A stretch of DNA of 64,000 nt from Candidatus Thalassarchaeaceae archaeon (GTDB taxonomy: Archaea > Thermoplasmatota > Poseidoniia > Poseidoniales > Thalassarchaeaceae): contig JASMLH010000003.1 of assembly GCA_030748775.1 (NCBI GenBank), positions 24,281 to 88,280 on the forward strand, in the 5' to 3' direction. Below the pieces are notes generated by a model. It saw only the letters and a list, made by a program, of their open reading frames with translations, searched no databases and was not told the DNA's origin. Below, piece after piece: positions 1 through 64,000 of this stretch (positions within the stretch are counted from its first letter, which is position 1; each line of letters begins with the position of its first letter). Position numbers and translations under genes: made by a program.

Positions 1-102
1 CCTGGCTCCCTTTCTTTCATCCACTGGACTAACTCTAGAGACTCCCCCACAACCACCAGAACCGACCTCTGCGGTCTCTATGGTCGGTAATCGCCTCTCC
101 AT
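1..102 (-). CDS. Possible 5' end of a gene running off the window edge (MERRLPTIETAEVG...)
   Basis: ATG at 102 on the minus strand opens 34 stop-free codons to position 1, divergent from the SDR gene. No family recognised. Confidence 0.3.
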   Translation of the reverse strand, partial: MERRLPTIETAEVGSGGCGGVSRVSPVDERKGAR

Positions 103-179
103 CGAAATAGGCGGACGCTGGACCGACATTAACCGTTTTCTAGGACCGCCTCCTCTAATTGCCTCGACCAATCGGTAAA

Positions 180-962
180 ATGTCAGTGATACTCCCGCCA
201 TATGTGGGCAGAACAGTTCTAGTGACTGGCGGGGCCAGACGAATTGGTAGGGAAATTTGCCTTAGGCTAGCCAATGAGGGCTCCTCAATCGTTGTCCATT
301 ACCAAACATCCGAGTCCGAAGCTCGTTCACTCGTTGAGGAGATAGAATCTATCGGGCAGAATGCGATTTCTGTGCAATCCGACCTCTCCATGACAGGCTC
401 AGCACATGCTCTGCTTAGTCGATGTTTGGACTCAATTGGCCCAATATCCGGCCTAGTAAACAATGCGTCTCTATTTCTTCACGATGATATAGAAACTGTT
501 GATGAGGCATCATGGGATTCACATATGGCAGTAAATGCCAGGGCTCAAACTATGCTGATAAGGAGCTTTTCCGACCTTCTTCCAGATGGTTCCCAGGGAT
601 CAGTTGTCAATATCCTGGATCAAAAGGTGGCTTCTCCAAATCCAGACTATCTATCCTACACCGCATCTAGGTTTGCAATGTTGGGCATGACAAAGGCACT
701 TGCTAGGGGGCTTGCTCCAAGAATTAGGGTAAATGCAGTGGCACCTGGGCATACTCTCCCAAGTCCCGAACAAACTGAATCCGGATTCCACAAGGCACAG
801 TCCCAGTCCCCATTGGGTTTTGGGCCCCAGGCCTCAGATATTGCCGAATCCGTTTCATTCCTCATGAATGCAAGGGCAATTACCGGCCAGATCCTGTTCG
901 TCGACTCCGGAGAGAGATTCCTAAGCCGTCAACGGGACGTTCTCTTCGAGACGGAGGAATAG
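180..962 (+). CDS. Pteridine reductase-like SDR (FolM/PTR1 family)
   Basis: TGGARRIG cofactor motif typical of pteridine reductases, VNNAS, ILDQ, YTASR, IRVNAVAPG; adjacent to folB. ORF track starts at TTG 159; ATG 180 preferred. Confidence 0.8.
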   Translation: MSVILPPYVGRTVLVTGGARRIGREICLRLANEGSSIVVHYQTSESEARSLVEEIESIGQNAISVQSDLSMTGSAHALLSRCLDSIGPISGLVNNASLFLHDDIETVDEASWDSHMAVNARAQTMLIRSFSDLLPDGSQGSVVNILDQKVASPNPDYLSYTASRFAMLGMTKALARGLAPRIRVNAVAPGHTLPSPEQTESGFHKAQSQSPLGFGPQASDIAESVSFLMNARAITGQILFVDSGERFLSRQRDVLFETEE

Positions 963-964
963 AA

Positions 965-1369
965 TTGGAAGAATTAGCAGATGCACTTTCGGTTCTTGTC
1001 TCCCAGACTAGCGGTGAAGCTTCGATAGTGTTTCTAGAGAATGCCATCAGGGATGTAGATATTGGAATTCACGAGTATGAAAAAGGCTCAACGCAGCCAG
1101 TAAGATTCGATATCTGTGCCGCCCACAACGGGGCTCCCTTGTCCGAGAACAGTGGAATTGCAGATGTTCTAAACTACGAGTACTTGCTTAATGCTCTCGA
1201 ACAAGTAGTCAAACTCTCTAGATTCGGACTACTGGAACAAATGGCCGACGAGTTGCTAGATGCCGTAATGTATCCGGAACCTGTTATCGCAGCAACCGTG
1301 AAGATCACAAAGACATCTGTGCAGGGAGTAGATGGCTCCCTAGGCTGCTGCATAACGCGATTCAAGTAG
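965..1369 (+). CDS. folB: Dihydroneopterin aldolase
   Basis: IGIHEYEK..QPVRFDI, LNYE, LLEQMADEL and VKITK match the FolB pattern; starts 2 nt after the SDR stop. Confidence 0.8.
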   Translation: MEELADALSVLVSQTSGEASIVFLENAIRDVDIGIHEYEKGSTQPVRFDICAAHNGAPLSENSGIADVLNYEYLLNALEQVVKLSRFGLLEQMADELLDAVMYPEPVIAATVKITKTSVQGVDGSLGCCITRFK

Positions 1370-1372
1370 TAG

Positions 1373-1458
1373 TGGTGCAGGGGGAGGGATTTGAACCCAC
1401 GAAGCACTATGCACCGGAGCTTAAGTCCGGCCCCTTTGACCAGCTCGGGTACCCCTGC
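1373..1458 (-). tRNA. tRNA-Leu (anticodon TAA), intronless, CCA encoded
   Basis: Reverse complement GCAGGGGTACCCGAGCTGGTCAAAGGGGCCGGACTTAAGCTCCGGTGCATAGTGCTTCGTGGGTTCAAATCCCTCCCCCTGCACCA: acceptor stem GCAGGGG/CCCCTGC, anticodon arm CCGGA-CTTAAGC-TCCGG, long variable arm, GGTTCAAATCC T-loop. Confidence 0.97.
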
Positions 1459-1592
1459 AAGCCTCCAGTAGGGGTTTTCGCTTTCAATCGAGCGGACGGA
1501 AATAGTGCTAGAACCGATGCATTGCCTGCTCCAACCCCCCCAATCCTTTAACATCCCGATTGCGGCGCACATCCGTGCGAAATCGCTCTAGA

Positions 1593-4505
1593 ATGGAGTC
1601 AAGGCGCGGTGCAACACTGCTCGCCTTTTCCCTCGTCACGCTAATTCTGCTTCAATCCGGGCTAACTGCTAAGCCAATCGAGCTAGAAGATGTTGCTGGC
1701 CCAATGAGGGCAGACGCCGCCCCTGATGACAACCTGTACAAACTCTACTTGACCGAACCAGGAGGAAACGCCTCGGCTGGAATGGATGGGCTGATATCCA
1801 CAAGAGTTCCGGAAAACGATGACTCTCAGGAATCTGCTTCGGCCTTAGACGCCGATGTTGAATTCAGGACAATAGAGCTACACTCTAGTATGGAGTTTTA
1901 TGGTAGGAAATATCATGCCAACGACTCTTATTACATACCAGTCAACCTCTTTTTGAAGGCCACTGGTTCACAGAATGCAAATGTTGACTGGACTGTGACA
2001 ATTGGTAGCACCTCAGACGGAACAGTAGGGAGCACTACCTGGGACGGGGGTGCGGTTTGCTCGTCATCATTCGGAAGCACTTGCGAATTTGACTACGAGT
2101 CACTCGAAGTGGGCATTGGAAATCAGGACTCATTCGAAGTCAGAGGGGGGGAGCGACTAGTCCTAGAGGTCCGAGCAACGATTTCTGGCTGTGATGATGG
2201 GCTGTTCTCGGACTGCTCTGCAGAGGTGGCATGGGGGAACATAGACGGGGAGAATCGTTTCTCCAATATCGAGTCCGATGCCAATGCCCTCATGGACAGC
2301 ATCATTGTAGTACAGAGGAAGGGAGCAAACATAGCAGAGGGCCCGGAAGTAGACTGGTACCCAAACGATATCATGGAAGATAGGGAGATGCAATTTTCTC
2401 TTGATGCCAAGAGTGCATTTGGTAGGGACGATATCTCGAAGGTCGAGATACTAATGCGAGACCCAGATGGGAACTACAGGATTGACTACCTAATTACCGG
2501 TGATGAGGAAGATATTGAAGACTCGAGCTACGGGGTTTTTGGAGAATACCTGTGGACATATCCAAGTGGTCTGACATCCGGTGAATACTCCGTGACTCTT
2601 CGAATTACTGACATCCAGGGAAATAGGGTCGATGTAGAGCATGAGGCAATCACCATGCATGAGTGGGGCGTATCTCTGAAACACAGGTATGACCGGACAA
2701 TAGAATACTTTGCACCTGGTCAGATTACACCGATCCCGTTAATCTTGGTCCACCGAGGAGACTCAACCAAGTCCATGCAAGTGGAGCTGGAGGTTCTAAC
2801 CAATCTAGGAAGCTCCTGGCTAGTAGAACTAGACTCTCCCGCAGGTTACGAGCTAAATTCCGGAGGGACGATTCTCAACCCAACAGTGACCTTAACTGCA
2901 CCCGATGATCTAACTGGGATGCCTAAGAAGATAGAGATCAGGGCAGTAGCCGAGGCTGATGTAGAGGGCGTAATTTCTGTTGTCCATCAGGACGTACTAA
3001 CTCTAAATGTGGAGAAGATAGACGTGTATCAGCCACCAGTCGTTTCAATCTGGTCAGAGGACCACACTACCCCAATAGCAAACTCCTCCAGAGGAGATGC
3101 AATAGACTCGACTATTCCCAGATTCGCAGAGTACAACGAGTTCAATCCGTTCATTTTGGAAATTTTCAATACTGGATTTGATGCGGACTACTTCCGAATT
3201 GACATTCTGCAGAGATCTAAGTCCCTTTTCCAACTTCACAACAATCAAACAGGACAGAGGATTTTGGAAAATGAAGGAGACTTCACCTTTCACACATCGC
3301 TGATGGAGAGGCACGCAACGCAAGTATTCATTCTGGGAGTCAAGCCAAGCCTAGATCGTTCGGACCCAGACATTGGAGAAATAGAGATAGAGGTAATTAG
3401 CGGCGGGAACTCTTCCTCAAGCACAACAGTTTCCTTCACTATCCAGAGAACATTTGGTATCAGAGCAGAGGTTTCACAGGACTGCGATGGTACTCCCCTG
3501 GGCCACATGAAGGTATCACTATGTGCACCCAACCAGGAGAGGCCTACAATCGACTTTAGGGCTAGGATTACCAACAGTGTTTCGGACGCCGAGGCAGCTT
3601 CATGGTGGCTAATTCAGAACCCATCTTCTCTGAAGGAAAACACTGACAACAACGAAGCCTATGGCCAGTGGGAGTACCGAATAACCGACTCCGATGACGA
3701 ATCAGTACCACGAGTCTCCCTGGGTCCAGGGGACTTCACAGAAGTATTCGTCAGCGTAACGATGACGAATCAGGTAGAGGTAGGTAATCACACAGTTTTC
3801 CTTAGGATAGTAGAAGATGTCGAGGAAGACGAACCCCGATACTTCGATCTTCCCATGACATTCGAAGTCGAGGCCGATGACCCCACCTTGGAAATTGTGC
3901 AGGTATCTCAGAACACGCGTTTGATTCCCGGGAGGGATTACTCAATCCAAATGAAGGTCAAAAACGAGGGAAACAGCCCTCTCACTGTTCTGCTCGAGGC
4001 GGATGTTGACCAAAGTGGTTGGGAGGTAAGTATCGGAGGCCTCTCAGGGTCCCCCCTGATTCAGATAGAAGCGTTCGAAGAAACCGGCTTCACCGTGGAA
4101 ATCTCCGTCCCAGATTCGGCAAACAACGGGGACTCTATCCCAATTTCTGTTTCTGCAACTCCACTTGACACCGAACAGGGATTCCCCGACTCATTCACTG
4201 CAAAGTTCACATTGAATGCAGAAGTAGAGATCGGCTCGATATTGGATATTCTGGTGAACGAGGCAACCCATCCCCGTCCAATTACTCTGGTATTGCTAGT
4301 CGTCACCGTTCTACTTCTTTTTGCCGGCGTCCAGAGTCGAATGAATAGGAGGAGATGGGCTGCACAGATGGAAATGATTGAGGCACTCTCGGATGAGTCT
4401 TCAGACCACATATCAGTCGAGTCCGACATACCCGCTCCTGTCACCTCTGCATCCAGCCAATCCGAAGTTCCAAGATACGAAGACGACGATGTTGAACTTG
4501 TTTGA
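1593..4505 (+). CDS. Large cell-surface protein with Ig-like/NEW3-like repeats, N-terminal signal and C-terminal TM anchor
   Basis: Hydrophobic N-terminus (ATLLAFSLVTLILL); repeated beta-sandwich units (IQMKVKNEGN..GWEV..FTVEISVP); C-terminal TM (ITLVLLVVTVLLLFAGV) and acidic tail. ATG 1593 preferred over TTG 1560. Confidence 0.7.
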   Translation: MESRRGATLLAFSLVTLILLQSGLTAKPIELEDVAGPMRADAAPDDNLYKLYLTEPGGNASAGMDGLISTRVPENDDSQESASALDADVEFRTIELHSSMEFYGRKYHANDSYYIPVNLFLKATGSQNANVDWTVTIGSTSDGTVGSTTWDGGAVCSSSFGSTCEFDYESLEVGIGNQDSFEVRGGERLVLEVRATISGCDDGLFSDCSAEVAWGNIDGENRFSNIESDANALMDSIIVVQRKGANIAEGPEVDWYPNDIMEDREMQFSLDAKSAFGRDDISKVEILMRDPDGNYRIDYLITGDEEDIEDSSYGVFGEYLWTYPSGLTSGEYSVTLRITDIQGNRVDVEHEAITMHEWGVSLKHRYDRTIEYFAPGQITPIPLILVHRGDSTKSMQVELEVLTNLGSSWLVELDSPAGYELNSGGTILNPTVTLTAPDDLTGMPKKIEIRAVAEADVEGVISVVHQDVLTLNVEKIDVYQPPVVSIWSEDHTTPIANSSRGDAIDSTIPRFAEYNEFNPFILEIFNTGFDADYFRIDILQRSKSLFQLHNNQTGQRILENEGDFTFHTSLMERHATQVFILGVKPSLDRSDPDIGEIEIEVISGGNSSSSTTVSFTIQRTFGIRAEVSQDCDGTPLGHMKVSLCAPNQERPTIDFRARITNSVSDAEAASWWLIQNPSSLKENTDNNEAYGQWEYRITDSDDESVPRVSLGPGDFTEVFVSVTMTNQVEVGNHTVFLRIVEDVEEDEPRYFDLPMTFEVEADDPTLEIVQVSQNTRLIPGRDYSIQMKVKNEGNSPLTVLLEADVDQSGWEVSIGGLSGSPLIQIEAFEETGFTVEISVPDSANNGDSIPISVSATPLDTEQGFPDSFTAKFTLNAEVEIGSILDILVNEATHPRPITLVLLVVTVLLLFAGVQSRMNRRRWAAQMEMIEALSDESSDHISVESDIPAPVTSASSQSEVPRYEDDDVELV

Positions 4506-4582
4506 TCCTTGGGAGTTGTACGAACGACGCTCCATTCTGCTTAAGACCCGTAGTTAGCGCCAACAAAACGAGACTGTTAGCG

Positions 4583-7500
4583 ATGCTATTTTCTTCAGGC
4601 AATTACCAGTCACTCGACATATCCTCAAAGCGGCGCTCAGCGTTTGCCTTTACCTTCTTCCTGATGATGTCAAGTCACGCAGCGATGCAGTTCGGTATTT
4701 GGGAGGCGAAAGCAACCACAGACCAGGATGGAGACGGCCTCCCATATGGAATCGAATTTCTAATCAATACTCAGCCCCAGGACTGGGATTCTGACAATGA
4801 TGGACTTCCAGACGGTTGGGAGTGGCAGTATGGCTTGGACCCCCTATCAGCATCTGGAGACAACGGTTCGACTGGTGATCCAGACTCCGATGGCCTGACA
4901 AACCTAAACGAATACTTGTATGGGATACCCATCGGTTGGGACGAGCCCTCAACCACAAATGTCCTCGATAATGGAGTTTGGTGGAATGGCACAGTACCCG
5001 TAAGGAACTGGGACGAAGAGAGCGCAATGCAGGTCATTCAGGGCACTGGCACAGACGGTGCAGACGAAGACCCAGTGGGGAATATCTGCACTGACTCATT
5101 CGACAATGATCACGATGGAATGGTGGATTCAAATGATGGTGACAATGACGGGGATGCGGATTGTAGCTCAGACGACGATGATGGGGATGGGCTGATAGAC
5201 GAAGATCCCAATGGATGGGATACTGATGGGGATGGGATGCCCGATGGATGGGAGGCGGCAAACGGACTAGATCCCACTTCGAACTCGAACCAAGATGGAA
5301 CCTTTGGAGATCCCGACTCTGATGGCCTTGTAAATATCTACGAGTATGTCAATCCAGCTTGGGGGACTCGGAATGGCTCAACATTTCCCCCTACCCAATA
5401 CTTCCGTCCTGGGCCAATAAATATGACAATCACCGAATCCCCTTGCAACCCAATTCTGTCACTAGGTCCAGGTGGTTGCCAAATTTTCACAGCTGAGGTC
5501 GATGGCATCACCCAGACCGATCCTTTCAACAACGATACCGATGGGGATGGTTTGAACGACTCACTAGAGGCACTAGTTATCTTGACCGACCCAACCTCTC
5601 CTGATACAGATTCTGACGGAGTCTGGGACGGTGTTGAGTACAATGGCTCTTATGGCGATCCTGCACAGGGTTCCGACCCAAGAAATAACAACACCGATGG
5701 CGATCATCTAGATGACGGAGAAGAAGACCTGAATGGCAATGGTGTCATTGATGAGAACGAGACCGATCCAACTAGGGTAAATGACGAAGGGGACTTTGAC
5801 GGCGATGGAATTCAGAATTGGCAGGAAAATTTGACATGCACCCTTTGGAACGTTTCGGACACTGATGGTGGAGGAGTTAGCGACGGAGACGAGAAAATTC
5901 CATGGCATGGAACAGACCCTTGCACCTCACGTTCAGAACTAGAATTCACCATTGTCGAGTGGGATGAGAGCACAGCAGCCCTGGAACTCAACTCCACAAC
6001 TAACCTCAATCCAAATCCTGTAGATTGGAGGAATATGGGTCCGCTAGCGTACTATGAATCACCTAATGGGAGTCGGACACCATTCTCTTTCACATCAATA
6101 GACGTAAATTTGCTTAGAGGGGTCGACACCCCCCTGCCCGACGGGGTGTCCTCAGTAGTCTTCACAAACGGATCGTGGTGCTGGAATGCCACTTCTGGAG
6201 CGATAAATGACCCTCATTGCGATGATGATTATTTTGACAGTGACGGGGATGGATTGGCAGATTGGGAGGAAACTTTCGGCATTTGGGGTTATGTTTCACT
6301 AGCCAATCTAGCCGATTCCGATGGTGATGGAGTCGATGACTTATCTGAGATCCAGAATGATACAGATCCTCTGGAGCCATGCCACAACCTGCTAGATTCC
6401 GATGAGGATGGTTTGAACAATTATTTCGAAAATACTACTGGCTGTGCAATAAGATTTGGCGTCCAAGGGGGCAATCTTACCTTCGACATCTGGCAGACCC
6501 TCTGGAACCAGGCGGATTCAGATAATGGGGGGGTTGATGATGGACAGGAGTACATCGATGGAACCAACCCCCAGGATAATCCTGATGATGACATTGACCC
6601 GCTAGATACGGATGGAGATGGGATCCCTGATTCTGTAGAGTTAGAGATTGGTACCGACTGGCGCGATCCTGACACCGATGGGGGAGGAGTTCCTGATGGG
6701 GAGGAATGCCCCCCAGAGTTCTGGCTTTTGGATTGCATCGGAGCACCCAGCAATCCCTTTGATCCTACTGACGATCTAGATGAGAACGCATTGATGTTCA
6801 CCGCTGCAAACACCACGGCTGGAATGGACCCGGGGATTACTCATTACTGGCGTTGGCATACGTATGACTACTACACTGGCGTTTCATGGGGAGTCAACTC
6901 CACCCTTGTCGGTTATACTCCCATTGTGGATGACTGGTCAACCGACCAGGGCGTAGCGGACCAGACATTTTGGAATCACAGCTCTCCGTTGTCATGGGAG
7001 ATAAATTTCGACGACGCCGGATTTATCAGTCCAGGAAGGGAACTCATACAGCCCTACAACGTTCAGAACTTCACAACATGGGTCGACTTCTCTGCCGGAC
7101 TAAACTTCTCCAATTACACCAGAGATGTGTTGGTAGATTCATCTACAATTGAGTCCCTGTATGTGAATGCACCAGAAGTCATCCTTTCGGCCGAGGTGAG
7201 GGAAAACACAACAGCCTTCAGCGGTGCAACATATGGCCTGGACCTCCCATCAGATTTCCTAGGCAGTTTGGAAGGACAGGGGGTGAGCACAGTCACACAA
7301 GAAGTTCTAAACCAGTCTGGCGCCTTGTCAGCATGGGACAAAATTTCTGCTATTCAGGACTTCCTCATTAATGGAAATGAAACCATTACTTTCCTTCGCA
7401 ACTATGACGGATCCGGGAGACTCGATGGCCTTGGTAGCGATAGCGACGTCTCGTATTGGATGCTGAACTCTTCCCATGAAGGAAGTTGTGACGAATTCGC

Positions 7501-10500
7501 CTCATTGTTCGCCGTAATGCTCAGAATGGCTGGGATGCCAACAAGGAAGGTCACAGGATTCTCTGGAGGAAGCTGGGACGGCAAAGCGCTCAGTGTGTAC
7601 GGCAAAGACTTCACCACTTGGGTCGAAGTCCATCTTCAGACAAACCAAAATCAAGGAGACCTGGATGTTGGATGGGTTCCATTCGAGGCATGTCCAGAAA
7701 TGTCTTCGGTGGAGGTGTTCGACGAGAAGTGGGGCCCGACTTCCGTAGAGAGGAATACAACAATCTCAGAAACGATATGGCTCGAGGGCACCCTGGTATT
7801 CTCAGGTAATTCGACTGCAGTTGACAATATAACGCTGTCAATGTACTTGGTCGCGCCTGAGGACTCAGAAAACATCCCTGGGAGCTCGGCCATCTCGGAA
7901 CACCTAGTTGCAACCACAGTTACTGACCAAAATGGATCATTCAATCTAACTGGACTTCCTCCATCCGTAATCAGGCCCGGATTCGCCTCCCTTGTGATTC
8001 AAACTTCACAGAAAGCATACGTAGGTACCCAGGGCATAACATTCCCCTGGCAACTCAATGTAACAGATGACGTTTCAATCTCAATTTCTGAGCCAACACC
8101 AATCAATGCTCCAATGCTCGGAATAGGTGTTAACAGTACAATAATCGGTCAGATTTCATGGGCAAGCTCCCCTAACCTAGACCCCTCATTAGTTGACGAC
8201 TTGGAGGTAATTCTGAATTACTCATCTGCCGTCGACGGCGAAGTATCTCTAACCTCCAGTGTTTCCGGTGGGGGCTACTACGAATTCACAGTTCCTATTG
8301 ACGAGACTGAGCCACTAGGTCCAATTAACGCCTCAATTAGTTTTGATGGATGGCACAGCATAGACCTAAACAACGCCACACCGCCCGCTTACCACGCCCG
8401 TCCAGGATCTCTTGACTTGGAATTCAACATCACTCTTTCTCCAAACCTGACTGTTTCCTTGGAATCCCAGGGAACAAACAACACAGTTCTGGAGATCGGC
8501 TCGAACATTTTCCTCAATGGAACGGTACTTAGTAGGGGCGAGAGCCCGTCGACACTGAATGGGACCCTAATTCTGGAGATGAGACGGTCAGACATCTCTG
8601 GACCGTATCTGCAACTAGCCTCATGGTACCTGAATGATACTTCTTGGGGGCCTTCTGATGGGGAATTCTCCGTATCATGGCCCTTCTCTCCCGAAGATGT
8701 GCCCATACCCGCTGGGATAGTGGACGTTAGGATACAGTTCGATGCCGACAATCTAAATGCGAACGATCAGAAGCAATTCGTAGACGGTGAATTCGGCATT
8801 CGTAGCATAATTCAGTTCACTTATTCACTGTCTCCCGAACCTAGGGGGATTGAGGCTAACGTTGAGGTCTTGCTAACTGATCACACCGGCCTATCGTTTG
8901 CATCATTTGAGGGTGACTACAACCTCGATTTCGATGGCGAATGGGCTTGGAATGAGACTGATCCAAGCTCTCCCAAACTTGGCGTCAGTTGGACACCTGA
9001 AGTGGATATGGATCCTGGTGATTACTCCTGGGTCCTGACTTACAACGGGTCCACATGGATGGCCCCCAATTCTACATCTGACACAGTGAGAATCCAAGGA
9101 CTAGCGAACGCCACAGCTACCTTTGGAACGGACTGGACTCCAAGAGGAGGAACAAACTGGATATCGGGCTCTGCGAGAGACATTGTCCTGAATACGCCAG
9201 TTACAGGAAACAACTCTTCCGTGACAGTTCTTCTCCAAGTCCCTTCAGACCTACCGGCGACCCCCGATGGATTCCCAGCAGGTCCAGACTCGTACACTGT
9301 CGCTTCTGGTTGGATAGACCCCTCAAGCGGGACATACAACCTGACATTTGGAATTCCCAGCGGAATCACTTCTGGCGTTTACCAGGTTCTGGTAAGGCTC
9401 GATTTCAACTCAAACCCTCCGCAGGGAGGGAGTTACTACAAGACCAATGACCCAACCTCTACCCTTACTGGGGTACAGTCGGAGTTCGTCGTAGATACCG
9501 AACCCAATGCAGTAATACTGGTGGCCGGCGAGCAACTCATTCTTTCCACTGTTGTTACAGACGTTGAGGATCCTTCCGAGTTTATCGGCGGGGTCTCGTT
9601 GGACCTATACTTCGACTGGGGAGGTCCCCAGGAGCAGATACTCCAGTCCACCACAACTGGACCATCGGGAGAAGCAGAATTCAACCCCATAATCCCATCC
9701 TCTGTCGCTCCTGGATTCTACGACGTCCGAGTTCATGCGCCTGATGACCTTGTTGACAACCTCTCATCATCCAACGCTGGAAGGTGGCTGGGGAATGAAA
9801 GCATCACCAATCTGACGGTACAGGTCGGGAGTCTGGTTGATATCGTCAGTATACCCACTCAAGTTACTGCGTTGCAGTACTTCACAATAGAGGGCACCGT
9901 CCTTGATTCAGTAGATTCAAACAGGTCAGTTGATGGCCCCGTAGGGATCAACGTCTTCTTCTTGGATGAGCCAGCAGAGTTACTAATCGAAAACCACACC
10001 ACCAACAGCAATGGTAGCTTCAACGTCTCAGTCCCCACCGACACATTGGGGAATGGGGTTATCCGGGGTGATAGGACAGTAGTTGTTAGCGTAGTCAACG
10101 GCTCCACCCCATTTTACCTGACTGGAACGGGGGACGCTTCGATATTGGTCTTAGGAGTTCCCTGGTTCCAGGACTCCACTCCCTTCATCAACACCATAAT
10201 TGATAGAGGCGAAACTGCAACGATGACGGCTAGGCTTGTAGAGTTCAGCAATAACGACGCGCCTCTATCCGGATTCACCGTTCTGGCTAGGTTCCACGAT
10301 ACATGGTTGGACCCACAGGTCACAGCGGCCGACGGAAGCGTCTCTTTCGACTTCCAGGTACCTCACGATCACCCTCTCGGGCTGGTAAATGTCACATTCC
10401 TCTTCAATGGTTCAAGTGACCTCCATCCCACAATTGACATCCTGAATACAATCACCGTTCGCTCAACTTCTAGCATGTTCATAGATCCTATTTCGGAGAA

Positions 10501-13500
10501 CCCAATGGCCGGCGATTTCTTCAACATTACTGGAAATCTGGTTTCGAGCAACGGCAGCGCTCTAACCGACAGGAACGGAAACCCTCTGAATCCCACTCTC
10601 ACATTCACGATTGATGGAGAATCTGATACATTCATAGTTACCCAGGTATCATTTCTCGCAGATGGAACTTGGAATGCCGAGTTGAGACTAGACCTAACTT
10701 TCCCAAGAGGAGCTCATGCAATTAGCGTCGTTTTCACTCCCGAAGTAACCTACTTCACTTCCGCTTCGGGCCTGGCTGCCTTCGATAGCAGGGGGTACTC
10801 CCAACTATCAATTGTCAGCCCATCGGACCTAGACCCAGATAGCAGGACCATCAGAGGTGACTCATTCGAACTGAACCTAACAATAGTTGACAATGCCGGA
10901 GATCCAGTTCCATCAGCCACACTCGTTGTTGAGATTGACGGTACTACGGTGTGGGGGGGACTCTCAAACCTACAAGGTGAGGCATCAGCATCCATACTAG
11001 CAAGGCCCGACAGAGATCCAGGACCCATGCTCGTAACCGTATCCTTCTCAGGCATTAACGGCACGACAGGGCTGGTTGGTGACGAGACATGGACAAGAGT
11101 TGTGGTTCTTGCCCCCACTGAGATAACCATCATCGGAGTAACTCAGCCGTCAATAGCCGGAGAATCGATTACCTTCTCGGGTAAACTTGTAGACGAGTTG
11201 GGCCAGATTCTACAGGAGGACGACGTTAAATCAGGAGGACTGGTTCACCTATCGATCGATGGAGTAGACGTCGGTCCGACATTCACATCAGTCTCAAACT
11301 CCACAAATGGGCTATGGGAAATTTCCTATCCAATCCCCATGGACATGGATTACGGTGCACATTCCGCTACCTTCGACTTCCTAGGGGGATTCTCATGGGT
11401 GGACCCAATGGGACAGGGTGACTCAATAAATCCGGAGTATTATCTGGACTCCTCGATTTCTCTGACATTCAATGTCACCCAGACCTCTCAAGTCATTATC
11501 TCGACCCCACCTAGCGAGGTAGACAGAACCGATGTTGCCTTGGTTGAGGGTATTCTGACTGACGGAATCGGAAGATCGCTACCCAACAGGGAACTTTCTG
11601 TAACTGTCGACGGACAGATTCTAACAGTGATTGTTGCTGATATCAATGGGTCATTCACCGCCTTGATCCCTATTTCACCGGACATGCCTCTCGGCCCACT
11701 GATTATCAATGTAGGATTCTTAGGGGAACAATTCGTTCTGCCCTCAAATTCCTCAACCGTACTAACCGTTTTTGGACCAGTATTCGTAGAGCTCGGAGAT
11801 ATCGATCCGGTTGCAGTAGGTGATACTCTCAGAATCAGCGGAACCGCCAAGGACAACCTGGATGATGGATGGCTGGGCAACCACACAATCGAGGTTTTCG
11901 TGGACGGTATTCTCATGGGCATTTCCAGTACTGCAGACAACGGTTCCTGGGTTCTCCCATGGGTGGTTCCCGACACAGTTGACGTTGGAAATCACACACT
12001 CTCGGTGATATCGCCATCTCAGGGATTCCACAGGCAAGGAAGCACTGAAGCTACATTCACGGTGTCGTACCACACGTCAATTTCCCTCCAAATAGATGAG
12101 CACTATGCAACTAGGGGCGAGCAATGGAACTTCACAGGTAGGCTGTTCGAATCTGACACCGGTTTCGAGTTGGGCATGGATGGCAGAATGGTCTCAGTGA
12201 CCCTCGACGGCTTAACGATAGGGGAGGTCACCACCGAGGTCGGAGGTTTGTTCAGCTACTCTGTCAGCATACCATACTCGATGAGTAGGGGGGCGCATAA
12301 CGTCAGCTTCCAATACGAGGGAGAGTTCCTATACCTGTCATCGGAAACCAATATCACAGCTTTCGCCTTGTCTGACATCTCGATAGAGCTTCAGCCAATT
12401 ACCAACTCCATTATCAGAGGCAGCACTTTCCCCTCCGAGAACATAATGATCCAAGGATTGGTCAGGGAGATAGGCGGGGACTCCACGATTTTCGAGAACC
12501 TGACCCTGACACTAACATGGGGGGAATCTAACCTGCCCATGATAGAAGGCCCGTGGGACAATCCCAATACTCTAAATTTCCAGATCAGGGCAAAGGCCCA
12601 GGAATACATGCCTCCAGGGGAGAATGTGGTTACTATTACTATTGAACAGGATCAATCTAGATTCATCAATGGCGTATCCAAAGATGTCGAAATCCTGGTA
12701 ATGGTCGAGGTAGACTTCGTGCTATCTGAACTGGACCTCTCCCAGGGTCAGAGAGTAATCAGGGGGACCGTGAATGCCACTGCAAGGGATACGGGCGAGC
12801 CTCTGGAAGGGCTATCCATGACTGCCATTCTTCTTAATGGAAGCACATCTCACTTTGCCATGACAAGATTCACAGATTCTGAAGGTGTTTTCGAGTATGA
12901 GTTCAAGTCCCTATCACCCATGCCTCCATTGTCAGATACTTCTTCGTGGGGCGTCCTAAGCGTGCTCTTGGGTTCCGATTCCGACTACATAGATCCTGGG
13001 AGCCTATCCCTACTTCCACTAGACGGCGTTCAGATCCAATACGAGGCCGAGCAAAGCGGGTCAATCTTTGGTTCGCTAGCCTTCGTCGTAACCTTCGTTG
13101 TAGCTCTTGCTGCTGCTTTAGCCGTTGGATTCACAGTATTGTCGAGAAGGAAGAGGGCGGCGATAAAGGAGCTAGCAGGAATTTTCAGCCAGACCGCAGA
13201 GATGCTAGCTTCGGGGGACGAGTATAGGAAGGCAATATTCGAGTGCTACGAGAGCCTTTGCTCGGTATTGACCAGGCGTGGCTTCCTCAGGAGGAACTTC
13301 GAGACCGTGAGAGAGTTCGAGAACGCCATACGAATCGCGCTCCCTATTCGCGAGGAGTCCCTGGTGGCCCTAGACAGGATATTCGAGGAGGCCAGGTACT
13401 CCAGTCACGTAATGGGGGACTCCCACAGGGAGAACGCACAGCTTGCTCTCTCCTCTGTCATCCAAGACATTGAGGAACTCCAAGAGATTCCTGTTCGGGC

Positions 13501-13522
13501 CGTGCAAGACGTCGAGGCCTAG
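4583..13522 (+). CDS. Giant (~2980 aa) surface protein: DxDxDG Ca-binding repeats, transglutaminase-like domain, Ig-like repeats, TM, DUF4129-like C-terminal domain
   Basis: Many DSDGDG(L/M)PDGWE-type repeats in the first ~760 aa; YWRWHTYDYYTG (TgpA-N-like); GSCDEFASLFAVMLRMAGMPTRKVTGF..TWVEV..GWVPFE core; TM near the end, then AIFECYESL..RRNFETVREF..LDRIFEEARYS (DUF4129-like). ATG 4583 preferred. Confidence 0.8.
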   Translation: MLFSSGNYQSLDISSKRRSAFAFTFFLMMSSHAAMQFGIWEAKATTDQDGDGLPYGIEFLINTQPQDWDSDNDGLPDGWEWQYGLDPLSASGDNGSTGDPDSDGLTNLNEYLYGIPIGWDEPSTTNVLDNGVWWNGTVPVRNWDEESAMQVIQGTGTDGADEDPVGNICTDSFDNDHDGMVDSNDGDNDGDADCSSDDDDGDGLIDEDPNGWDTDGDGMPDGWEAANGLDPTSNSNQDGTFGDPDSDGLVNIYEYVNPAWGTRNGSTFPPTQYFRPGPINMTITESPCNPILSLGPGGCQIFTAEVDGITQTDPFNNDTDGDGLNDSLEALVILTDPTSPDTDSDGVWDGVEYNGSYGDPAQGSDPRNNNTDGDHLDDGEEDLNGNGVIDENETDPTRVNDEGDFDGDGIQNWQENLTCTLWNVSDTDGGGVSDGDEKIPWHGTDPCTSRSELEFTIVEWDESTAALELNSTTNLNPNPVDWRNMGPLAYYESPNGSRTPFSFTSIDVNLLRGVDTPLPDGVSSVVFTNGSWCWNATSGAINDPHCDDDYFDSDGDGLADWEETFGIWGYVSLANLADSDGDGVDDLSEIQNDTDPLEPCHNLLDSDEDGLNNYFENTTGCAIRFGVQGGNLTFDIWQTLWNQADSDNGGVDDGQEYIDGTNPQDNPDDDIDPLDTDGDGIPDSVELEIGTDWRDPDTDGGGVPDGEECPPEFWLLDCIGAPSNPFDPTDDLDENALMFTAANTTAGMDPGITHYWRWHTYDYYTGVSWGVNSTLVGYTPIVDDWSTDQGVADQTFWNHSSPLSWEINFDDAGFISPGRELIQPYNVQNFTTWVDFSAGLNFSNYTRDVLVDSSTIESLYVNAPEVILSAEVRENTTAFSGATYGLDLPSDFLGSLEGQGVSTVTQEVLNQSGALSAWDKISAIQDFLINGNETITFLRNYDGSGRLDGLGSDSDVSYWMLNSSHEGSCDEFASLFAVMLRMAGMPTRKVTGFSGGSWDGKALSVYGKDFTTWVEVHLQTNQNQGDLDVGWVPFEACPEMSSVEVFDEKWGPTSVERNTTISETIWLEGTLVFSGNSTAVDNITLSMYLVAPEDSENIPGSSAISEHLVATTVTDQNGSFNLTGLPPSVIRPGFASLVIQTSQKAYVGTQGITFPWQLNVTDDVSISISEPTPINAPMLGIGVNSTIIGQISWASSPNLDPSLVDDLEVILNYSSAVDGEVSLTSSVSGGGYYEFTVPIDETEPLGPINASISFDGWHSIDLNNATPPAYHARPGSLDLEFNITLSPNLTVSLESQGTNNTVLEIGSNIFLNGTVLSRGESPSTLNGTLILEMRRSDISGPYLQLASWYLNDTSWGPSDGEFSVSWPFSPEDVPIPAGIVDVRIQFDADNLNANDQKQFVDGEFGIRSIIQFTYSLSPEPRGIEANVEVLLTDHTGLSFASFEGDYNLDFDGEWAWNETDPSSPKLGVSWTPEVDMDPGDYSWVLTYNGSTWMAPNSTSDTVRIQGLANATATFGTDWTPRGGTNWISGSARDIVLNTPVTGNNSSVTVLLQVPSDLPATPDGFPAGPDSYTVASGWIDPSSGTYNLTFGIPSGITSGVYQVLVRLDFNSNPPQGGSYYKTNDPTSTLTGVQSEFVVDTEPNAVILVAGEQLILSTVVTDVEDPSEFIGGVSLDLYFDWGGPQEQILQSTTTGPSGEAEFNPIIPSSVAPGFYDVRVHAPDDLVDNLSSSNAGRWLGNESITNLTVQVGSLVDIVSIPTQVTALQYFTIEGTVLDSVDSNRSVDGPVGINVFFLDEPAELLIENHTTNSNGSFNVSVPTDTLGNGVIRGDRTVVVSVVNGSTPFYLTGTGDASILVLGVPWFQDSTPFINTIIDRGETATMTARLVEFSNNDAPLSGFTVLARFHDTWLDPQVTAADGSVSFDFQVPHDHPLGLVNVTFLFNGSSDLHPTIDILNTITVRSTSSMFIDPISENPMAGDFFNITGNLVSSNGSALTDRNGNPLNPTLTFTIDGESDTFIVTQVSFLADGTWNAELRLDLTFPRGAHAISVVFTPEVTYFTSASGLAAFDSRGYSQLSIVSPSDLDPDSRTIRGDSFELNLTIVDNAGDPVPSATLVVEIDGTTVWGGLSNLQGEASASILARPDRDPGPMLVTVSFSGINGTTGLVGDETWTRVVVLAPTEITIIGVTQPSIAGESITFSGKLVDELGQILQEDDVKSGGLVHLSIDGVDVGPTFTSVSNSTNGLWEISYPIPMDMDYGAHSATFDFLGGFSWVDPMGQGDSINPEYYLDSSISLTFNVTQTSQVIISTPPSEVDRTDVALVEGILTDGIGRSLPNRELSVTVDGQILTVIVADINGSFTALIPISPDMPLGPLIINVGFLGEQFVLPSNSSTVLTVFGPVFVELGDIDPVAVGDTLRISGTAKDNLDDGWLGNHTIEVFVDGILMGISSTADNGSWVLPWVVPDTVDVGNHTLSVISPSQGFHRQGSTEATFTVSYHTSISLQIDEHYATRGEQWNFTGRLFESDTGFELGMDGRMVSVTLDGLTIGEVTTEVGGLFSYSVSIPYSMSRGAHNVSFQYEGEFLYLSSETNITAFALSDISIELQPITNSIIRGSTFPSENIMIQGLVREIGGDSTIFENLTLTLTWGESNLPMIEGPWDNPNTLNFQIRAKAQEYMPPGENVVTITIEQDQSRFINGVSKDVEILVMVEVDFVLSELDLSQGQRVIRGTVNATARDTGEPLEGLSMTAILLNGSTSHFAMTRFTDSEGVFEYEFKSLSPMPPLSDTSSWGVLSVLLGSDSDYIDPGSLSLLPLDGVQIQYEAEQSGSIFGSLAFVVTFVVALAAALAVGFTVLSRRKRAAIKELAGIFSQTAEMLASGDEYRKAIFECYESLCSVLTRRGFLRRNFETVREFENAIRIALPIREESLVALDRIFEEARYSSHVMGDSHRENAQLALSSVIQDIEELQEIPVRAVQDVEA

Positions 13523-13981
13523 TTAATCCTCGATTTTCATAGTGAGGAACTCGCCTTCCCATCGAACGTCCGAAAGACTACTCCCCTTTGGCAGTACGAA
13601 GGTCCTCATTATTCCACCGAACCTCTCAGGGGAAATCAGGCGAACCAAACCCACTCCTTCCTCATTCTTGGTTTCTACGACAACCTCCCGACTCGTCTTT
13701 CCCTGAAATGGGATCCTGATTTCCGAATCCACCCACTCTCCTCCGAATTCAGACAGCAATTCGCCAAGTGTGGAAAAATGTGCACCCAAGTCACTAGGAT
13801 GCATTTCTGAAACTAATTCCGTATGTCTTTCACGGGCTTCTGACAGGTGGGAAAAATCTCCGAGGAAGGACTTGTGCAAATCATCTGCATGGTCATCAAG
13901 GCCAATTTTCAAGTCACCAAAGCCAAGATAGTCAACTAGTGAGTCATCGCTTGGTTGAACGCTAACTCTGGTCCACTCCAT
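13523..13981 (-). CDS. Hypothetical protein with a C-terminal Hsp20/alpha-crystallin-like segment
   Basis: RFGGIMRTFVLPKGSSLSDVRWEGEFLTMKI resembles the end of the alpha-crystallin domain (R.F.LP...A....G.L.I). Confidence 0.5.
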   Translation of the reverse strand: MEWTRVSVQPSDDSLVDYLGFGDLKIGLDDHADDLHKSFLGDFSHLSEARERHTELVSEMHPSDLGAHFSTLGELLSEFGGEWVDSEIRIPFQGKTSREVVVETKNEEGVGLVRLISPERFGGIMRTFVLPKGSSLSDVRWEGEFLTMKIED

Positions 13982-14018
13982 GAAAACCCCAACTATTCAA
14001 CCCGCATGAACCCATTGC

Positions 14019-16028
14019 TCAATTCATCTCAAAGAACCTCTTTACCCTCTCAGACGTTCTATGTGGTCCCGAGGTCTGGATTGTCTGCATACTCTTTGGA
14101 AAACAATCGGCAACTCTTTTCTCAAGAAGCCTGCTCTCAAGTAGTACCACAATTGCTCTGTCTTCTTTCTTCCTTATCGGTCTCCCAAGAGCCTGTAGTA
14201 CGCTATTTACAGCCGGTTGAAGACTTGCATACTTCCATGCCTTTGACCTTCCAAACCTACCAGAGTAGTACTCCAGAAGGGCATCCTGTCTAGCGCTGGG
14301 TGGAGGAAGTGGTAAGCCAACACAAACAACTGCGTTCAGGATATTCTCAGTATAATCAATCCCTTCGGATAATTTTCCACTTAGGACTCCGAATAGTACT
14401 GTTTCGCGACCCATGTGCCTCCTCTCATACATAGATGCGATCATCCTCTCAATCTCCCTTTTTGTCATCCTCCTACTCTCACTTTCAATTATTTTACCAA
14501 AGGTCCAATCTGATGCATCATTGAGCACCCTCTCCATCATTGCATAACTCGGGGAAAACACTGCCACATTCCCTTTCGTCCCCTCAAGTACGCCTCTTAT
14601 GTGGTCTCTAATAGAGGGAAAACTCCTCTCCCTCTCGGTATACTTGCTAGTCACGTCTCCTGCGATTAGAATAGGCCTGTTTTCAGGAGGGAAGTTCGAA
14701 AGGTACTCTTTGCAGGAAGAGTTTTCTTCCGGAATGCCTAGAATCTCAGAGTACATGGTTGGTGGGAATAGTGTTCCTGACATTAGTATTGAACCTGCAC
14801 ACTCGTTGAAGATGGGTCCACCCACAACACTTGGGTCAAGCAAGTGACTCGTCACCCTCGGCTCATCGAGATCGTTGTCGAAAACCAATGCGAGAGCAGT
14901 GCTATCCCTATATTTGATGCAAATATCCAGGATTTCTGCTAGCCTAGTGCAGTCATTCTGCTCATCCTCATCTAAGTCTTCGTCTTCCTCAATAATTACC
15001 GAAAGAAGACGAGAATTCATCATCCTGATTCTACCAATCCAATCTGAAGACCCATCTTCATCTATGGATTCTATTGCACTTGCAACCAATCCAAGGAATT
15101 CCCCAGTATCTATTCTTATATCATCGCCCTTAGAATTTCTGTTTTCAGCCGTCTTCCTTTCGAACCATCTTCGTAAATTCCCATCATCCCTCAGGGACTT
15201 AATCTGCTTCTCAAGCAAAACAGCATCTTCCAAACTATTAGACATAGGCAAGTCGAGTTGCCGCTCACTCCTCTGTAGGTTTTCCTTGTACTCTTCAACA
15301 TCTGATAGGGCCCGTTGAAAAATCCTCTCCGTAATCCTCCTCTCCAAGCCACTCCTGATTCTATCCGGCAGATTATGCGCCTCATCAACGATTAGAATCG
15401 TGTTCTCCAGTTCTATTCCCATTACTGGTAACGAACTATCTCTGACAGATTCCACGAATACGTGATTGTAGTCACAAACAAGGATTTGCGCATCCCTTAC
15501 TGATGATCTCGCTGTCGCCCAAGCACAAATCTTCCTGGCCCTGCCTTCCTTTACTGTCTGTTCAACGTGTTTGGGAGAAGACAATATGAATTCGCATAGA
15601 TCCGCTCTCCTAGACTTTCTTGCCGATTCTGCAACATCTTCCTCACATCCGCATTTCCCAGTTGATTTGTCAATCACCTCGCACATACCTTCCCTGCCGA
15701 TAATGTCCACTAGTCGAATCTTTGGAAGACCAGTTGGGAGCTTTGAGTTAATTTGCTTGACTGTTTCAACAACAATCCTGTGCTGAGCCTGCCTCCCGGT
15801 GAGGAAAACAATCTTCGGAACCGTTGGGTTCGTGTTGTAGAAGTTGGTAACTTCTAGTGCGGATGCCAATGCTGCAGCCGTTTTCCCGATTCCCGTTGGG
15901 GCTGCTGCTAGTAGAAATCCTCCTTCTCTGAGTGAAATAATCCCATCAGATAGCATTTCACTCTGCGACTGCCTCGGCACATCATGCGCGAAGAACTGTC
16001 GCGCTTCCACTATGCTTTCGCCGGTCAT
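14019..16028 (-). CDS. xpd: XPD/Rad3-family Fe-S ATP-dependent DNA helicase
   Basis: APTGIGKT (motif I), Cys cluster (GMC..KCGC..LC..KIC), CDYNHVF, IVDEAHN (motif II), MSGTL, LSEGID, QALGRPIR (motif VI). ATG 16028 preferred over TTG 16079. Confidence 0.88.
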   Translation of the reverse strand: MTGESIVEARQFFAHDVPRQSQSEMLSDGIISLREGGFLLAAAPTGIGKTAAALASALEVTNFYNTNPTVPKIVFLTGRQAQHRIVVETVKQINSKLPTGLPKIRLVDIIGREGMCEVIDKSTGKCGCEEDVAESARKSRRADLCEFILSSPKHVEQTVKEGRARKICAWATARSSVRDAQILVCDYNHVFVESVRDSSLPVMGIELENTILIVDEAHNLPDRIRSGLERRITERIFQRALSDVEEYKENLQRSERQLDLPMSNSLEDAVLLEKQIKSLRDDGNLRRWFERKTAENRNSKGDDIRIDTGEFLGLVASAIESIDEDGSSDWIGRIRMMNSRLLSVIIEEDEDLDEDEQNDCTRLAEILDICIKYRDSTALALVFDNDLDEPRVTSHLLDPSVVGGPIFNECAGSILMSGTLFPPTMYSEILGIPEENSSCKEYLSNFPPENRPILIAGDVTSKYTERERSFPSIRDHIRGVLEGTKGNVAVFSPSYAMMERVLNDASDWTFGKIIESESRRMTKREIERMIASMYERRHMGRETVLFGVLSGKLSEGIDYTENILNAVVCVGLPLPPPSARQDALLEYYSGRFGRSKAWKYASLQPAVNSVLQALGRPIRKKEDRAIVVLLESRLLEKRVADCFPKSMQTIQTSGPHRTSERVKRFFEMN

Positions 16029-16068
16029 GGAGTCTGCCCTGCAAATAGAACGACCAAGAAGATTGGCA

Positions 16069-18981
16069 TCATCGAACAATGATTGCCTCAGAGTCTCTAC
16101 TATCTAGGACGACCCTCAGAGGGTCCTCCAACCTCACATGCCTTAATCCCATTTCTTCGGTCTCCGAATTGATTGAATCGAGCCACTCCCAGTCTACCAT
16201 GTCATCACTCATTATTGTCAGGTATCCTATGTTGAAAGTCACGATGTTCTGGAAGAAGTGTGTACCCTGTGAAGGATCTACGTGTATATCGGCCATGGGA
16301 GCTTCAACAATTGTCTTAGCCCCCATAATCTGATTCCACTGCACGGGAATTCCGAGAGAGGGATCCGACGAGCCCCATCTTCCGGGGCCAATCAGAACGT
16401 ATGGTCTACCCTCTTCCCTAAGCCTTGCATCAATCTCCTCGATTAGGGGGACTAGGTCAAAGGTCCTCATTCTGTTCATGCGGTCAGGGTGTACGTATAT
16501 CACATCACAAATTCCCTCAATCACTCCGTTGCCTAGTGACTTGCTGCTGATGCACACTGCTCCCTCCCTATCGACCTCGTCCAGTTTGATGTCTATGTCT
16601 ACCGACTCGTCCATCAGGGGCCTGACTTGCAGAATGGCGAACTTCTTCACCCCCCTTGCATCATCAACTTCTATGGCGAACTCGAGTTCAATGGGAGAGG
16701 CTAGGAAATCCTCGCAAGTCTTCAGGACATGGTCCAGAATTTGAGCAAGTGGGAACTTGTCGTGCTTCAGAACTGGCGCGAAGGTCACCAATCTTGAACC
16801 ACCTGCACGCCTGATGGAATCAACGATACGGTCATCAGAGGAAACATAAGTTGAACCTACAAGGGACAGTCTGCCGTCTTCTTCAGCATCTGCTAGACTC
16901 AAGTGGAGCAGATTCTCCTCTTCCGATGGCCTAACGTCTCCTTCGTCCATATCCATTGGAATTGCGAAGAACCTGCTTTGCGAGGTTTCTATGATCGAAT
17001 CTGTGCTATGGAACTGATGGATCCTCTTTGGCTGACCCGGGCTGAACCTCAGGCACTTGCCTCCTGTCGAAACCTGCCTTCCAAGTCCAATGCAAACTGC
17101 GGCTAATCCATCTTCCATCTTCAACGGGTCTACTGGGTAATGGTTCCTGCTCCTTGCTGCTCCAGAAATATCGGGGTAGAACCTTCCATTTGCTTCTCTT
17201 CCAACTACCTCTTGAATGACCACTGCCATACGCTCGTCTTCAATGTTGTTTGCCGTCGCTGTAACGTATGCCTTTGCACTGCTGTGAAAAATTGATGCGT
17301 AAACTAGTTTGATCGCTTGGAGCAGCCTTTTCAGCCTAACATCCAATTCTGGATGGTCATTGCCAATCATGTATGTTGCATAAACGCCGGCGAATGGCTG
17401 GTGGCTTGAGTCTTCCAATAGGCTAGATGAACGGACCGCTATCGGCCATTGTGTCTTGTTCAGCATATCCCTAATCTCCCCAATCTCTTCTTCTCCGAAG
17501 GAACCTCGAAGGAATGCCTCGTTGACCTCTTCGTCGCTCCTGTCCTCGTATGCAAACCTCGATAATTCATTTCGGGAAATGAAATCCCCGAAAATACCTG
17601 TTCCAATTACCACTGAGTTCGGAACTACGAATTCGACCTCAGGAAAAGAATCACCCAACCTCAATTCTTCCATCCTGGTGTAGAAGAAAGCCAGTCCTCG
17701 ACCCTTCCCACCCAGGCTACCTCTGCCTATTCTCTGGAACCCAGATTTTTCGCTCCCCGATGCATGGTCACGGATTGTCTGCCTGCTCACTCTGGAAATG
17801 TGAGACCTGATTGAACCCGAAACATATTTCCTCACTCCCTCCGAATCATCGAAGTCATCAAGCGTCATAGGCCTGATAGAAGCTGCCAGAGAAAACTCTG
17901 TCCTCGCCCTAAGCCAGTGTGAGAACTCGTTCCTTTTTGCATGGAATTCTATGGTCTCAATCGGTACATCGTCAACCAAGTCTGCAAGATTCTCCAGGTT
18001 CGATGCTCTACATATCTCACTTCCCTCTGGTGTCCTGAAGATAAAATCCCCGAAACTCATCTCCTCAAGCATGAACTCCTCAATCCTCTGGTAGAGAAGC
18101 GGATCTTCCTTATGCAGGAAAGGAATTCCCAATGCCTCCGCTTCTTCCTTGAGCTCGATATTCTTTGACTGGAGAAGAATAGGCAGATATCTATGCCCGC
18201 TTTGTGCATATTTTACCAACTCCAGTCCAGCAACGTCCCTCTCGCCAGATTGATTTGGGAATCTACCATCGGTGAAAACTCCAATGATATTCCTAGAGTA
18301 CTTGTCGATAATCTCCTTGGCCGAGTCCATATCGGATGCAAGTAGAATCTTAGCCCTAGCTCTAAGTCTTAGCAGCTTCTCATGCAGATTCCCTCCGTCA
18401 CCGATCAGTCTACTGGTCTGTCTGACTAGTTGAGTATAGAGTAGAGGGAGATATGCCGAGTAGAATCTACGACTGTCTTCTACAAGGAGAATAACTTGAA
18501 CGTCACCGTCCCTAACATCATTCTCGACGTTTTTCTCGTCTTCTATCAACTTGCATATCGAAAGCAATATCCTACTATCTCCTCCCCAGACGAAAATCCT
18601 GTCTATTCCATCTCCCGTCTTGAGAGTAGCCAACTCTCGGGTATTTTGACTAAGCAATACCACCGGGATGTCTTCATGAATGCCTTTTACCGTATTAGCG
18701 AAAGTATTCGCATCCATCGTTCCCACCTTTGACATTGTGATGATTAAGTCAAATTTCCTAGTATTCAGAAGGCTCATGGCATCCTCTGCATCAGGGCTAT
18801 GAATAATCCTAGGAGCTTGAGATAGGTTCAGAATCGAGTATTCCTCCTGGAGGATCTCTGCAAGATAACCCGACTCTTCGAGAATATATCGATCGAATTG
18901 ACTAGCAACCAGTAGAACCTCCCTTATGCGGTAAGGCGTCAGGCGCTCGAACTTGTTCCAGTCTGAGATACTCCCGTCCAT
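16069..18981 (-). CDS. Tandem receiver-like domains + PEP/pyruvate-binding (PPDK_N ATP-grasp) domain + C-terminal His-containing domain
   Basis: Receiver-like VLLVASQFD..FDLIITM and ILLVEDS..GVFTDG..LPILLQS; ATP-grasp motifs GSLGGKGRGL, AVRSSSLLEDS..PFAGVY, MAVVIQEVVG, IELEFA, ILQVRP; C-terminal GPGRWGSSDP..GIPV..PSQGTHFF. Confidence 0.85.
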   Translation of the reverse strand: MDGSISDWNKFERLTPYRIREVLLVASQFDRYILEESGYLAEILQEEYSILNLSQAPRIIHSPDAEDAMSLLNTRKFDLIITMSKVGTMDANTFANTVKGIHEDIPVVLLSQNTRELATLKTGDGIDRIFVWGGDSRILLSICKLIEDEKNVENDVRDGDVQVILLVEDSRRFYSAYLPLLYTQLVRQTSRLIGDGGNLHEKLLRLRARAKILLASDMDSAKEIIDKYSRNIIGVFTDGRFPNQSGERDVAGLELVKYAQSGHRYLPILLQSKNIELKEEAEALGIPFLHKEDPLLYQRIEEFMLEEMSFGDFIFRTPEGSEICRASNLENLADLVDDVPIETIEFHAKRNEFSHWLRARTEFSLAASIRPMTLDDFDDSEGVRKYVSGSIRSHISRVSRQTIRDHASGSEKSGFQRIGRGSLGGKGRGLAFFYTRMEELRLGDSFPEVEFVVPNSVVIGTGIFGDFISRNELSRFAYEDRSDEEVNEAFLRGSFGEEEIGEIRDMLNKTQWPIAVRSSSLLEDSSHQPFAGVYATYMIGNDHPELDVRLKRLLQAIKLVYASIFHSSAKAYVTATANNIEDERMAVVIQEVVGREANGRFYPDISGAARSRNHYPVDPLKMEDGLAAVCIGLGRQVSTGGKCLRFSPGQPKRIHQFHSTDSIIETSQSRFFAIPMDMDEGDVRPSEEENLLHLSLADAEEDGRLSLVGSTYVSSDDRIVDSIRRAGGSRLVTFAPVLKHDKFPLAQILDHVLKTCEDFLASPIELEFAIEVDDARGVKKFAILQVRPLMDESVDIDIKLDEVDREGAVCISSKSLGNGVIEGICDVIYVHPDRMNRMRTFDLVPLIEEIDARLREEGRPYVLIGPGRWGSSDPSLGIPVQWNQIMGAKTIVEAPMADIHVDPSQGTHFFQNIVTFNIGYLTIMSDDMVDWEWLDSINSETEEMGLRHVRLEDPLRVVLDSRDSEAIIVR

Positions 18982-19031
18982 GTGTCATGTCTCCGTGAGC
19001 GGCATCGCATTTCAGAAGACCGGAGGGTTGC

Positions 19032-19049
19032 CCCGCACGAGAGTGCGGG
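19032..19049. other. Perfect 7-bp hairpin CCCGCAC-GAGA-GTGCGGG in the leader of the 970-aa gene
   Basis: Inverted repeat read directly; GNRA loop on the + strand, UCUC loop on the - strand. Confidence 0.5.
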
Positions 19050-19068
19050 ACGTGTGTGTGTGCTGAGT

Positions 19069-19260
19069 CTAATTTTTGTCAATAATCCCATGGATCCTTG
19101 GTGCCTGCTTAGAACCGTAGCCTACTGCATTTGACAGTTTGGCCCTGTCCCTGACCTTCCTAAGTCCGGAACCGAATCCCTTTGACTCGGTTGAATTTTG
19201 GTTGGGGGAGCGGGACGACCGCTCCCCCGAGTTTTTGTTGTGCATCCCATCATCGCTCAA
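19069..19260 (-). CDS. Small basic hypothetical protein (63 aa), probably translationally coupled to the RHH gene
   Basis: TTG start 5 nt after a perfect GAGGTGA Shine-Dalgarno that overlaps the RHH stop codon; fills an otherwise empty gap. Confidence 0.5.
   Translation of the reverse strand: MSDDGMHNKNSGERSSRSPNQNSTESKGFGSGLRKVRDRAKLSNAVGYGSKQAPRIHGIIDKN
19204..19228. other. Perfect 10-bp GC-rich hairpin GGGGGAGCGG-GACGA-CCGCTCCCCC, followed by GAGTTTTT on the + strand
   Basis: Inverted repeat read directly. Terminator-like only on the + strand, which is antisense to the local genes. Confidence 0.45.
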
Positions 19261-19269
19261 TCTCTCACC

Positions 19270-19635
19270 TCAAGCGTTCGAATCTTCGTCAAATCTAGAG
19301 CGCAGATCGTCCATCCGCCTCTTCAGGAGCTCCTGTACGGTTGCCCCTTGGATCATTTCTTTGCTAATCATCTCCCTAGCAGCCTGCCTAAGTACGACAT
19401 CTGCAGTCTCCCCGTAGATCTTACAGTAGTCCCGTAGTCGGATAGTTAGGTCGGGCCCAAGGTTAACTTCTACCCTGTCTCCTTGCCCTGGCAGGGGGCT
19501 TGCCAGCATTCTTCTTACTGCTTCCCTGACAACATCGGACCTATTCCTCATTCCGTCAAATCCGACCAACCTGTCCAATTCCAGAAGATGATCTTCTGGT
19601 ATTCTTAGCGATACCATTGGACTGTTGCCTGCCAT
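19270..19635 (-). CDS. Ribbon-helix-helix (CopG/NikR/CdrS-like) transcription regulator
   Basis: MVSLRIPEDHLLELDRLV....NRSDVVREAVRRML is a classic RHH; a second RHH-like unit follows (VEVNL..DLTIRL..YC..ADVVLRQAAREMI). ATG 19635 has an upstream AGGAGG; the longer ORF-track start runs through the promoter. Confidence 0.85.
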   Translation of the reverse strand: MAGNSPMVSLRIPEDHLLELDRLVGFDGMRNRSDVVREAVRRMLASPLPGQGDRVEVNLGPDLTIRLRDYCKIYGETADVVLRQAAREMISKEMIQGATVQELLKRRMDDLRSRFDEDSNA

Positions 19636-19672
19636 CTCCGGTTCCTCCTGAGTTTCCGAGACACTAGGGTGG

Positions 19673-19700
19673 CATATAATTGTATTGCAATTGAAATACA
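19673..19700 (-). promoter_or_regulatory. TATA-like box (ATTATATG, 19680-19673) with an adjacent 20-bp palindrome TGTATTGCAATTGAAATACA (19681-19700)
   Basis: The palindrome matches its reverse complement at 18 of 20 positions; AT-rich divergent intergenic region between the RHH and HD genes. Confidence 0.6.
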
Positions 19701-19764
19701 TTTGAAAGACAAAATAATTGATTGTCGATAGCTTATGATTCAGAAATTCAGTTCTATTGAAGGC

Positions 19765-21111
19765 ATGACTACTCTTGGGATGGTCGGTGATGCTGTGAAA
19801 ATCATCAACGATGCAATCCATGGCCAGTTCAAGTTGGAGGGAGTTACTGAGGAACTCTTAGGGACTCCCGAGATCAATAAGCTAAGCCACATCAAGCAAT
19901 TGGGACTTGCTCACCTGGTCTTTCCAGGGGCCCATCACACTAGGTTTGAACACTCGATGGGTGCCTCGCACATCGCAGGGATGATGGCCGACTCTGTGGG
20001 TTTGGACCAACACGAGAAGGCTACTCTAGAAGTAGCAGCAATGCTGCATGATGTCGGACATGGTCCCTACTCGCACACGCTTGAGCACATACTCAGTGAG
20101 AGGGGAGGCAAGGACCACATGTCAGTAACAGAGGGGATAATTATGGGGGATTACGATGTTTTGATCGAGGGGGAGGGTCTACCGTTATCTGACCGTGACT
20201 CAATCCCAGAAATTCTGGAAAGAAACGAGCTCGAACCAAAACACGTGGCTTCTCTAATTAGAGGTCCAGATGCATCCGGAAAGGAGCGCTCTCTAACCAA
20301 TTGGACAGAAGGAATGTCGGACTTCTCCGGCGATGACAAAACAATGGCGCATTTGATTCATGGTTCTGTGGATTGCGATCAGTTAGACTTCCTCCTCAGA
20401 GACTCTCATTTCACAGGAGTAAAGCATGGAGTGGTAGACCTACACCCCCTTGTCGGCTCATTGGGGAGCCAAGGGGGGGACGTGGTAGTCGATCAGGGTG
20501 GTCTTTCCGCATTGGAAGGAATGCTCCTAGCTAGGGGGCTAATGTACAGTTCAGTATACTTCCACCGTGTAACAAGAGTTACGGAGGTCATGCTCTCAAG
20601 GGCAGTCGAGAAGGCAGGAGACAGTCTCCCCGACTCCCTTGATCTTCAGAGGCGAGTCGATGCAGAAATCTGGGGTGCCCTTTCGGATTCGGGGGGTTTC
20701 GCCAAGGACATGATTACACGTTTGAAATACAGAAAGTTACTGAAAGTCTGTCTTAGTAGGAGAAAGGAGGATCTTTCCAAGGAAAATATTGAGTTCCTGG
20801 CATCTCTGGCCAATGACTCAAATGCCAGGAGGGCACTTGAGGACGATCTAGCCCACCGTTCAGGATTGGAACCCGGATATGTCGCAATTGACGTACCCAG
20901 TGTAAAGCTTCTATTATCAGAGCCTAGAATGTCACAGGTCGATGTTAGGATAGTAGGTGATGATGGAAAAACAAGGTGGTTGAGGGAGATGACCCCAATG
21001 GCAGATGCTCTGAAGAAAAGGCAGGTAAGTCAGGATGTTGTCTACGTTATGACTGTACAAGGTTCGGAGAAGAAAGTCGCAGAAATAGCAGAACGACATC
21101 TATTTTCATAG
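19765..21111 (+). CDS. HD-domain phosphohydrolase (dNTP triphosphohydrolase/SAMHD1-like)
   Basis: INDAIHG, L..IKQLG...VFPGAHHTRFEHSMG, LHDVGHGPYSH, DCDQLDFLLRD, R..MYSSVYFH. Start uncertain (19735, 19765 or 19780). Confidence 0.85.
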   Translation: MTTLGMVGDAVKIINDAIHGQFKLEGVTEELLGTPEINKLSHIKQLGLAHLVFPGAHHTRFEHSMGASHIAGMMADSVGLDQHEKATLEVAAMLHDVGHGPYSHTLEHILSERGGKDHMSVTEGIIMGDYDVLIEGEGLPLSDRDSIPEILERNELEPKHVASLIRGPDASGKERSLTNWTEGMSDFSGDDKTMAHLIHGSVDCDQLDFLLRDSHFTGVKHGVVDLHPLVGSLGSQGGDVVVDQGGLSALEGMLLARGLMYSSVYFHRVTRVTEVMLSRAVEKAGDSLPDSLDLQRRVDAEIWGALSDSGGFAKDMITRLKYRKLLKVCLSRRKEDLSKENIEFLASLANDSNARRALEDDLAHRSGLEPGYVAIDVPSVKLLLSEPRMSQVDVRIVGDDGKTRWLREMTPMADALKKRQVSQDVVYVMTVQGSEKKVAEIAERHLFS

Positions 21112-21145
21112 TCTATTTTCGCTCATTAGACCTTTGGAACATTGA

Positions 21146-22567
<1,422 letters not shown>

Positions 22568-22587
22568 TTACTCGTTGTATGAATATA

Positions 22588-24282
22588 TTATTCGTCCTCT
22601 CTAGAATTGGCTACAAACGCATATCCGGCAATGCCAGTTCCAATCAATAGTGCGATCATAATTGGCACAACCAATCCACTTCCCTCATCTTCACTTGCGT
22701 CTGACCAAGTCACGAGTCCACTTGTCATCACTCCCCCGCCGAAGGATGAATCATCCACGAGTTGCGTTGGAGTCAGAATTCTGCAAGAAAGGAAATCATC
22801 ACCCACTGCAGTTGTTCTCCAACTGAAGGAAATCGAGGCTTGGGTACTAGGTCCCACCAAAGTACTGGGGAACGAAGGCGATATCTGGGCAGTTTCTCCC
22901 GTGCTATTCAAATCGCAGTTGATGGCTAGCGATGCAGCAGCAGTCCCGGAATTGGAAAGTACAGCTTCTACTTCCACCGACTCTCCAATCTGGACAGAAT
23001 CTACGGTATTTCCATCTTCATCTGAGGTGGTAACTGAAATCCACTCAATGTGGGGTGTGCCTTGGTTTACTACGACTACAGAATCCAAACCAAGATCAAA
23101 CTGGCCGCCACCATAGTTGCTTATTCCCGAGGCTTCTGGATTCCATGCCGTCCTGTAGTCAGTAATTGTCACCAAGGCCTGCTCGACCCATATCGAATCG
23201 GCTTCCCATGTATTATGCTCAGACCATGCTATCTCTACCACTCTCTCCCTTCCGCCATCGATGAAGGAAACTCCCATTTCGTTACTGAAGTTGGAATAGC
23301 TAGGAAATTTATGCATCCCGGAGATCTCGTATGTGACGAACATTGCATCGAAGGAAAGACTCTGACCAGATATCCTCCTCTCCCACTTGTCGGTTAATCC
23401 GCCGGAACCGCTCACCCCTTCCCCCCAGATGATTGATGAATGTGCCTTGGCCCTGACGTCATGATCATCTGTACTGTTTGTGAATTGCGTATTTCCCCCT
23501 AGGTGAATTCCTGCATCATCGCTAGTCAATATGATTGGTCCTACCCTATCAAGAGATGAATCGTTGATGTGAATAATTCCTGATGAGGAGATATGTCCTC
23601 CGAATACTGATGAGGCAATCGACTCCATGGAACCCTCAATATCGATAGTGAACCCAGGTTCGCCATTAATCATCATATTCCTATGCGAGAAATCTGCAGC
23701 ATCGGACCAGACCCTCTCTTGGCTATCCCTCTCAACACTGATCTCGCCAAGAGAAATCGGATGGCAAAGCGGACCAGTAAACCCCACCCACGTATCAACC
23801 GGGCCGTTTCCAAGAGGAATGAAATCCTCATCGCCACTCAGGTCCTTAGTATCGTTTCCAAAATGAGCAACTACGCCGTCCAGCGTGAATCCTTGAATCG
23901 GTCGTACATACATCCTAACATTCTGGTCGGCGGATGAAGAGGCCAATACTGCTGACCTGTTCCCTTCGTCACAATATCCGAATCCGGCTAATCCAGATGG
24001 GGGTTGGCTTGCACTTAATCCCGAATTTTCTAGAGTCAATGAGGATGTTGAATCGACATAGATATTGACTCCATTGCTAATATCTACTTGCGAATTTACA
24101 AAAGATAGAGAACCTCCGTTTACTACTCTGACATTCTGTGACAGCGTCATGCCGTCCGACCATGATATATTCGACTCGATGATGATGTCATCTCCTTCCG
24201 CTACAGCATTACACGGAATGAAGGCAACTGAGAATAATAGTACGAGGCACAACGTAATCGGATTTCTTCTGTTCATTGCCAT
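22588..24282 (-). CDS. Secreted/membrane-anchored protein with a beta-helix-like N-terminal region and a CARDB-like domain
   Basis: Signal peptide (ITLCLVLLFSVAF); VEVEAVLSNSG..ISFSW..LSCRI Ig/CARDB-like unit; C-terminal TM (LVVPIMIALLIGTGIAGYAFV). Confidence 0.6.
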   Translation of the reverse strand: MAMNRRNPITLCLVLLFSVAFIPCNAVAEGDDIIIESNISWSDGMTLSQNVRVVNGGSLSFVNSQVDISNGVNIYVDSTSSLTLENSGLSASQPPSGLAGFGYCDEGNRSAVLASSSADQNVRMYVRPIQGFTLDGVVAHFGNDTKDLSGDEDFIPLGNGPVDTWVGFTGPLCHPISLGEISVERDSQERVWSDAADFSHRNMMINGEPGFTIDIEGSMESIASSVFGGHISSSGIIHINDSSLDRVGPIILTSDDAGIHLGGNTQFTNSTDDHDVRAKAHSSIIWGEGVSGSGGLTDKWERRISGQSLSFDAMFVTYEISGMHKFPSYSNFSNEMGVSFIDGGRERVVEIAWSEHNTWEADSIWVEQALVTITDYRTAWNPEASGISNYGGGQFDLGLDSVVVVNQGTPHIEWISVTTSDEDGNTVDSVQIGESVEVEAVLSNSGTAAASLAINCDLNSTGETAQISPSFPSTLVGPSTQASISFSWRTTAVGDDFLSCRILTPTQLVDDSSFGGGVMTSGLVTWSDASEDEGSGLVVPIMIALLIGTGIAGYAFVANSREDE

Positions 24283-24394
24283 TCCGTCCCGACAGTAGGC
24301 CATGAATATCACCCCTCCGGACTCAATCTTTCCACAGATTTCCCTCTTCCGTTATCGTGCGAAGGTTCATCCTCCGAATTTCACTGCCACGGGC

Positions 24395-25078
24395 ATGTCA
24401 TCGAATTCACTTCCTTGGGATGACCCCTTTATCGCACCACTTCTGGTGCTCTGGCTATATCTCCCAGGATACCTTTCCAATACTGCTGCAATGCTAGGAG
24501 GAAAGTGGATTCCTGATTTGACAGGAATCCCAGTATTCAATATTGATGGAGGCAGGGTGATGTCAGATGGGAACCGAGTTTTGGGAGATGGCAAGACATG
24601 GAATGGTCTAATCGGGGGAACCATAGGAGGGGGCCTATTGGGAGTCCTAACTCATTCAATTTCGAATGGAAATTCAGTGGATTCTGCCCCATTCCTTGAC
24701 CCCCTCTCTACATATGGGACGAACTCCTCGGAAATCTCAGACTCTTGGTTCTACTTCGGAGGAGAATCGGTTACTGCATTCACAATCGGATGTGTTCTTG
24801 GATTTGGGTGCCTGGTGGGCGACTCAGCGGGGTCCTTCATCAAGCGTCGACTAGGCCACAAGCGAGAGGGAGACGTTAGTTCGCAGGCTCCTCTGCTCGA
24901 CACACTTCCCTTTGCTATCTCTGCATTCATCTTCGGACAGTTATTCCTTAGTCCCTCTATAGTTGGAAGCTCGGAGCTACTAATGGGGATGGTCATTCTT
25001 CTTATTCTGACTCCTATTTTGCACCGGTCATTCAATGTCATTGGATATCGACTTGGGCTCAAGTCCGTCCCATACTAG
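24395..25078 (+). CDS. carS: CDP-archaeol synthase
   Basis: YLSNTAAM, IDGGR..DGNRVLGDGKTWNG, GD..GSFIKRRLG..EG..APLLD match the CarS/DUF46 pattern; multi-TM. ATG 24395 preferred. Confidence 0.9.
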   Translation: MSSNSLPWDDPFIAPLLVLWLYLPGYLSNTAAMLGGKWIPDLTGIPVFNIDGGRVMSDGNRVLGDGKTWNGLIGGTIGGGLLGVLTHSISNGNSVDSAPFLDPLSTYGTNSSEISDSWFYFGGESVTAFTIGCVLGFGCLVGDSAGSFIKRRLGHKREGDVSSQAPLLDTLPFAISAFIFGQLFLSPSIVGSSELLMGMVILLILTPILHRSFNVIGYRLGLKSVPY

Positions 25079-25126
25079 ACAGACAGTATATCGGAATCCA
25101 TATCAGCCACATTACTAGCGCAAACC

Positions 25127-26401
25127 ATGGCCTCTTTCGACGTGTTGGTGGTAGGAAGTGGTGGAAGGGAGCATGCATTGGCTATTGGCCTTTCACAGAG
25201 CGACTCTGTCTCAGTTGTACATTGCTGCCCGGGAAATGCCGGGACCTCAATGGTCGGTATTAACCACGACGTATCTGAATCGGATGTTGATGCAATCGTC
25301 TCCCTTTCTCTCGAACTCGGAGTTGGACTTGTCGTGGTGGGGCCAGAGGCACCACTTGTTTCAGGACTCGCAGACCAACTTAGAGCCCAATCCATTCCTT
25401 GCTTCGGCCCCCATTCCGAGGGCGCAATGCTCGAGGGCTCCAAGTTGAATGCAAAGCAGGTCATGCAATCTATGGGGGTGCCCACCGGTGGATTTGAGAT
25501 TGTCAAAGAGCAATCGATGATCGAATCGGCATTGGACTCTTTCGAACCTCCCTGGGTGGTAAAGAGGGATGTCCTAGCTGGAGGAAAGGGAGTCACCGTA
25601 ACTTCCTCTAGGGCAGAAGCATCAGAATCGATCCTCCATGCAATAGATAACGATGGATTCGTCTTGGTCGAGGAATTTCTCTCTGGGGAGGAAGCATCAG
25701 TCCTGGTCATCATGGATGAGTCTGGATATGTGATGCTCCCCCCTAGCCAAGATCACAAGAGGGCATCCGATGGTGATGAGGGGCCAAATACGGGGGGGAT
25801 GGGGGCCTATGCTCCCGCTCCCATTGCAACTCCAACAGTTCTGACCAGGGTTAGAGAAGAGATAGTGGAACCAATGCACCATTTTCTCCGAAACAAATCT
25901 ATTCCATACCGGGGGTGCCTGTATGTTGGACTGATGATAGATTCGAATGGTTCCCCTAGCGTTGTTGAGTTCAACGTCAGACTCGGAGACCCAGAGGCCC
26001 AGGTTACAATTCCACTGATTGAGTCAGATCTAGCCCTCCTCCTATTGGCCTCGGCACGAGGGGAGATTTCGGAGATGGAAGTCGAATTCAGCCCTATGAA
26101 TTCGGCAACGGTAGTCCTGGCATCGGAGGGATATCCGGGAGAAGTTTGCACAGGTAGGGAAATTTCTGGCTGGGACGTTCAAATCGATGAAGGGCAGGTA
26201 TCCGGTTTTGTCCACCTAGCCGGGGCAAATTTCGAGAGCGATGGTCTTCTACTTTCTAGCGGCGGCAGGGTCCTCTCAACAACTGGATTAGCGCCTACAC
26301 TGGAAGGAGCACTGGATGCAGCATACCAGATAATCGATGGAATATCTCTTGAAGGCTCCCACTATCGCTCTGATATCGGATTTAGGGCCCTTTCGCGTTG
26401 A
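25127..26401 (+). CDS. purD: Phosphoribosylamine-glycine ligase
   Basis: VLVVGSGGREHALA, PGNAG, VVVGPEAPL, LEGSK, GKGV, EEFLSGEE, QDHKR..DGDEGPNTGGMGAY, EFNVRLGDPE, GGRVL, YRSDIG. Confidence 0.97.
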   Translation: MASFDVLVVGSGGREHALAIGLSQSDSVSVVHCCPGNAGTSMVGINHDVSESDVDAIVSLSLELGVGLVVVGPEAPLVSGLADQLRAQSIPCFGPHSEGAMLEGSKLNAKQVMQSMGVPTGGFEIVKEQSMIESALDSFEPPWVVKRDVLAGGKGVTVTSSRAEASESILHAIDNDGFVLVEEFLSGEEASVLVIMDESGYVMLPPSQDHKRASDGDEGPNTGGMGAYAPAPIATPTVLTRVREEIVEPMHHFLRNKSIPYRGCLYVGLMIDSNGSPSVVEFNVRLGDPEAQVTIPLIESDLALLLLASARGEISEMEVEFSPMNSATVVLASEGYPGEVCTGREISGWDVQIDEGQVSGFVHLAGANFESDGLLLSSGGRVLSTTGLAPTLEGALDAAYQIIDGISLEGSHYRSDIGFRALSR

Positions 26402-26512
26402 TTTCTACCGTGTTTGGACTCGCCCTCGATTCCAACCGTTCTACGAACGGTTAAAACAAGCGTGAAGGTCGCGGCGCTGCTGAGCCCTAGGCTTGATGGT
26501 CCGGTGGATGGG

Positions 26513-29500
26513 ATGGAGACAGAGAGTGATACTACATCTGGGCATAATATCGAGTACGATATTGCCTATCCAACGATAGCAACTATCGCCCTACTTGGGT
26601 TACTGTTTGTAACTTGTATTTTGGAGGGAAGGGACCTTGTTGGCGAATTAGTTTTCGAGGCCATAGCACTTCCTCTAGCCATCCTGATATCTTCGCTTTC
26701 CGGGCGCTTTTCATCCCTAATTCCATTCTCCTCATCTGGACTCCGGGTTTCTGTGCACGCCTCTGCTCTGCTGGCATTTTCGTTAATTGCGAATATCATC
26801 TCACCCTCGAATTTTGACCACTTGTTCGTTACGATGTTTTTCATCACGGGCTTCGTTTCGGCAATCCTCAACGAATGCAAGAGATTCGAGGAATCTTCAA
26901 TATTCTTCACTGCAATAGTTGGAATGCACATTTCAGTGACTTACGCAGCGGGTCTGGGGATTTCTTCCAACCCAGCATCTTCACAACTGATTGACGCACA
27001 GAGAACCGCAATAGGCACTGCATTCCTCTCTTTCTGGCTCGCCTCTATTGCACTAGGATTCCTAGTTATGGTGGTAATCAGGGGTACACTTCAGGATCGC
27101 GGCTCTGGAAAGTTTTTCTCCGACATACCTGTATTCTCTGAAAGTAAAACACCAGTGATTTACTCCTCCCTAGTTCTTCTTTCATTCATTATCCCATTAG
27201 TTTGGCTGGGAAGGATTGAGGACCTCTCAGAGTTCTCGGAAGGAAAGCATCTTGGTTTTGTCTGGGGAATTTTCTCTGCTTTGGTAGTAATTACTCACTC
27301 ATTCTTCAGGTCCGAGGGTTGGCATGTATTGGGATCGGTCCTAGCAATAAATTGGGTATTGTATACAATCGGCCATCTACATGAGATTGGAAACAACCTC
27401 CCCTCGCTGTTCTCCGAGGAAGGATTCATTGGTACATTCACATGGTTCTTCCTTGGATTCTGGTTGAATTTCTTTGCAATTTTCTTTGCATCTAGGGGTC
27501 TTTTCGGAGACATTGCACCGAGACGGGAGAAAGGTGTCTTCAGGAACTGGTGGGGAGAAAACTCCTATGCAGTATTGGTTGGGATGGCATTTGTCACTGC
27601 TCTGGTAGTCAGGACTGCATGGAACATTATTCCGGCAATGAACGCCCAGGGAACAGGTCTTTGGGATTTGACCGGAGGCTCTGACCCTTGGTACATGAAG
27701 CGAGTCGTCGACTACGTTATCGCAGAAAGGAGCCATCTGATTTTCGATGCCGATAGGGCATACCCTTTGGGCGGAATTAACCCGCGTCCTCCACTTTTCT
27801 CCTGGTCCCTTGCACTTGGGGGGCTCGCACTTTCTTGGATTCTCGAGGTTGCACCAGGGGAAGCAGTCTGGTGGTCAATGGCTGTTTTGCCAGCGGTTTA
27901 CGGGGCTCTAATCGTCTTCCCAATTTCTGGAATAGCCTCTCGCGTTCACAGCAGGAATTCCGGGATTATTGCAGCCTGGTTGATTGCTTTGATGCCAGGG
28001 CACATGAGTCGTTCTACACTTGCAATGGCTGACCACGACTCATTTGCAATGCTATTCCTTGCAATTGCGTTTTTCTACTGGATCAAGGCGCTCGAGAACC
28101 TCGAACACAAGAAGGTCTTCGAGTCAGTGAGCCCCAATCCTCTGTACATCGTTGCAGGTATGAGGGAGACATGGCGGCAGAATCCAGCCCTAATGGCAAA
28201 TGCAACAATGTCTGGAATAGCATTCACTGTGATGGCATTAGGTTGGAAGGGATTCGTTTATGGCCCAGGGATTTTATTTCTTGCATATTCATTCCAGGTA
28301 GCAGTAAACATTTTCCGGGGCCGGGACAGCATCCAATTCACTTCTGCCGCTCTTCAGATGATGCTAACCTGCATCATTCTCCCAGCACCGTTCTATGCAT
28401 GGCCGGGGATGAACCTTCTATTGGCTCCTAGCGGTATGCAGCCAATGTTCTACATCCTTGGCTTCACCTTTGCTGTAGGATGGGTCTCGAGCTCATTCAG
28501 GGACAAGCCGTGGCTGCTTGTTGTGATTAGCGGCTCAGCCCTTTTCGGAACCATTCTAGCCATTCTTTACATACTACAGGCGGCCGATCTATACAACGGT
28601 TGGGATATCCTCTTCACTGGTGGATTCTACTTCTCGAAGAACAAGATTTTCAGCACAATTGGTGAGGCACAGGCCCCTGACAGGGGTATCCTTTTTGCAT
28701 CATACGGGCCGATTGTTGCCCTTATCGCAATAGGCTGTGCATTCGTATTGCTTTGGAGGGGAATTCGTAGAAACAAGTCAAGTCTGACCCTATTGGGCCT
28801 ATGGGCAATAATTGCTACGTACATGGCTTGGACAGCGGGTCGATTCATCATCAACGCTACTCCCGTGATGGCCATCGCAGGAGGAATAGGAATATCCATG
28901 CTATGGGATAGTGCGAACTTCTCAGCCTTTACCAAGGTGAGGAGGAACTCTGGCATCGGCACTCCAAGAACTAGGTTCAGATCGATTTGGCCAGCCACAA
29001 AGGCTCGTCCTGGGATCCCTGCAATGGTACTGGTGATATTGCTCGTTACCTCACAACACGCCACATATGGGATAGACTCAGCAATTCCACGAGGTTCAGA
29101 AGATGCAGTGGATATCGATGAGGACATCTATAACATAGCTCCAGACATATTTAGGCAGGACTTCTTCAACCTGTTCTCGGTACTTAACAGCAAGACGTAC
29201 AACCCCGAATCATCTGGGCAGCTCTGGTACATGGGGACTTTCGGCCCGAGCTTCAACCAGGTTGGCTGGAATGAGGCATTTGATTGGCTTTCTCAACAGG
29301 ACTCGGATGTCCCATTCAGCGAGAGGCCAGCATTCGTTTCATGGTGGGACTATGGTTTCCAAGCCCTGACATCGGGACAGCACCCTACAGTAGCAGACAA
29401 CTTCCAGTCGGGCATTCCTCAGAGCGGAGCCATGCTGCTGGCCGCGGGACAGGAAGACGTTCTTGCGATGTTCATTGCAACCCTTGCTCAAGGCGATAGG

Positions 29501-32500
29501 AAACAAAACGGTGGGGACCTGAGCCAAGAATTCGAGGCAGTTCTTCTGTCTCATATGAGTCCCGAACAAAAGGACGAATTCGAGGCGATACTGAAGACAA
29601 ACACTAGGGAATTCGTACTTCAAAGGGCAATGGAGGTTTCAGTAGTATACGGGGATACCGAACTATTGAGTGGCTATTCCCTAGGTTCAGACGGAATTCC
29701 CCAGACCCATAAATCGTGGAAGGTTTTTGACAACGGTGAACAGTTCGGCGAGTCCGTTCTCAACGAGACAGAGGCGATGGCCAAGTTCGACGAAGCACGA
29801 GGTTCCTCATCAACACCAGAAATCAAAGATAGCCCCGATTACTATGATTTCGGAGGATACCGATATACTTCCGACCTAATCAATGACTACGAGGACGTGT
29901 CTTCTGACCTGCATCGAATCAATGCGAAGTTTGCGATGATGAAGGCGTTCCTCACAACTGCCTTTGATCTGTCCGAATTGGTCTCCATTTACGACGGGAT
30001 ATCTTCCATTGATTCTTATGAGGTTCCGGACTACGAGTCTTCCGGGACGACCAGTAGAAATCACGAGATTAGGTATTTTGCTGTGGATAACAAGCTATAC
30101 CCTCTAGGTGGTCTATACTACGGTGATTACCAGAGCTACCACAGAGGTCAGACTACTGGGATTTTCCACGCGCCCACTCGCCTTTCGGGCCTCGACATAG
30201 GGACTTACATTTCGTCCACATACGAGACCCAGAAAAACAACAACGTGCAAAGTATGACCCAGGCTGAGTACGAGGAGCAGTATTTGTCGGATATTCGAGA
30301 CCAGGCCGCAGGAGTGATTACTGGGAATGAAGTGATTCAGATGACTGATATCGACTACCAGCACTTGCCCGCTTTCTTTGATACAATGATTGCAAGGACA
30401 TACGTGGGCTATGGATCTTCGACACTTGGACTCTCAGGACCGGCGGAAACGCCCTCTTCCTGGTTGGCTCCACAGTATATTTCTGGCGCTCCCAATAGCT
30501 ATCTGCAAGGAGCCATGGCACTTCCGGGTGCCATGATGAACCACTTCGTAATTTCAAACTGGTACGATAGGACCGATGGCGGTCATTGCGAACTAAACTC
30601 GACAGGCGATAAGGTACAACAGTCCTGTGGAACAGAGTACGACTCAAACAGGCTGGTCAAGATTCTGAAGTACTACAGCGGTGCCACCATTGAGGGAACA
30701 GTCTCACTCGATGGTGTTGGCGCAATACCCAACGCACGCATACTGATAGAAAGAGATGCATTCAGTGGCGAAGAGGAAGCAGATGAGAACGGAACGGTTA
30801 TCGATAGGGACTCCCGAACATTCTGGATTCCAATTGGGAGCACTCAAGCAGATGAGAACGGACATTTCTCATTCACAGTTCCTGCGGGGAAGATCAAGAT
30901 TTCCGCATTCTCAGGAGATCCAGACTTGGACGCGGGAAGGGCTGCTATCCAGATGTCAGGTTTGGGCAACTCCATGTACGAGCTATTCAATGAAAAAATC
31001 ACGAACAGGGATGTAAATCCCGTTACGGGAATTTTGGGCAACGTTTACGGCTCTACTTGGCTATCCGAGACAATAGTGAACATCTCTGGAGAGGACGGAC
31101 ACAGCAACGGACAATCGCTTATCGACGCATCAATCTCCGTAGCCCCCTCGACTGCTTCGGGAGTTCTCACCTGGTCAGGGGAATTGGATTTCAATGGAGA
31201 ACCAGTTATCGAGGCCAGCGTCATCTTAACCCCTGCATCAGAAGAAGTTGCCATCTCCCCCTATTCAGCACAAACATCCGATGGTATGATGGAGGGCGAA
31301 TCACTAGAGTTCAGCGGGATCGGAGAGGTACAATTCACCGGCCATGGCACCGTTGTAACTGAGGGAGCAGCCTCAGTTTCTGAATTCACTGGCACCCACA
31401 CCCAGTCTGTTTACGACAACCATAGCGTCACTGGAGTTGGACAGTTCGAGGGACGAGGCACTCTCGAGGGCTCGATTACTGATGACAGCACCACTCCTGA
31501 ATGCACCGATTCAATGGTTCCAGTTGGGAGTGTTGTTTGTTCCCTCGGGGATGATAAATTCCTGTTGAACGGAACAATAAATGCTACTGGTAAATTCACA
31601 TCCGAGGGACTAAGTAAATTCTCTAGGTCTCTTAACCAGGCAACATTCATTGGTGCTGGTACCTTCGAAACTGACACTTCGGAGGAACTGACTTCATATG
31701 GCACCATCAACGGAACTGGGACGTTCTCTGGCTCAGGGGTTTTCAGCGGCCCAATGGTGCAACCGGGCAGCTTCCACATAGTTGATGCACTTCCTGGCCA
31801 GTATTCTATTTCTGTTGACTTTGGAAACGGAACCATCGTAAACCTCTCGACACCATTCACAATTCCACTTACTCCAGTACCCGGACATATGCCGATTTCG
31901 GTTTCGGGTGGCGCTATGAGGGGGTCCGTTTCCCTTCCTTCAGGAAGGGCTTTGGATACTCCGATATTCATCTACCCAACTTCAGACTCTGTCGACAACG
32001 CCTCTGTCGAGTGCGCAGAAACCGCATCTCCGCCTTGCATGGTCAATCCTGATCCAGAAGGAAATTTCGAAGTCGGACCAATTGTCCCAGGCTCATACGT
32101 CTTTGAAGTCGACGTAGACGAAGACGGCTTCCCAGAAGTATCATCCATATTCGTATTTGAGCCAGATGAGTCATTTATGGCAGAATTCCCCTCCGAGGTC
32201 CCATCGATGTCGGATATTTCTTTCTCACTAGAGGACTCAGGCTCTGTCGTTAGGGATTTGGAAATTACACTCAGGCCGGACAACCAGTCCCTCTCTCCTG
32301 TTATCGCAGTTTTCGATAACGAATCAGGTACTTACTATGCAGAACTCTCCGAAGGAAATTGGATTCTGAACTACACCCTCGGTGACGAAAAGCAGATTTG
32401 GCAACTTATCGAAGTTGGCAGTTTAGATATTATTGGAGAAACATACCAATTCAGAGGTAGCCAACTAGTCCAAGGCAGCATCCATATGCCTCAAAATAAG

Positions 32501-35500
32501 GACATTCAGGCCCAATCAATCCAAACTGTACCCTTCCAGGACCTAACATTCCAATGGGACGGATTCGTACTCTCAACAACCACAGATGCAGAAGGGAACT
32601 TCAGCGTCATACTTCCCCAAGGAGCAATGATTGACGTCACAGTAGAGCGCATGATGGGGGCCGAGGGTTTCCTCTCCAATGGGAGCAGGTTTGAGGTCAC
32701 CGACGGCATGGGGGAAATAGAAATCGAGCTTGTTGATTCCGTAGTTGTCTTCGGTTCGGTTAGCCTGAACAGGGAGGCAAATACCTACAACTCCGGATAC
32801 CTCGGTTGGGAGCCAGTGGACATTATCGCTAGCAATGATGATGGAGAAATCACAGGATTCTGGAAGGAGGAGGTAAATCCGATGGGTCTCTTCGAGATGT
32901 TGCTTCCTCTAGGAAATTGGACATTCATGCTTGATGCAGGAGAACTGGGAACCGGACCTGCAGTCCAGAAGGAGGTAAACACCACTGTGAATGTAGAACT
33001 AATTCTTCTCGCGGATAACAGCACTGTTCGAATCGACCTCTTCATCGATGATTCAATGGATAACAATGCATCGAATGGAACCTTGGTCCCATATCCTTTC
33101 GAAATAAAGGCACTCACATCAAACGGCTCAGGTTACTCAGTGGCCATTGATGGTGACGAGTGGTACTCAGAAGGCAGGGCAGAGGTCTCTCTTGAGCCAG
33201 GGAAGTACCGAATTGTGATAGATCGGGCCAACGCCTCTGCCGACGAGCCATTCGATACCCTGTATGACGTCAACGAAGTTTTTGATGTCGGCATGGATTC
33301 ATCGGTGATTGTGGAAAGGTCGGTAGGATTCGAGCCCCTATGGCTTGTAAACATCACATTCAGAAACGAGTTTGGAGATAATCTCTCGAATCATGATGTG
33401 ATGTTCCACAATTTGGAAAGTGGGTGGTTGCAGACTCATTCGACGGACGAAAACGGCATGATTGTCGAATATATGCCCGAGGGTGACTGGATTGTCATAG
33501 TGGATGAATTCGAGACATTCCCAGGCGTGTACGAGGGATTCAGGGAAGCAATTTCTGTTTCCCAGGAAACGGCAGCCACCAGGGAAAACTTCCAGACCTC
33601 CCAACTTGCTACTGTTTCGGTGTTCCTCTCCTCTGACTACGCAGGCGAGTCAGTTGAGGAAATGTATCTGAAGTTCACTTCGCAAGAGGGATTGGGATAC
33701 TTCACAGCATCGGCAATGGGATTCGATCAGCCTGTTGTGATTAGGACCACTCCAGGACACTGGAACGTCGATATGAACCAGACGAACCAGGAAGGCGTGA
33801 GGATTCTCGTCGAAAACACGTCGTTGATTGAGGGGGGTGTTGTTGTATCTGACAACCTCTCATCATTCCTATCGGTACAAAGACTAGTCGAACTCAGCGG
33901 AAAGGTCTACTGGGATCTAAATGACGATGGAACTCCGGGGTTCAATGAAGGATTGGAAAACGCCACGGTGACCATTGGCTCGGGAAATCCCGAAACTCCT
34001 GGGACATCTCATGAACTCACAACTGGGCAAAGCGGGGAATGGTCAATTTTCCTTCCTTCAATGAGTGCGTGGAACATCAGTGTAGACAAGGATGAATACG
34101 GCAACGCATCTTCTTTTGTCTCACTACAGCAGTCTTCGCTAGTGGAAAATATAGAAATTGACGCAGGAGAGGTGGGTGTATCTGGCTCAGTCTCCTACGT
34201 CGACGAGAGCTGCGTAACAAATGGCGATTGGGAAGTTGTGCTAATACCCTCTCATGGGATATCTCGTGATAGAGTAGTTGCTGAAAAGACAGGCAACGCT
34301 TCATCTGGTTGGACCGGTGGCTGGACTGCATCATTGGAACCAGGCAGCTGGATTGCATATGCCTCAACTACTGCCCAGTCCCAGTGCCAGTATTTGGTAT
34401 CGATAGAACCAATCTCAGTAGACGTTGATGGCGGTTTCGTAGAATCTGAACTCTCAATAGGGGGGAACCTGTTACTGGACACGCAGTGGCTTGATTACGA
34501 GGGTGCCGAACACGAACTTACAGAAATCGATGAATACGATTTAGAGATTAACGTGGGAATGGGAATTACTTGGTCTGAGAAGCTTGGTGATGATGGAATT
34601 CTGATGATTCTCTTGCCAACCGGCAACATTGGGACTTCCAGTGAATTCATCCTGAACGAGGACGGCAGGAACGTGTCGTACACCGGAGGCCAGGGAGTGA
34701 GCATACGAGCATCACAAGACACCCCAGTTACCACACTTAGCATCGAACGAGTTTCGAAGCAGGACATCGAACTCACCGTCTCACCGACAGGAATAGTCCA
34801 AGTAGATCTCCAGGATCCTGATTGCGAGTCAGATTGCGAGTTCCAATCTGCGGAATTTTCGATAAATGTATCATACAGGGGACACAACCCATTCGATTCG
34901 TACGACGTCTCAGCCACTGTTACTGGGATGGATGGGCAATATTGGGATGTCGAGTTCCAGAATTCTAGCGATCCAGAAGACTGGGTTGAATCCACTTCAA
35001 TTGCCATGGGTCTAGACAACGAGACCAATATCGAGCTAACAACCCGCGTCGTTCCGGCCAATAGAACATTGGCACACCATTTCCCCAGTGGACACACAGT
35101 ACTCGTCAAGTTCGCTACCCAACAGGGGTATTCTGAACAAACAGAGATGAGCGTGCAGATCCCAAGATATTCTGGTTTAGAACTCGGTGATGAATTCGAG
35201 GACACAGTGTATTTCCAGTCAGAGCAGAAGTTGATAAATTTCCAGATACCTTATGCCAATCTGGGCAACAGTGACGAGATTCTAAACTTCCAGTTTGACC
35301 CTCCAGAAGGATGGGAAGTATCCGGAGCATTGAGTCAACCTGTGGCTCCGTTTTCAATGGGGACCTCTTCGATAACTATGATTTACTCTGGCTCCGAAGA
35401 TTATCCTAGCGATTACTCGGAAATCTTGAGGTTCAACGTCACCGACTCAATAAACAACACATCCGAATTCCAGATCTCACTAGTTTTGGACTCTCCATCT

Positions 35501-36013
35501 CTGTCTTTGGTCGGTGGAAATGATGGAATCTCAATCCTCGGTGAAGGCTCTGCAAGATACGGATACATCGAAACGTACGTTGTCAACGTTTCAAATTCTG
35601 GAAATGTTGATGCTACAGGAGTGACCCTTCACGCCATGCTTTGTAGCGATATCCAGGACGAAGATGATGATGGTTACTGCGACAAGTTCGAGAATGTAAA
35701 CTCAAGTGCCGTTAGCGATGTACCAAGCATGGGCGAAGCCTCATTCTACATCAATATGGATTTCACACAATACGAAGGCTCAGAGATATTCTATATCCAG
35801 TTCGAAATAGGAGACGTAGAGAAGTCAGGTAAACTGAGGGCATGTAGCGATACAGGAACAAAGACATTCTGTGTTTTGGAGGCACAACTGGGGGCCAGCT
35901 CGGATGACAATTCCTATCTTCAGTACATGTGGCTGGTGCTTGCTGCTATGCTCATCTCACTTCTATTGTACCTAACCAGGCGTCCAGGAAGAAGGGTGAG
36001 CGCCCCGTTCTAA
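26513..36013 (+). CDS. aglB: Giant oligosaccharyltransferase (STT3/AglB) with an extra N-terminal TM bundle and a ~2000-aa extracellular Ig-like extension ending in a TM helix
   Basis: SDPWY (27683), NPRPPLF, ADHD (28031), TIGE (28655), SWWDYG (29342), ADNFQ; carboxypeptidase-regulatory-like repeats (GTVSLDG..IPNARILI; GKVYWD..ENATVTI..T..SGEWSI). ATG 26513 preferred. Confidence 0.9.
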   Translation: METESDTTSGHNIEYDIAYPTIATIALLGLLFVTCILEGRDLVGELVFEAIALPLAILISSLSGRFSSLIPFSSSGLRVSVHASALLAFSLIANIISPSNFDHLFVTMFFITGFVSAILNECKRFEESSIFFTAIVGMHISVTYAAGLGISSNPASSQLIDAQRTAIGTAFLSFWLASIALGFLVMVVIRGTLQDRGSGKFFSDIPVFSESKTPVIYSSLVLLSFIIPLVWLGRIEDLSEFSEGKHLGFVWGIFSALVVITHSFFRSEGWHVLGSVLAINWVLYTIGHLHEIGNNLPSLFSEEGFIGTFTWFFLGFWLNFFAIFFASRGLFGDIAPRREKGVFRNWWGENSYAVLVGMAFVTALVVRTAWNIIPAMNAQGTGLWDLTGGSDPWYMKRVVDYVIAERSHLIFDADRAYPLGGINPRPPLFSWSLALGGLALSWILEVAPGEAVWWSMAVLPAVYGALIVFPISGIASRVHSRNSGIIAAWLIALMPGHMSRSTLAMADHDSFAMLFLAIAFFYWIKALENLEHKKVFESVSPNPLYIVAGMRETWRQNPALMANATMSGIAFTVMALGWKGFVYGPGILFLAYSFQVAVNIFRGRDSIQFTSAALQMMLTCIILPAPFYAWPGMNLLLAPSGMQPMFYILGFTFAVGWVSSSFRDKPWLLVVISGSALFGTILAILYILQAADLYNGWDILFTGGFYFSKNKIFSTIGEAQAPDRGILFASYGPIVALIAIGCAFVLLWRGIRRNKSSLTLLGLWAIIATYMAWTAGRFIINATPVMAIAGGIGISMLWDSANFSAFTKVRRNSGIGTPRTRFRSIWPATKARPGIPAMVLVILLVTSQHATYGIDSAIPRGSEDAVDIDEDIYNIAPDIFRQDFFNLFSVLNSKTYNPESSGQLWYMGTFGPSFNQVGWNEAFDWLSQQDSDVPFSERPAFVSWWDYGFQALTSGQHPTVADNFQSGIPQSGAMLLAAGQEDVLAMFIATLAQGDRKQNGGDLSQEFEAVLLSHMSPEQKDEFEAILKTNTREFVLQRAMEVSVVYGDTELLSGYSLGSDGIPQTHKSWKVFDNGEQFGESVLNETEAMAKFDEARGSSSTPEIKDSPDYYDFGGYRYTSDLINDYEDVSSDLHRINAKFAMMKAFLTTAFDLSELVSIYDGISSIDSYEVPDYESSGTTSRNHEIRYFAVDNKLYPLGGLYYGDYQSYHRGQTTGIFHAPTRLSGLDIGTYISSTYETQKNNNVQSMTQAEYEEQYLSDIRDQAAGVITGNEVIQMTDIDYQHLPAFFDTMIARTYVGYGSSTLGLSGPAETPSSWLAPQYISGAPNSYLQGAMALPGAMMNHFVISNWYDRTDGGHCELNSTGDKVQQSCGTEYDSNRLVKILKYYSGATIEGTVSLDGVGAIPNARILIERDAFSGEEEADENGTVIDRDSRTFWIPIGSTQADENGHFSFTVPAGKIKISAFSGDPDLDAGRAAIQMSGLGNSMYELFNEKITNRDVNPVTGILGNVYGSTWLSETIVNISGEDGHSNGQSLIDASISVAPSTASGVLTWSGELDFNGEPVIEASVILTPASEEVAISPYSAQTSDGMMEGESLEFSGIGEVQFTGHGTVVTEGAASVSEFTGTHTQSVYDNHSVTGVGQFEGRGTLEGSITDDSTTPECTDSMVPVGSVVCSLGDDKFLLNGTINATGKFTSEGLSKFSRSLNQATFIGAGTFETDTSEELTSYGTINGTGTFSGSGVFSGPMVQPGSFHIVDALPGQYSISVDFGNGTIVNLSTPFTIPLTPVPGHMPISVSGGAMRGSVSLPSGRALDTPIFIYPTSDSVDNASVECAETASPPCMVNPDPEGNFEVGPIVPGSYVFEVDVDEDGFPEVSSIFVFEPDESFMAEFPSEVPSMSDISFSLEDSGSVVRDLEITLRPDNQSLSPVIAVFDNESGTYYAELSEGNWILNYTLGDEKQIWQLIEVGSLDIIGETYQFRGSQLVQGSIHMPQNKDIQAQSIQTVPFQDLTFQWDGFVLSTTTDAEGNFSVILPQGAMIDVTVERMMGAEGFLSNGSRFEVTDGMGEIEIELVDSVVVFGSVSLNREANTYNSGYLGWEPVDIIASNDDGEITGFWKEEVNPMGLFEMLLPLGNWTFMLDAGELGTGPAVQKEVNTTVNVELILLADNSTVRIDLFIDDSMDNNASNGTLVPYPFEIKALTSNGSGYSVAIDGDEWYSEGRAEVSLEPGKYRIVIDRANASADEPFDTLYDVNEVFDVGMDSSVIVERSVGFEPLWLVNITFRNEFGDNLSNHDVMFHNLESGWLQTHSTDENGMIVEYMPEGDWIVIVDEFETFPGVYEGFREAISVSQETAATRENFQTSQLATVSVFLSSDYAGESVEEMYLKFTSQEGLGYFTASAMGFDQPVVIRTTPGHWNVDMNQTNQEGVRILVENTSLIEGGVVVSDNLSSFLSVQRLVELSGKVYWDLNDDGTPGFNEGLENATVTIGSGNPETPGTSHELTTGQSGEWSIFLPSMSAWNISVDKDEYGNASSFVSLQQSSLVENIEIDAGEVGVSGSVSYVDESCVTNGDWEVVLIPSHGISRDRVVAEKTGNASSGWTGGWTASLEPGSWIAYASTTAQSQCQYLVSIEPISVDVDGGFVESELSIGGNLLLDTQWLDYEGAEHELTEIDEYDLEINVGMGITWSEKLGDDGILMILLPTGNIGTSSEFILNEDGRNVSYTGGQGVSIRASQDTPVTTLSIERVSKQDIELTVSPTGIVQVDLQDPDCESDCEFQSAEFSINVSYRGHNPFDSYDVSATVTGMDGQYWDVEFQNSSDPEDWVESTSIAMGLDNETNIELTTRVVPANRTLAHHFPSGHTVLVKFATQQGYSEQTEMSVQIPRYSGLELGDEFEDTVYFQSEQKLINFQIPYANLGNSDEILNFQFDPPEGWEVSGALSQPVAPFSMGTSSITMIYSGSEDYPSDYSEILRFNVTDSINNTSEFQISLVLDSPSLSLVGGNDGISILGEGSARYGYIETYVVNVSNSGNVDATGVTLHAMLCSDIQDEDDDGYCDKFENVNSSAVSDVPSMGEASFYINMDFTQYEGSEIFYIQFEIGDVEKSGKLRACSDTGTKTFCVLEAQLGASSDDNSYLQYMWLVLAAMLISLLLYLTRRPGRRVSAPF

Positions 36014-36031
36014 TACCAATGCCGAGGATCA

Positions 36032-37288
36032 GTGAATGGTGCGGCCATGAAGGGCATCAATCATTTGGAACTGATGCCCGAGCCAGAGGAACCAAACCTG
36101 CTGACCGCAGTAGACATTGACGCTCCGGGCTACCCCGGAGAAGCCTATGGCATTTCAGATGAGGAAGCCCGGGAACTTCGCTGGCCATTTGGCCCAATAA
36201 TCCGGTTCCTCTGGCCATGGGGGGCAGTTGGCTTCTCCTCTGCCATCGTCACATTCATTCTTCTTTATCCATCAATTGCCCCATTGCTTGGCGAGGTGCT
36301 TCCAGATTCCGAGTGGGCATTTGAGGATAGTGGCATTCGGAATCTGCAGGATAACGCGAACTTTGGGGAAGGAACCAGAGTATGCATTGTTGACACGGGA
36401 ATTGACATTTCACATCCTGACTTCGAACGAATCAATCTTGTTGGATTCAGGGACTTCTATGCAGATAATAGTAATGAAACCCGTGACATTGGGGACAAAA
36501 GCCATGGCACACTGATGGCCGGACTTCTAGTTGCAAATGAATCATTCATCGGCGCGGCTCCGGGAGTTTCACTTTCTGTCGCAATCGCATTGGGGCCTTC
36601 TGGGAAGTCATCCAACGAGAGGATGGTTTCACAGGCCATAAGGTGGTGTAGAATTTCTCAGAATGCAGACATCATCTCCCTTAGCCTAGGAAGTGAGCCA
36701 GGTTCATGGGTATCCTCTTCCTCAGAAACCATCGAGGCTGTTAACGAGGCACTCAATGAGGGAATCTTCATCGTAGCCGCAGCTGGAAACTCAGATCCCG
36801 AGTCGAATAACTCGGATGTTTCCACCCCCGCGAGTATAGAGGGAGTAATATCAGTTGGCGCCCATGGAAAGGATGGCAATCCATGGAAGGACAGCGCTAC
36901 TGGTTCTGATATCGACCCTTTCACTGGAGACGAACGGGTTTACCCCAACCAGAAGCCAGAGATTCTCGCTCCAGGGGTACTTCTATGGTCCTGTATCTCA
37001 AGCGAATATGAGCCTCCCTATGCATACTCTTCCGGAACCAGTGACTCTACAGTTCTGGTCACTGGGGCCCTAGCATTGATTCTGAATATTTATGGGGACA
37101 TAATTGCCGGTGAAAACGACAGGATAGACTCGCATGAGATGTCACTCGTCAAGGTCGCATTGGCCAAATCTGCTCGAGACGCACCAAACCAAGTTTCCTC
37201 TCATGACTCAAAGATTGGATATGGCCTCCTGGATGCTGAAGAATGGGCGAACCAAGTAGCCCTTGAGTTCGGAGTCGAGCAGCAATAA
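36032..37288 (+). CDS. Membrane-anchored subtilisin-like serine protease (S8)
   Basis: IVDTGID (Asp), HGTLMAG (His), AAAGNS (oxyanion Asn), SGTS (Ser), EILAPG, IGYGLLDA; N-terminal hydrophobic helix. Confidence 0.9.
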   Translation: MNGAAMKGINHLELMPEPEEPNLLTAVDIDAPGYPGEAYGISDEEARELRWPFGPIIRFLWPWGAVGFSSAIVTFILLYPSIAPLLGEVLPDSEWAFEDSGIRNLQDNANFGEGTRVCIVDTGIDISHPDFERINLVGFRDFYADNSNETRDIGDKSHGTLMAGLLVANESFIGAAPGVSLSVAIALGPSGKSSNERMVSQAIRWCRISQNADIISLSLGSEPGSWVSSSSETIEAVNEALNEGIFIVAAAGNSDPESNNSDVSTPASIEGVISVGAHGKDGNPWKDSATGSDIDPFTGDERVYPNQKPEILAPGVLLWSCISSEYEPPYAYSSGTSDSTVLVTGALALILNIYGDIIAGENDRIDSHEMSLVKVALAKSARDAPNQVSSHDSKIGYGLLDAEEWANQVALEFGVEQQ

Positions 37289-37330
37289 TTGACAAAACTT
37301 CGATTTGTTAGTGACACCCACCGTCCCTAT

Positions 37331-37339
37331 GGTTAAATC
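37331..37339 (+). promoter_or_regulatory. TATA-like promoter element GGTTAAATC
   Basis: TTAAA lies 24 nt before ATG 37357 (leaderless spacing). Similar GGTT(A/C/G)AA boxes lie upstream of aglB (26449), rps15 (57985), and on the minus strand upstream of the MBL and Hsp20-like genes. Confidence 0.45.
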
Positions 37340-37356
37340 GGCCCGATGACGCCCGC

Positions 37357-40300
37357 ATGTTCATGGCGGCGTATCGCAAGCGAAGCTCTGTCTCCATCTC
37401 CTGCTTATTCTTGCTGAGCATAGTGGTTTCATTGGCACTCCCAGCAAACACGGTATCAGCCTCTAATGAGACCACAGAGGGAACGATCACGGGAACTGAG
37501 ACCTGGGCAGGAACACACACTTTGACCGGTGACGTAACCATTGCACCGGGTGCGAAACTTATCATCCATGCAGGCTCAACTGTAATCTTCCCCAACGGGA
37601 CGCACATAGATGTCAGAGGTAGCCTATGTGCTGGTTCGACATCATGTGGAAGTCCAACTAATGCGGGGCCAGCTATGAAGATCACACTTAGATGGAATGA
37701 ACCGGCAAATGCTAGCGCTACTGGGGAATGCTATGGGATGAGCTACAGCAACCAAGAGATATGGATTGACGATCCATCTTGCAGTGAGGGAATCTTGATG
37801 AGGAGTTCAATTGACTTGTCTGAGACTGAACTTAGGCACGTTACATTCGACGGCGCCTGGGGAGTCCCCCACTACATTTCTGCAGTCAGCGAGTTCAGAT
37901 ATGGGGCCTTGGTTCTCGACGGTGCGAGCCCAGTACTAACGGAATTGGATTTCACCGACATCAATACCAGCAGCGTACTAACTACAAATCTGGCCCAACC
38001 CACATTCAATGGTGGAAACTTTGTAGTAGGAAACGACGAGAGTAGGAGCATAGTTGGGCCCGCACTACAGATATACTCCTCGGGTTCATCAGTTAGCCCA
38101 TTCGTACTTTCTGACATCACACTAACTGGAACGGGTAATGGGTGCCAGAACAATGCAGGAGGTAGGCCGACCATCTGGGCGGAGAAGTCATTCATAGAGA
38201 TAGAAAATGCCGAAATTTTATCTGGAGACTACGGAATAGGGCTCTGGTCTTCGGCAGGAAGTGTAACAAACTCAGAAGTAAACGCAAATTGCAACGGTAT
38301 AGACATCAATGGAAAGAAATCAATCGGCTCCACATTCTTCGAATTTGAGATTTCCAACAACCAGATTACAACTCAAGAGAGAAGTGGAATCTACGCTTCT
38401 AGTGGTGCTTATGCAACCCTGACGAACAACAACATAGCGGGCGCCTCTCAGGGGTCCGGTATAGTAGTCTATTCCAGTGACGTCTTCATCCATGAAAACA
38501 ACATCGGGCCTATAGGCGGGTATAACGGACTTTGGCTAGGCGGATCATTCGATGTAATCGCGGAGAACAACTCCATTTTCGGAACAGCAGGTACGCCAGT
38601 AGTCGCGGGTTGGTATACCAACTCTCTAGCTTCGGCATCAAGGGTATTACTGGCCAATAACACAATCTCATACGATGGAACCGGTGCATGCAGTAGCAAT
38701 ACTTACTGGGACGGCGATTTTACCTGCCCGGTCCTCCATGCCTTCATGACCGGAGTTACCATGTATGACAATTTAATCGATGCCGGAGGAACTGCTGATG
38801 GAATCAGGGCCGTCGGTTCGCTACTAGATATCCAGAGGAACACATTCACAATTCCGAAAACAGGAGCCGTGATTAGAAATTTTGACTCAGGTTATTCCGA
38901 TTCTCAGCAGTACGGCTCCTTGGCATTCTTTTCTCAGAACATCTGGGATGGAGTCGAAGTAACTTACAACATCACAAAGAGCTCAGTAACGTCTCAGTCC
39001 GAATACATCCCCTCTCCACCATCAGGCGAATCTCCAGTTAAACTATCATGGCCAGACCAGGAGGCATGGCCAGACAATGGGTTCCAGGGGGCAATCCTGC
39101 CAACTCCGGTGAAGGAATGCGAGAGTTGCGACAACATGACTCCGAGAAACTTCCCCCTCGGTGTAAGTTTGGACAACAATTCGACCGTCTTCACATTCGC
39201 AAACCTGACAAATCTAGATCTGTCAAAGGTAAAGATTGCAACTCAACCAACTCACTATGCGGTACAGGTCAGCAGGGCTGAGCTCGTAAGATTCCAGACT
39301 CTGATCAACGGCGAGAGAGTCAACGATGCATTGGTTATCGTCGAGGACGCAGTTGGAAATGACCTGTACACGGTAAAAACAGGTGCAGATGGATTCACTC
39401 CCTGGATTGCCTTGCCATCTAATTTCCACCTTGACTTCAGAGGCTTGGGAGGGGGAGACAATCCTGACGGATTTGCCGATGACGAATACGAGGACTCTTG
39501 CTCGGATGGGATCGATAATGATGGGGATCTTCTGATAGACACCGATGACGACAGCTGTGACTACTCTGCGGGAACTAGGGAGATGTCACTCTATCGTTAC
39601 ACAGCTTACAAGTTTGGATTCGGTTACTCAAGAGACGAGTTTATCCTGCAAGAGAGCACTCATCAAGAGACAACCAACTTGGTCAATCAGGCACCCACAG
39701 TTAAGGTAACGCAAGAGGATGGACACTCATTCCGAAGGGTTGTGAATATCACTGGTAGCGCACATGATGGGCAGCTGGCGAACAGTTACTCTTCCGACGC
39801 ACTAGCTCAGTGGGACCAAGGGGGGTATGTCCATTCCGTTCAGGTGAAGGATCCATTTACTGGTTCGTGGGAGGATGCTGGCCAGGCAGTTGACACCAGT
39901 GCTATGCAGGATGGACAAGTTACACGTTTCGATCGACCATTCAGCTCCTGGTATTATGAGATTGACCTTAGCGCAATTGCGGGGGAGGGCGACTATACAT
40001 TCGAGTTCCGGGCCTTCGACGGAATCGACTACAGTACAGTGATTACTCGAACGATTAAACTCAATGCCCAGCCACCAACTGTTTTCGTATCATCACCCAG
40101 CTCATTTTCCTCTCATGATGAGGGAACTGTCCACTTCGTAGGCTCTGCACAGGATCCTTATGGGTGCCCTACTGAATGCAACAAGGACATCGGACTAATA
40201 TTCATGCGAATTGAGGGTCCCAATTTCGAGGTCACTACTCCGGTTGAATCCAACGAGGATGGTAGCTGGGAGTGGTACTGGGACTTCAGTGCTAGGCCTA

Positions 40301-41646
40301 GGGAGCTAGCCACCTATACCTTCACAATTTGGGCCTCAGACTCAGATTTCTGCAAAGGAGTCATTGACGAATGCCAAACAGTAGTTCTCACCCTCAGCAT
40401 AGATAATTCCAACAGTCAGCCAACCCTAAGTGTTAACGAACCCTATTCGGGAACTCGGATTTCAAGCTCTTCTTCTACTCTAATCAAGGGTGTCGCCAGG
40501 GACTTCGATGGCGATGTCACAAGAGTGGACGTAGAGGTGAAGGACGTTTCAAATGACTATATCACTGTCCATACATCCAGTACTAACGAGTTCACCGAGG
40601 AAGGTGAATGGGAGATTGTATGGGACACGACTCAGCTTAGGCACGATGCGGATTACCTTGTCAGGATTAGATCCTATGATGGACTGGACTTCAGTAGTTG
40701 GGTTGAGTTGTTGATAACTGCAGACAATCCGCCCAACGCAGACAGCAAGAAGCCTGTTTTCGAATCAACAGGATGGATTAGCGAGTACATTCTGTACTGC
40801 GATACTGATTCTAACTCAGTTAACAGATGCACAACAGTGGAAATCGATCTTCGCCAATTCTTCAGTGATGAGGACAATGACATTGAATTCATCTCTGTCT
40901 ACAATGACACATCCACTGGAACAGACGACAGATTCCCACTCGTGATCAGCATCGGAGGTGATGGCATAGCCAGATATGACCCGGCCGATATGCTGTTCTA
41001 TGACGAAAACATAGAAACTTGGACTCTGAATAACGTGATTTTCATTGCCACCGACTCATGGGAATCGAAGGCAAACTCAGAACCCGTAACTTTCCTTGTT
41101 GTTCCTCTGCAGTTTGGTATCCAAGAGCCAGAAAGGGATTGGGTCGAGGGAGACGAGATTGCAATATATTCTGGCACTGGTCTTCCCGGAAAGCAGGTCT
41201 CAGTTCAAATTGGGGGAACGCCAGTCAACTATACCGTCGTCTCAGAAGACGGAACTTGGGAGCTTGGTATCCCTGCATCGAGGATCAAGGGAGAGTCCTC
41301 CACCCCGCAATTCAGTTATGGCGGCCAAACTACACTTGTCAACCCAATCTTCAGCGGAGAGCCGGATATTGGGGGGACAGACTGGATGGTTGTTGGGGGA
41401 ATAGCCGTAATAGCTCTACTTGCCTTGGTTGCTCTGGCCTTTGTAAGTGGCATAATTGGATTGGAGATTGAGGAAGAGGGTGAATTCAGCAAGTCCCCAG
41501 TATCTTTGTCGGGAATAATAGATGCTGACTTGGACGACACTCCTCTATCTGATTCTTCGGGCTTGGAGAGGTTTGACGACCACCCTGGATGGCTATGGGA
41601 TGCCAATTCCGAGGAATGGGTCCCCGATCCAGAATTCCAGGAGTAG
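37357..41646 (+). CDS. Large surface protein: right-handed beta-helix region, Cys/Asp metal-binding motif, Ig-like repeats, C-terminal TM
   Basis: Signal peptide; GTITGTETW..LTGDVTIAPGAKL; parallel beta-helix repeats (ISNNQI..GIY..LTNNNI..GIVV..IHENNI); CSDGIDNDGDLLIDTDDDSC; Ig units (PTVKV..NITGSAHD, PTLSV..IKGVARD); TM (WMVVGGIAVIALLALVALAFV). Confidence 0.7.
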   Translation: MFMAAYRKRSSVSISCLFLLSIVVSLALPANTVSASNETTEGTITGTETWAGTHTLTGDVTIAPGAKLIIHAGSTVIFPNGTHIDVRGSLCAGSTSCGSPTNAGPAMKITLRWNEPANASATGECYGMSYSNQEIWIDDPSCSEGILMRSSIDLSETELRHVTFDGAWGVPHYISAVSEFRYGALVLDGASPVLTELDFTDINTSSVLTTNLAQPTFNGGNFVVGNDESRSIVGPALQIYSSGSSVSPFVLSDITLTGTGNGCQNNAGGRPTIWAEKSFIEIENAEILSGDYGIGLWSSAGSVTNSEVNANCNGIDINGKKSIGSTFFEFEISNNQITTQERSGIYASSGAYATLTNNNIAGASQGSGIVVYSSDVFIHENNIGPIGGYNGLWLGGSFDVIAENNSIFGTAGTPVVAGWYTNSLASASRVLLANNTISYDGTGACSSNTYWDGDFTCPVLHAFMTGVTMYDNLIDAGGTADGIRAVGSLLDIQRNTFTIPKTGAVIRNFDSGYSDSQQYGSLAFFSQNIWDGVEVTYNITKSSVTSQSEYIPSPPSGESPVKLSWPDQEAWPDNGFQGAILPTPVKECESCDNMTPRNFPLGVSLDNNSTVFTFANLTNLDLSKVKIATQPTHYAVQVSRAELVRFQTLINGERVNDALVIVEDAVGNDLYTVKTGADGFTPWIALPSNFHLDFRGLGGGDNPDGFADDEYEDSCSDGIDNDGDLLIDTDDDSCDYSAGTREMSLYRYTAYKFGFGYSRDEFILQESTHQETTNLVNQAPTVKVTQEDGHSFRRVVNITGSAHDGQLANSYSSDALAQWDQGGYVHSVQVKDPFTGSWEDAGQAVDTSAMQDGQVTRFDRPFSSWYYEIDLSAIAGEGDYTFEFRAFDGIDYSTVITRTIKLNAQPPTVFVSSPSSFSSHDEGTVHFVGSAQDPYGCPTECNKDIGLIFMRIEGPNFEVTTPVESNEDGSWEWYWDFSARPRELATYTFTIWASDSDFCKGVIDECQTVVLTLSIDNSNSQPTLSVNEPYSGTRISSSSSTLIKGVARDFDGDVTRVDVEVKDVSNDYITVHTSSTNEFTEEGEWEIVWDTTQLRHDADYLVRIRSYDGLDFSSWVELLITADNPPNADSKKPVFESTGWISEYILYCDTDSNSVNRCTTVEIDLRQFFSDEDNDIEFISVYNDTSTGTDDRFPLVISIGGDGIARYDPADMLFYDENIETWTLNNVIFIATDSWESKANSEPVTFLVVPLQFGIQEPERDWVEGDEIAIYSGTGLPGKQVSVQIGGTPVNYTVVSEDGTWELGIPASRIKGESSTPQFSYGGQTTLVNPIFSGEPDIGGTDWMVVGGIAVIALLALVALAFVSGIIGLEIEEEGEFSKSPVSLSGIIDADLDDTPLSDSSGLERFDDHPGWLWDANSEEWVPDPEFQE

Positions 41647-41691
41647 GACCAGCGTCCGAGACCTGCTAACATTATTGAGTGAGTCTGAGGG

Positions 41692-44226
41692 GTGAGCACC
41701 ATGGTTGCAATGGCTACGTCGAGACCCGGGGTCCAGGAACGAATATTCCTGCACCTGAGGGACTACATGGACCACAGTGAGAAGGTAGAGGTACCGTTCG
41801 CCCTATCACAGATGGGAATTGCAAACGCCGTTTCGATAGCCAGATCAAATGTCCCAAGGGCAATTTCCGGAATGAAGGAGGCCGGTCACCTAATAGAAAG
41901 GCAAGCCCATGTTACCGGTGTTTCCAGGAAGAGAAAGGCATACTTTCTAACAGATGAAGGCGCAAAGGTAGCTGACGACATTTGGGAAAGAGTTTCAGAG
42001 AATTCAGTAAGGCTGATCCATCCGGATGGACTGTCCGAGACAATAACTCTACAAGCAGCTTTGGAGGGTACCAACCTACCACTTAGACATGTGGACATGC
42101 TTCGTTACATGGACGACTCAGGGACAATAGATCTCACGGGCCTCACTCCCGAACTTATCGAGAGAGACCTATCTAAGCACATAGAGAAACAACTTGTTTC
42201 GTACTTGAACGATTTACCCAGGACTAGGAGATTCTATGGGAGGGCTGCCGAAATCGATGTAATGGCTGATTTGCTAGAAGCAAAGTCCGCATCAATTCTC
42301 GTTCCTGGAATTGCTGGAATCGGAAAGACATCCCTATCTACCAAGATACTAGATAGATTCACTCACCGCAGGAATCTGATTTACCATCGTTGCCAAGATT
42401 GGGAAGGATCCCGGTCATTCCTAGAAGCATGTGCAGAATGGCTCTCGGCAATTGGCCACAACGGGCTCTCCGACTATCTTTCAGCAACCCCCGTTCCTCA
42501 GCCTATTCTAGCAGTCAACCAAATCGAGGAAGGACTCTCAGAATCCCCGTCCCTGATAGTTATCGATGATTTGCACAAGGTCGGAGATGAGACTCTATAC
42601 ACTATCCTGAAGGAACTGACCCTAAGGATACCAAAACTGCAGGAAGTCGGTCTTGTCATGTTCTCACGCTCATTCCGGATGGTGGTTCCTGAGTCCGATC
42701 AATCAGGCAATATTGTTACTCTGGTCATGCCATTACAGGGCCTTGATGAAGAGTCCAGCAAACTCATTCTAACGGCATTGCCGGGAATGGAACCCAAGCA
42801 ATTCTCGCACATCTATACGCTATCTCGCGGTCATCCACTGATACTGGAGCTGATTAACAGGGGCAATGTGGCCGAGACATTTCATGCTACGTTGGAAGCC
42901 TTCGTTGAACAGGAGATTTTCAGCAGACTTTCTGCGGCCGAGAAAAGACTACTTGGTGCTATCGCAATATTCAGAGAACCAATTCCAATCAATGCGATTC
43001 AGCAGGCCGAGGGGGGAATTGATCTTCTTGACGAATTAGTTGAGAAGGGCCTTGCCCGTCAATCGGACGCTGAGAACTATGATGTCCACGACCTTGTTAG
43101 AGAATTCTTGATGCGCTCAATGGACGAAGAACTAAGGAAGCAACTACACTCAACGGCAGTAAATTGGTACAGGAATAGGAACGACGCGACAGACAGAATA
43201 GAATTCATTCACCACCTAAGGAATACAGGAGATGACGACGGCCTGGCAGAAGTCCTTCTTTCTGAAGGGCGCGGCCTTGTTAGTTCAGGACACACGGAAC
43301 TTCTTTCAATTCTAAACTCACTGGAAAGCAGCGACTTTGACCCAAAGAGTTGGGCACTAATTCGTGAACTAAGAGGTGACATATTTTCCATTCAGGGAAG
43401 GTGGGATGAGGCAGAAGTTGAGTACGATGCAGCGGCAAAGCACATTGGAAGCAGGAAGCCCAGCAGAGAGCTCGCCAGGCTTCTCTCAGCTAGAGCAGAT
43501 ATTGCTGTAAAAAGAGGTGCTATGGACGATGCACTTGAGTTGCACAGAAACGCCTTGAAGATTCAGGTTGAGATTAGGGATGCGATTGGAGCGGCGAGAT
43601 CATACAACAACATGGGTCACATTTTCCGGAGGAGGAAAGATACCAGGAGGGCCATGGAGGTATACGGGAACGTCGAAGGACTCTTGGAGAATGAGGATGA
43701 TCCAGAACTAAATGATGCCAGAATAAGGTTGGCCTCGGCATTCATTGAGATGGACGAGTTAGATAGGGCTAGGGAGCATGCACTAACTGCATACGAAGAT
43801 ACCAAGGAAATGGAAAATGAATTCCTCCACGCTAGGTCTAGAGCCGTGCTAGGAAGATTCTACGCAAAGATTTCTGATAACGAACTGGCACTACTTCACT
43901 ATTCAGGAGCTCTTGAGACACTCTCAAAATTGGATGACCCCCAAAGTGCAGTAGAGGTTGAAATGCTCCTCGGCCAGGTACTGGTAGATGCCGGGAGGAG
44001 GGAGGAAGCAGCAGAGCACTATCTTAGCGGCCTCGCAGTAGCAGAGGCAAATGACTTCAGAGTCCTACAGGGTGAACTACTAGCTAGGTTGGGGGAAGTC
44101 GAGCCCGATCGCTCACAACGTATGAGCTACCTTCAGAGGTCCCTGTCGCTATTCAGAGAACTTGGAGCAGTGGACCGAATGCGCGAGGTCCAGAACTCGG
44201 TTCACAGAGCCGTGATGGGAAAGTAG
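41692..44226 (+). CDS. wHTH-STAND NTPase-TPR protein (MalT-like signal-transduction regulator)
   Basis: N-terminal winged HTH (LSQMGIANAVSIARSNVPRAI..RKAYFLTDEG); Walker A GIAGIGKT (42307); Walker B IVIDDLH; FSR sensor; GHPL (STAND GxP); C-terminal TPR helices (AARSYNNMGHIF). Confidence 0.82.
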   Translation: MSTMVAMATSRPGVQERIFLHLRDYMDHSEKVEVPFALSQMGIANAVSIARSNVPRAISGMKEAGHLIERQAHVTGVSRKRKAYFLTDEGAKVADDIWERVSENSVRLIHPDGLSETITLQAALEGTNLPLRHVDMLRYMDDSGTIDLTGLTPELIERDLSKHIEKQLVSYLNDLPRTRRFYGRAAEIDVMADLLEAKSASILVPGIAGIGKTSLSTKILDRFTHRRNLIYHRCQDWEGSRSFLEACAEWLSAIGHNGLSDYLSATPVPQPILAVNQIEEGLSESPSLIVIDDLHKVGDETLYTILKELTLRIPKLQEVGLVMFSRSFRMVVPESDQSGNIVTLVMPLQGLDEESSKLILTALPGMEPKQFSHIYTLSRGHPLILELINRGNVAETFHATLEAFVEQEIFSRLSAAEKRLLGAIAIFREPIPINAIQQAEGGIDLLDELVEKGLARQSDAENYDVHDLVREFLMRSMDEELRKQLHSTAVNWYRNRNDATDRIEFIHHLRNTGDDDGLAEVLLSEGRGLVSSGHTELLSILNSLESSDFDPKSWALIRELRGDIFSIQGRWDEAEVEYDAAAKHIGSRKPSRELARLLSARADIAVKRGAMDDALELHRNALKIQVEIRDAIGAARSYNNMGHIFRRRKDTRRAMEVYGNVEGLLENEDDPELNDARIRLASAFIEMDELDRAREHALTAYEDTKEMENEFLHARSRAVLGRFYAKISDNELALLHYSGALETLSKLDDPQSAVEVEMLLGQVLVDAGRREEAAEHYLSGLAVAEANDFRVLQGELLARLGEVEPDRSQRMSYLQRSLSLFRELGAVDRMREVQNSVHRAVMGK

Positions 44227-45033
44227 TCAAGCAGCAGCAACCTTTCCTGCCTGAGACTCCCCAGTCCAGTGTATGAATTCCGGTCCACTTTGCTTTGAAA
44301 TCGAGATTTCACCTGAGAAATCTTCCCCAATTGCCATCAGAACTTCACTTTCTGCAATATGTGGTGCATTGTTCTTCTCTGAAAGGTGACATAGGACTAT
44401 ACTATTCAGATTCTCACTACAGACTTCTCTAAGAATTTGGGAGGTCTGTTTGTTTGATAGGTGGCCCCCCCTTCCCGAAATCCTCCTCTTTAGTGAATCT
44501 GGATAGGGTCCGTTGAACAATTTTGAATGATCGTAATTTGCTTCTATTGAGATGTGTCCGCAACCTCGTAGATGGGAAATCAGATCATTGGGGGCCTCTC
44601 CCAAATCCGTGACAATTGCCGCTCTATCCCCCTCTCTATCACTTGCAATAATGGCTACGTTGTCTGCATCGTCATGAGGAACTGGAATTGCCAACATACT
44701 TAGGGACGATGAGACTTCCACCATTTCGAGATTTCCGAATGTCTTGCAATCCTCAGTTGGGCTCCAACCCATCCTAATTGCTGTCTCGAGATTACAATGT
44801 AGGCTAGCCTCCCATGCCTTTGAGGATCTTAGGGCACTGGCTGAGTGGTCTTTGTGATGGTGAGTAACAATAACCGCATCTACGCTAGATGGCTCCACTC
44901 CAATAATCCCCAATCTTTTCTCTGTCTGCCTCGTGCTGAATCCACAATCCACCAACACATTTGTCCCATTTGAGCTGAGTAATGTCGCATTACCCCTACT
45001 TCCGGAACCCAAGTGTGTAATCTGAATTGACAT
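44227..45033 (-). CDS. Metallo-beta-lactamase-fold hydrolase (YycJ/WalJ-like)
   Basis: LGSGSRGNA, LVDCGF, THHHKDH, VPHDDA, TDLG, IEANYD, GHLSN, LCHLSEKNN. ATG 45033 preferred. Confidence 0.88.
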   Translation of the reverse strand: MSIQITHLGSGSRGNATLLSSNGTNVLVDCGFSTRQTEKRLGIIGVEPSSVDAVIVTHHHKDHSASALRSSKAWEASLHCNLETAIRMGWSPTEDCKTFGNLEMVEVSSSLSMLAIPVPHDDADNVAIIASDREGDRAAIVTDLGEAPNDLISHLRGCGHISIEANYDHSKLFNGPYPDSLKRRISGRGGHLSNKQTSQILREVCSENLNSIVLCHLSEKNNAPHIAESEVLMAIGEDFSGEISISKQSGPEFIHWTGESQAGKVAAA

Positions 45034-45210
45034 TCTCCAACCGCCCCGAACATTACAACCTTTGAACCAATCCATAATGTTGTCTGGAATCTACACATTT
45101 TCTTCTCTACGACAAATTGCCGGGAACATATGTCAGAGCCTTTGTCCGAACGACGCTCCATCATCATGATAAATCACTCAAGTGGAGAAAATATCACCTG
45201 GGTGGGTGAA

Positions 45211-48200
45211 ATGAGGCGCAAGCAATCTGCCCTACTCATTTCTTTCCTGATTCTTTCTAGCTTAGCCTTCGTTTCTCAGACTAGGCCACAGTCTCCTGTG
45301 TCGTCTACAGACCCCACTCTTGCAGAAGGAAGCGAATCTCCAGTAACTGACCAGGATGGCGATTTAATTCCAGATCTATATGAGGTAATATTCGGCGAAG
45401 AACTTCTCGTTGACAGCCCAATGATTGACATGTCGATTGCTGGATTGGACCCTTCAGACTCTACTGACAATACTTCTGACTTGGATAGAGACGGACTAAC
45501 CGCCCTTCAGGAATATTGTTGGCCCTACACCATAGATATGTGCTTTGAAGAAAGGAATAGCTTGACGGGAAAGCCTCCAGAAGAGACATCTTCAGGACTC
45601 AGAGAGTATCTGGATCCACGAAATTCAGATACAGATGGCGATGGACTTCCAGATGGTTATGAGGTACACATGTGCACGGTGGGAGGATTGTACAAGACTA
45701 ACCCAAATGACCCTCTAAACCCCAATAATTTCTGGGAGTGCAGGTATTTCGACCCCCTCGACCCGATCGACTCAGTCTCGGACTTCGATAGATGCGAAGC
45801 CGACTTCAGCTGGGGCTGTGGTGACGGATTCGATTTCAATAGCAATGGATTTATTGATCAAGGAGAGCGGTTCACAAACACAGAAGAGTATCTCTTTGGT
45901 TCACCTAGTGATTGGATCACTGAACGAGACGGCCTCTGGTGCGCAGGTGAGATATCAGGGCTTGTACCAGGCTCATGTCAGATTGAGTTCGAAAGGCCCA
46001 CTGGCGATTCAGGCTGGCTAGGGACAGATCCGAGATATAGTGACTCAGACTATTATTCATGGGATGCATTAGTCCCCGATGGACTCGAAATTCTAGGCGA
46101 TGGAATTCCAGATGGTTGGGAATTCCATCACGGACTTAATCCACTGAATGCCTCCGATTCCATAGTCGACTCCGACACTGACGGATGGGACCTCGATGGA
46201 GATGGATATGTTACTCCTGACATCACACCTGGAACGGCACTTTGGGGCGAGTCCTTCAGCAACTATGAGGAGTACGCGATTGATTATGATGAAAATACAG
46301 GGGTTATCCCCGGGCTAAGGGGAGTGAAGGCCACTGGTCAGAATGAACCGATATTGAGCTATGATCATTCTACTGCAATAAGCATTGTAGACCCAGCCAT
46401 CCACTCAATAATTTCTGACCAGGCAAGAGAGAGGCTAATCATAGGATCAAAATATGGCATTACAGTTCTTGACCCATTCAGGGGAACAACCTCGGAATTC
46501 AATTTCGCTCCGGGTCTCGAATCATTGACTATTGCCAGGCAATTCGTAGGTGACTCAGATTTTCTACTGATAGGATCCAATATCGGAATCCATATGGTTA
46601 TGATGGAAAATGGGCTGCCTGTAATGGGCTCTATACAATCTTCTGAAATTGGCCAAGTTTCTGAAATCCTTACGCTGAAGTCATCTTCAGAAAATATCGA
46701 TTTGATTCTAATGGGGAGCAGTAATGCATGGAAGATGTCACTGGATGGCGCCCTTTCGGGGCCTTCAGAACCAATGGATATCACAATCATCCAGTCTCTT
46801 TCTCACTTGCTCGGGGACTCTAACGCAACGGCATTTTCATCTGCACACATAGAGATGCCCGGTCGATCACCGATGCTAATGATCGGAACCGATGTTGGAT
46901 TAATTGCTTGGAACACTTCTGATGGATCTGAGTCCATGGGTTTGCCTTGGTGGATTTTCAATAGGGCCAACTCAGAGGACTTTGTAACTCCTAATATATT
47001 GGACTCGTCCAAGTCTTCATCAGTCAATGTTATCGAGGTAGTAACAAATTCCGATGGAACCAATGATGTTTGGATGGGGACTGGGGGCGGCCTTCATCTG
47101 ATTGATTTAGACATCATTATTTCCCAACCCGAGAGGGCATTTCAGAACGAGAGGATGCTGAACATAGATGGACTTCTAACCGGAGCAAACGACGTTCACT
47201 CAATTATGCAACTAGACGGGATGGTAGCCGTCGGTTCGAGAGATGGAACCTGGTGCTTAGAGGGAGGCCCAAGTGGAATTCTTGGATTGTACTATAATCA
47301 GACAGAAATCCCCGGATTAGTTTCTTCCATGGCCACATTAGAAAGTGAGGGCGAGTCATGGTTGTTTGTGGGAGTATCTCCCGGGAGATTCATGAACATT
47401 GCACCGATGAACCCCCACTCCTCCGACTCTGATCTAGATGGCATGCCCGATGGATGGGAGTTCGCCTACGGACTTGACCCAACCGATCCATTCGATGCTA
47501 CAAGGGATTTGGATGCGGACGGCGTCTCAATAGAATGGGGCGGGCAGATTGAGTACAATAGGCTCTGGAGCAATCTCGATGAGTACCGATTTGTCTCCAC
47601 CTCGGATGGTGGATTCAATGGAACCGATCCAAGAAACCTAGACTCTGATGGTGATGGCCTTACCGATGGCGAAGAGTACTGGGGTTGGTTTGTCGACTCA
47701 ACCAACTTTGACTGCCATTACCTGAACGGAGAGTATGCCTGTGACGAGAGTTTGGGATTTTCTTCTAGAGAGGTACACCTTGGGGGATGGTTAGGTACTG
47801 GTTCAGGAGGGGGCAGTGATACTCCTACGGATCCAACAAATCCAGATTCTGATGGCGATGGCATGCCTGATGGATGGGAAATTCGCCATAGAAGGTGGGT
47901 GGGAGACGTCTATACCGGAGGAAATGAATGGACACTGGACCCCGGTGACCCTACTGATGCCAACAAAGATGCGGACGGAGACGGTTTAACCAATATTTGT
48001 GAGTATCAGTGGGAGGCTAGGAGATCGCTTGCCATCAGCTCAGGACTGATGTCCCATGGCGAGAATTCTGAGTATGCAAAAGAATGGATACCCACTGATC
48101 CCAATTCAGTTGACTCAGATCAGGACTCCTTGCCAGATGGTTGGGAGGCCCGATACTCATGCCATTGGCCCGCCGAGAATTCTGGGATAAACCCCATGAA

Positions 48201-50925
48201 CGGTTCCGACTCCCTAAAAAATCCCGACGGCGATGGTTTCGATTTGAACAATGATGGCATATTGGAAATTGGTGAGTCTTTTGTCAACTGGCTAGAATAT
48301 CACATCAAGTCAGAAATTCTTCTTCCATACAACACTGAATCTGGGATACCATATCCTGGAAACATTTCCACAGAATTGACTCATGAGTCATGGGAGGGTT
48401 TAGCCGGGGGGCCGTTTGGCGAATTTATTGGACAATACTACGAATCGCTTAGCTCTGGAATTCCTTTAGGTGATGTTGGCTCATCCGATCCTCTTTCCTC
48501 TGATTCGGATCGTGATGGCATGCCAGATGGTTGGGAGGTATTCCATGCCAGATGGGATCTGTTTGCACAAGAGTGGACATTGAATCCGGTTAATGGAGGG
48601 GATGGACTGGGTGATCCAGATCTAGATGGCATGTCTAATTGGGAAGAGTATAACTCAATTGATAGCCAGATTAGCGAGGCCGATGGAACAATTTCATCTC
48701 CTCAGTTTTATCTTACTGATGCTGCAGGGGTACTTCTCGAGACTCCTTGGATTGGAGCCGAGTCCGCCCTCTCCTTTGGCTCGTTTGTGACTGATGAACA
48801 GGCATTATTGACAGGTAGGACCGGAAATCCAAACAACCCCGACTCCGACGGGGATGGTCTACTGGACGGAGTGGAGTTGATATTCACTTCATGGAATTCT
48901 ACTGATGGGTTATGGACCCTGAACCCATTGGTTCCAAATGATGGAAACTATGACTCCGATGGAGATGGAATCAACGATATTGTTGAATTGAATCTTACAA
49001 CTAATAGTCCAATAAACGGAGCCAACTCACCACCAAGTGCCCCCCTATTCTGGGAAGAGGCAAGACTAATTGATCAAAATGAGTTCGAAAACAGAGTATA
49101 CCGTATTCTATTCAACAAGGAAGGTAGGGCCCACATAGCAATGGACCAGTATTATGAGTGGAGAGCCGGGGGTCCAGCAAAACCGATGATTGACTCCATT
49201 CTGGGAATTACCGATCCTAATGATGCCGACACAGATCGTGATGGCATGAGTGATGGATACGAGTATTGGTTTACCGAGTGGAATCTTGAACAGAACCATT
49301 GGACTATGAATCCACTTACTGACTCAGATGTGGATTTCGACTCTGATTCAGACTCTTTCGATTGTGATGGCGATGGAGAGATTTCAGACTCCGAATCATT
49401 CGACAATCTGGCTGAATACGACTCTAGGTGGTATGGAAAAAGGCTGGAAGTGGGCAATATGCCAAATGGGACTGGCCCCGTATCTTATGGGGATGATGCT
49501 GTATCAGCAATGGTGGATGAATTGCAACTATCCGAGGAGTCCGCTTGGGCTCAGATTTATTCCATGTTTGCATCTAAGAGTTCTAAATCGTTCGAGAAGA
49601 TTGGACTGATTAACGAGCTCGATCCTGACAACTTCAACAAAACACTGTCGGGGATCAGTGATCCAACCGACTCCGACTCCGATCAGGATGGAATGCCAGA
49701 CGGTTGGGAATACTGCTATTCGGTATATCGAGAAATATTGCCATCAAATAACCTACATTGGTCGCTAAACCCATTGAATCCCCTTGATGTTGATTATGAT
49801 CCCGATGCAGATGGTTGGTATGATAGGCAAATCTGGGACACTCCTGCTGAACAAGGAAAATGGGACTCCAGGGAATTCTCCCCTTACTCTGAAGACCTGC
49901 AGATTTCCAGTGGCACCTCAGAACTATACTTCACCAACATAATGGAGTTCGATAATGGGACATTGCCCCTTGAACCCGACTCAGACGGGGACTCTATTGC
50001 CATGAAGCCCGTATTTACTGATGGAGTGGTTACAGACTATCTCCAAGACTTCAGTCTGTCCGACGGACTTGAGTTGTTCAAGTATGGTACAAACCCTCTT
50101 GACAATGACACCGATGGGGATATGATGCCTGATTTCTATGAGCACTATAGGGGTTGGAATGAGACAAACGACAATTGGTCATCATTCATGAGAATAGAGG
50201 TTCAATGGTACGAGGTCACTCCGAACAACTGGAAACCAATCGACATAAAAAATGGGATTATTACAAGACCAGAACTTGATTGGACTTGGTTCACACATGA
50301 TCCCACGGACCCCAGCGACGCTACCCAGGATTCGGACAAAGATGGTGAGTGGGATTGCACGACTTCCGGTTGTGAATATGTCCCTTACAACAACTTCCAG
50401 GAATACTATGCAGTAGTAAATACGACCCTCTCTTCTCCATCGGTGGTCCGTGCTTCTACCCTATACGACTGCTCTGGACAGGACGTAGAGGAATGGTGGC
50501 AGCTTAGGGAGACGCTTCTCGGCACATGCTCCGGTACAAACTCTCTATCTACAAACTACCTTAGGATTAACAGAATTAACGATGGAGATCAACTTTATGC
50601 TCTGATCATCAATGATCACGACATCAGTTACGAGGATGTAAATTCAAGCAATGATGTAGTTATCTCAAATGGAGCATGGACCGATCAATACAATAGGCTG
50701 GCCGGCGATAGGTATCATCTGCCAAACCCTGCCTCCGGCGAGTATGCATTTGGGTGGTGGTTTCTGGACATCGATGGTGATTTAATCGCGGAAGGAACAG
50801 ACCCCACCAAGTGGGATACTGATGGGGACTGGCTGAACGACTTCTTCGAGATAGATGATGACTTAATTGATGGAATCAGGGGCAATAGCGGTTCGCCAAT
50901 TCGCTATGATGATCGGACAACTTGA
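45211..50925 (+). CDS. Very large secreted protein with roughly two dozen DxDxDG Ca-binding repeats and an internal beta-propeller-like region
   Basis: MRRKQSALLISFLILSSLAF signal after a GGTGA SD; repeated D(S/T)DxDG(M/L)PDGWE..GL(N/D)P; propeller-like blades LIIGSKYG, LLIGSNIG, LMIGTDVG, VWMGTGGG, VAVGSRDG; no C-terminal TM. Confidence 0.75.
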   Translation: MRRKQSALLISFLILSSLAFVSQTRPQSPVSSTDPTLAEGSESPVTDQDGDLIPDLYEVIFGEELLVDSPMIDMSIAGLDPSDSTDNTSDLDRDGLTALQEYCWPYTIDMCFEERNSLTGKPPEETSSGLREYLDPRNSDTDGDGLPDGYEVHMCTVGGLYKTNPNDPLNPNNFWECRYFDPLDPIDSVSDFDRCEADFSWGCGDGFDFNSNGFIDQGERFTNTEEYLFGSPSDWITERDGLWCAGEISGLVPGSCQIEFERPTGDSGWLGTDPRYSDSDYYSWDALVPDGLEILGDGIPDGWEFHHGLNPLNASDSIVDSDTDGWDLDGDGYVTPDITPGTALWGESFSNYEEYAIDYDENTGVIPGLRGVKATGQNEPILSYDHSTAISIVDPAIHSIISDQARERLIIGSKYGITVLDPFRGTTSEFNFAPGLESLTIARQFVGDSDFLLIGSNIGIHMVMMENGLPVMGSIQSSEIGQVSEILTLKSSSENIDLILMGSSNAWKMSLDGALSGPSEPMDITIIQSLSHLLGDSNATAFSSAHIEMPGRSPMLMIGTDVGLIAWNTSDGSESMGLPWWIFNRANSEDFVTPNILDSSKSSSVNVIEVVTNSDGTNDVWMGTGGGLHLIDLDIIISQPERAFQNERMLNIDGLLTGANDVHSIMQLDGMVAVGSRDGTWCLEGGPSGILGLYYNQTEIPGLVSSMATLESEGESWLFVGVSPGRFMNIAPMNPHSSDSDLDGMPDGWEFAYGLDPTDPFDATRDLDADGVSIEWGGQIEYNRLWSNLDEYRFVSTSDGGFNGTDPRNLDSDGDGLTDGEEYWGWFVDSTNFDCHYLNGEYACDESLGFSSREVHLGGWLGTGSGGGSDTPTDPTNPDSDGDGMPDGWEIRHRRWVGDVYTGGNEWTLDPGDPTDANKDADGDGLTNICEYQWEARRSLAISSGLMSHGENSEYAKEWIPTDPNSVDSDQDSLPDGWEARYSCHWPAENSGINPMNGSDSLKNPDGDGFDLNNDGILEIGESFVNWLEYHIKSEILLPYNTESGIPYPGNISTELTHESWEGLAGGPFGEFIGQYYESLSSGIPLGDVGSSDPLSSDSDRDGMPDGWEVFHARWDLFAQEWTLNPVNGGDGLGDPDLDGMSNWEEYNSIDSQISEADGTISSPQFYLTDAAGVLLETPWIGAESALSFGSFVTDEQALLTGRTGNPNNPDSDGDGLLDGVELIFTSWNSTDGLWTLNPLVPNDGNYDSDGDGINDIVELNLTTNSPINGANSPPSAPLFWEEARLIDQNEFENRVYRILFNKEGRAHIAMDQYYEWRAGGPAKPMIDSILGITDPNDADTDRDGMSDGYEYWFTEWNLEQNHWTMNPLTDSDVDFDSDSDSFDCDGDGEISDSESFDNLAEYDSRWYGKRLEVGNMPNGTGPVSYGDDAVSAMVDELQLSEESAWAQIYSMFASKSSKSFEKIGLINELDPDNFNKTLSGISDPTDSDSDQDGMPDGWEYCYSVYREILPSNNLHWSLNPLNPLDVDYDPDADGWYDRQIWDTPAEQGKWDSREFSPYSEDLQISSGTSELYFTNIMEFDNGTLPLEPDSDGDSIAMKPVFTDGVVTDYLQDFSLSDGLELFKYGTNPLDNDTDGDMMPDFYEHYRGWNETNDNWSSFMRIEVQWYEVTPNNWKPIDIKNGIITRPELDWTWFTHDPTDPSDATQDSDKDGEWDCTTSGCEYVPYNNFQEYYAVVNTTLSSPSVVRASTLYDCSGQDVEEWWQLRETLLGTCSGTNSLSTNYLRINRINDGDQLYALIINDHDISYEDVNSSNDVVISNGAWTDQYNRLAGDRYHLPNPASGEYAFGWWFLDIDGDLIAEGTDPTKWDTDGDWLNDFFEIDDDLIDGIRGNSGSPIRYDDRTT

Positions 50926-50964
50926 TTTCAATCAATTCATTTGCAACGGCCCCATCTGGGAGAC

Positions 50965-51438
50965 ATGGCAGGACTTGAGGGCGAATCTCCAAGCCCCAAT
51001 TCTACCCTAGAAGAAAAACTCCTGTTCTTGCAGGGCAATATGGTCAGTTTCATTTCACAGTATAGTATGCCCATAATCGAGGTTTCTTTGGTAGTTTCAA
51101 AATATCTCAAGATCATTTCCGATTCTCTAGAAAAAAATGCTGCAGAACACGGCGAAGAAATCTCACAATTCCTTAACCGTCCATCAACAAATACGATTTC
51201 AGAACAGGAAAAGGCAATTTCTGAATTTCCCATAAATTCCCTAATCGAAAGGACAGATAAAGACCGGATGGACATTTTCGACACAATCCTACGTACTTCG
51301 ATAAACAGGACAGAACTACCTTTCGTGAATGCCCTAGCACTACTAAGGGACTGGGAAAAGATGATCCGGACCCAGCTTTCTAGTGCTTCAAGCCCGGGAC
51401 ATCTGTTCAGTCCACTAGACATCCCTGAGGGATTCTAG
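50965..51438 (+). CDS. Hypothetical helical protein
   Basis: Uninterrupted ORF between recognised genes with protein-like composition; ATG 50965 preferred. Confidence 0.55.
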   Translation: MAGLEGESPSPNSTLEEKLLFLQGNMVSFISQYSMPIIEVSLVVSKYLKIISDSLEKNAAEHGEEISQFLNRPSTNTISEQEKAISEFPINSLIERTDKDRMDIFDTILRTSINRTELPFVNALALLRDWEKMIRTQLSSASSPGHLFSPLDIPEGF

Positions 51439-51786
51439 ACTTGCCTTGTTCTTAGCCGTGGCCACGATGCCACTGGAAACCCACCATGCATCAGCGATTG
51501 ACCAAACGTACAGCACTGGCCAAAGTACCAATGATAGGATGAGTGGAAACTGGATTAGAAACCACTCGGAAGCCTTCCTGTGCTGCCGGTTGAAGTGTTG
51601 GCCGAGAAAAAGTAGTGGAATGGCTGCTAGGGCTACAGCAAATATTGGCCTTGCGGCCCCCCAAGGACCAATGCCCCCGCTCAGCTCCGCCCAAATTGCA
51701 GAGAAGACCCCAAGGGCGCTGGAATCATCCTCGTATTCTGGCTCTAGTTGAACCACGTACTCATCGGCCACGTTCGTTGCCAACAT
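51415..51786 (-). CDS. Hypothetical membrane protein
   Basis: Two to three hydrophobic segments (IFAVALAAIPLLFLG; FLIQFPLILSLVLWPVLYVW). Confidence 0.6.
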   Translation of the reverse strand: MLATNVADEYVVQLEPEYEDDSSALGVFSAIWAELSGGIGPWGAARPIFAVALAAIPLLFLGQHFNRQHRKASEWFLIQFPLILSLVLWPVLYVWSIADAWWVSSGIVATAKNKASLESLRDV

Positions 51787-51856
51787 TTGGGACTGAAGAA
51801 TATGACGTCTCCCAAAGCATAGAAAGTGAGAACTATCGAGTAACTATCCGAAAGCC

Positions 51857-52447
51857 ATGAGTCTCCCAAGACTCCTGCTTACCGGTTTCGAACCATTTTC
51901 AAACTTCACCGAGAATATCTCAATGTTAATTGTAGATGAGATTGCAACTAGGGGGATCAATGGAGTAGAAATCAAAGCACTCATTTTGACCGTGGATGAG
52001 AATGGTTCTATGTTGCCCTCGGAAATTATTGAAGGAAATGAGAATTTTTCAGCAATACTACAATTGGGATTTTCATCCGGTTCAGATGTTGTTAAAATCG
52101 AAAAAATTGGTAGAAACGAGTACGATATGAGAATTCCGGACAATTCGGGAAGGAGAATTGAAAATGGCCCGATTATTGCAAATGGTCCAGCAGAAATATC
52201 CACTAACTCACCGATCAGCTCAATTGAATTGGCCATTGGCGATTCAGATTTCGTGTCTTGGAGTATGGATGCGGGTGGATTTGTATGCAATGAGACATAT
52301 TTCAGGACGTTAATGGCGGTTTCCACGTCATATGAGCCAAAAACGCCCGTGCTTTTCGTGCATCTCCCGGATAAGGAAGCCGTAACCCTAGATTTGCAGT
52401 TGGAATTGGTTAAGAAGATCTCAAAATGCCTATGCGGAATCATCTGA
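51857..52447 (+). CDS. pcp: Pyroglutamyl-peptidase I (C15)
   Basis: LLLTGFEPF, IEKIGRN (Glu), DAGGFVCN (Cys), FVHLP (His). Confidence 0.9.
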   Translation: MSLPRLLLTGFEPFSNFTENISMLIVDEIATRGINGVEIKALILTVDENGSMLPSEIIEGNENFSAILQLGFSSGSDVVKIEKIGRNEYDMRIPDNSGRRIENGPIIANGPAEISTNSPISSIELAIGDSDFVSWSMDAGGFVCNETYFRTLMAVSTSYEPKTPVLFVHLPDKEAVTLDLQLELVKKISKCLCGII

Positions 52448-52951
52448 TTTCATCGTCCGACGCCCTTTCGAGTCGAACCACTCTTTTGGCTCTCCCTCTG
52501 CTGTCATGGCGAGCTCGTCTCCAGTGCTTCTAGGGACTCCTTCTCTTCCGTTATGCCAGGTTTGCTGTTCCAGCCAAATCTCCAAGTCATCCCCTTCTAT
52601 TTTCACATCAATTGTCCCGCCAAAAGTCATTTCTTGAAATGCGAATGAGGCTTTTCCAACAAATGATGATTGCCTCGAAAGTCGGAATTTTGCCATACCC
52701 CTTTCCATTTCCATTCCCATTGCATCCATGGCAGTGTCCAATACTCTTCTTTCTCTAAGGATAGAAATCAAATTCCCTATTGAATCAACCCTGCCTGAAA
52801 TCATTACCTCTCCTCTCTTTATGGGAAAAACATCCGAAATAGGAACTGTGTCTGGAACCCATTCTGGAAAAATTGAGCGAACTGAATCAATTACCTTTTC
52901 CGGACTCTCATGAGGTCTAATCAGAGTCGATATGGTCACAGCCGGTTCCAT
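52430..52951 (-). CDS. UPF0201/DUF54-like putative RNA-binding protein
   Basis: I.PHESPEKV..SV..IFP, RRVLDTA, FRLSRQ..FVGKASF, GTIDVKIE; ATG 52951 preferred. Confidence 0.6.
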   Translation of the reverse strand: MEPAVTISTLIRPHESPEKVIDSVRSIFPEWVPDTVPISDVFPIKRGEVMISGRVDSIGNLISILRERRVLDTAMDAMGMEMERGMAKFRLSRQSSFVGKASFAFQEMTFGGTIDVKIEGDDLEIWLEQQTWHNGREGVPRSTGDELAMTAEGEPKEWFDSKGRRTMKSDDSA

Positions 52952-53041
52952 GACGAAGCCACATGACTTCAGGTAAAGAGTGCTACTGAATTTTCCTCCT
53001 TTACACGAATAATTCAAACGGGCTTCTTATGGCCATCATAC

Positions 53042-53791
53042 ATGGCGGCTAGGTCATCATACGTTTCCCTTGCACTACTCGTTTTGCCTACGTTGCTCTT
53101 AGCCTCTTTCAGGCTCCTTTCCCCGGAATTTAGTGAAGCCCTCTCCAATGATATCATCATTGAATCATTGGCCCATGCTCTAGCCTTGGGGGTCGGCCTA
53201 TTCGCAATTCTGAGATACAGGTTTGTTGAGGATCACGAATACCATAGGGCAAGGGCAATAGATCGGCTCTCCAGAACATACAGACAGGAAGATAGGGGAC
53301 TCTGGGAAAAGGGAGAATCCGCAATTGAGCGACTAGAAGCTAGGGCTTATTCCGACTTTAAAGGTAGAGGAGCAGCTGTAGCAAGGCAGAGGATGCAGAG
53401 TAGTATTGGCGAAATTAACCGGGAGTCGATAGAGGTTGAGCAAACTGAGGAAGAGCAATCCTCGTTTTCGATAATAGTAGATGGGGTCGAACAAAGTGCA
53501 GAACAAAGCGAAGACGTTTCCGAAAACAAAGGAAGCTTGATTTCTAGATGGTCAAACAAACTTTCTGATGCAATAGAGAGAACAGCCTCTAGGAGAACTG
53601 AACGATCCAAGAAGGAAAAAGAAGAGGAAATAGAGGTAGGCAATGGCAAGGCGCCTCCTTCCATCGGTTCACAGTGGATGGTTCCAGAGGAGCCTGCTTC
53701 ATCAAAGCCCACCAGAATATGCAGTGATTGTGGAATGTACAACTATCCAAGTGCAGATTATTGTACATCTTGTGGCTCGTACATCGGCTGA
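53042..53791 (+). CDS. Membrane protein with a C-terminal zinc ribbon
   Basis: Two N-terminal TM helices, charged linker, CSDC..N..CTSCG. Confidence 0.65.
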   Translation: MAARSSYVSLALLVLPTLLLASFRLLSPEFSEALSNDIIIESLAHALALGVGLFAILRYRFVEDHEYHRARAIDRLSRTYRQEDRGLWEKGESAIERLEARAYSDFKGRGAAVARQRMQSSIGEINRESIEVEQTEEEQSSFSIIVDGVEQSAEQSEDVSENKGSLISRWSNKLSDAIERTASRRTERSKKEKEEEIEVGNGKAPPSIGSQWMVPEEPASSKPTRICSDCGMYNYPSADYCTSCGSYIG

Positions 53792-53838
53792 ATGGGGAAC
53801 GGTTGATAGGACCCTGTCATGAGCCTCAACTAGGTGGG

Positions 53839-54984
53839 ATGATGGCAGATAAGAGAGATTACTACGATGTCCTGGGTCTTGAAAAGAACTCATCGGAGAC
53901 CGAAATAAAGTCGGCTTTCCGTTCTCTTGCCCGAAAACACCATCCCGACAAGAATCCCGATGATCCAGATTCAGAGAGAAGATTCAAGGAAATACAAGAG
54001 GCATATGCTATATTGTCCAATCCCCAAGAAAGGCGTAAATACGACATGTTCGGGCACGACAGACCAGGTGGTTCGCCATTCGGTTCCAGCGGTTTCCAAG
54101 GCGTCAATATCAGCTTCGACGACCTATTCGGCGGCGGTTTCGAGTCGATTTTCAGTCAGTTCTTTGGGGACTCGCATAGCAACTCATCTAAGGGATCAGA
54201 TTTGCTGGTGCGTCACTCTGTTCCATTTCAGGCAGCATTCCAAGGAATGGATGACGAACTTGAGATTGAGGTTCTGAAGGAATGCAATGAGTGCGGGGGA
54301 ACCGGTTCAAGGAATCCCGAAGGCTCTAGGCTATGTCCGACATGTGATGGCCGAGGGAGAATAGACGAGATTTCGATGATCGGACCATTCAGGCAACGTG
54401 TTAGAAAGGAATGTTCACCCTGCCGAGGTTCGGGTAGGATAGTTTCCGATCCTTGCAAGGGATGTAGGGGTGATGGGAGATCACGCCAATCAATAAAGGT
54501 CAAGTTTTCAATCCGTCCTGGAATAAGTTCGGGAAGCCGTCTGAGGATGAGGGGCCAGGGTGAGGCATCAACATCGATGAATGGGAGTCCGGGGGATCTT
54601 TACATCGAAATCGATGTAGACCCCCATCCCTGGTTCGAAAGAGACGGTGGCGATCTATTGATGGCCCTTCCCCTAAGTTATGCTGACTTGCTTCTAGGGA
54701 CTACAGTGGAGCTACCCCACATCGATAATGAATCTCTGAAGGTCAAGGTCCCCTCTGGTTCCATTCCCGGAGAAACAATAACTATCCGTGGACGTGGTCT
54801 CCCAAATCCCCTTTCTTCAAAGAGAAGAGGCAATGTCACAGTCGTCCTAAAGCTGGAATTGCCGAAGAAACCTTCTCGTTCAACAACAAAGAGCATCAGG
54901 GAGTTAAGGGAACAAATGGAATCCGAACTCCCAAATTTGGAAGATCGCGTAAGAGGAGACGCAAGCAAAAGGAGAAAGTCCTGA
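53839..54984 (+). CDS. dnaJ: Chaperone DnaJ
   Basis: KRDYYDVLG, HPD motif, G/F region, four CxxCxGxG motifs (CNECGGTG, CPTCDGRG, CSPCRGSG, CKGCRGDG), GDLYI, FERDGGDL. ATG 53839 or 53842 preferred. Confidence 0.97.
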   Translation: MMADKRDYYDVLGLEKNSSETEIKSAFRSLARKHHPDKNPDDPDSERRFKEIQEAYAILSNPQERRKYDMFGHDRPGGSPFGSSGFQGVNISFDDLFGGGFESIFSQFFGDSHSNSSKGSDLLVRHSVPFQAAFQGMDDELEIEVLKECNECGGTGSRNPEGSRLCPTCDGRGRIDEISMIGPFRQRVRKECSPCRGSGRIVSDPCKGCRGDGRSRQSIKVKFSIRPGISSGSRLRMRGQGEASTSMNGSPGDLYIEIDVDPHPWFERDGGDLLMALPLSYADLLLGTTVELPHIDNESLKVKVPSGSIPGETITIRGRGLPNPLSSKRRGNVTVVLKLELPKKPSRSTTKSIRELREQMESELPNLEDRVRGDASKRRKS

Positions 54985-56112
54985 TTATTCTTCTTCAATT
55001 TGTTTTATCGAATCGTTCGGGGAGGATGCCACTGGTATTCCGTCTACGATTCCAGACAGATGGAATCTAATTTCTTTTACACTACCAAGAATAATTATCC
55101 TCAGGAAATTTTCTTCATCGGGCTCGAGCGAATTCAGAAACACCTCGTCATTTTGAAACATATGTTCTGGCTCAACACTTGAGATTTCCACTCTTTCTCC
55201 ATGTGGGGAATATGCCCTTATAGCCGCCATGTCCCATCTTTTTCCGCTGACCTTGATCCCTATTCCAAATTCTCCTAGCACAGAAGTAGTCCAAATCAGG
55301 GTTTCTGAATTGTCGGTTTTGTAATTGATTTTCGGGATTCCAAACTCTCGAACGAAATACTCCCACGAATCGTCTCCAAGATTCTTAAGAGATCTTTCTA
55401 TCAGTCCCTTGTCCACCAAAGCCCCCTCCTCATCCTCGAACCTCTTCCTTAGCGAGGCAAGCACCCCTATCTCCTGATTGTCAATCCCACTAGATTCCTT
55501 CTCCGCCAGCCACTGATTTCTGTTCCACCAAAGCACAGTAAGAAAAGGAAGCAATAGAAAAACTCCTGCAAAGATGTAGAAATTCATGAACATCCACGAT
55601 AGGTCTTCAAACTCTTGTCGTTCGTTCAGAGCCGGCCCTTTGTCGATTAATCTAAACGAATAATTCACTTCCTGTCCGGAATCTCCTTGATTCTCAACTC
55701 TGACCGCATGATAACCCATGGAAAGATTCATTTCACCAGATTTTCCATTCTCGGAGTCATTTGATTTTTGAATACTAACCGACTCTTCAATCTTCCAGCT
55801 GGTCTGGTTTAGTGACTGAATCTGGATACTCCCTTCGCTACTGGAAACAATCTCAACTCTCGTTCCGTTTGAAGAACTAATCTTCAACGCGAAAATATCC
55901 ACTGAGTCGTTTTCTGAAAATCCTCCGTTTACTTGGAAACCAACAAAGATTACTTGCCATCCATGGTCAGGGCTATCCTCTCCCCATATTGAGTCAGGAG
56001 CATCGACAATTTCCTGAGTAATCTGGATAATTTCAGACTCTTGCTCTGCATAAGAGACATGAGAAAGCAGCACAAACACTGCAATTGATGATGCCAAGAG
56101 AACACCCCTCAT
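54985..56112 (-). CDS. Membrane-anchored hypothetical protein (signal, PPC-like extracellular domain, central TM)
   Basis: Signal peptide; DSVDIFAL..LSMGYHAVRVEN resembles a PPC beta-domain; TM WMFMNFYIFAGVFLLLPFLTVLWW. Confidence 0.55.
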   Translation of the reverse strand: MRGVLLASSIAVFVLLSHVSYAEQESEIIQITQEIVDAPDSIWGEDSPDHGWQVIFVGFQVNGGFSENDSVDIFALKISSSNGTRVEIVSSSEGSIQIQSLNQTSWKIEESVSIQKSNDSENGKSGEMNLSMGYHAVRVENQGDSGQEVNYSFRLIDKGPALNERQEFEDLSWMFMNFYIFAGVFLLLPFLTVLWWNRNQWLAEKESSGIDNQEIGVLASLRKRFEDEEGALVDKGLIERSLKNLGDDSWEYFVREFGIPKINYKTDNSETLIWTTSVLGEFGIGIKVSGKRWDMAAIRAYSPHGERVEISSVEPEHMFQNDEVFLNSLEPDEENFLRIIILGSVKEIRFHLSGIVDGIPVASSPNDSIKQIEEE

Positions 56113-56172
56113 TATTGCCCGGATGGCGTCTATGTTTAGAATCCTTCAAGCGAAACTCATCCATGGGGGTGC

Positions 56173-57954
56173 ATGGGCGAGCGAGCACTTGGGAGGGATG
56201 TAGTTTCCAGGAATCGTTTTGCACGACTTTTCTCGGTGGGAGATAGAAGAAATCCAAATTCATGGACTCCGGGCCTGATACTCTCGGAAGACGAACCGGA
56301 TTTACCGTTGGCTTTCGCCCCTTTCTCTATTTCCCGAAACTCCGACGGGCTCCCAGCCAAGTCTGTAATTTCAACTCGCTCAAATCTTTGTTTCCCCTTC
56401 GACTCTTTGGATAGATGGGAGATGGAAGAAGGACTAGTCCTACCTCCAAGTCTTGTGGAATCAGACTCCGGCGAGTTCGGTGATGGGATTGAGTTGCTGC
56501 CCATTTCTTGGAATTCGTTGCATCACGATGAAAGAATTGCCACTATAGATTTCCAACCGTCCATAGTGGTTCTAACGGATTCTCCGCAACTAGCCAACCT
56601 TCCCGGTATGCTCGAAAGGGCTTTGCTTACCATCCGAAAAAATTTCCCAGCCTCATTGGTTTGGACTCCAGGAATAGCGGGGCCAGACAACTGTGCACTA
56701 TTGTCATGGATGGGTGTGGACTTATTCGATTTGTCACGATCTAGGCATGCGTCTTCTCTCGGAGTATTACTTACTGAGGCCGGCCCTAGGCTTCCAGAGG
56801 AGACCTCGGGCGAGGATTCATCGATGAAATCTCAATGCGAACACTGGTTGTCCGCAATTTCCCAATCTAGAGCAGCAATTCGCAATGGTTCACTTAGGGA
56901 ACTTGCAGAAAGAAGCTCTACATCCAGCCCCCGATCTGTAGAGCACCTTCGCTGGCATGATCGATTGTCTTGTGAGATTTCTAATGAGATAGGGATACTT
57001 CCAATGAGCGAGAATATCGGAGGGAAGCTAAGGTGCTACTCCTTTGAAAGTAGAAATGACCCAGTAGTGAAGGATTGGAGGACTAGGGTCGCAGATAACC
57101 ACATGCCCCCTGAACATCAAAGGAAGATACTGGTTCTATTGCCCTGCTCGGCAAAGAAGCCATACAAATTGTCCCAGAGCCATTCTAGGTTCAGGAGGTC
57201 ACTGAGGAGCCCGTATGTCCATGAGGTGATGGTAACTGCTCCCTTGGGACTGGTACCTAGAGAACTGGAAGAAATTTGGCCCGCTGCTCACTATGATATT
57301 CCAGTGACCGGAGAATGGGATTCCGATGAGTTGGATTATATTCGATATATGGTATCCAGACTAGTAGAAAGGGTGGGCTACTCATCAATTGTAAACCATT
57401 CAGGAGTTGATTTCGAGATAGAAGGAATCGATATTGTTGACACTAGGAAAGGAGAAACGGCGGGGTCAAAAAGTGCTCTTTCAAGACTTGAAAATGAAGT
57501 TGAGGGTGCACTGGAAAATACTGAATTGATGGAATTCCAGGAAAGACATAGGATGATGGTATTGAAGTCAATTTCTAGATTCTTGCTCGACTCTGACTCT
57601 TGGTTAGATGGTTCTGAAATTCGTGGAAGACCACCAATCCTGACCATTTTCTCTAATGGGGTCCAGATAGCAAAGTGGAATCCTAGGAGGGGGATGTTCT
57701 CGTTTTCAAAGTCAAGCCTTGAGTTATTGGATGAATTGGGAGTTCTCAAGAGGATTGTTCTGAATGACGAAGTCTCCTGGTCGGGAGATATATTCCCCAG
57801 CTACATTGACTCGTTCGATCCGATGATTAGGGCTGGGGAAGAACTTCTGGTTTTCCAGAAATCTAGATTGGTTGGTTCTGCCAGATCTGTTGCTCCGGGT
57901 TGGGAATGGCCTCATGGGCCCGGTAAGTTGGCAAAGGCAAAGCACCGTCTGTGA
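56173..57954 (+). CDS. arcS: Archaeosine synthase subunit (ArcS-like: degenerate TGT domain, DUF5591, PUA)
   Basis: LLPCSAKKPYKLSQSH matches the ArcS PCS..KPY..S..H motif; VTAPLGLVPRELE..PAAHYDIPVTGEW; PUA-like C-terminus (IRAGEELLV..LVGSA). Confidence 0.85.
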   Translation: MGERALGRDVVSRNRFARLFSVGDRRNPNSWTPGLILSEDEPDLPLAFAPFSISRNSDGLPAKSVISTRSNLCFPFDSLDRWEMEEGLVLPPSLVESDSGEFGDGIELLPISWNSLHHDERIATIDFQPSIVVLTDSPQLANLPGMLERALLTIRKNFPASLVWTPGIAGPDNCALLSWMGVDLFDLSRSRHASSLGVLLTEAGPRLPEETSGEDSSMKSQCEHWLSAISQSRAAIRNGSLRELAERSSTSSPRSVEHLRWHDRLSCEISNEIGILPMSENIGGKLRCYSFESRNDPVVKDWRTRVADNHMPPEHQRKILVLLPCSAKKPYKLSQSHSRFRRSLRSPYVHEVMVTAPLGLVPRELEEIWPAAHYDIPVTGEWDSDELDYIRYMVSRLVERVGYSSIVNHSGVDFEIEGIDIVDTRKGETAGSKSALSRLENEVEGALENTELMEFQERHRMMVLKSISRFLLDSDSWLDGSEIRGRPPILTIFSNGVQIAKWNPRRGMFSFSKSSLELLDELGVLKRIVLNDEVSWSGDIFPSYIDSFDPMIRAGEELLVFQKSRLVGSARSVAPGWEWPHGPGKLAKAKHRL

Positions 57955-58029
57955 CTAATTTTCTTCCGATAATTGCTACGTAGTGGTTAAAGAGGGAGAG
58001 TATTTCGCCCGGCTGCCCGAGGTACAGAC

Positions 58030-58485
58030 ATGTCAAGGATGCACAGCAGAGGCAAGGGAAAGAGTGGCTCATCCAAGCCGAATTCAACGAAGCCTCCAGA
58101 ATGGTCAAACTCAGACAAGAAGGACATCGAAGAGACAATTGTACAACTCTCTAATCAGGGCCACTCCAATGCAATGATAGGCTCAATACTGAGGGATAAG
58201 CATGGAGTTCCAGATGTGAGATTGGTAACCGGAGAGAGGATTTCTCAAACCCTTGATAGAATGAACGTCGAAACCGGATATCCCGAAGACCTGATGAGTT
58301 TGATGAGACGTGCTCTTGGGCTAATCGACCATCTTTCACAAAATGGCAAGGATATCCACAATAGGCGACAATTGGAGCTGTGCGAGTCTAAGATTAGGCG
58401 CCTGTCCCGATACTACAAGCAAAACAACAAGCTTGAGTCAGACTGGACATACAAGCGTGACCAACTGAGGCTAATGGTCGAGTGA
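58030..58485 (+). CDS. rps15: 30S ribosomal protein S15 (uS15)
   Basis: MSRMHSRGKGKSGSSKP, IGSILRDKHGVPDV, PEDLMSL, KDIHNRRQLEL.ESKIRRL.RYYK. Confidence 0.97.
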   Translation: MSRMHSRGKGKSGSSKPNSTKPPEWSNSDKKDIEETIVQLSNQGHSNAMIGSILRDKHGVPDVRLVTGERISQTLDRMNVETGYPEDLMSLMRRALGLIDHLSQNGKDIHNRRQLELCESKIRRLSRYYKQNNKLESDWTYKRDQLRLMVE

Positions 58486-58523
58486 TACGTAGGAATTAGA
58501 ACTCCCTGCATCAGTGGCCAGCT

Positions 58524-59396
58524 ATGAGGGAGTTAGTCCGCGAGGCTGCATTCTTCGAGATTTCTGAATTCCTCGAAAGAACAGCGAGGCTTGTACTGGG
58601 GGCATCTTCGCGGGTCCTCCTGTCCTCATCACCAACACTGGAAGGGGCACTATCTCTAGTCCCCTTGGAGGGTGCCTTAATCGACTCTGGAATCCCCTAT
58701 AGGAGGAGTTTTAGTACTGAAATCCCGAATTCCGGGACATTTGTTCGTGTTTCCGACGTCTTGCTTTCAAATTATGAAATGCCAATCGAGACATCGGGAG
58801 GGTTCACTCTTTCGCCCATCGTTGTTGATGGACTTACGGGACACCAAGGAGACGTTAGAAAGGGCCCTCTTAGCCCCGTAGCACAGTCACACGCAATGGC
58901 CCAGTTAATTTGCCCATCTAGTAAGAGGCTGAGAATGATGAGGCCTTGGGCTCTGTCTGGAAATTGGATTGATAAAGCTCTAGACACATCATACGATCCA
59001 GTTTTCTCTGCTATCAGGGATTTTCTCGTTTCCGAAGGATCAATTCGAGTTGTCCCAGTCACAGAGGTCCCTGATCCAGAACCCCAAAATTATCCCTGGT
59101 TGGATATGGATGAATTGCTAACGACCCGCGAATCATGGCCAGAGATGGGACTAGATGAGAGATCGGAGGCAATGTCTGCACTGGCCCTGCATTCACTACT
59201 GCCAAACATTCCATCCACTCCTAGACTGGAGGGGCTTCTCTGGCAATGCATACTGGGAATTGGTTGGGATGCAGATCTAGCCTCACAAATTACCAGAGCT
59301 CACAGGTATTGGGACGAACTAGTACCACGGGAAGCATCAAACTTGGTCTCTGACTCAATTCTTTCAACAGGCAGGATTACATCACTCAAGTCTTAG
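58524..59396 (+). CDS. Hypothetical protein, possibly a degenerate RecJ/DHH-family homolog
   Basis: Immediately after rps15, where archaea commonly carry a RecJ-like DHH gene; LLSSSPTLEGALS..LEGALIDSGIPYRRSF resembles RecJ motif I in spacing but lacks DxD; no DHH. Confidence 0.45.
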   Translation: MRELVREAAFFEISEFLERTARLVLGASSRVLLSSSPTLEGALSLVPLEGALIDSGIPYRRSFSTEIPNSGTFVRVSDVLLSNYEMPIETSGGFTLSPIVVDGLTGHQGDVRKGPLSPVAQSHAMAQLICPSSKRLRMMRPWALSGNWIDKALDTSYDPVFSAIRDFLVSEGSIRVVPVTEVPDPEPQNYPWLDMDELLTTRESWPEMGLDERSEAMSALALHSLLPNIPSTPRLEGLLWQCILGIGWDADLASQITRAHRYWDELVPREASNLVSDSILSTGRITSLKS

Positions 59397-61388
59397 AGTA
59401 CTACCACAGTCACTGCATTCGATTCTAAGTGGCCTTACAGCCGACTCAACGGAAATACGATTGTTGCATGAGGGGCACCTGACTCTCCCTGCTGGCTTTG
59501 GCCTGACATTGCCGGTTGTGGGCGAATCAATTGGCGGGGAAATTAAGGCAGCTGGAAATACCAGCAGGATACTTGAAGCAACAACTCCTAGGACAATCTG
59601 CATTGGAAGTCCGAACCAGTAGATAGAGAATGTTAGCACCCCTAGGACTCCTATCATTGCCATACTTGGAATCCTTGACCTGCTCCTAGTCAGTGCCATT
59701 CCTGCTGCAATTGCCATGCAAAGTGAGAAAACTGCAAGCATTGCAGAAACAAGTGGACTGAAAAGAAGCGAGTTACTGGTAGAAAACTCCACTCTGAAGT
59801 CAGTGTCTGACTCTATTTCTGACTCATCGATAGATAGAATCTCCATAACAATCCATCTGCGATGTTCATAGGAGATGTCTTCGTTATCGGAGTATACACC
59901 CCCAAGTCCTGCGAGCATCCCAGCCCTAATCTCGAATGAAAGCTCAACATTGGTCCAATAATCAAATCCACCATTCCTCACGAAGTCTTCGATTAGTGTC
60001 TGTCTTGTATCTTGGTCGACATCGAATTTAGCACTCACTCTAATCGATATTACGTCCGAATTGAACGCTCTGGAGCTTCCGAAGTCTATTGAAATATCCA
60101 AAGGTCCGAAATCAACTGGATCAGCACCAAATATTGCCTCTGGCTCTATCATTAGTCCTTCAGATAATAGTGACTTTAGATTTGATTTTGATCCCTCCAG
60201 ATGCCTGTTTAAAGCCAATAGTTCTGAATCATCAACCCTGCCATTTTGCTTGTCCGATGAACCTACTTCGTTAGAGTATGAATTGAGATTCTTCCACCAG
60301 CTGTTCGAACCAAGACTTCTGTTTCCAATATTGTCCAAACCCCACCTCATCCATTGGGACATTGCCCCATCGAATCTTACCGTGGTGTCTCTATCCATAG
60401 TGTCCCCGTCATATTTGCAATCAACGATTATTGCCAGATTTGATCCTCCTGTCTTTGGAGGTTCCTCTTCTGGGTACCAACTATTGTCTCCGGAATCTTG
60501 ACCTACAGTGATTTCATGGGTCTTATCGACATCAATTCTCAGAGAATTCTGAGGCGAAAGGAAAAAATCCGTCCTTAGTGCACCACCTTCAAAATTGGAT
60601 GCATCCCAAACAAAAGTAACATCTACCCAGTCTTCGTTCTGCGTAGTAATGGGACTCTCTGAGACATCTACGTTCTGAACCTGCAATCCACCATTTGATG
60701 CTGTCCAAATCTTGTCTCCAAATCCAGATGTAAGCCTGACAGGTAAGAAAACTAGGCTACCTTTGACGCTGGCGTCTCTTAGTTGGACGTCGACTAGGGG
60801 GAATTGGAGAGTCAGCGAAGCGTCATTTTCAGCTGTGCCCCAGAAGAAACGTACTCCTGCCTCTCCTCCTGGATTGGAAAATATTACGCTCCTAACGGAG
60901 AAAATTAACTCAATCTTATCACCTTTGGAAATCTGTCCATTTTCCACCTCCACCGAAACGATTAGCTCTCCGGAACTCGTTAGGTAGAAAGCCGGAATAT
61001 CGGATGAGCTCTCGTAGGTGCTACCTCCTACTTTTACCAGAACCGTGGCATTTCCAGAAACCCCTGTGGAATCTTCTACCTGATATGGGATGCTGAATGT
61101 CCAAGTTCCTTGTGAATATTCGCCGTCAGAACCCCAGGTTAGTTTCCATGTCCCTACTTCCACTTCTCCAAATATTGATGACGTAACTTCTGCCGACTTT
61201 TCTTCTTCTAAGTCCGTCTCAAAAGGAGTCAGTTGTCCATTGTCAGCATCCCCGATAATGAATAGTTCGAAATCTTGACTAGGGCAGCACGAGCTGGACT
61301 CGCTAGCACTAGAAGAAACTGGTATGGTTACTGAAACCATCATCAGTGCGAGAACAATCCCGAAGATTCGGACACGTGAGCCCTCCAT
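59382..61388 (-). CDS. Membrane-anchored protein with a large extracellular domain, C-terminal TM helices and a zinc ribbon
   Basis: Signal peptide (IFGIVLALMMVSVTI), three TM segments near the C-terminus, CPSC...CSDCG; ATG 61388 preferred. Confidence 0.65.
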   Translation of the reverse strand: MEGSRVRIFGIVLALMMVSVTIPVSSSASESSSCCPSQDFELFIIGDADNGQLTPFETDLEEEKSAEVTSSIFGEVEVGTWKLTWGSDGEYSQGTWTFSIPYQVEDSTGVSGNATVLVKVGGSTYESSSDIPAFYLTSSGELIVSVEVENGQISKGDKIELIFSVRSVIFSNPGGEAGVRFFWGTAENDASLTLQFPLVDVQLRDASVKGSLVFLPVRLTSGFGDKIWTASNGGLQVQNVDVSESPITTQNEDWVDVTFVWDASNFEGGALRTDFFLSPQNSLRIDVDKTHEITVGQDSGDNSWYPEEEPPKTGGSNLAIIVDCKYDGDTMDRDTTVRFDGAMSQWMRWGLDNIGNRSLGSNSWWKNLNSYSNEVGSSDKQNGRVDDSELLALNRHLEGSKSNLKSLLSEGLMIEPEAIFGADPVDFGPLDISIDFGSSRAFNSDVISIRVSAKFDVDQDTRQTLIEDFVRNGGFDYWTNVELSFEIRAGMLAGLGGVYSDNEDISYEHRRWIVMEILSIDESEIESDTDFRVEFSTSNSLLFSPLVSAMLAVFSLCMAIAAGMALTRSRSRIPSMAMIGVLGVLTFSIYWFGLPMQIVLGVVASSILLVFPAALISPPIDSPTTGNVRPKPAGRVRCPSCNNRISVESAVRPLRIECSDCGSTLRLE

Positions 61389-61461
61389 CGTGCCTCTGAT
61401 TGATGTCTTGCCCTTCAATGCGACGCAAGGATTTGACCTCGCTATGCCAAATGATTGCATG

Positions 61462-63174
61462 TCAGCCATGGAGCCAGATTAGAATTGCCGTCAAATCTTC
61501 TTCAAACCGATCAAGCCTTGCAAAACCGACCCTCTCGAGTTGATATACGTCTCCGATGACCAGATCTACATCCTCTAATAGGCCGTCCAACTCATCTATT
61601 TCATCCCCATCGGGGATGACCAGTCTCGCCTTGCGTGAATTTTCCAGTGGAAGCCAGTGAATTTTTCGTCGTTCGTCAGATTTTTCGAAACTTTCAATGT
61701 TGGCTAATTCATCTACAATTTTCACGTCGGCAAAGTCCTTCAGTCTGAAAACACCGTCACCTATGTCTCCGTCCTGAATGACTACAGGACCTCCAACCAT
61801 CCAGCACCTGTTCCCCACTGTTGGATTCTCTGGGTGCCTAGGCAGACTCAAATTTGATGTTGGAAAATCGCCCTGCAATTTTATTTCACGCGGGTCTCCT
61901 ACGAAGACCCTACGCTCAGTCTTAGAATCAATAATCCTGGCATTGAATGACTCCAGCGTCTGTAAAGGAATTGATATGTCCTTCTGCGAAAGTCCTAGAT
62001 CGATCCAGAATTCTCGGAGTGACTCAGAGCAGAATCCACGCCTTTGAAGTGCTTTGATTGTAGGTAGACGAGGGTCATCCCAACCTTCTTTGGCCCCCGA
62101 ATCAATTGACTCCCGAATACTCGATGTGGAGAATCCTCCGTATTCGTGTACTTTCACTCTGCCCCAGTATAGTGCAGATGGGTATTCCCAACCGAAGTGT
62201 TCGTACAGCAGGGTTTGCTTTCTGGTGCTATCCATCAGATCTTTTCCGCGAATAATGTGAGTAACCCCCTGTTCGTGGTCCTCTATTGCGCTTTGGAAGT
62301 CAAGAAGAGGCCAGACTTTGTATCTATCACCCACCATCGGATGGGGCTTATGTTGAATTCTTAGTGCAGGCCAGTCTCTCAGTGCAGGATTTGGAATGTT
62401 CATGTCCGTTTTGACCCTAACAACGGCCCCCCCCTCCTCAATTTCTCCTTCGTTCATTGCATCCCAGTCAGCAATATTTCCCTCTATGCTTTTGTTTCTG
62501 CACGGACATTCCTCTTTCGAGTTCCTGAATTCCCTGAAACTTTCGGATTTACATCTACATACATACCCATGACCCCCCTGTATCATCTTTCTTGCATAAT
62601 CGAGGTACACTGGCATTCTGTCACTAGCCCTAATAACAACGTCAGCAGACCTACCGGATATCCACTCAAATTCCTCCTCAATCCAACTATATGCCTCGGG
62701 GATTGGAGGCTTTACTTTCGTGTCCGTGTCATCAAACCTCAGAACTACCTTCCCACCATACATTTTGGCATATTCAGAATTGATCACAACTCCCCTTGAA
62801 TGTCCTAGCGATAGCGGCCCATTGGGATTTGGAGCAAACCTAAGGACTACCTCCGAAGACTCGCCTGGAAGATCCTTTAGTCCAACCGATTTTTCCTGCT
62901 TCTTTCTTTCCAAAGCATCAGGGGCTAATTTCTCTAATAGAACTCTCACATGGGCAAGTCCCATACTTTCAGCAATTTCGTTTGCTTCGTCAACTTCTTT
63001 GTCGACAATCCCCTTCAATTCTCGAGCCACATCCCGCAGGTCTTCTCTCTCCGATAGGAGCCTTCCCAATACACTCCCCGACTCTCCCTTTCCATCGTAT
63101 TCCAATGAGTTCTGCAATGCATATTTGCGAACTGTATTCACGACTTCGTCGTCCCAAGGAGTATTCTCGCTCAT
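61462..63174 (-). CDS. gltX: Glutamate-tRNA ligase (archaeal type)
   Basis: LRFAPNPNGPLSLGH, LRFDDTD, YVCRC, PALRDWPALRI, WPLLDF, THIIRGKD, DDPRLPT..L.RRG, QLERVGFARLD; ATG 63174 preferred. Confidence 0.96.
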   Translation of the reverse strand: MSENTPWDDEVVNTVRKYALQNSLEYDGKGESGSVLGRLLSEREDLRDVARELKGIVDKEVDEANEIAESMGLAHVRVLLEKLAPDALERKKQEKSVGLKDLPGESSEVVLRFAPNPNGPLSLGHSRGVVINSEYAKMYGGKVVLRFDDTDTKVKPPIPEAYSWIEEEFEWISGRSADVVIRASDRMPVYLDYARKMIQGGHGYVCRCKSESFREFRNSKEECPCRNKSIEGNIADWDAMNEGEIEEGGAVVRVKTDMNIPNPALRDWPALRIQHKPHPMVGDRYKVWPLLDFQSAIEDHEQGVTHIIRGKDLMDSTRKQTLLYEHFGWEYPSALYWGRVKVHEYGGFSTSSIRESIDSGAKEGWDDPRLPTIKALQRRGFCSESLREFWIDLGLSQKDISIPLQTLESFNARIIDSKTERRVFVGDPREIKLQGDFPTSNLSLPRHPENPTVGNRCWMVGGPVVIQDGDIGDGVFRLKDFADVKIVDELANIESFEKSDERRKIHWLPLENSRKARLVIPDGDEIDELDGLLEDVDLVIGDVYQLERVGFARLDRFEEDLTAILIWLHG

Positions 63175-63218
63175 GATGTTCGATTTGACCGAGCAAAGGT
63201 GGCATTTCACCATTCTTG

Positions 63219-63956
63219 CTAATTCCAATCATCCAGGGCAGATTGAGAGGACCCCCCGGGTCCTACGAACCTCTCTGGCAAAGGGCTGCTTCTGAGGCTG
63301 TTCCATGCTCCAACAACTGTTGCCCAACTCCACCTCAGGCAGTCGTGAGGCTTACCTTCTCGGCATAATTCAATCACTGCATGCTGCGTCTTTGGGTCAG
63401 ATGGGTAACCTGATCCCACGTCAATCCCCAATTCTTCAGAAATCTTCGCAATCTCTGAGTCTCTAACATGCTTAGCGACAACGCTAGCGGCCCCAACTAA
63501 AACGTCCGAAGAATCCATTCGGTGCTCGGAGCGAATATTGCAGTGAGACCATTTTGGACCAAGTTCTTCTGAAACAGATTTCCCAAATCTTTCGGCGTTT
63601 ACATCACAAGCATCAAGTAGAATTTCTGGATTTTGAGTCGCATCCCCCGCGAACTCAATAGCTTCAGCGAACAGCCCTACCTCCAGAGAATTAAGGCCAA
63701 TGCGAGACATTTCCCTATCAATTCGACTGGGTGGGCAAATTATCACACCAAGTCCCCATTTTCTAGACTTAGAATAGGAAAAAATTTCCCTGAAAATCCT
63801 CTCTCTGATGAACTTGCTGAGTTTCTTTGAGTCATCTGCACCTATTTCCAATAGAATCCCTCGGTCTTCTTCTGGAATTTCCAAGGCACAAACTACCAAA
63901 GGCCCGATTACCGGTCCCCGACCAGCTTCGTCCACACCAATTTGACGTGCTACCAC
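63219..63956 (-). CDS. rnhB: Ribonuclease HII
   Basis: GVDEAGRGPVIGPLVV, DDSKKL, LDACD, VGAASVVAK..RD, GSGYPSDP..R.SW; GTG start. Confidence 0.96.
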   Translation of the reverse strand: MVARQIGVDEAGRGPVIGPLVVCALEIPEEDRGILLEIGADDSKKLSKFIRERIFREIFSYSKSRKWGLGVIICPPSRIDREMSRIGLNSLEVGLFAEAIEFAGDATQNPEILLDACDVNAERFGKSVSEELGPKWSHCNIRSEHRMDSSDVLVGAASVVAKHVRDSEIAKISEELGIDVGSGYPSDPKTQHAVIELCREGKPHDCLRWSWATVVGAWNSLRSSPLPERFVGPGGSSQSALDDWN

Positions 63957-64000
63957 GGACCTGAATACTACCTAAATCACTTGAAACTACTGTAAATCGA

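Follow-up and report, generated by a model that had tools for sequence, protein, structure and literature searches.

A tandem-receiver protein with a PPDK_N-type ATP-grasp domain and an unannotated histidine-bearing domain, encoded near glutamate dehydrogenase genes in archaea and bacteria

Domain architecture of gene X

Gene X lies on the reverse strand at positions 16069–18981 of the window (the whole stretch of 64,000 nucleotides analyzed here, from a Candidatus Thalassarchaeaceae archaeon) and encodes a protein of 970 residues, composed of a pseudo-receiver, a receiver, a helical linker, a PPDK_N-type ATP-grasp domain and a new His-bearing domain, in this order; all features of X given below are on the same strand. 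The ORF, the domains and the distance to the glutamate dehydrogenase (GDH) gene gdhA, recorded in a preliminary description of this DNA, were all confirmed, and recomputation from the ORF places the codons of D238 and H908 at 18268–18270 and 16258–16260, respectively, as given there. The functional reading offered with these observations is supported in part.

The first receiver (residues ~17–160; 18502–18933) is an aspartate-less pseudo-receiver, in which T82-M83 of the motif FDLIITM stand at the acceptor position and A26-S27 replace the acidic pair. The lack of an acceptor Asp, seen initially in the single sequence, extends to all 89 homologs compared, where the site is occupied by Met, Thr, Asn, Val or Ala (Asp in 0/89). 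The second receiver (residues ~161–295; 18097–18501), which carries an additional helix inserted after α1, does retain its acceptor Asp, as previously described, within an intact pocket formed by E168, D169, D238 (the predicted phospho-acceptor), S272 and K291. This quintet is 89–98% conserved among 89 sequences from more than 20 phyla (E168, 85/89; D169, 79/89; D238, 84/89; Ser or Thr at 272, 87/89; K291, 85/89) and, except for D169 (at least 90%), is invariant in 74 Poseidoniales sequences. Judged by the acidic pair, Asp, Ser and Lys, receiver 2 belongs to the receiver family (PF00072) and receiver 1, with A26/S27 and M83, does not. The Pfam profile Response_reg itself matches receiver 1 only, and weakly (residues 50–116, 19 bits versus a cut-off of 30). 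The secondary structure of the N-terminus in the AlphaFold2 (AF2) model fits two (βα)5 folds, and a Foldseek search with this region found the tandem-receiver protein PleD (E 6e-8), as well as CheB, NtrX and many single receivers. Like PleD-type regulators, X places a receiver and a pseudo-receiver ahead of a catalytic domain, but in reversed order, the pseudo-receiver coming first, and with an ATP-grasp output instead of GGDEF. Receiver 1 is an aspartate-less receiver in the sense of Maule et al. 2015 (PMC4395418), whose list of effector domains enriched for such receivers includes those of the pyruvate phosphate dikinase type; their catalogue gives no function, GDH link, description of the C-terminal domain or intact second receiver.

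The receivers are followed by a helical linker domain (residues ~296–410; 17752–18096), modeled as a β-hairpin plus five helices, with conserved FGDFxF and FSxW motifs, R360 and R370. Its similarity to DUF5752 is faint in X (Pfam E = 0.11) and exceeds the cut-off in some homologs.

The ATP-grasp domain (residues ~411–793; 16603–17751) bears GGK426, R517, E523/D524, Q590, E765/E767 and Q785/R787. It had been called a complete PPDK_N nucleotide-binding domain, and the Pfam match (PF01326; residues 422–793, 115 bits versus a cut-off of 27) indeed spans profile positions 3–313 of 328. The residues of the nucleotide/Mg site are conserved in 85–89 of 89 sequences: K426, R517, E523 and E767 in all 89, D524 and Q590 in 88, and E765 in 85, with Asp in the remainder. 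In Foldseek, this domain matches rifampin phosphotransferase (RPH; 5hv3 and 5hv1, E 1e-12 and 2e-12). The best partial matches in NCBIfam, PigC/RedH and RPH, cover ~150 ATP-grasp residues at 29–50 bits versus cut-offs of 999–1350, and no NCBIfam match of full-length RPH or PigC/RedH (PRK06241) type, including the central substrate-binding domain, is present in X. As Pfam detects neither HisKA/DHp nor HATPase_c in X, the name "histidine kinase" given automatically to two homologs (P0058 and P0109) is unjustified.

The C-terminal histidine domain

The C-terminal α/β domain (residues 794–970, 177 residues; 16072–16602), marked by the motifs GPGRWGSxDP and PSQG[ST]HFFQN, is the most conserved part of X. 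The preliminary description had staked its reading on the conservation of the His in the latter motif, and H908 is the sole universally conserved His, invariant in 89/89 sequences and in a second set of 79/79, and also kept in paralogs at 28–30% identity. In the AF2 model of the domain (pLDDT 92.4, pTM 0.90), H908 opens the helix 114–122 (domain-model numbering), and the linker preceding the domain (791–793) has a pLDDT below 50, in keeping with a mobile domain on a tether.

This domain had been taken for a small domain comparable to the phospho-His domain of PPDK, a view that did not hold by HMM, profile–profile comparison or fold. By eye, its alignment as a diverged PEP-utilizers swivel domain is plausible, and locally the G-[ST]-H at a helix N-terminus resembles, in sequence and model, the GG-x-T-S-H of the swivel domain in PPDK and PEP synthase, enzymes that share the ATP-grasp family PF01326 with X. 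However, no Pfam match to PF00391 (PEP-utilizers) was obtained among 79 members of the family even at E values as high as 10, and the hhalign probability was 0.1% with a set of 6 swivel domains and 0.4% with a diverse set of 19. When the high-confidence model was compared with the PDB by Foldseek, no fold match was obtained (best E 0.046, TM ≤0.30), and chains of PPDK, PEPS, RPH and EI were all absent from the best 50 matches listed. Across the 79 members, Pfam revealed no recurrent or credible family at all (the most frequent hit 4/79, E 0.13), and none for the domain of the window. In genome scans, PF00391 has no match anywhere in seven X-bearing archaeal genomes (G035, G013, G023, G027, G031, G033 and G045), and its matches in the bacterial hosts G153 and G155 (X position comparable) lie away from X. 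X further differs from PPDK and PEP synthase in its domain order and in having no PEP-utilizers_C barrel. The C-terminal domain is therefore an unannotated domain with a His at a helix N-terminus; since it shows no homology to the swivel domain or to any other known phospho-His carrier, we infer a dikinase with a phospho-His rather than assign X to that class by membership, and His908 could alternatively act as a general base or bind a ligand.

RPH of Listeria monocytogenes (5hv1/5hv3/5fbs; PMC4844700), the best fold match (E 1e-12), is a close comparison. Both proteins combine a PPDK_N-type ATP-grasp domain with a His-bearing C-terminal domain behind a flexible tether, and both lack the PEP/pyruvate barrel. 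RPH, however, contains a rifampin-binding domain of ~430 residues and a canonical PEP-utilizers swivel domain, neither of which is found in X, whereas X has two N-terminal receivers; the identity of ~17% is confined to the ATP-grasp domain.

Proteins consisting of the C-terminal domain alone were considered and rejected. Short matches lie mostly on contigs of ~1–3 kb, look like gene fragments, and carry no Pfam domain; of the two cases examined on long contigs, the first comes from a long-read assembly with a frameshift, the second from a tandem copy broken up into three ORFs.

Distribution and linkage to glutamate dehydrogenase genes

The X family is large, unstudied and mostly bacterial, with more than 7,995 homologs and, at E < 1e-30, more than 1,046 clusters at 50% identity, of which the 150 listed are mostly full length; it occurs in at least ~600 species. 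Literature searches on the X architecture, DUF5752 and the GDH link returned nothing relevant, and neither a paper nor an experiment on the family was found.

The gene gdhA, the proposed functional partner of X, lies at 21212–22567 on the forward strand and encodes, according to Pfam, a hexameric NADP-GDH of the Escherichia coli type, matching the E. coli and Corynebacterium glutamicum type of enzyme in the PDB (5gud/5ijz/3sbo) at E 1e-175 or better. It is 2,230 bp away from the start of X, in agreement with the 2.2 kb noted before, and the two genes are divergent, with an RHH gene and an HD-domain gene between them. An association of this architecture with gdh genes in Bacteroidota, mentioned in the preliminary description, was strongly borne out by a neighborhood survey of 80 loci from more than 20 phyla and extends far beyond that phylum: a GdhA ortholog is present in 54 of the 80 loci, and where at least 3 kb is available on both sides (50 of 80), a GDH gene lies within 3 kb in 37/50 and within 500 bp in 28/50. 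Of 22 named phyla, 18 show the link; about a quarter of the well-flanked loci have no GDH gene nearby. No other neighbor is conserved, the next family, a LuxR-type regulator, occurring at 7/81 loci, and neither a transporter nor a further pathway enzyme recurs near X. In several loci (L026, L037, L033 and L029), GdhA-X-GdhA-X-GDH2 arrays are formed, and the several diverged X paralogs of such a locus each adjoin a GDH paralog of their own. The association also holds for variants of X in which the ATP-grasp and His module, including H908, is kept: paralogs of ~1,060 residues fused to NTP_transf_2, which lie beside GDH genes, and a receiver-less form of 592 residues, which adjoins GDH2 (L063). 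Long fused homologs (1,500–1,640 residues) provided no functional clue, Pfam giving only duplicated PPDK_N or unannotated extensions. That GDH is the only regular neighbor of X suggests an undescribed switch on GDH.

A lead from Bacteroides thetaiotaomicron, whose gdhA we take to be BT1970, concerned a segment reportedly of ~3 kb, a size compatible with the X family. It was dropped as unsupported, the neighbors of BT1970, namely BT1969 (malic enzyme) and BT1971 (catalase), being outside the X family; the lead came from a title (Baggio and Morrison 1996, as it stands in the reference list of PMC4539542), according to which trans-acting gene(s) downstream of gdhA affect GDH activity.

Within Poseidoniales, X is an accessory gene (27/151 genomes) and GdhA a core one (148/151), and a joint transfer of the two genes, considered at the outset, is thereby refuted. 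As GdhA manages without X in 121 of its 148 genomes, X can be at most a modulator. In the family of the window (f1), X is located 2.2–2.4 kb from gdhA in 19/20 genomes; in a sister family (f3), the two are on different contigs. Half of the genomes of the same genus have lost or lack X, showing an empty site with the gdhA region unchanged. The intergenic region upstream of X (18982–19269) recurs directly upstream of an XPD helicase gene in X-less relatives, with a mean column identity of 84% to the empty sites of three of them (G019, G077 and G115); its conserved hairpins have no Rfam match. The XPD helicase was discarded as a partner of X, since the two genes are neighbors in this archaeal family alone and the helicase gene persists unaltered in genomes that lack X. 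X in this archaeon is an accessory acquisition, probably of bacterial origin, placed 2.2 kb from a core gdhA.

The lineage had been characterized as poor in two-component systems, with no histidine kinase in the window, and both points hold at genome scale. HisKA is absent from the whole genome of the window (58% complete), and the HATPase_c matches in f1 are GyrB, Top6B and MutL where sequences were checked (G043, plus MutL in G027), the other f1 genomes having matches of the same ORF lengths. The close relatives carrying X have no histidine kinase.

Possible function of the ATP-grasp–histidine module

Our preferred, still tentative reading, to which we give a probability of about 0.4, is that X is a receiver-gated, ATP-driven His-phosphotransferase regulating GDH. 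X would be an orphan response regulator whose output is enzymatic, in which receiver 1 may serve as a non-phosphorylatable adaptor and receiver 2 as the working phospho-acceptor, gating a catalytic module of two domains, the PPDK_N-type ATP-grasp domain and, after a short flexible linker, the new α/β domain with His908. By analogy to every characterized PPDK_N enzyme, the ATP-grasp domain would cleave ATP and transfer a phosphoryl group to His908, and the His domain would then pass this group on to an acceptor outside X. As this acceptor or target, the GDH protein itself is the most likely, given that GDH genes are the only conserved neighbors (~18 phyla) and that X and GDH paralogs are paired; X would then act as an ATP-driven post-translational switch on GDH. 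It is conceivable, though doubtful, that the X family is the "writer" of a widespread, so far overlooked post-translational control of GDH, in which the receiver-gated ATP-grasp domain charges a new phospho-His carrier (GRWG / S-x-G-[ST]-H-F-F) that phosphorylates GDH; between GdhA and RocG-type GDH2, such a writer could toggle the isozymes reciprocally, without a futile NADPH/NADH cycle, and in the histidine-kinase-free Thalassarchaeaceae the receiver of X could be supplied by this His as well.

A rather unlikely alternative is that the module is a small-molecule dikinase or ligase, phosphorylating or activating a metabolite of the glutamate/2-oxoglutarate node, in which case the GDH adjacency would mean a shared pathway. 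All characterized PPDK_N enzymes without a PEP barrel do act on small molecules or glucans, as exemplified by RPH (PMC4844700) and HpeHI (PMC12167813), and the NCBIfam and Foldseek matches of X to PigC/RedH and RPH are of this kind. However, nothing in X corresponds to the large substrate-binding domains of RPH or PigC, its only extra domain being that of 177 residues, and the surroundings of X are devoid of the conserved transporter or additional enzyme of a pathway; diverged X paralogs beside different GDH paralogs are also hard to explain by a metabolite common to all GDHs.

Less likely again is a self-contained relay, in which phospho-His908 would pass its phosphoryl group to D238 of its own or a dimer partner's receiver, making X a one-piece substitute for a histidine kinase and response regulator, with output by protein contact, for example with GDH. 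An intact receiver 2, its pocket essentially invariant in the Poseidoniales sequences, in X-bearing genomes that have no histidine kinase calls for some non-canonical phosphodonor. Acetyl phosphate and similar small donors can, however, load orphan receivers, and bacterial hosts of X encode many kinases. The relay had been put forward in the preliminary description together with an action on GDH, and as the main function it is weakened by the receiver-less and NTP_transf_2-fused relatives: their retention of the ATP-grasp and His module beside GDH genes means that the module has an acceptor other than a receiver Asp.

That the archaeal X merely landed near gdhA by accident and has a function unrelated to GDH there seems improbable to us. 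The placement in f1 may go back to a single evolutionary event, the genes are divergent with two others in between, they are unlinked in f3, and loss or absence of X leaves the gdhA region unaltered; but the prior for landing within 2.3 kb of one given gene is only ~0.3% by arithmetic for a genome of 1.5 Mb, and the same gene neighbors X throughout bacteria. A split PEP synthase or PPDK with its PEP/pyruvate-binding subunit encoded elsewhere, for which the PPDK_N domain and the automatic annotation "PEP/pyruvate-binding domain protein" might speak, has a negligible chance and, as far as genome completeness allows, is refuted for this lineage, as X contains neither PEP-utilizers nor PEP-utilizers_C, no canonical swivel domain exists, no such gene is conserved near X in the 80 loci, and PEP-utilizers_C (PF02896) is absent from the genome of the window and from 10 of 14 related X-bearing genomes (86–97% complete), three of the other four having it in an ordinary full-length PPDK/PEPS-type gene (same ORF as PF00391) and the fourth (G013) only as a 105-residue fragment; the earlier statement that X is not a PEP synthase therefore stands.

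Returning to the preferred reading of X as a phosphotransferase acting on GDH, a conceptual parallel may be drawn with GlnE and GlnD, covalent modifiers of glutamine synthetase and PII, in that an enzyme of ammonium assimilation would come under covalent control driven by ATP or NTP, although X has no sequence relationship to them and its target and chemistry are putative. The X paralogs fused to NTP_transf_2 beside GDH genes carry a Pol-β-type nucleotidyltransferase domain, of the class that GlnE and GlnD use. To our knowledge, post-translational control of prokaryotic GDH is largely unknown outside a few model organisms. GDH stands at the junction of carbon and nitrogen metabolism, and X is a concrete candidate for its control in Acidobacteriota, Ignavibacteriota, Bacteroidota, Gemmatimonadota and the abundant marine Group II archaea. 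If correct, the reading would extend the PPDK-type ATP-grasp enzymes by a new phospho-carrier (or catalytic) domain and explain what a common, uncharacterized response-regulator output does. Finally, and of interest for ocean biogeochemistry, the presence or absence of X within one Poseidoniales genus is a strain-level difference, and the regulation of ammonium assimilation may differ accordingly between strains.

Architecture and conservation of the X family

The protein X (16069–18981, minus strand, 970 aa) has nothing exceptional within its family, which is large and uncharacterised; the genes around family members point at GDH, and the mechanism considered below is a proposed one. A word-indexed search returned more than 7,995 homologs and an exhaustive search at least 1,046 clusters at 50% identity (E < 1e-30); among the 150 clusters listed, most are 950–1,010 aa and match X over its full length. 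At least 597 species carry the family (contigs, one genome per species), overwhelmingly bacteria, including Acidobacteriota, Ignavibacteriota, Bacteroidota, Gemmatimonadota, Eisenbacteria, Desulfobacterota, Myxococcota, Planctomycetota, Actinomycetota and others. The closest homologs among the matches listed are from Poseidoniales (Marine Group II) and are named "PEP/pyruvate-binding domain-containing protein" or "histidine kinase"; on P0058 and P0109, the latter label in public annotation is an error, neither homolog having a HisKA or HATPase_c domain, and could mislead two-component censuses. Nothing was found in the literature on the X architecture, DUF5752 or the GDH connection, and a survey of aspartate-less receivers noted dikinase-type effector domains with no function given.

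Pfam assigns residues 422–793 to PPDK_N (115 bits against a cut-off of 27; profile positions 3–313 of 328), with a below-threshold receiver match at residues 50–116, a faint DUF5752 match at residues 326–395 and neither kind of PEP-utilizers domain. NCBIfam matches (PigC/RedH, PEP synthases, rifampin phosphotransferase) are partial, confined to the ATP-grasp part and far under their cut-offs, and the sole match in a PDB sequence search was the ATP-grasp of rifampin phosphotransferase. The AlphaFold2 model (74 homologs as input; mean pLDDT 83.5) comprises two (βα)5 units in the N-terminal part, a helical linker plus β-hairpin (residues 296–410), the ATP-grasp, a low-confidence linker (791–793) and an α/β C-terminal domain; in a Foldseek search of the PDB, its ATP-grasp resembles rifampin phosphotransferase (E 1e-12) and its N-terminus the tandem-receiver protein PleD (E 6e-8). 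Across 89 members of the family, which span more than 20 phyla, receiver 1 lacks the acidic pair and has M, T, N, V or A at the acceptor position (Asp in 0/89), and the pocket of receiver 2 is kept (E168 in 85, D169 in 79, the predicted acceptor D238 in 84, S/T272 in 87 and K291 in 85). Residues K426, R517, E523 and E767 of the ATP-grasp are each present in all 89 members, and D524 and Q590 in 88 each. The observation behind the preliminary description is confirmed, as are its codon positions for D238 (18268–18270) and H908 (16258–16260) and the 2.2 kb between X and gdhA (21212–22567, plus strand), which encodes an E. coli-type NADP-GDH.

The C-terminal domain is the best-conserved portion of X, with the motifs GPGRWGSxDP ... 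PSQG[ST]HFFQN. Its H908 is invariant in two alignments (79/79 and 89/89 sequences), no other His being universally conserved, and lies at the N-terminus of a helix in an AlphaFold2-type model of the domain alone (79 sequences; pLDDT 92.4, pTM 0.90). In the comparison with the PPDK His domain proposed earlier, the domain is not recognisable as a PPDK/PEPS/RPH swivel domain: no PDB structure was a significant Foldseek match (best E 0.046, TM ≤ 0.30); Pfam searches of the 79 sequences, admitting E values as high as 10, gave scattered single matches and no recurrent or credible family (the most frequent, Ntox47, in 4/79, E 0.13); the PF00391 model had zero matches in X-bearing archaeal genomes, and its matches in those bacterial hosts where positions were compared lie away from X; and hhalign gave probabilities of 0.1% against six archaeal swivel-domain sequences and 0.4% against 19 diverse PPDK, PEPS and EI swivel domains from genomes also carrying the X family. 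Known PPDK_N enzymes all use a His carrier. For this reason, and because the invariant H908 caps a helix in a flexibly tethered domain, context rather than homology suggests that this is a phospho-His domain.

Association with GDH genes and reuse of the catalytic module

In tblastn searches of 80 fetched X loci with the GdhA of the window as query, an ortholog (56–92% identity) was found in the flanks of 54. A GDH gene lies within 3 kb of X in 37 of the 50 well-flanked loci (≥3 kb on either side), and within 500 bp in 28, and the link is present in 18 of 22 named phyla, bearing out the gdh neighbourhood given for Bacteroidota in the preliminary description. All-against-all clustering of 1,044 ORFs flanking X homologs identified GDH as the sole recurrent neighbour, the runner-up family occurring in 7 loci. 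In Ignavibacteriota and Bacteroidota, GDH and X-paralog genes alternate in arrays, ordered GdhA-X-GdhA-X-GDH2 (L026, L037), X-GdhA-X-GDH2 (L033) or GDH2-X-GdhA-X-GdhA (L029), GDH2 being a 415-aa GDH of the RocG/archaeal type. In such arrays diverged paralogs of X are matched by diverged paralogs of GDH, which speaks for a relationship specific to the proteins and not for one via a shared metabolite.

A second family of ~1,060–1,110 aa, which appears to be uncharacterised, is encoded beside X and GDH genes in four loci, on the minus strand in each (L029:5195–8377, L034:5184–8381, L043:14377–17568 and L063:13801–17133), and consists of an unannotated N-terminus, PPDK_N, an X-type C-terminal domain (GPGRWG ... 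SFGTHFFQD) and a Pol-β-type nucleotidyltransferase (NTP_transf_2). A 787-aa relative in L038 has ATP-grasp and C-terminal motifs as in these fused paralogs, with no nucleotidyltransferase match and no GDH gene within the fetched flanks; L063 also encodes a 592-aa form, adjoining GDH2, that contains the ATP-grasp and C-terminal domain only. Because the ATP-grasp and His domain recur in the fused, 787-aa and 592-aa forms, they constitute, as judged from sequence, a catalytic module that is sufficient in itself and has been built into several architectures.

Proposed role of the receivers and alternative readings

In the fused, 787-aa and 592-aa forms, a receiver Asp cannot be the acceptor of the module. 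Since the module exists without a receiver, we favour the receivers as its regulators, and the intramolecular relay from His908 to the receiver Asp proposed earlier is weakened as a primary function and now seems improbable. The best remaining argument for the relay is the need for a non-canonical phosphodonor. No HisKA domain was found in the genome of the window (58% complete), and the HATPase_c matches in X-carrying genomes of the window's family are ORFs of ~650–680, 680–700 and 705–750 aa, which, where fetched (G043, G027), are GyrB, Top6B and MutL by sequence; each of these genomes has one ordinary receiver protein (~230 aa) besides X. With the receiver-2 pocket intact and no histidine kinase found among these matches, the pocket would need a non-canonical donor in these archaea, for which a small phosphodonor and His908 are the candidates. 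A split PEP synthase with its PEP-binding subunit encoded elsewhere is very improbable, as PEP-utilizers_C was found neither in the window's genome nor in 10 of 14 X-carrying relatives, and in three of the remaining four lies within a full-length PPDK/PEPS-type gene, G013 having a 105-aa fragment only. The earlier interpretation is supported in part.

Occurrence and genomic site in Poseidoniales

X is present in 27 of 151 Poseidoniales genomes (12 of the 58 that are of high quality; 7 of 22 genera), whereas GdhA is present in 148 of 151, and therefore the joint acquisition that had been envisaged did not take place. X and gdhA are 2.2–2.4 kb apart in 19 of 20 genomes of the window's family and on separate contigs in its sister family. 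In a FastTree phylogeny whose root is not fixed, the Poseidoniales copies form a single clade (support 98) beside bacterial sequences, which would fit acquisition from bacteria; another Thermoplasmatota copy (L041) falls elsewhere among bacteria.

Within one genus, X is a presence/absence polymorphism. Three X-less genomes of that genus (L094, L095, L096) share the synteny p152 - XPD - ~300 bp - RHH - HD - GdhA - p574 - p258, with an empty site at the exact position of X, inside the ~300-bp stretch that separates RHH from XPD. The 288-bp region preceding X aligns at 84% with the XPD upstream region of X-less genomes, up to ATGGACGG, the start of X in the window. The ~25 bp around ATGGACGG at the X start (18975–18990) have a degenerate copy after the X stop (16030–16075), and the empty sites resemble a hybrid of both copies; this apparent direct-repeat signature points either to an insertion accompanied by duplication or to a precise deletion between the repeats.

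The XPD/Rad3-type helicase ORF (14019–16079, minus strand) is listed with a TTG start at 16079 and an 11-nt overlap with X; alignment with relatives suggests that the true start is an ATG near 16028 (MTGESIVEARQFF), so that the gap would be ~40 nt and the two genes would probably share a transcript, driven by the promoter that serves XPD where X is missing. The RHH–X intergenic region contains two GC-rich hairpins (~19204–19229 and ~19030–19052; arms GGGGGAGCGG...CCGCTCCCCC and CGTCCCGCAC...GTGCGGGGC), both also conserved in the RHH–XPD region of X-less genomes and without a match in Rfam; they may serve as terminators for RHH or as elements of regulation. The ribbon-helix-helix ORF itself (19270–19821, minus strand, 183 aa as listed) probably starts at an internal ATG (~121 aa, 19270–19635); relatives share this portion alone, and the listed ORF in its full length overlaps the HD-domain gene, which is divergent. 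Elsewhere in the window are two giant plus-strand ORFs (4502–13522, 3,006 aa; 26414–36013, 3,199 aa), the first of which has many DxDxDG calcium-binding-type repeats, N-x-S/T sites and a C-terminal membrane anchor plus cytoplasmic tail, and is likely a Poseidoniales surface protein.
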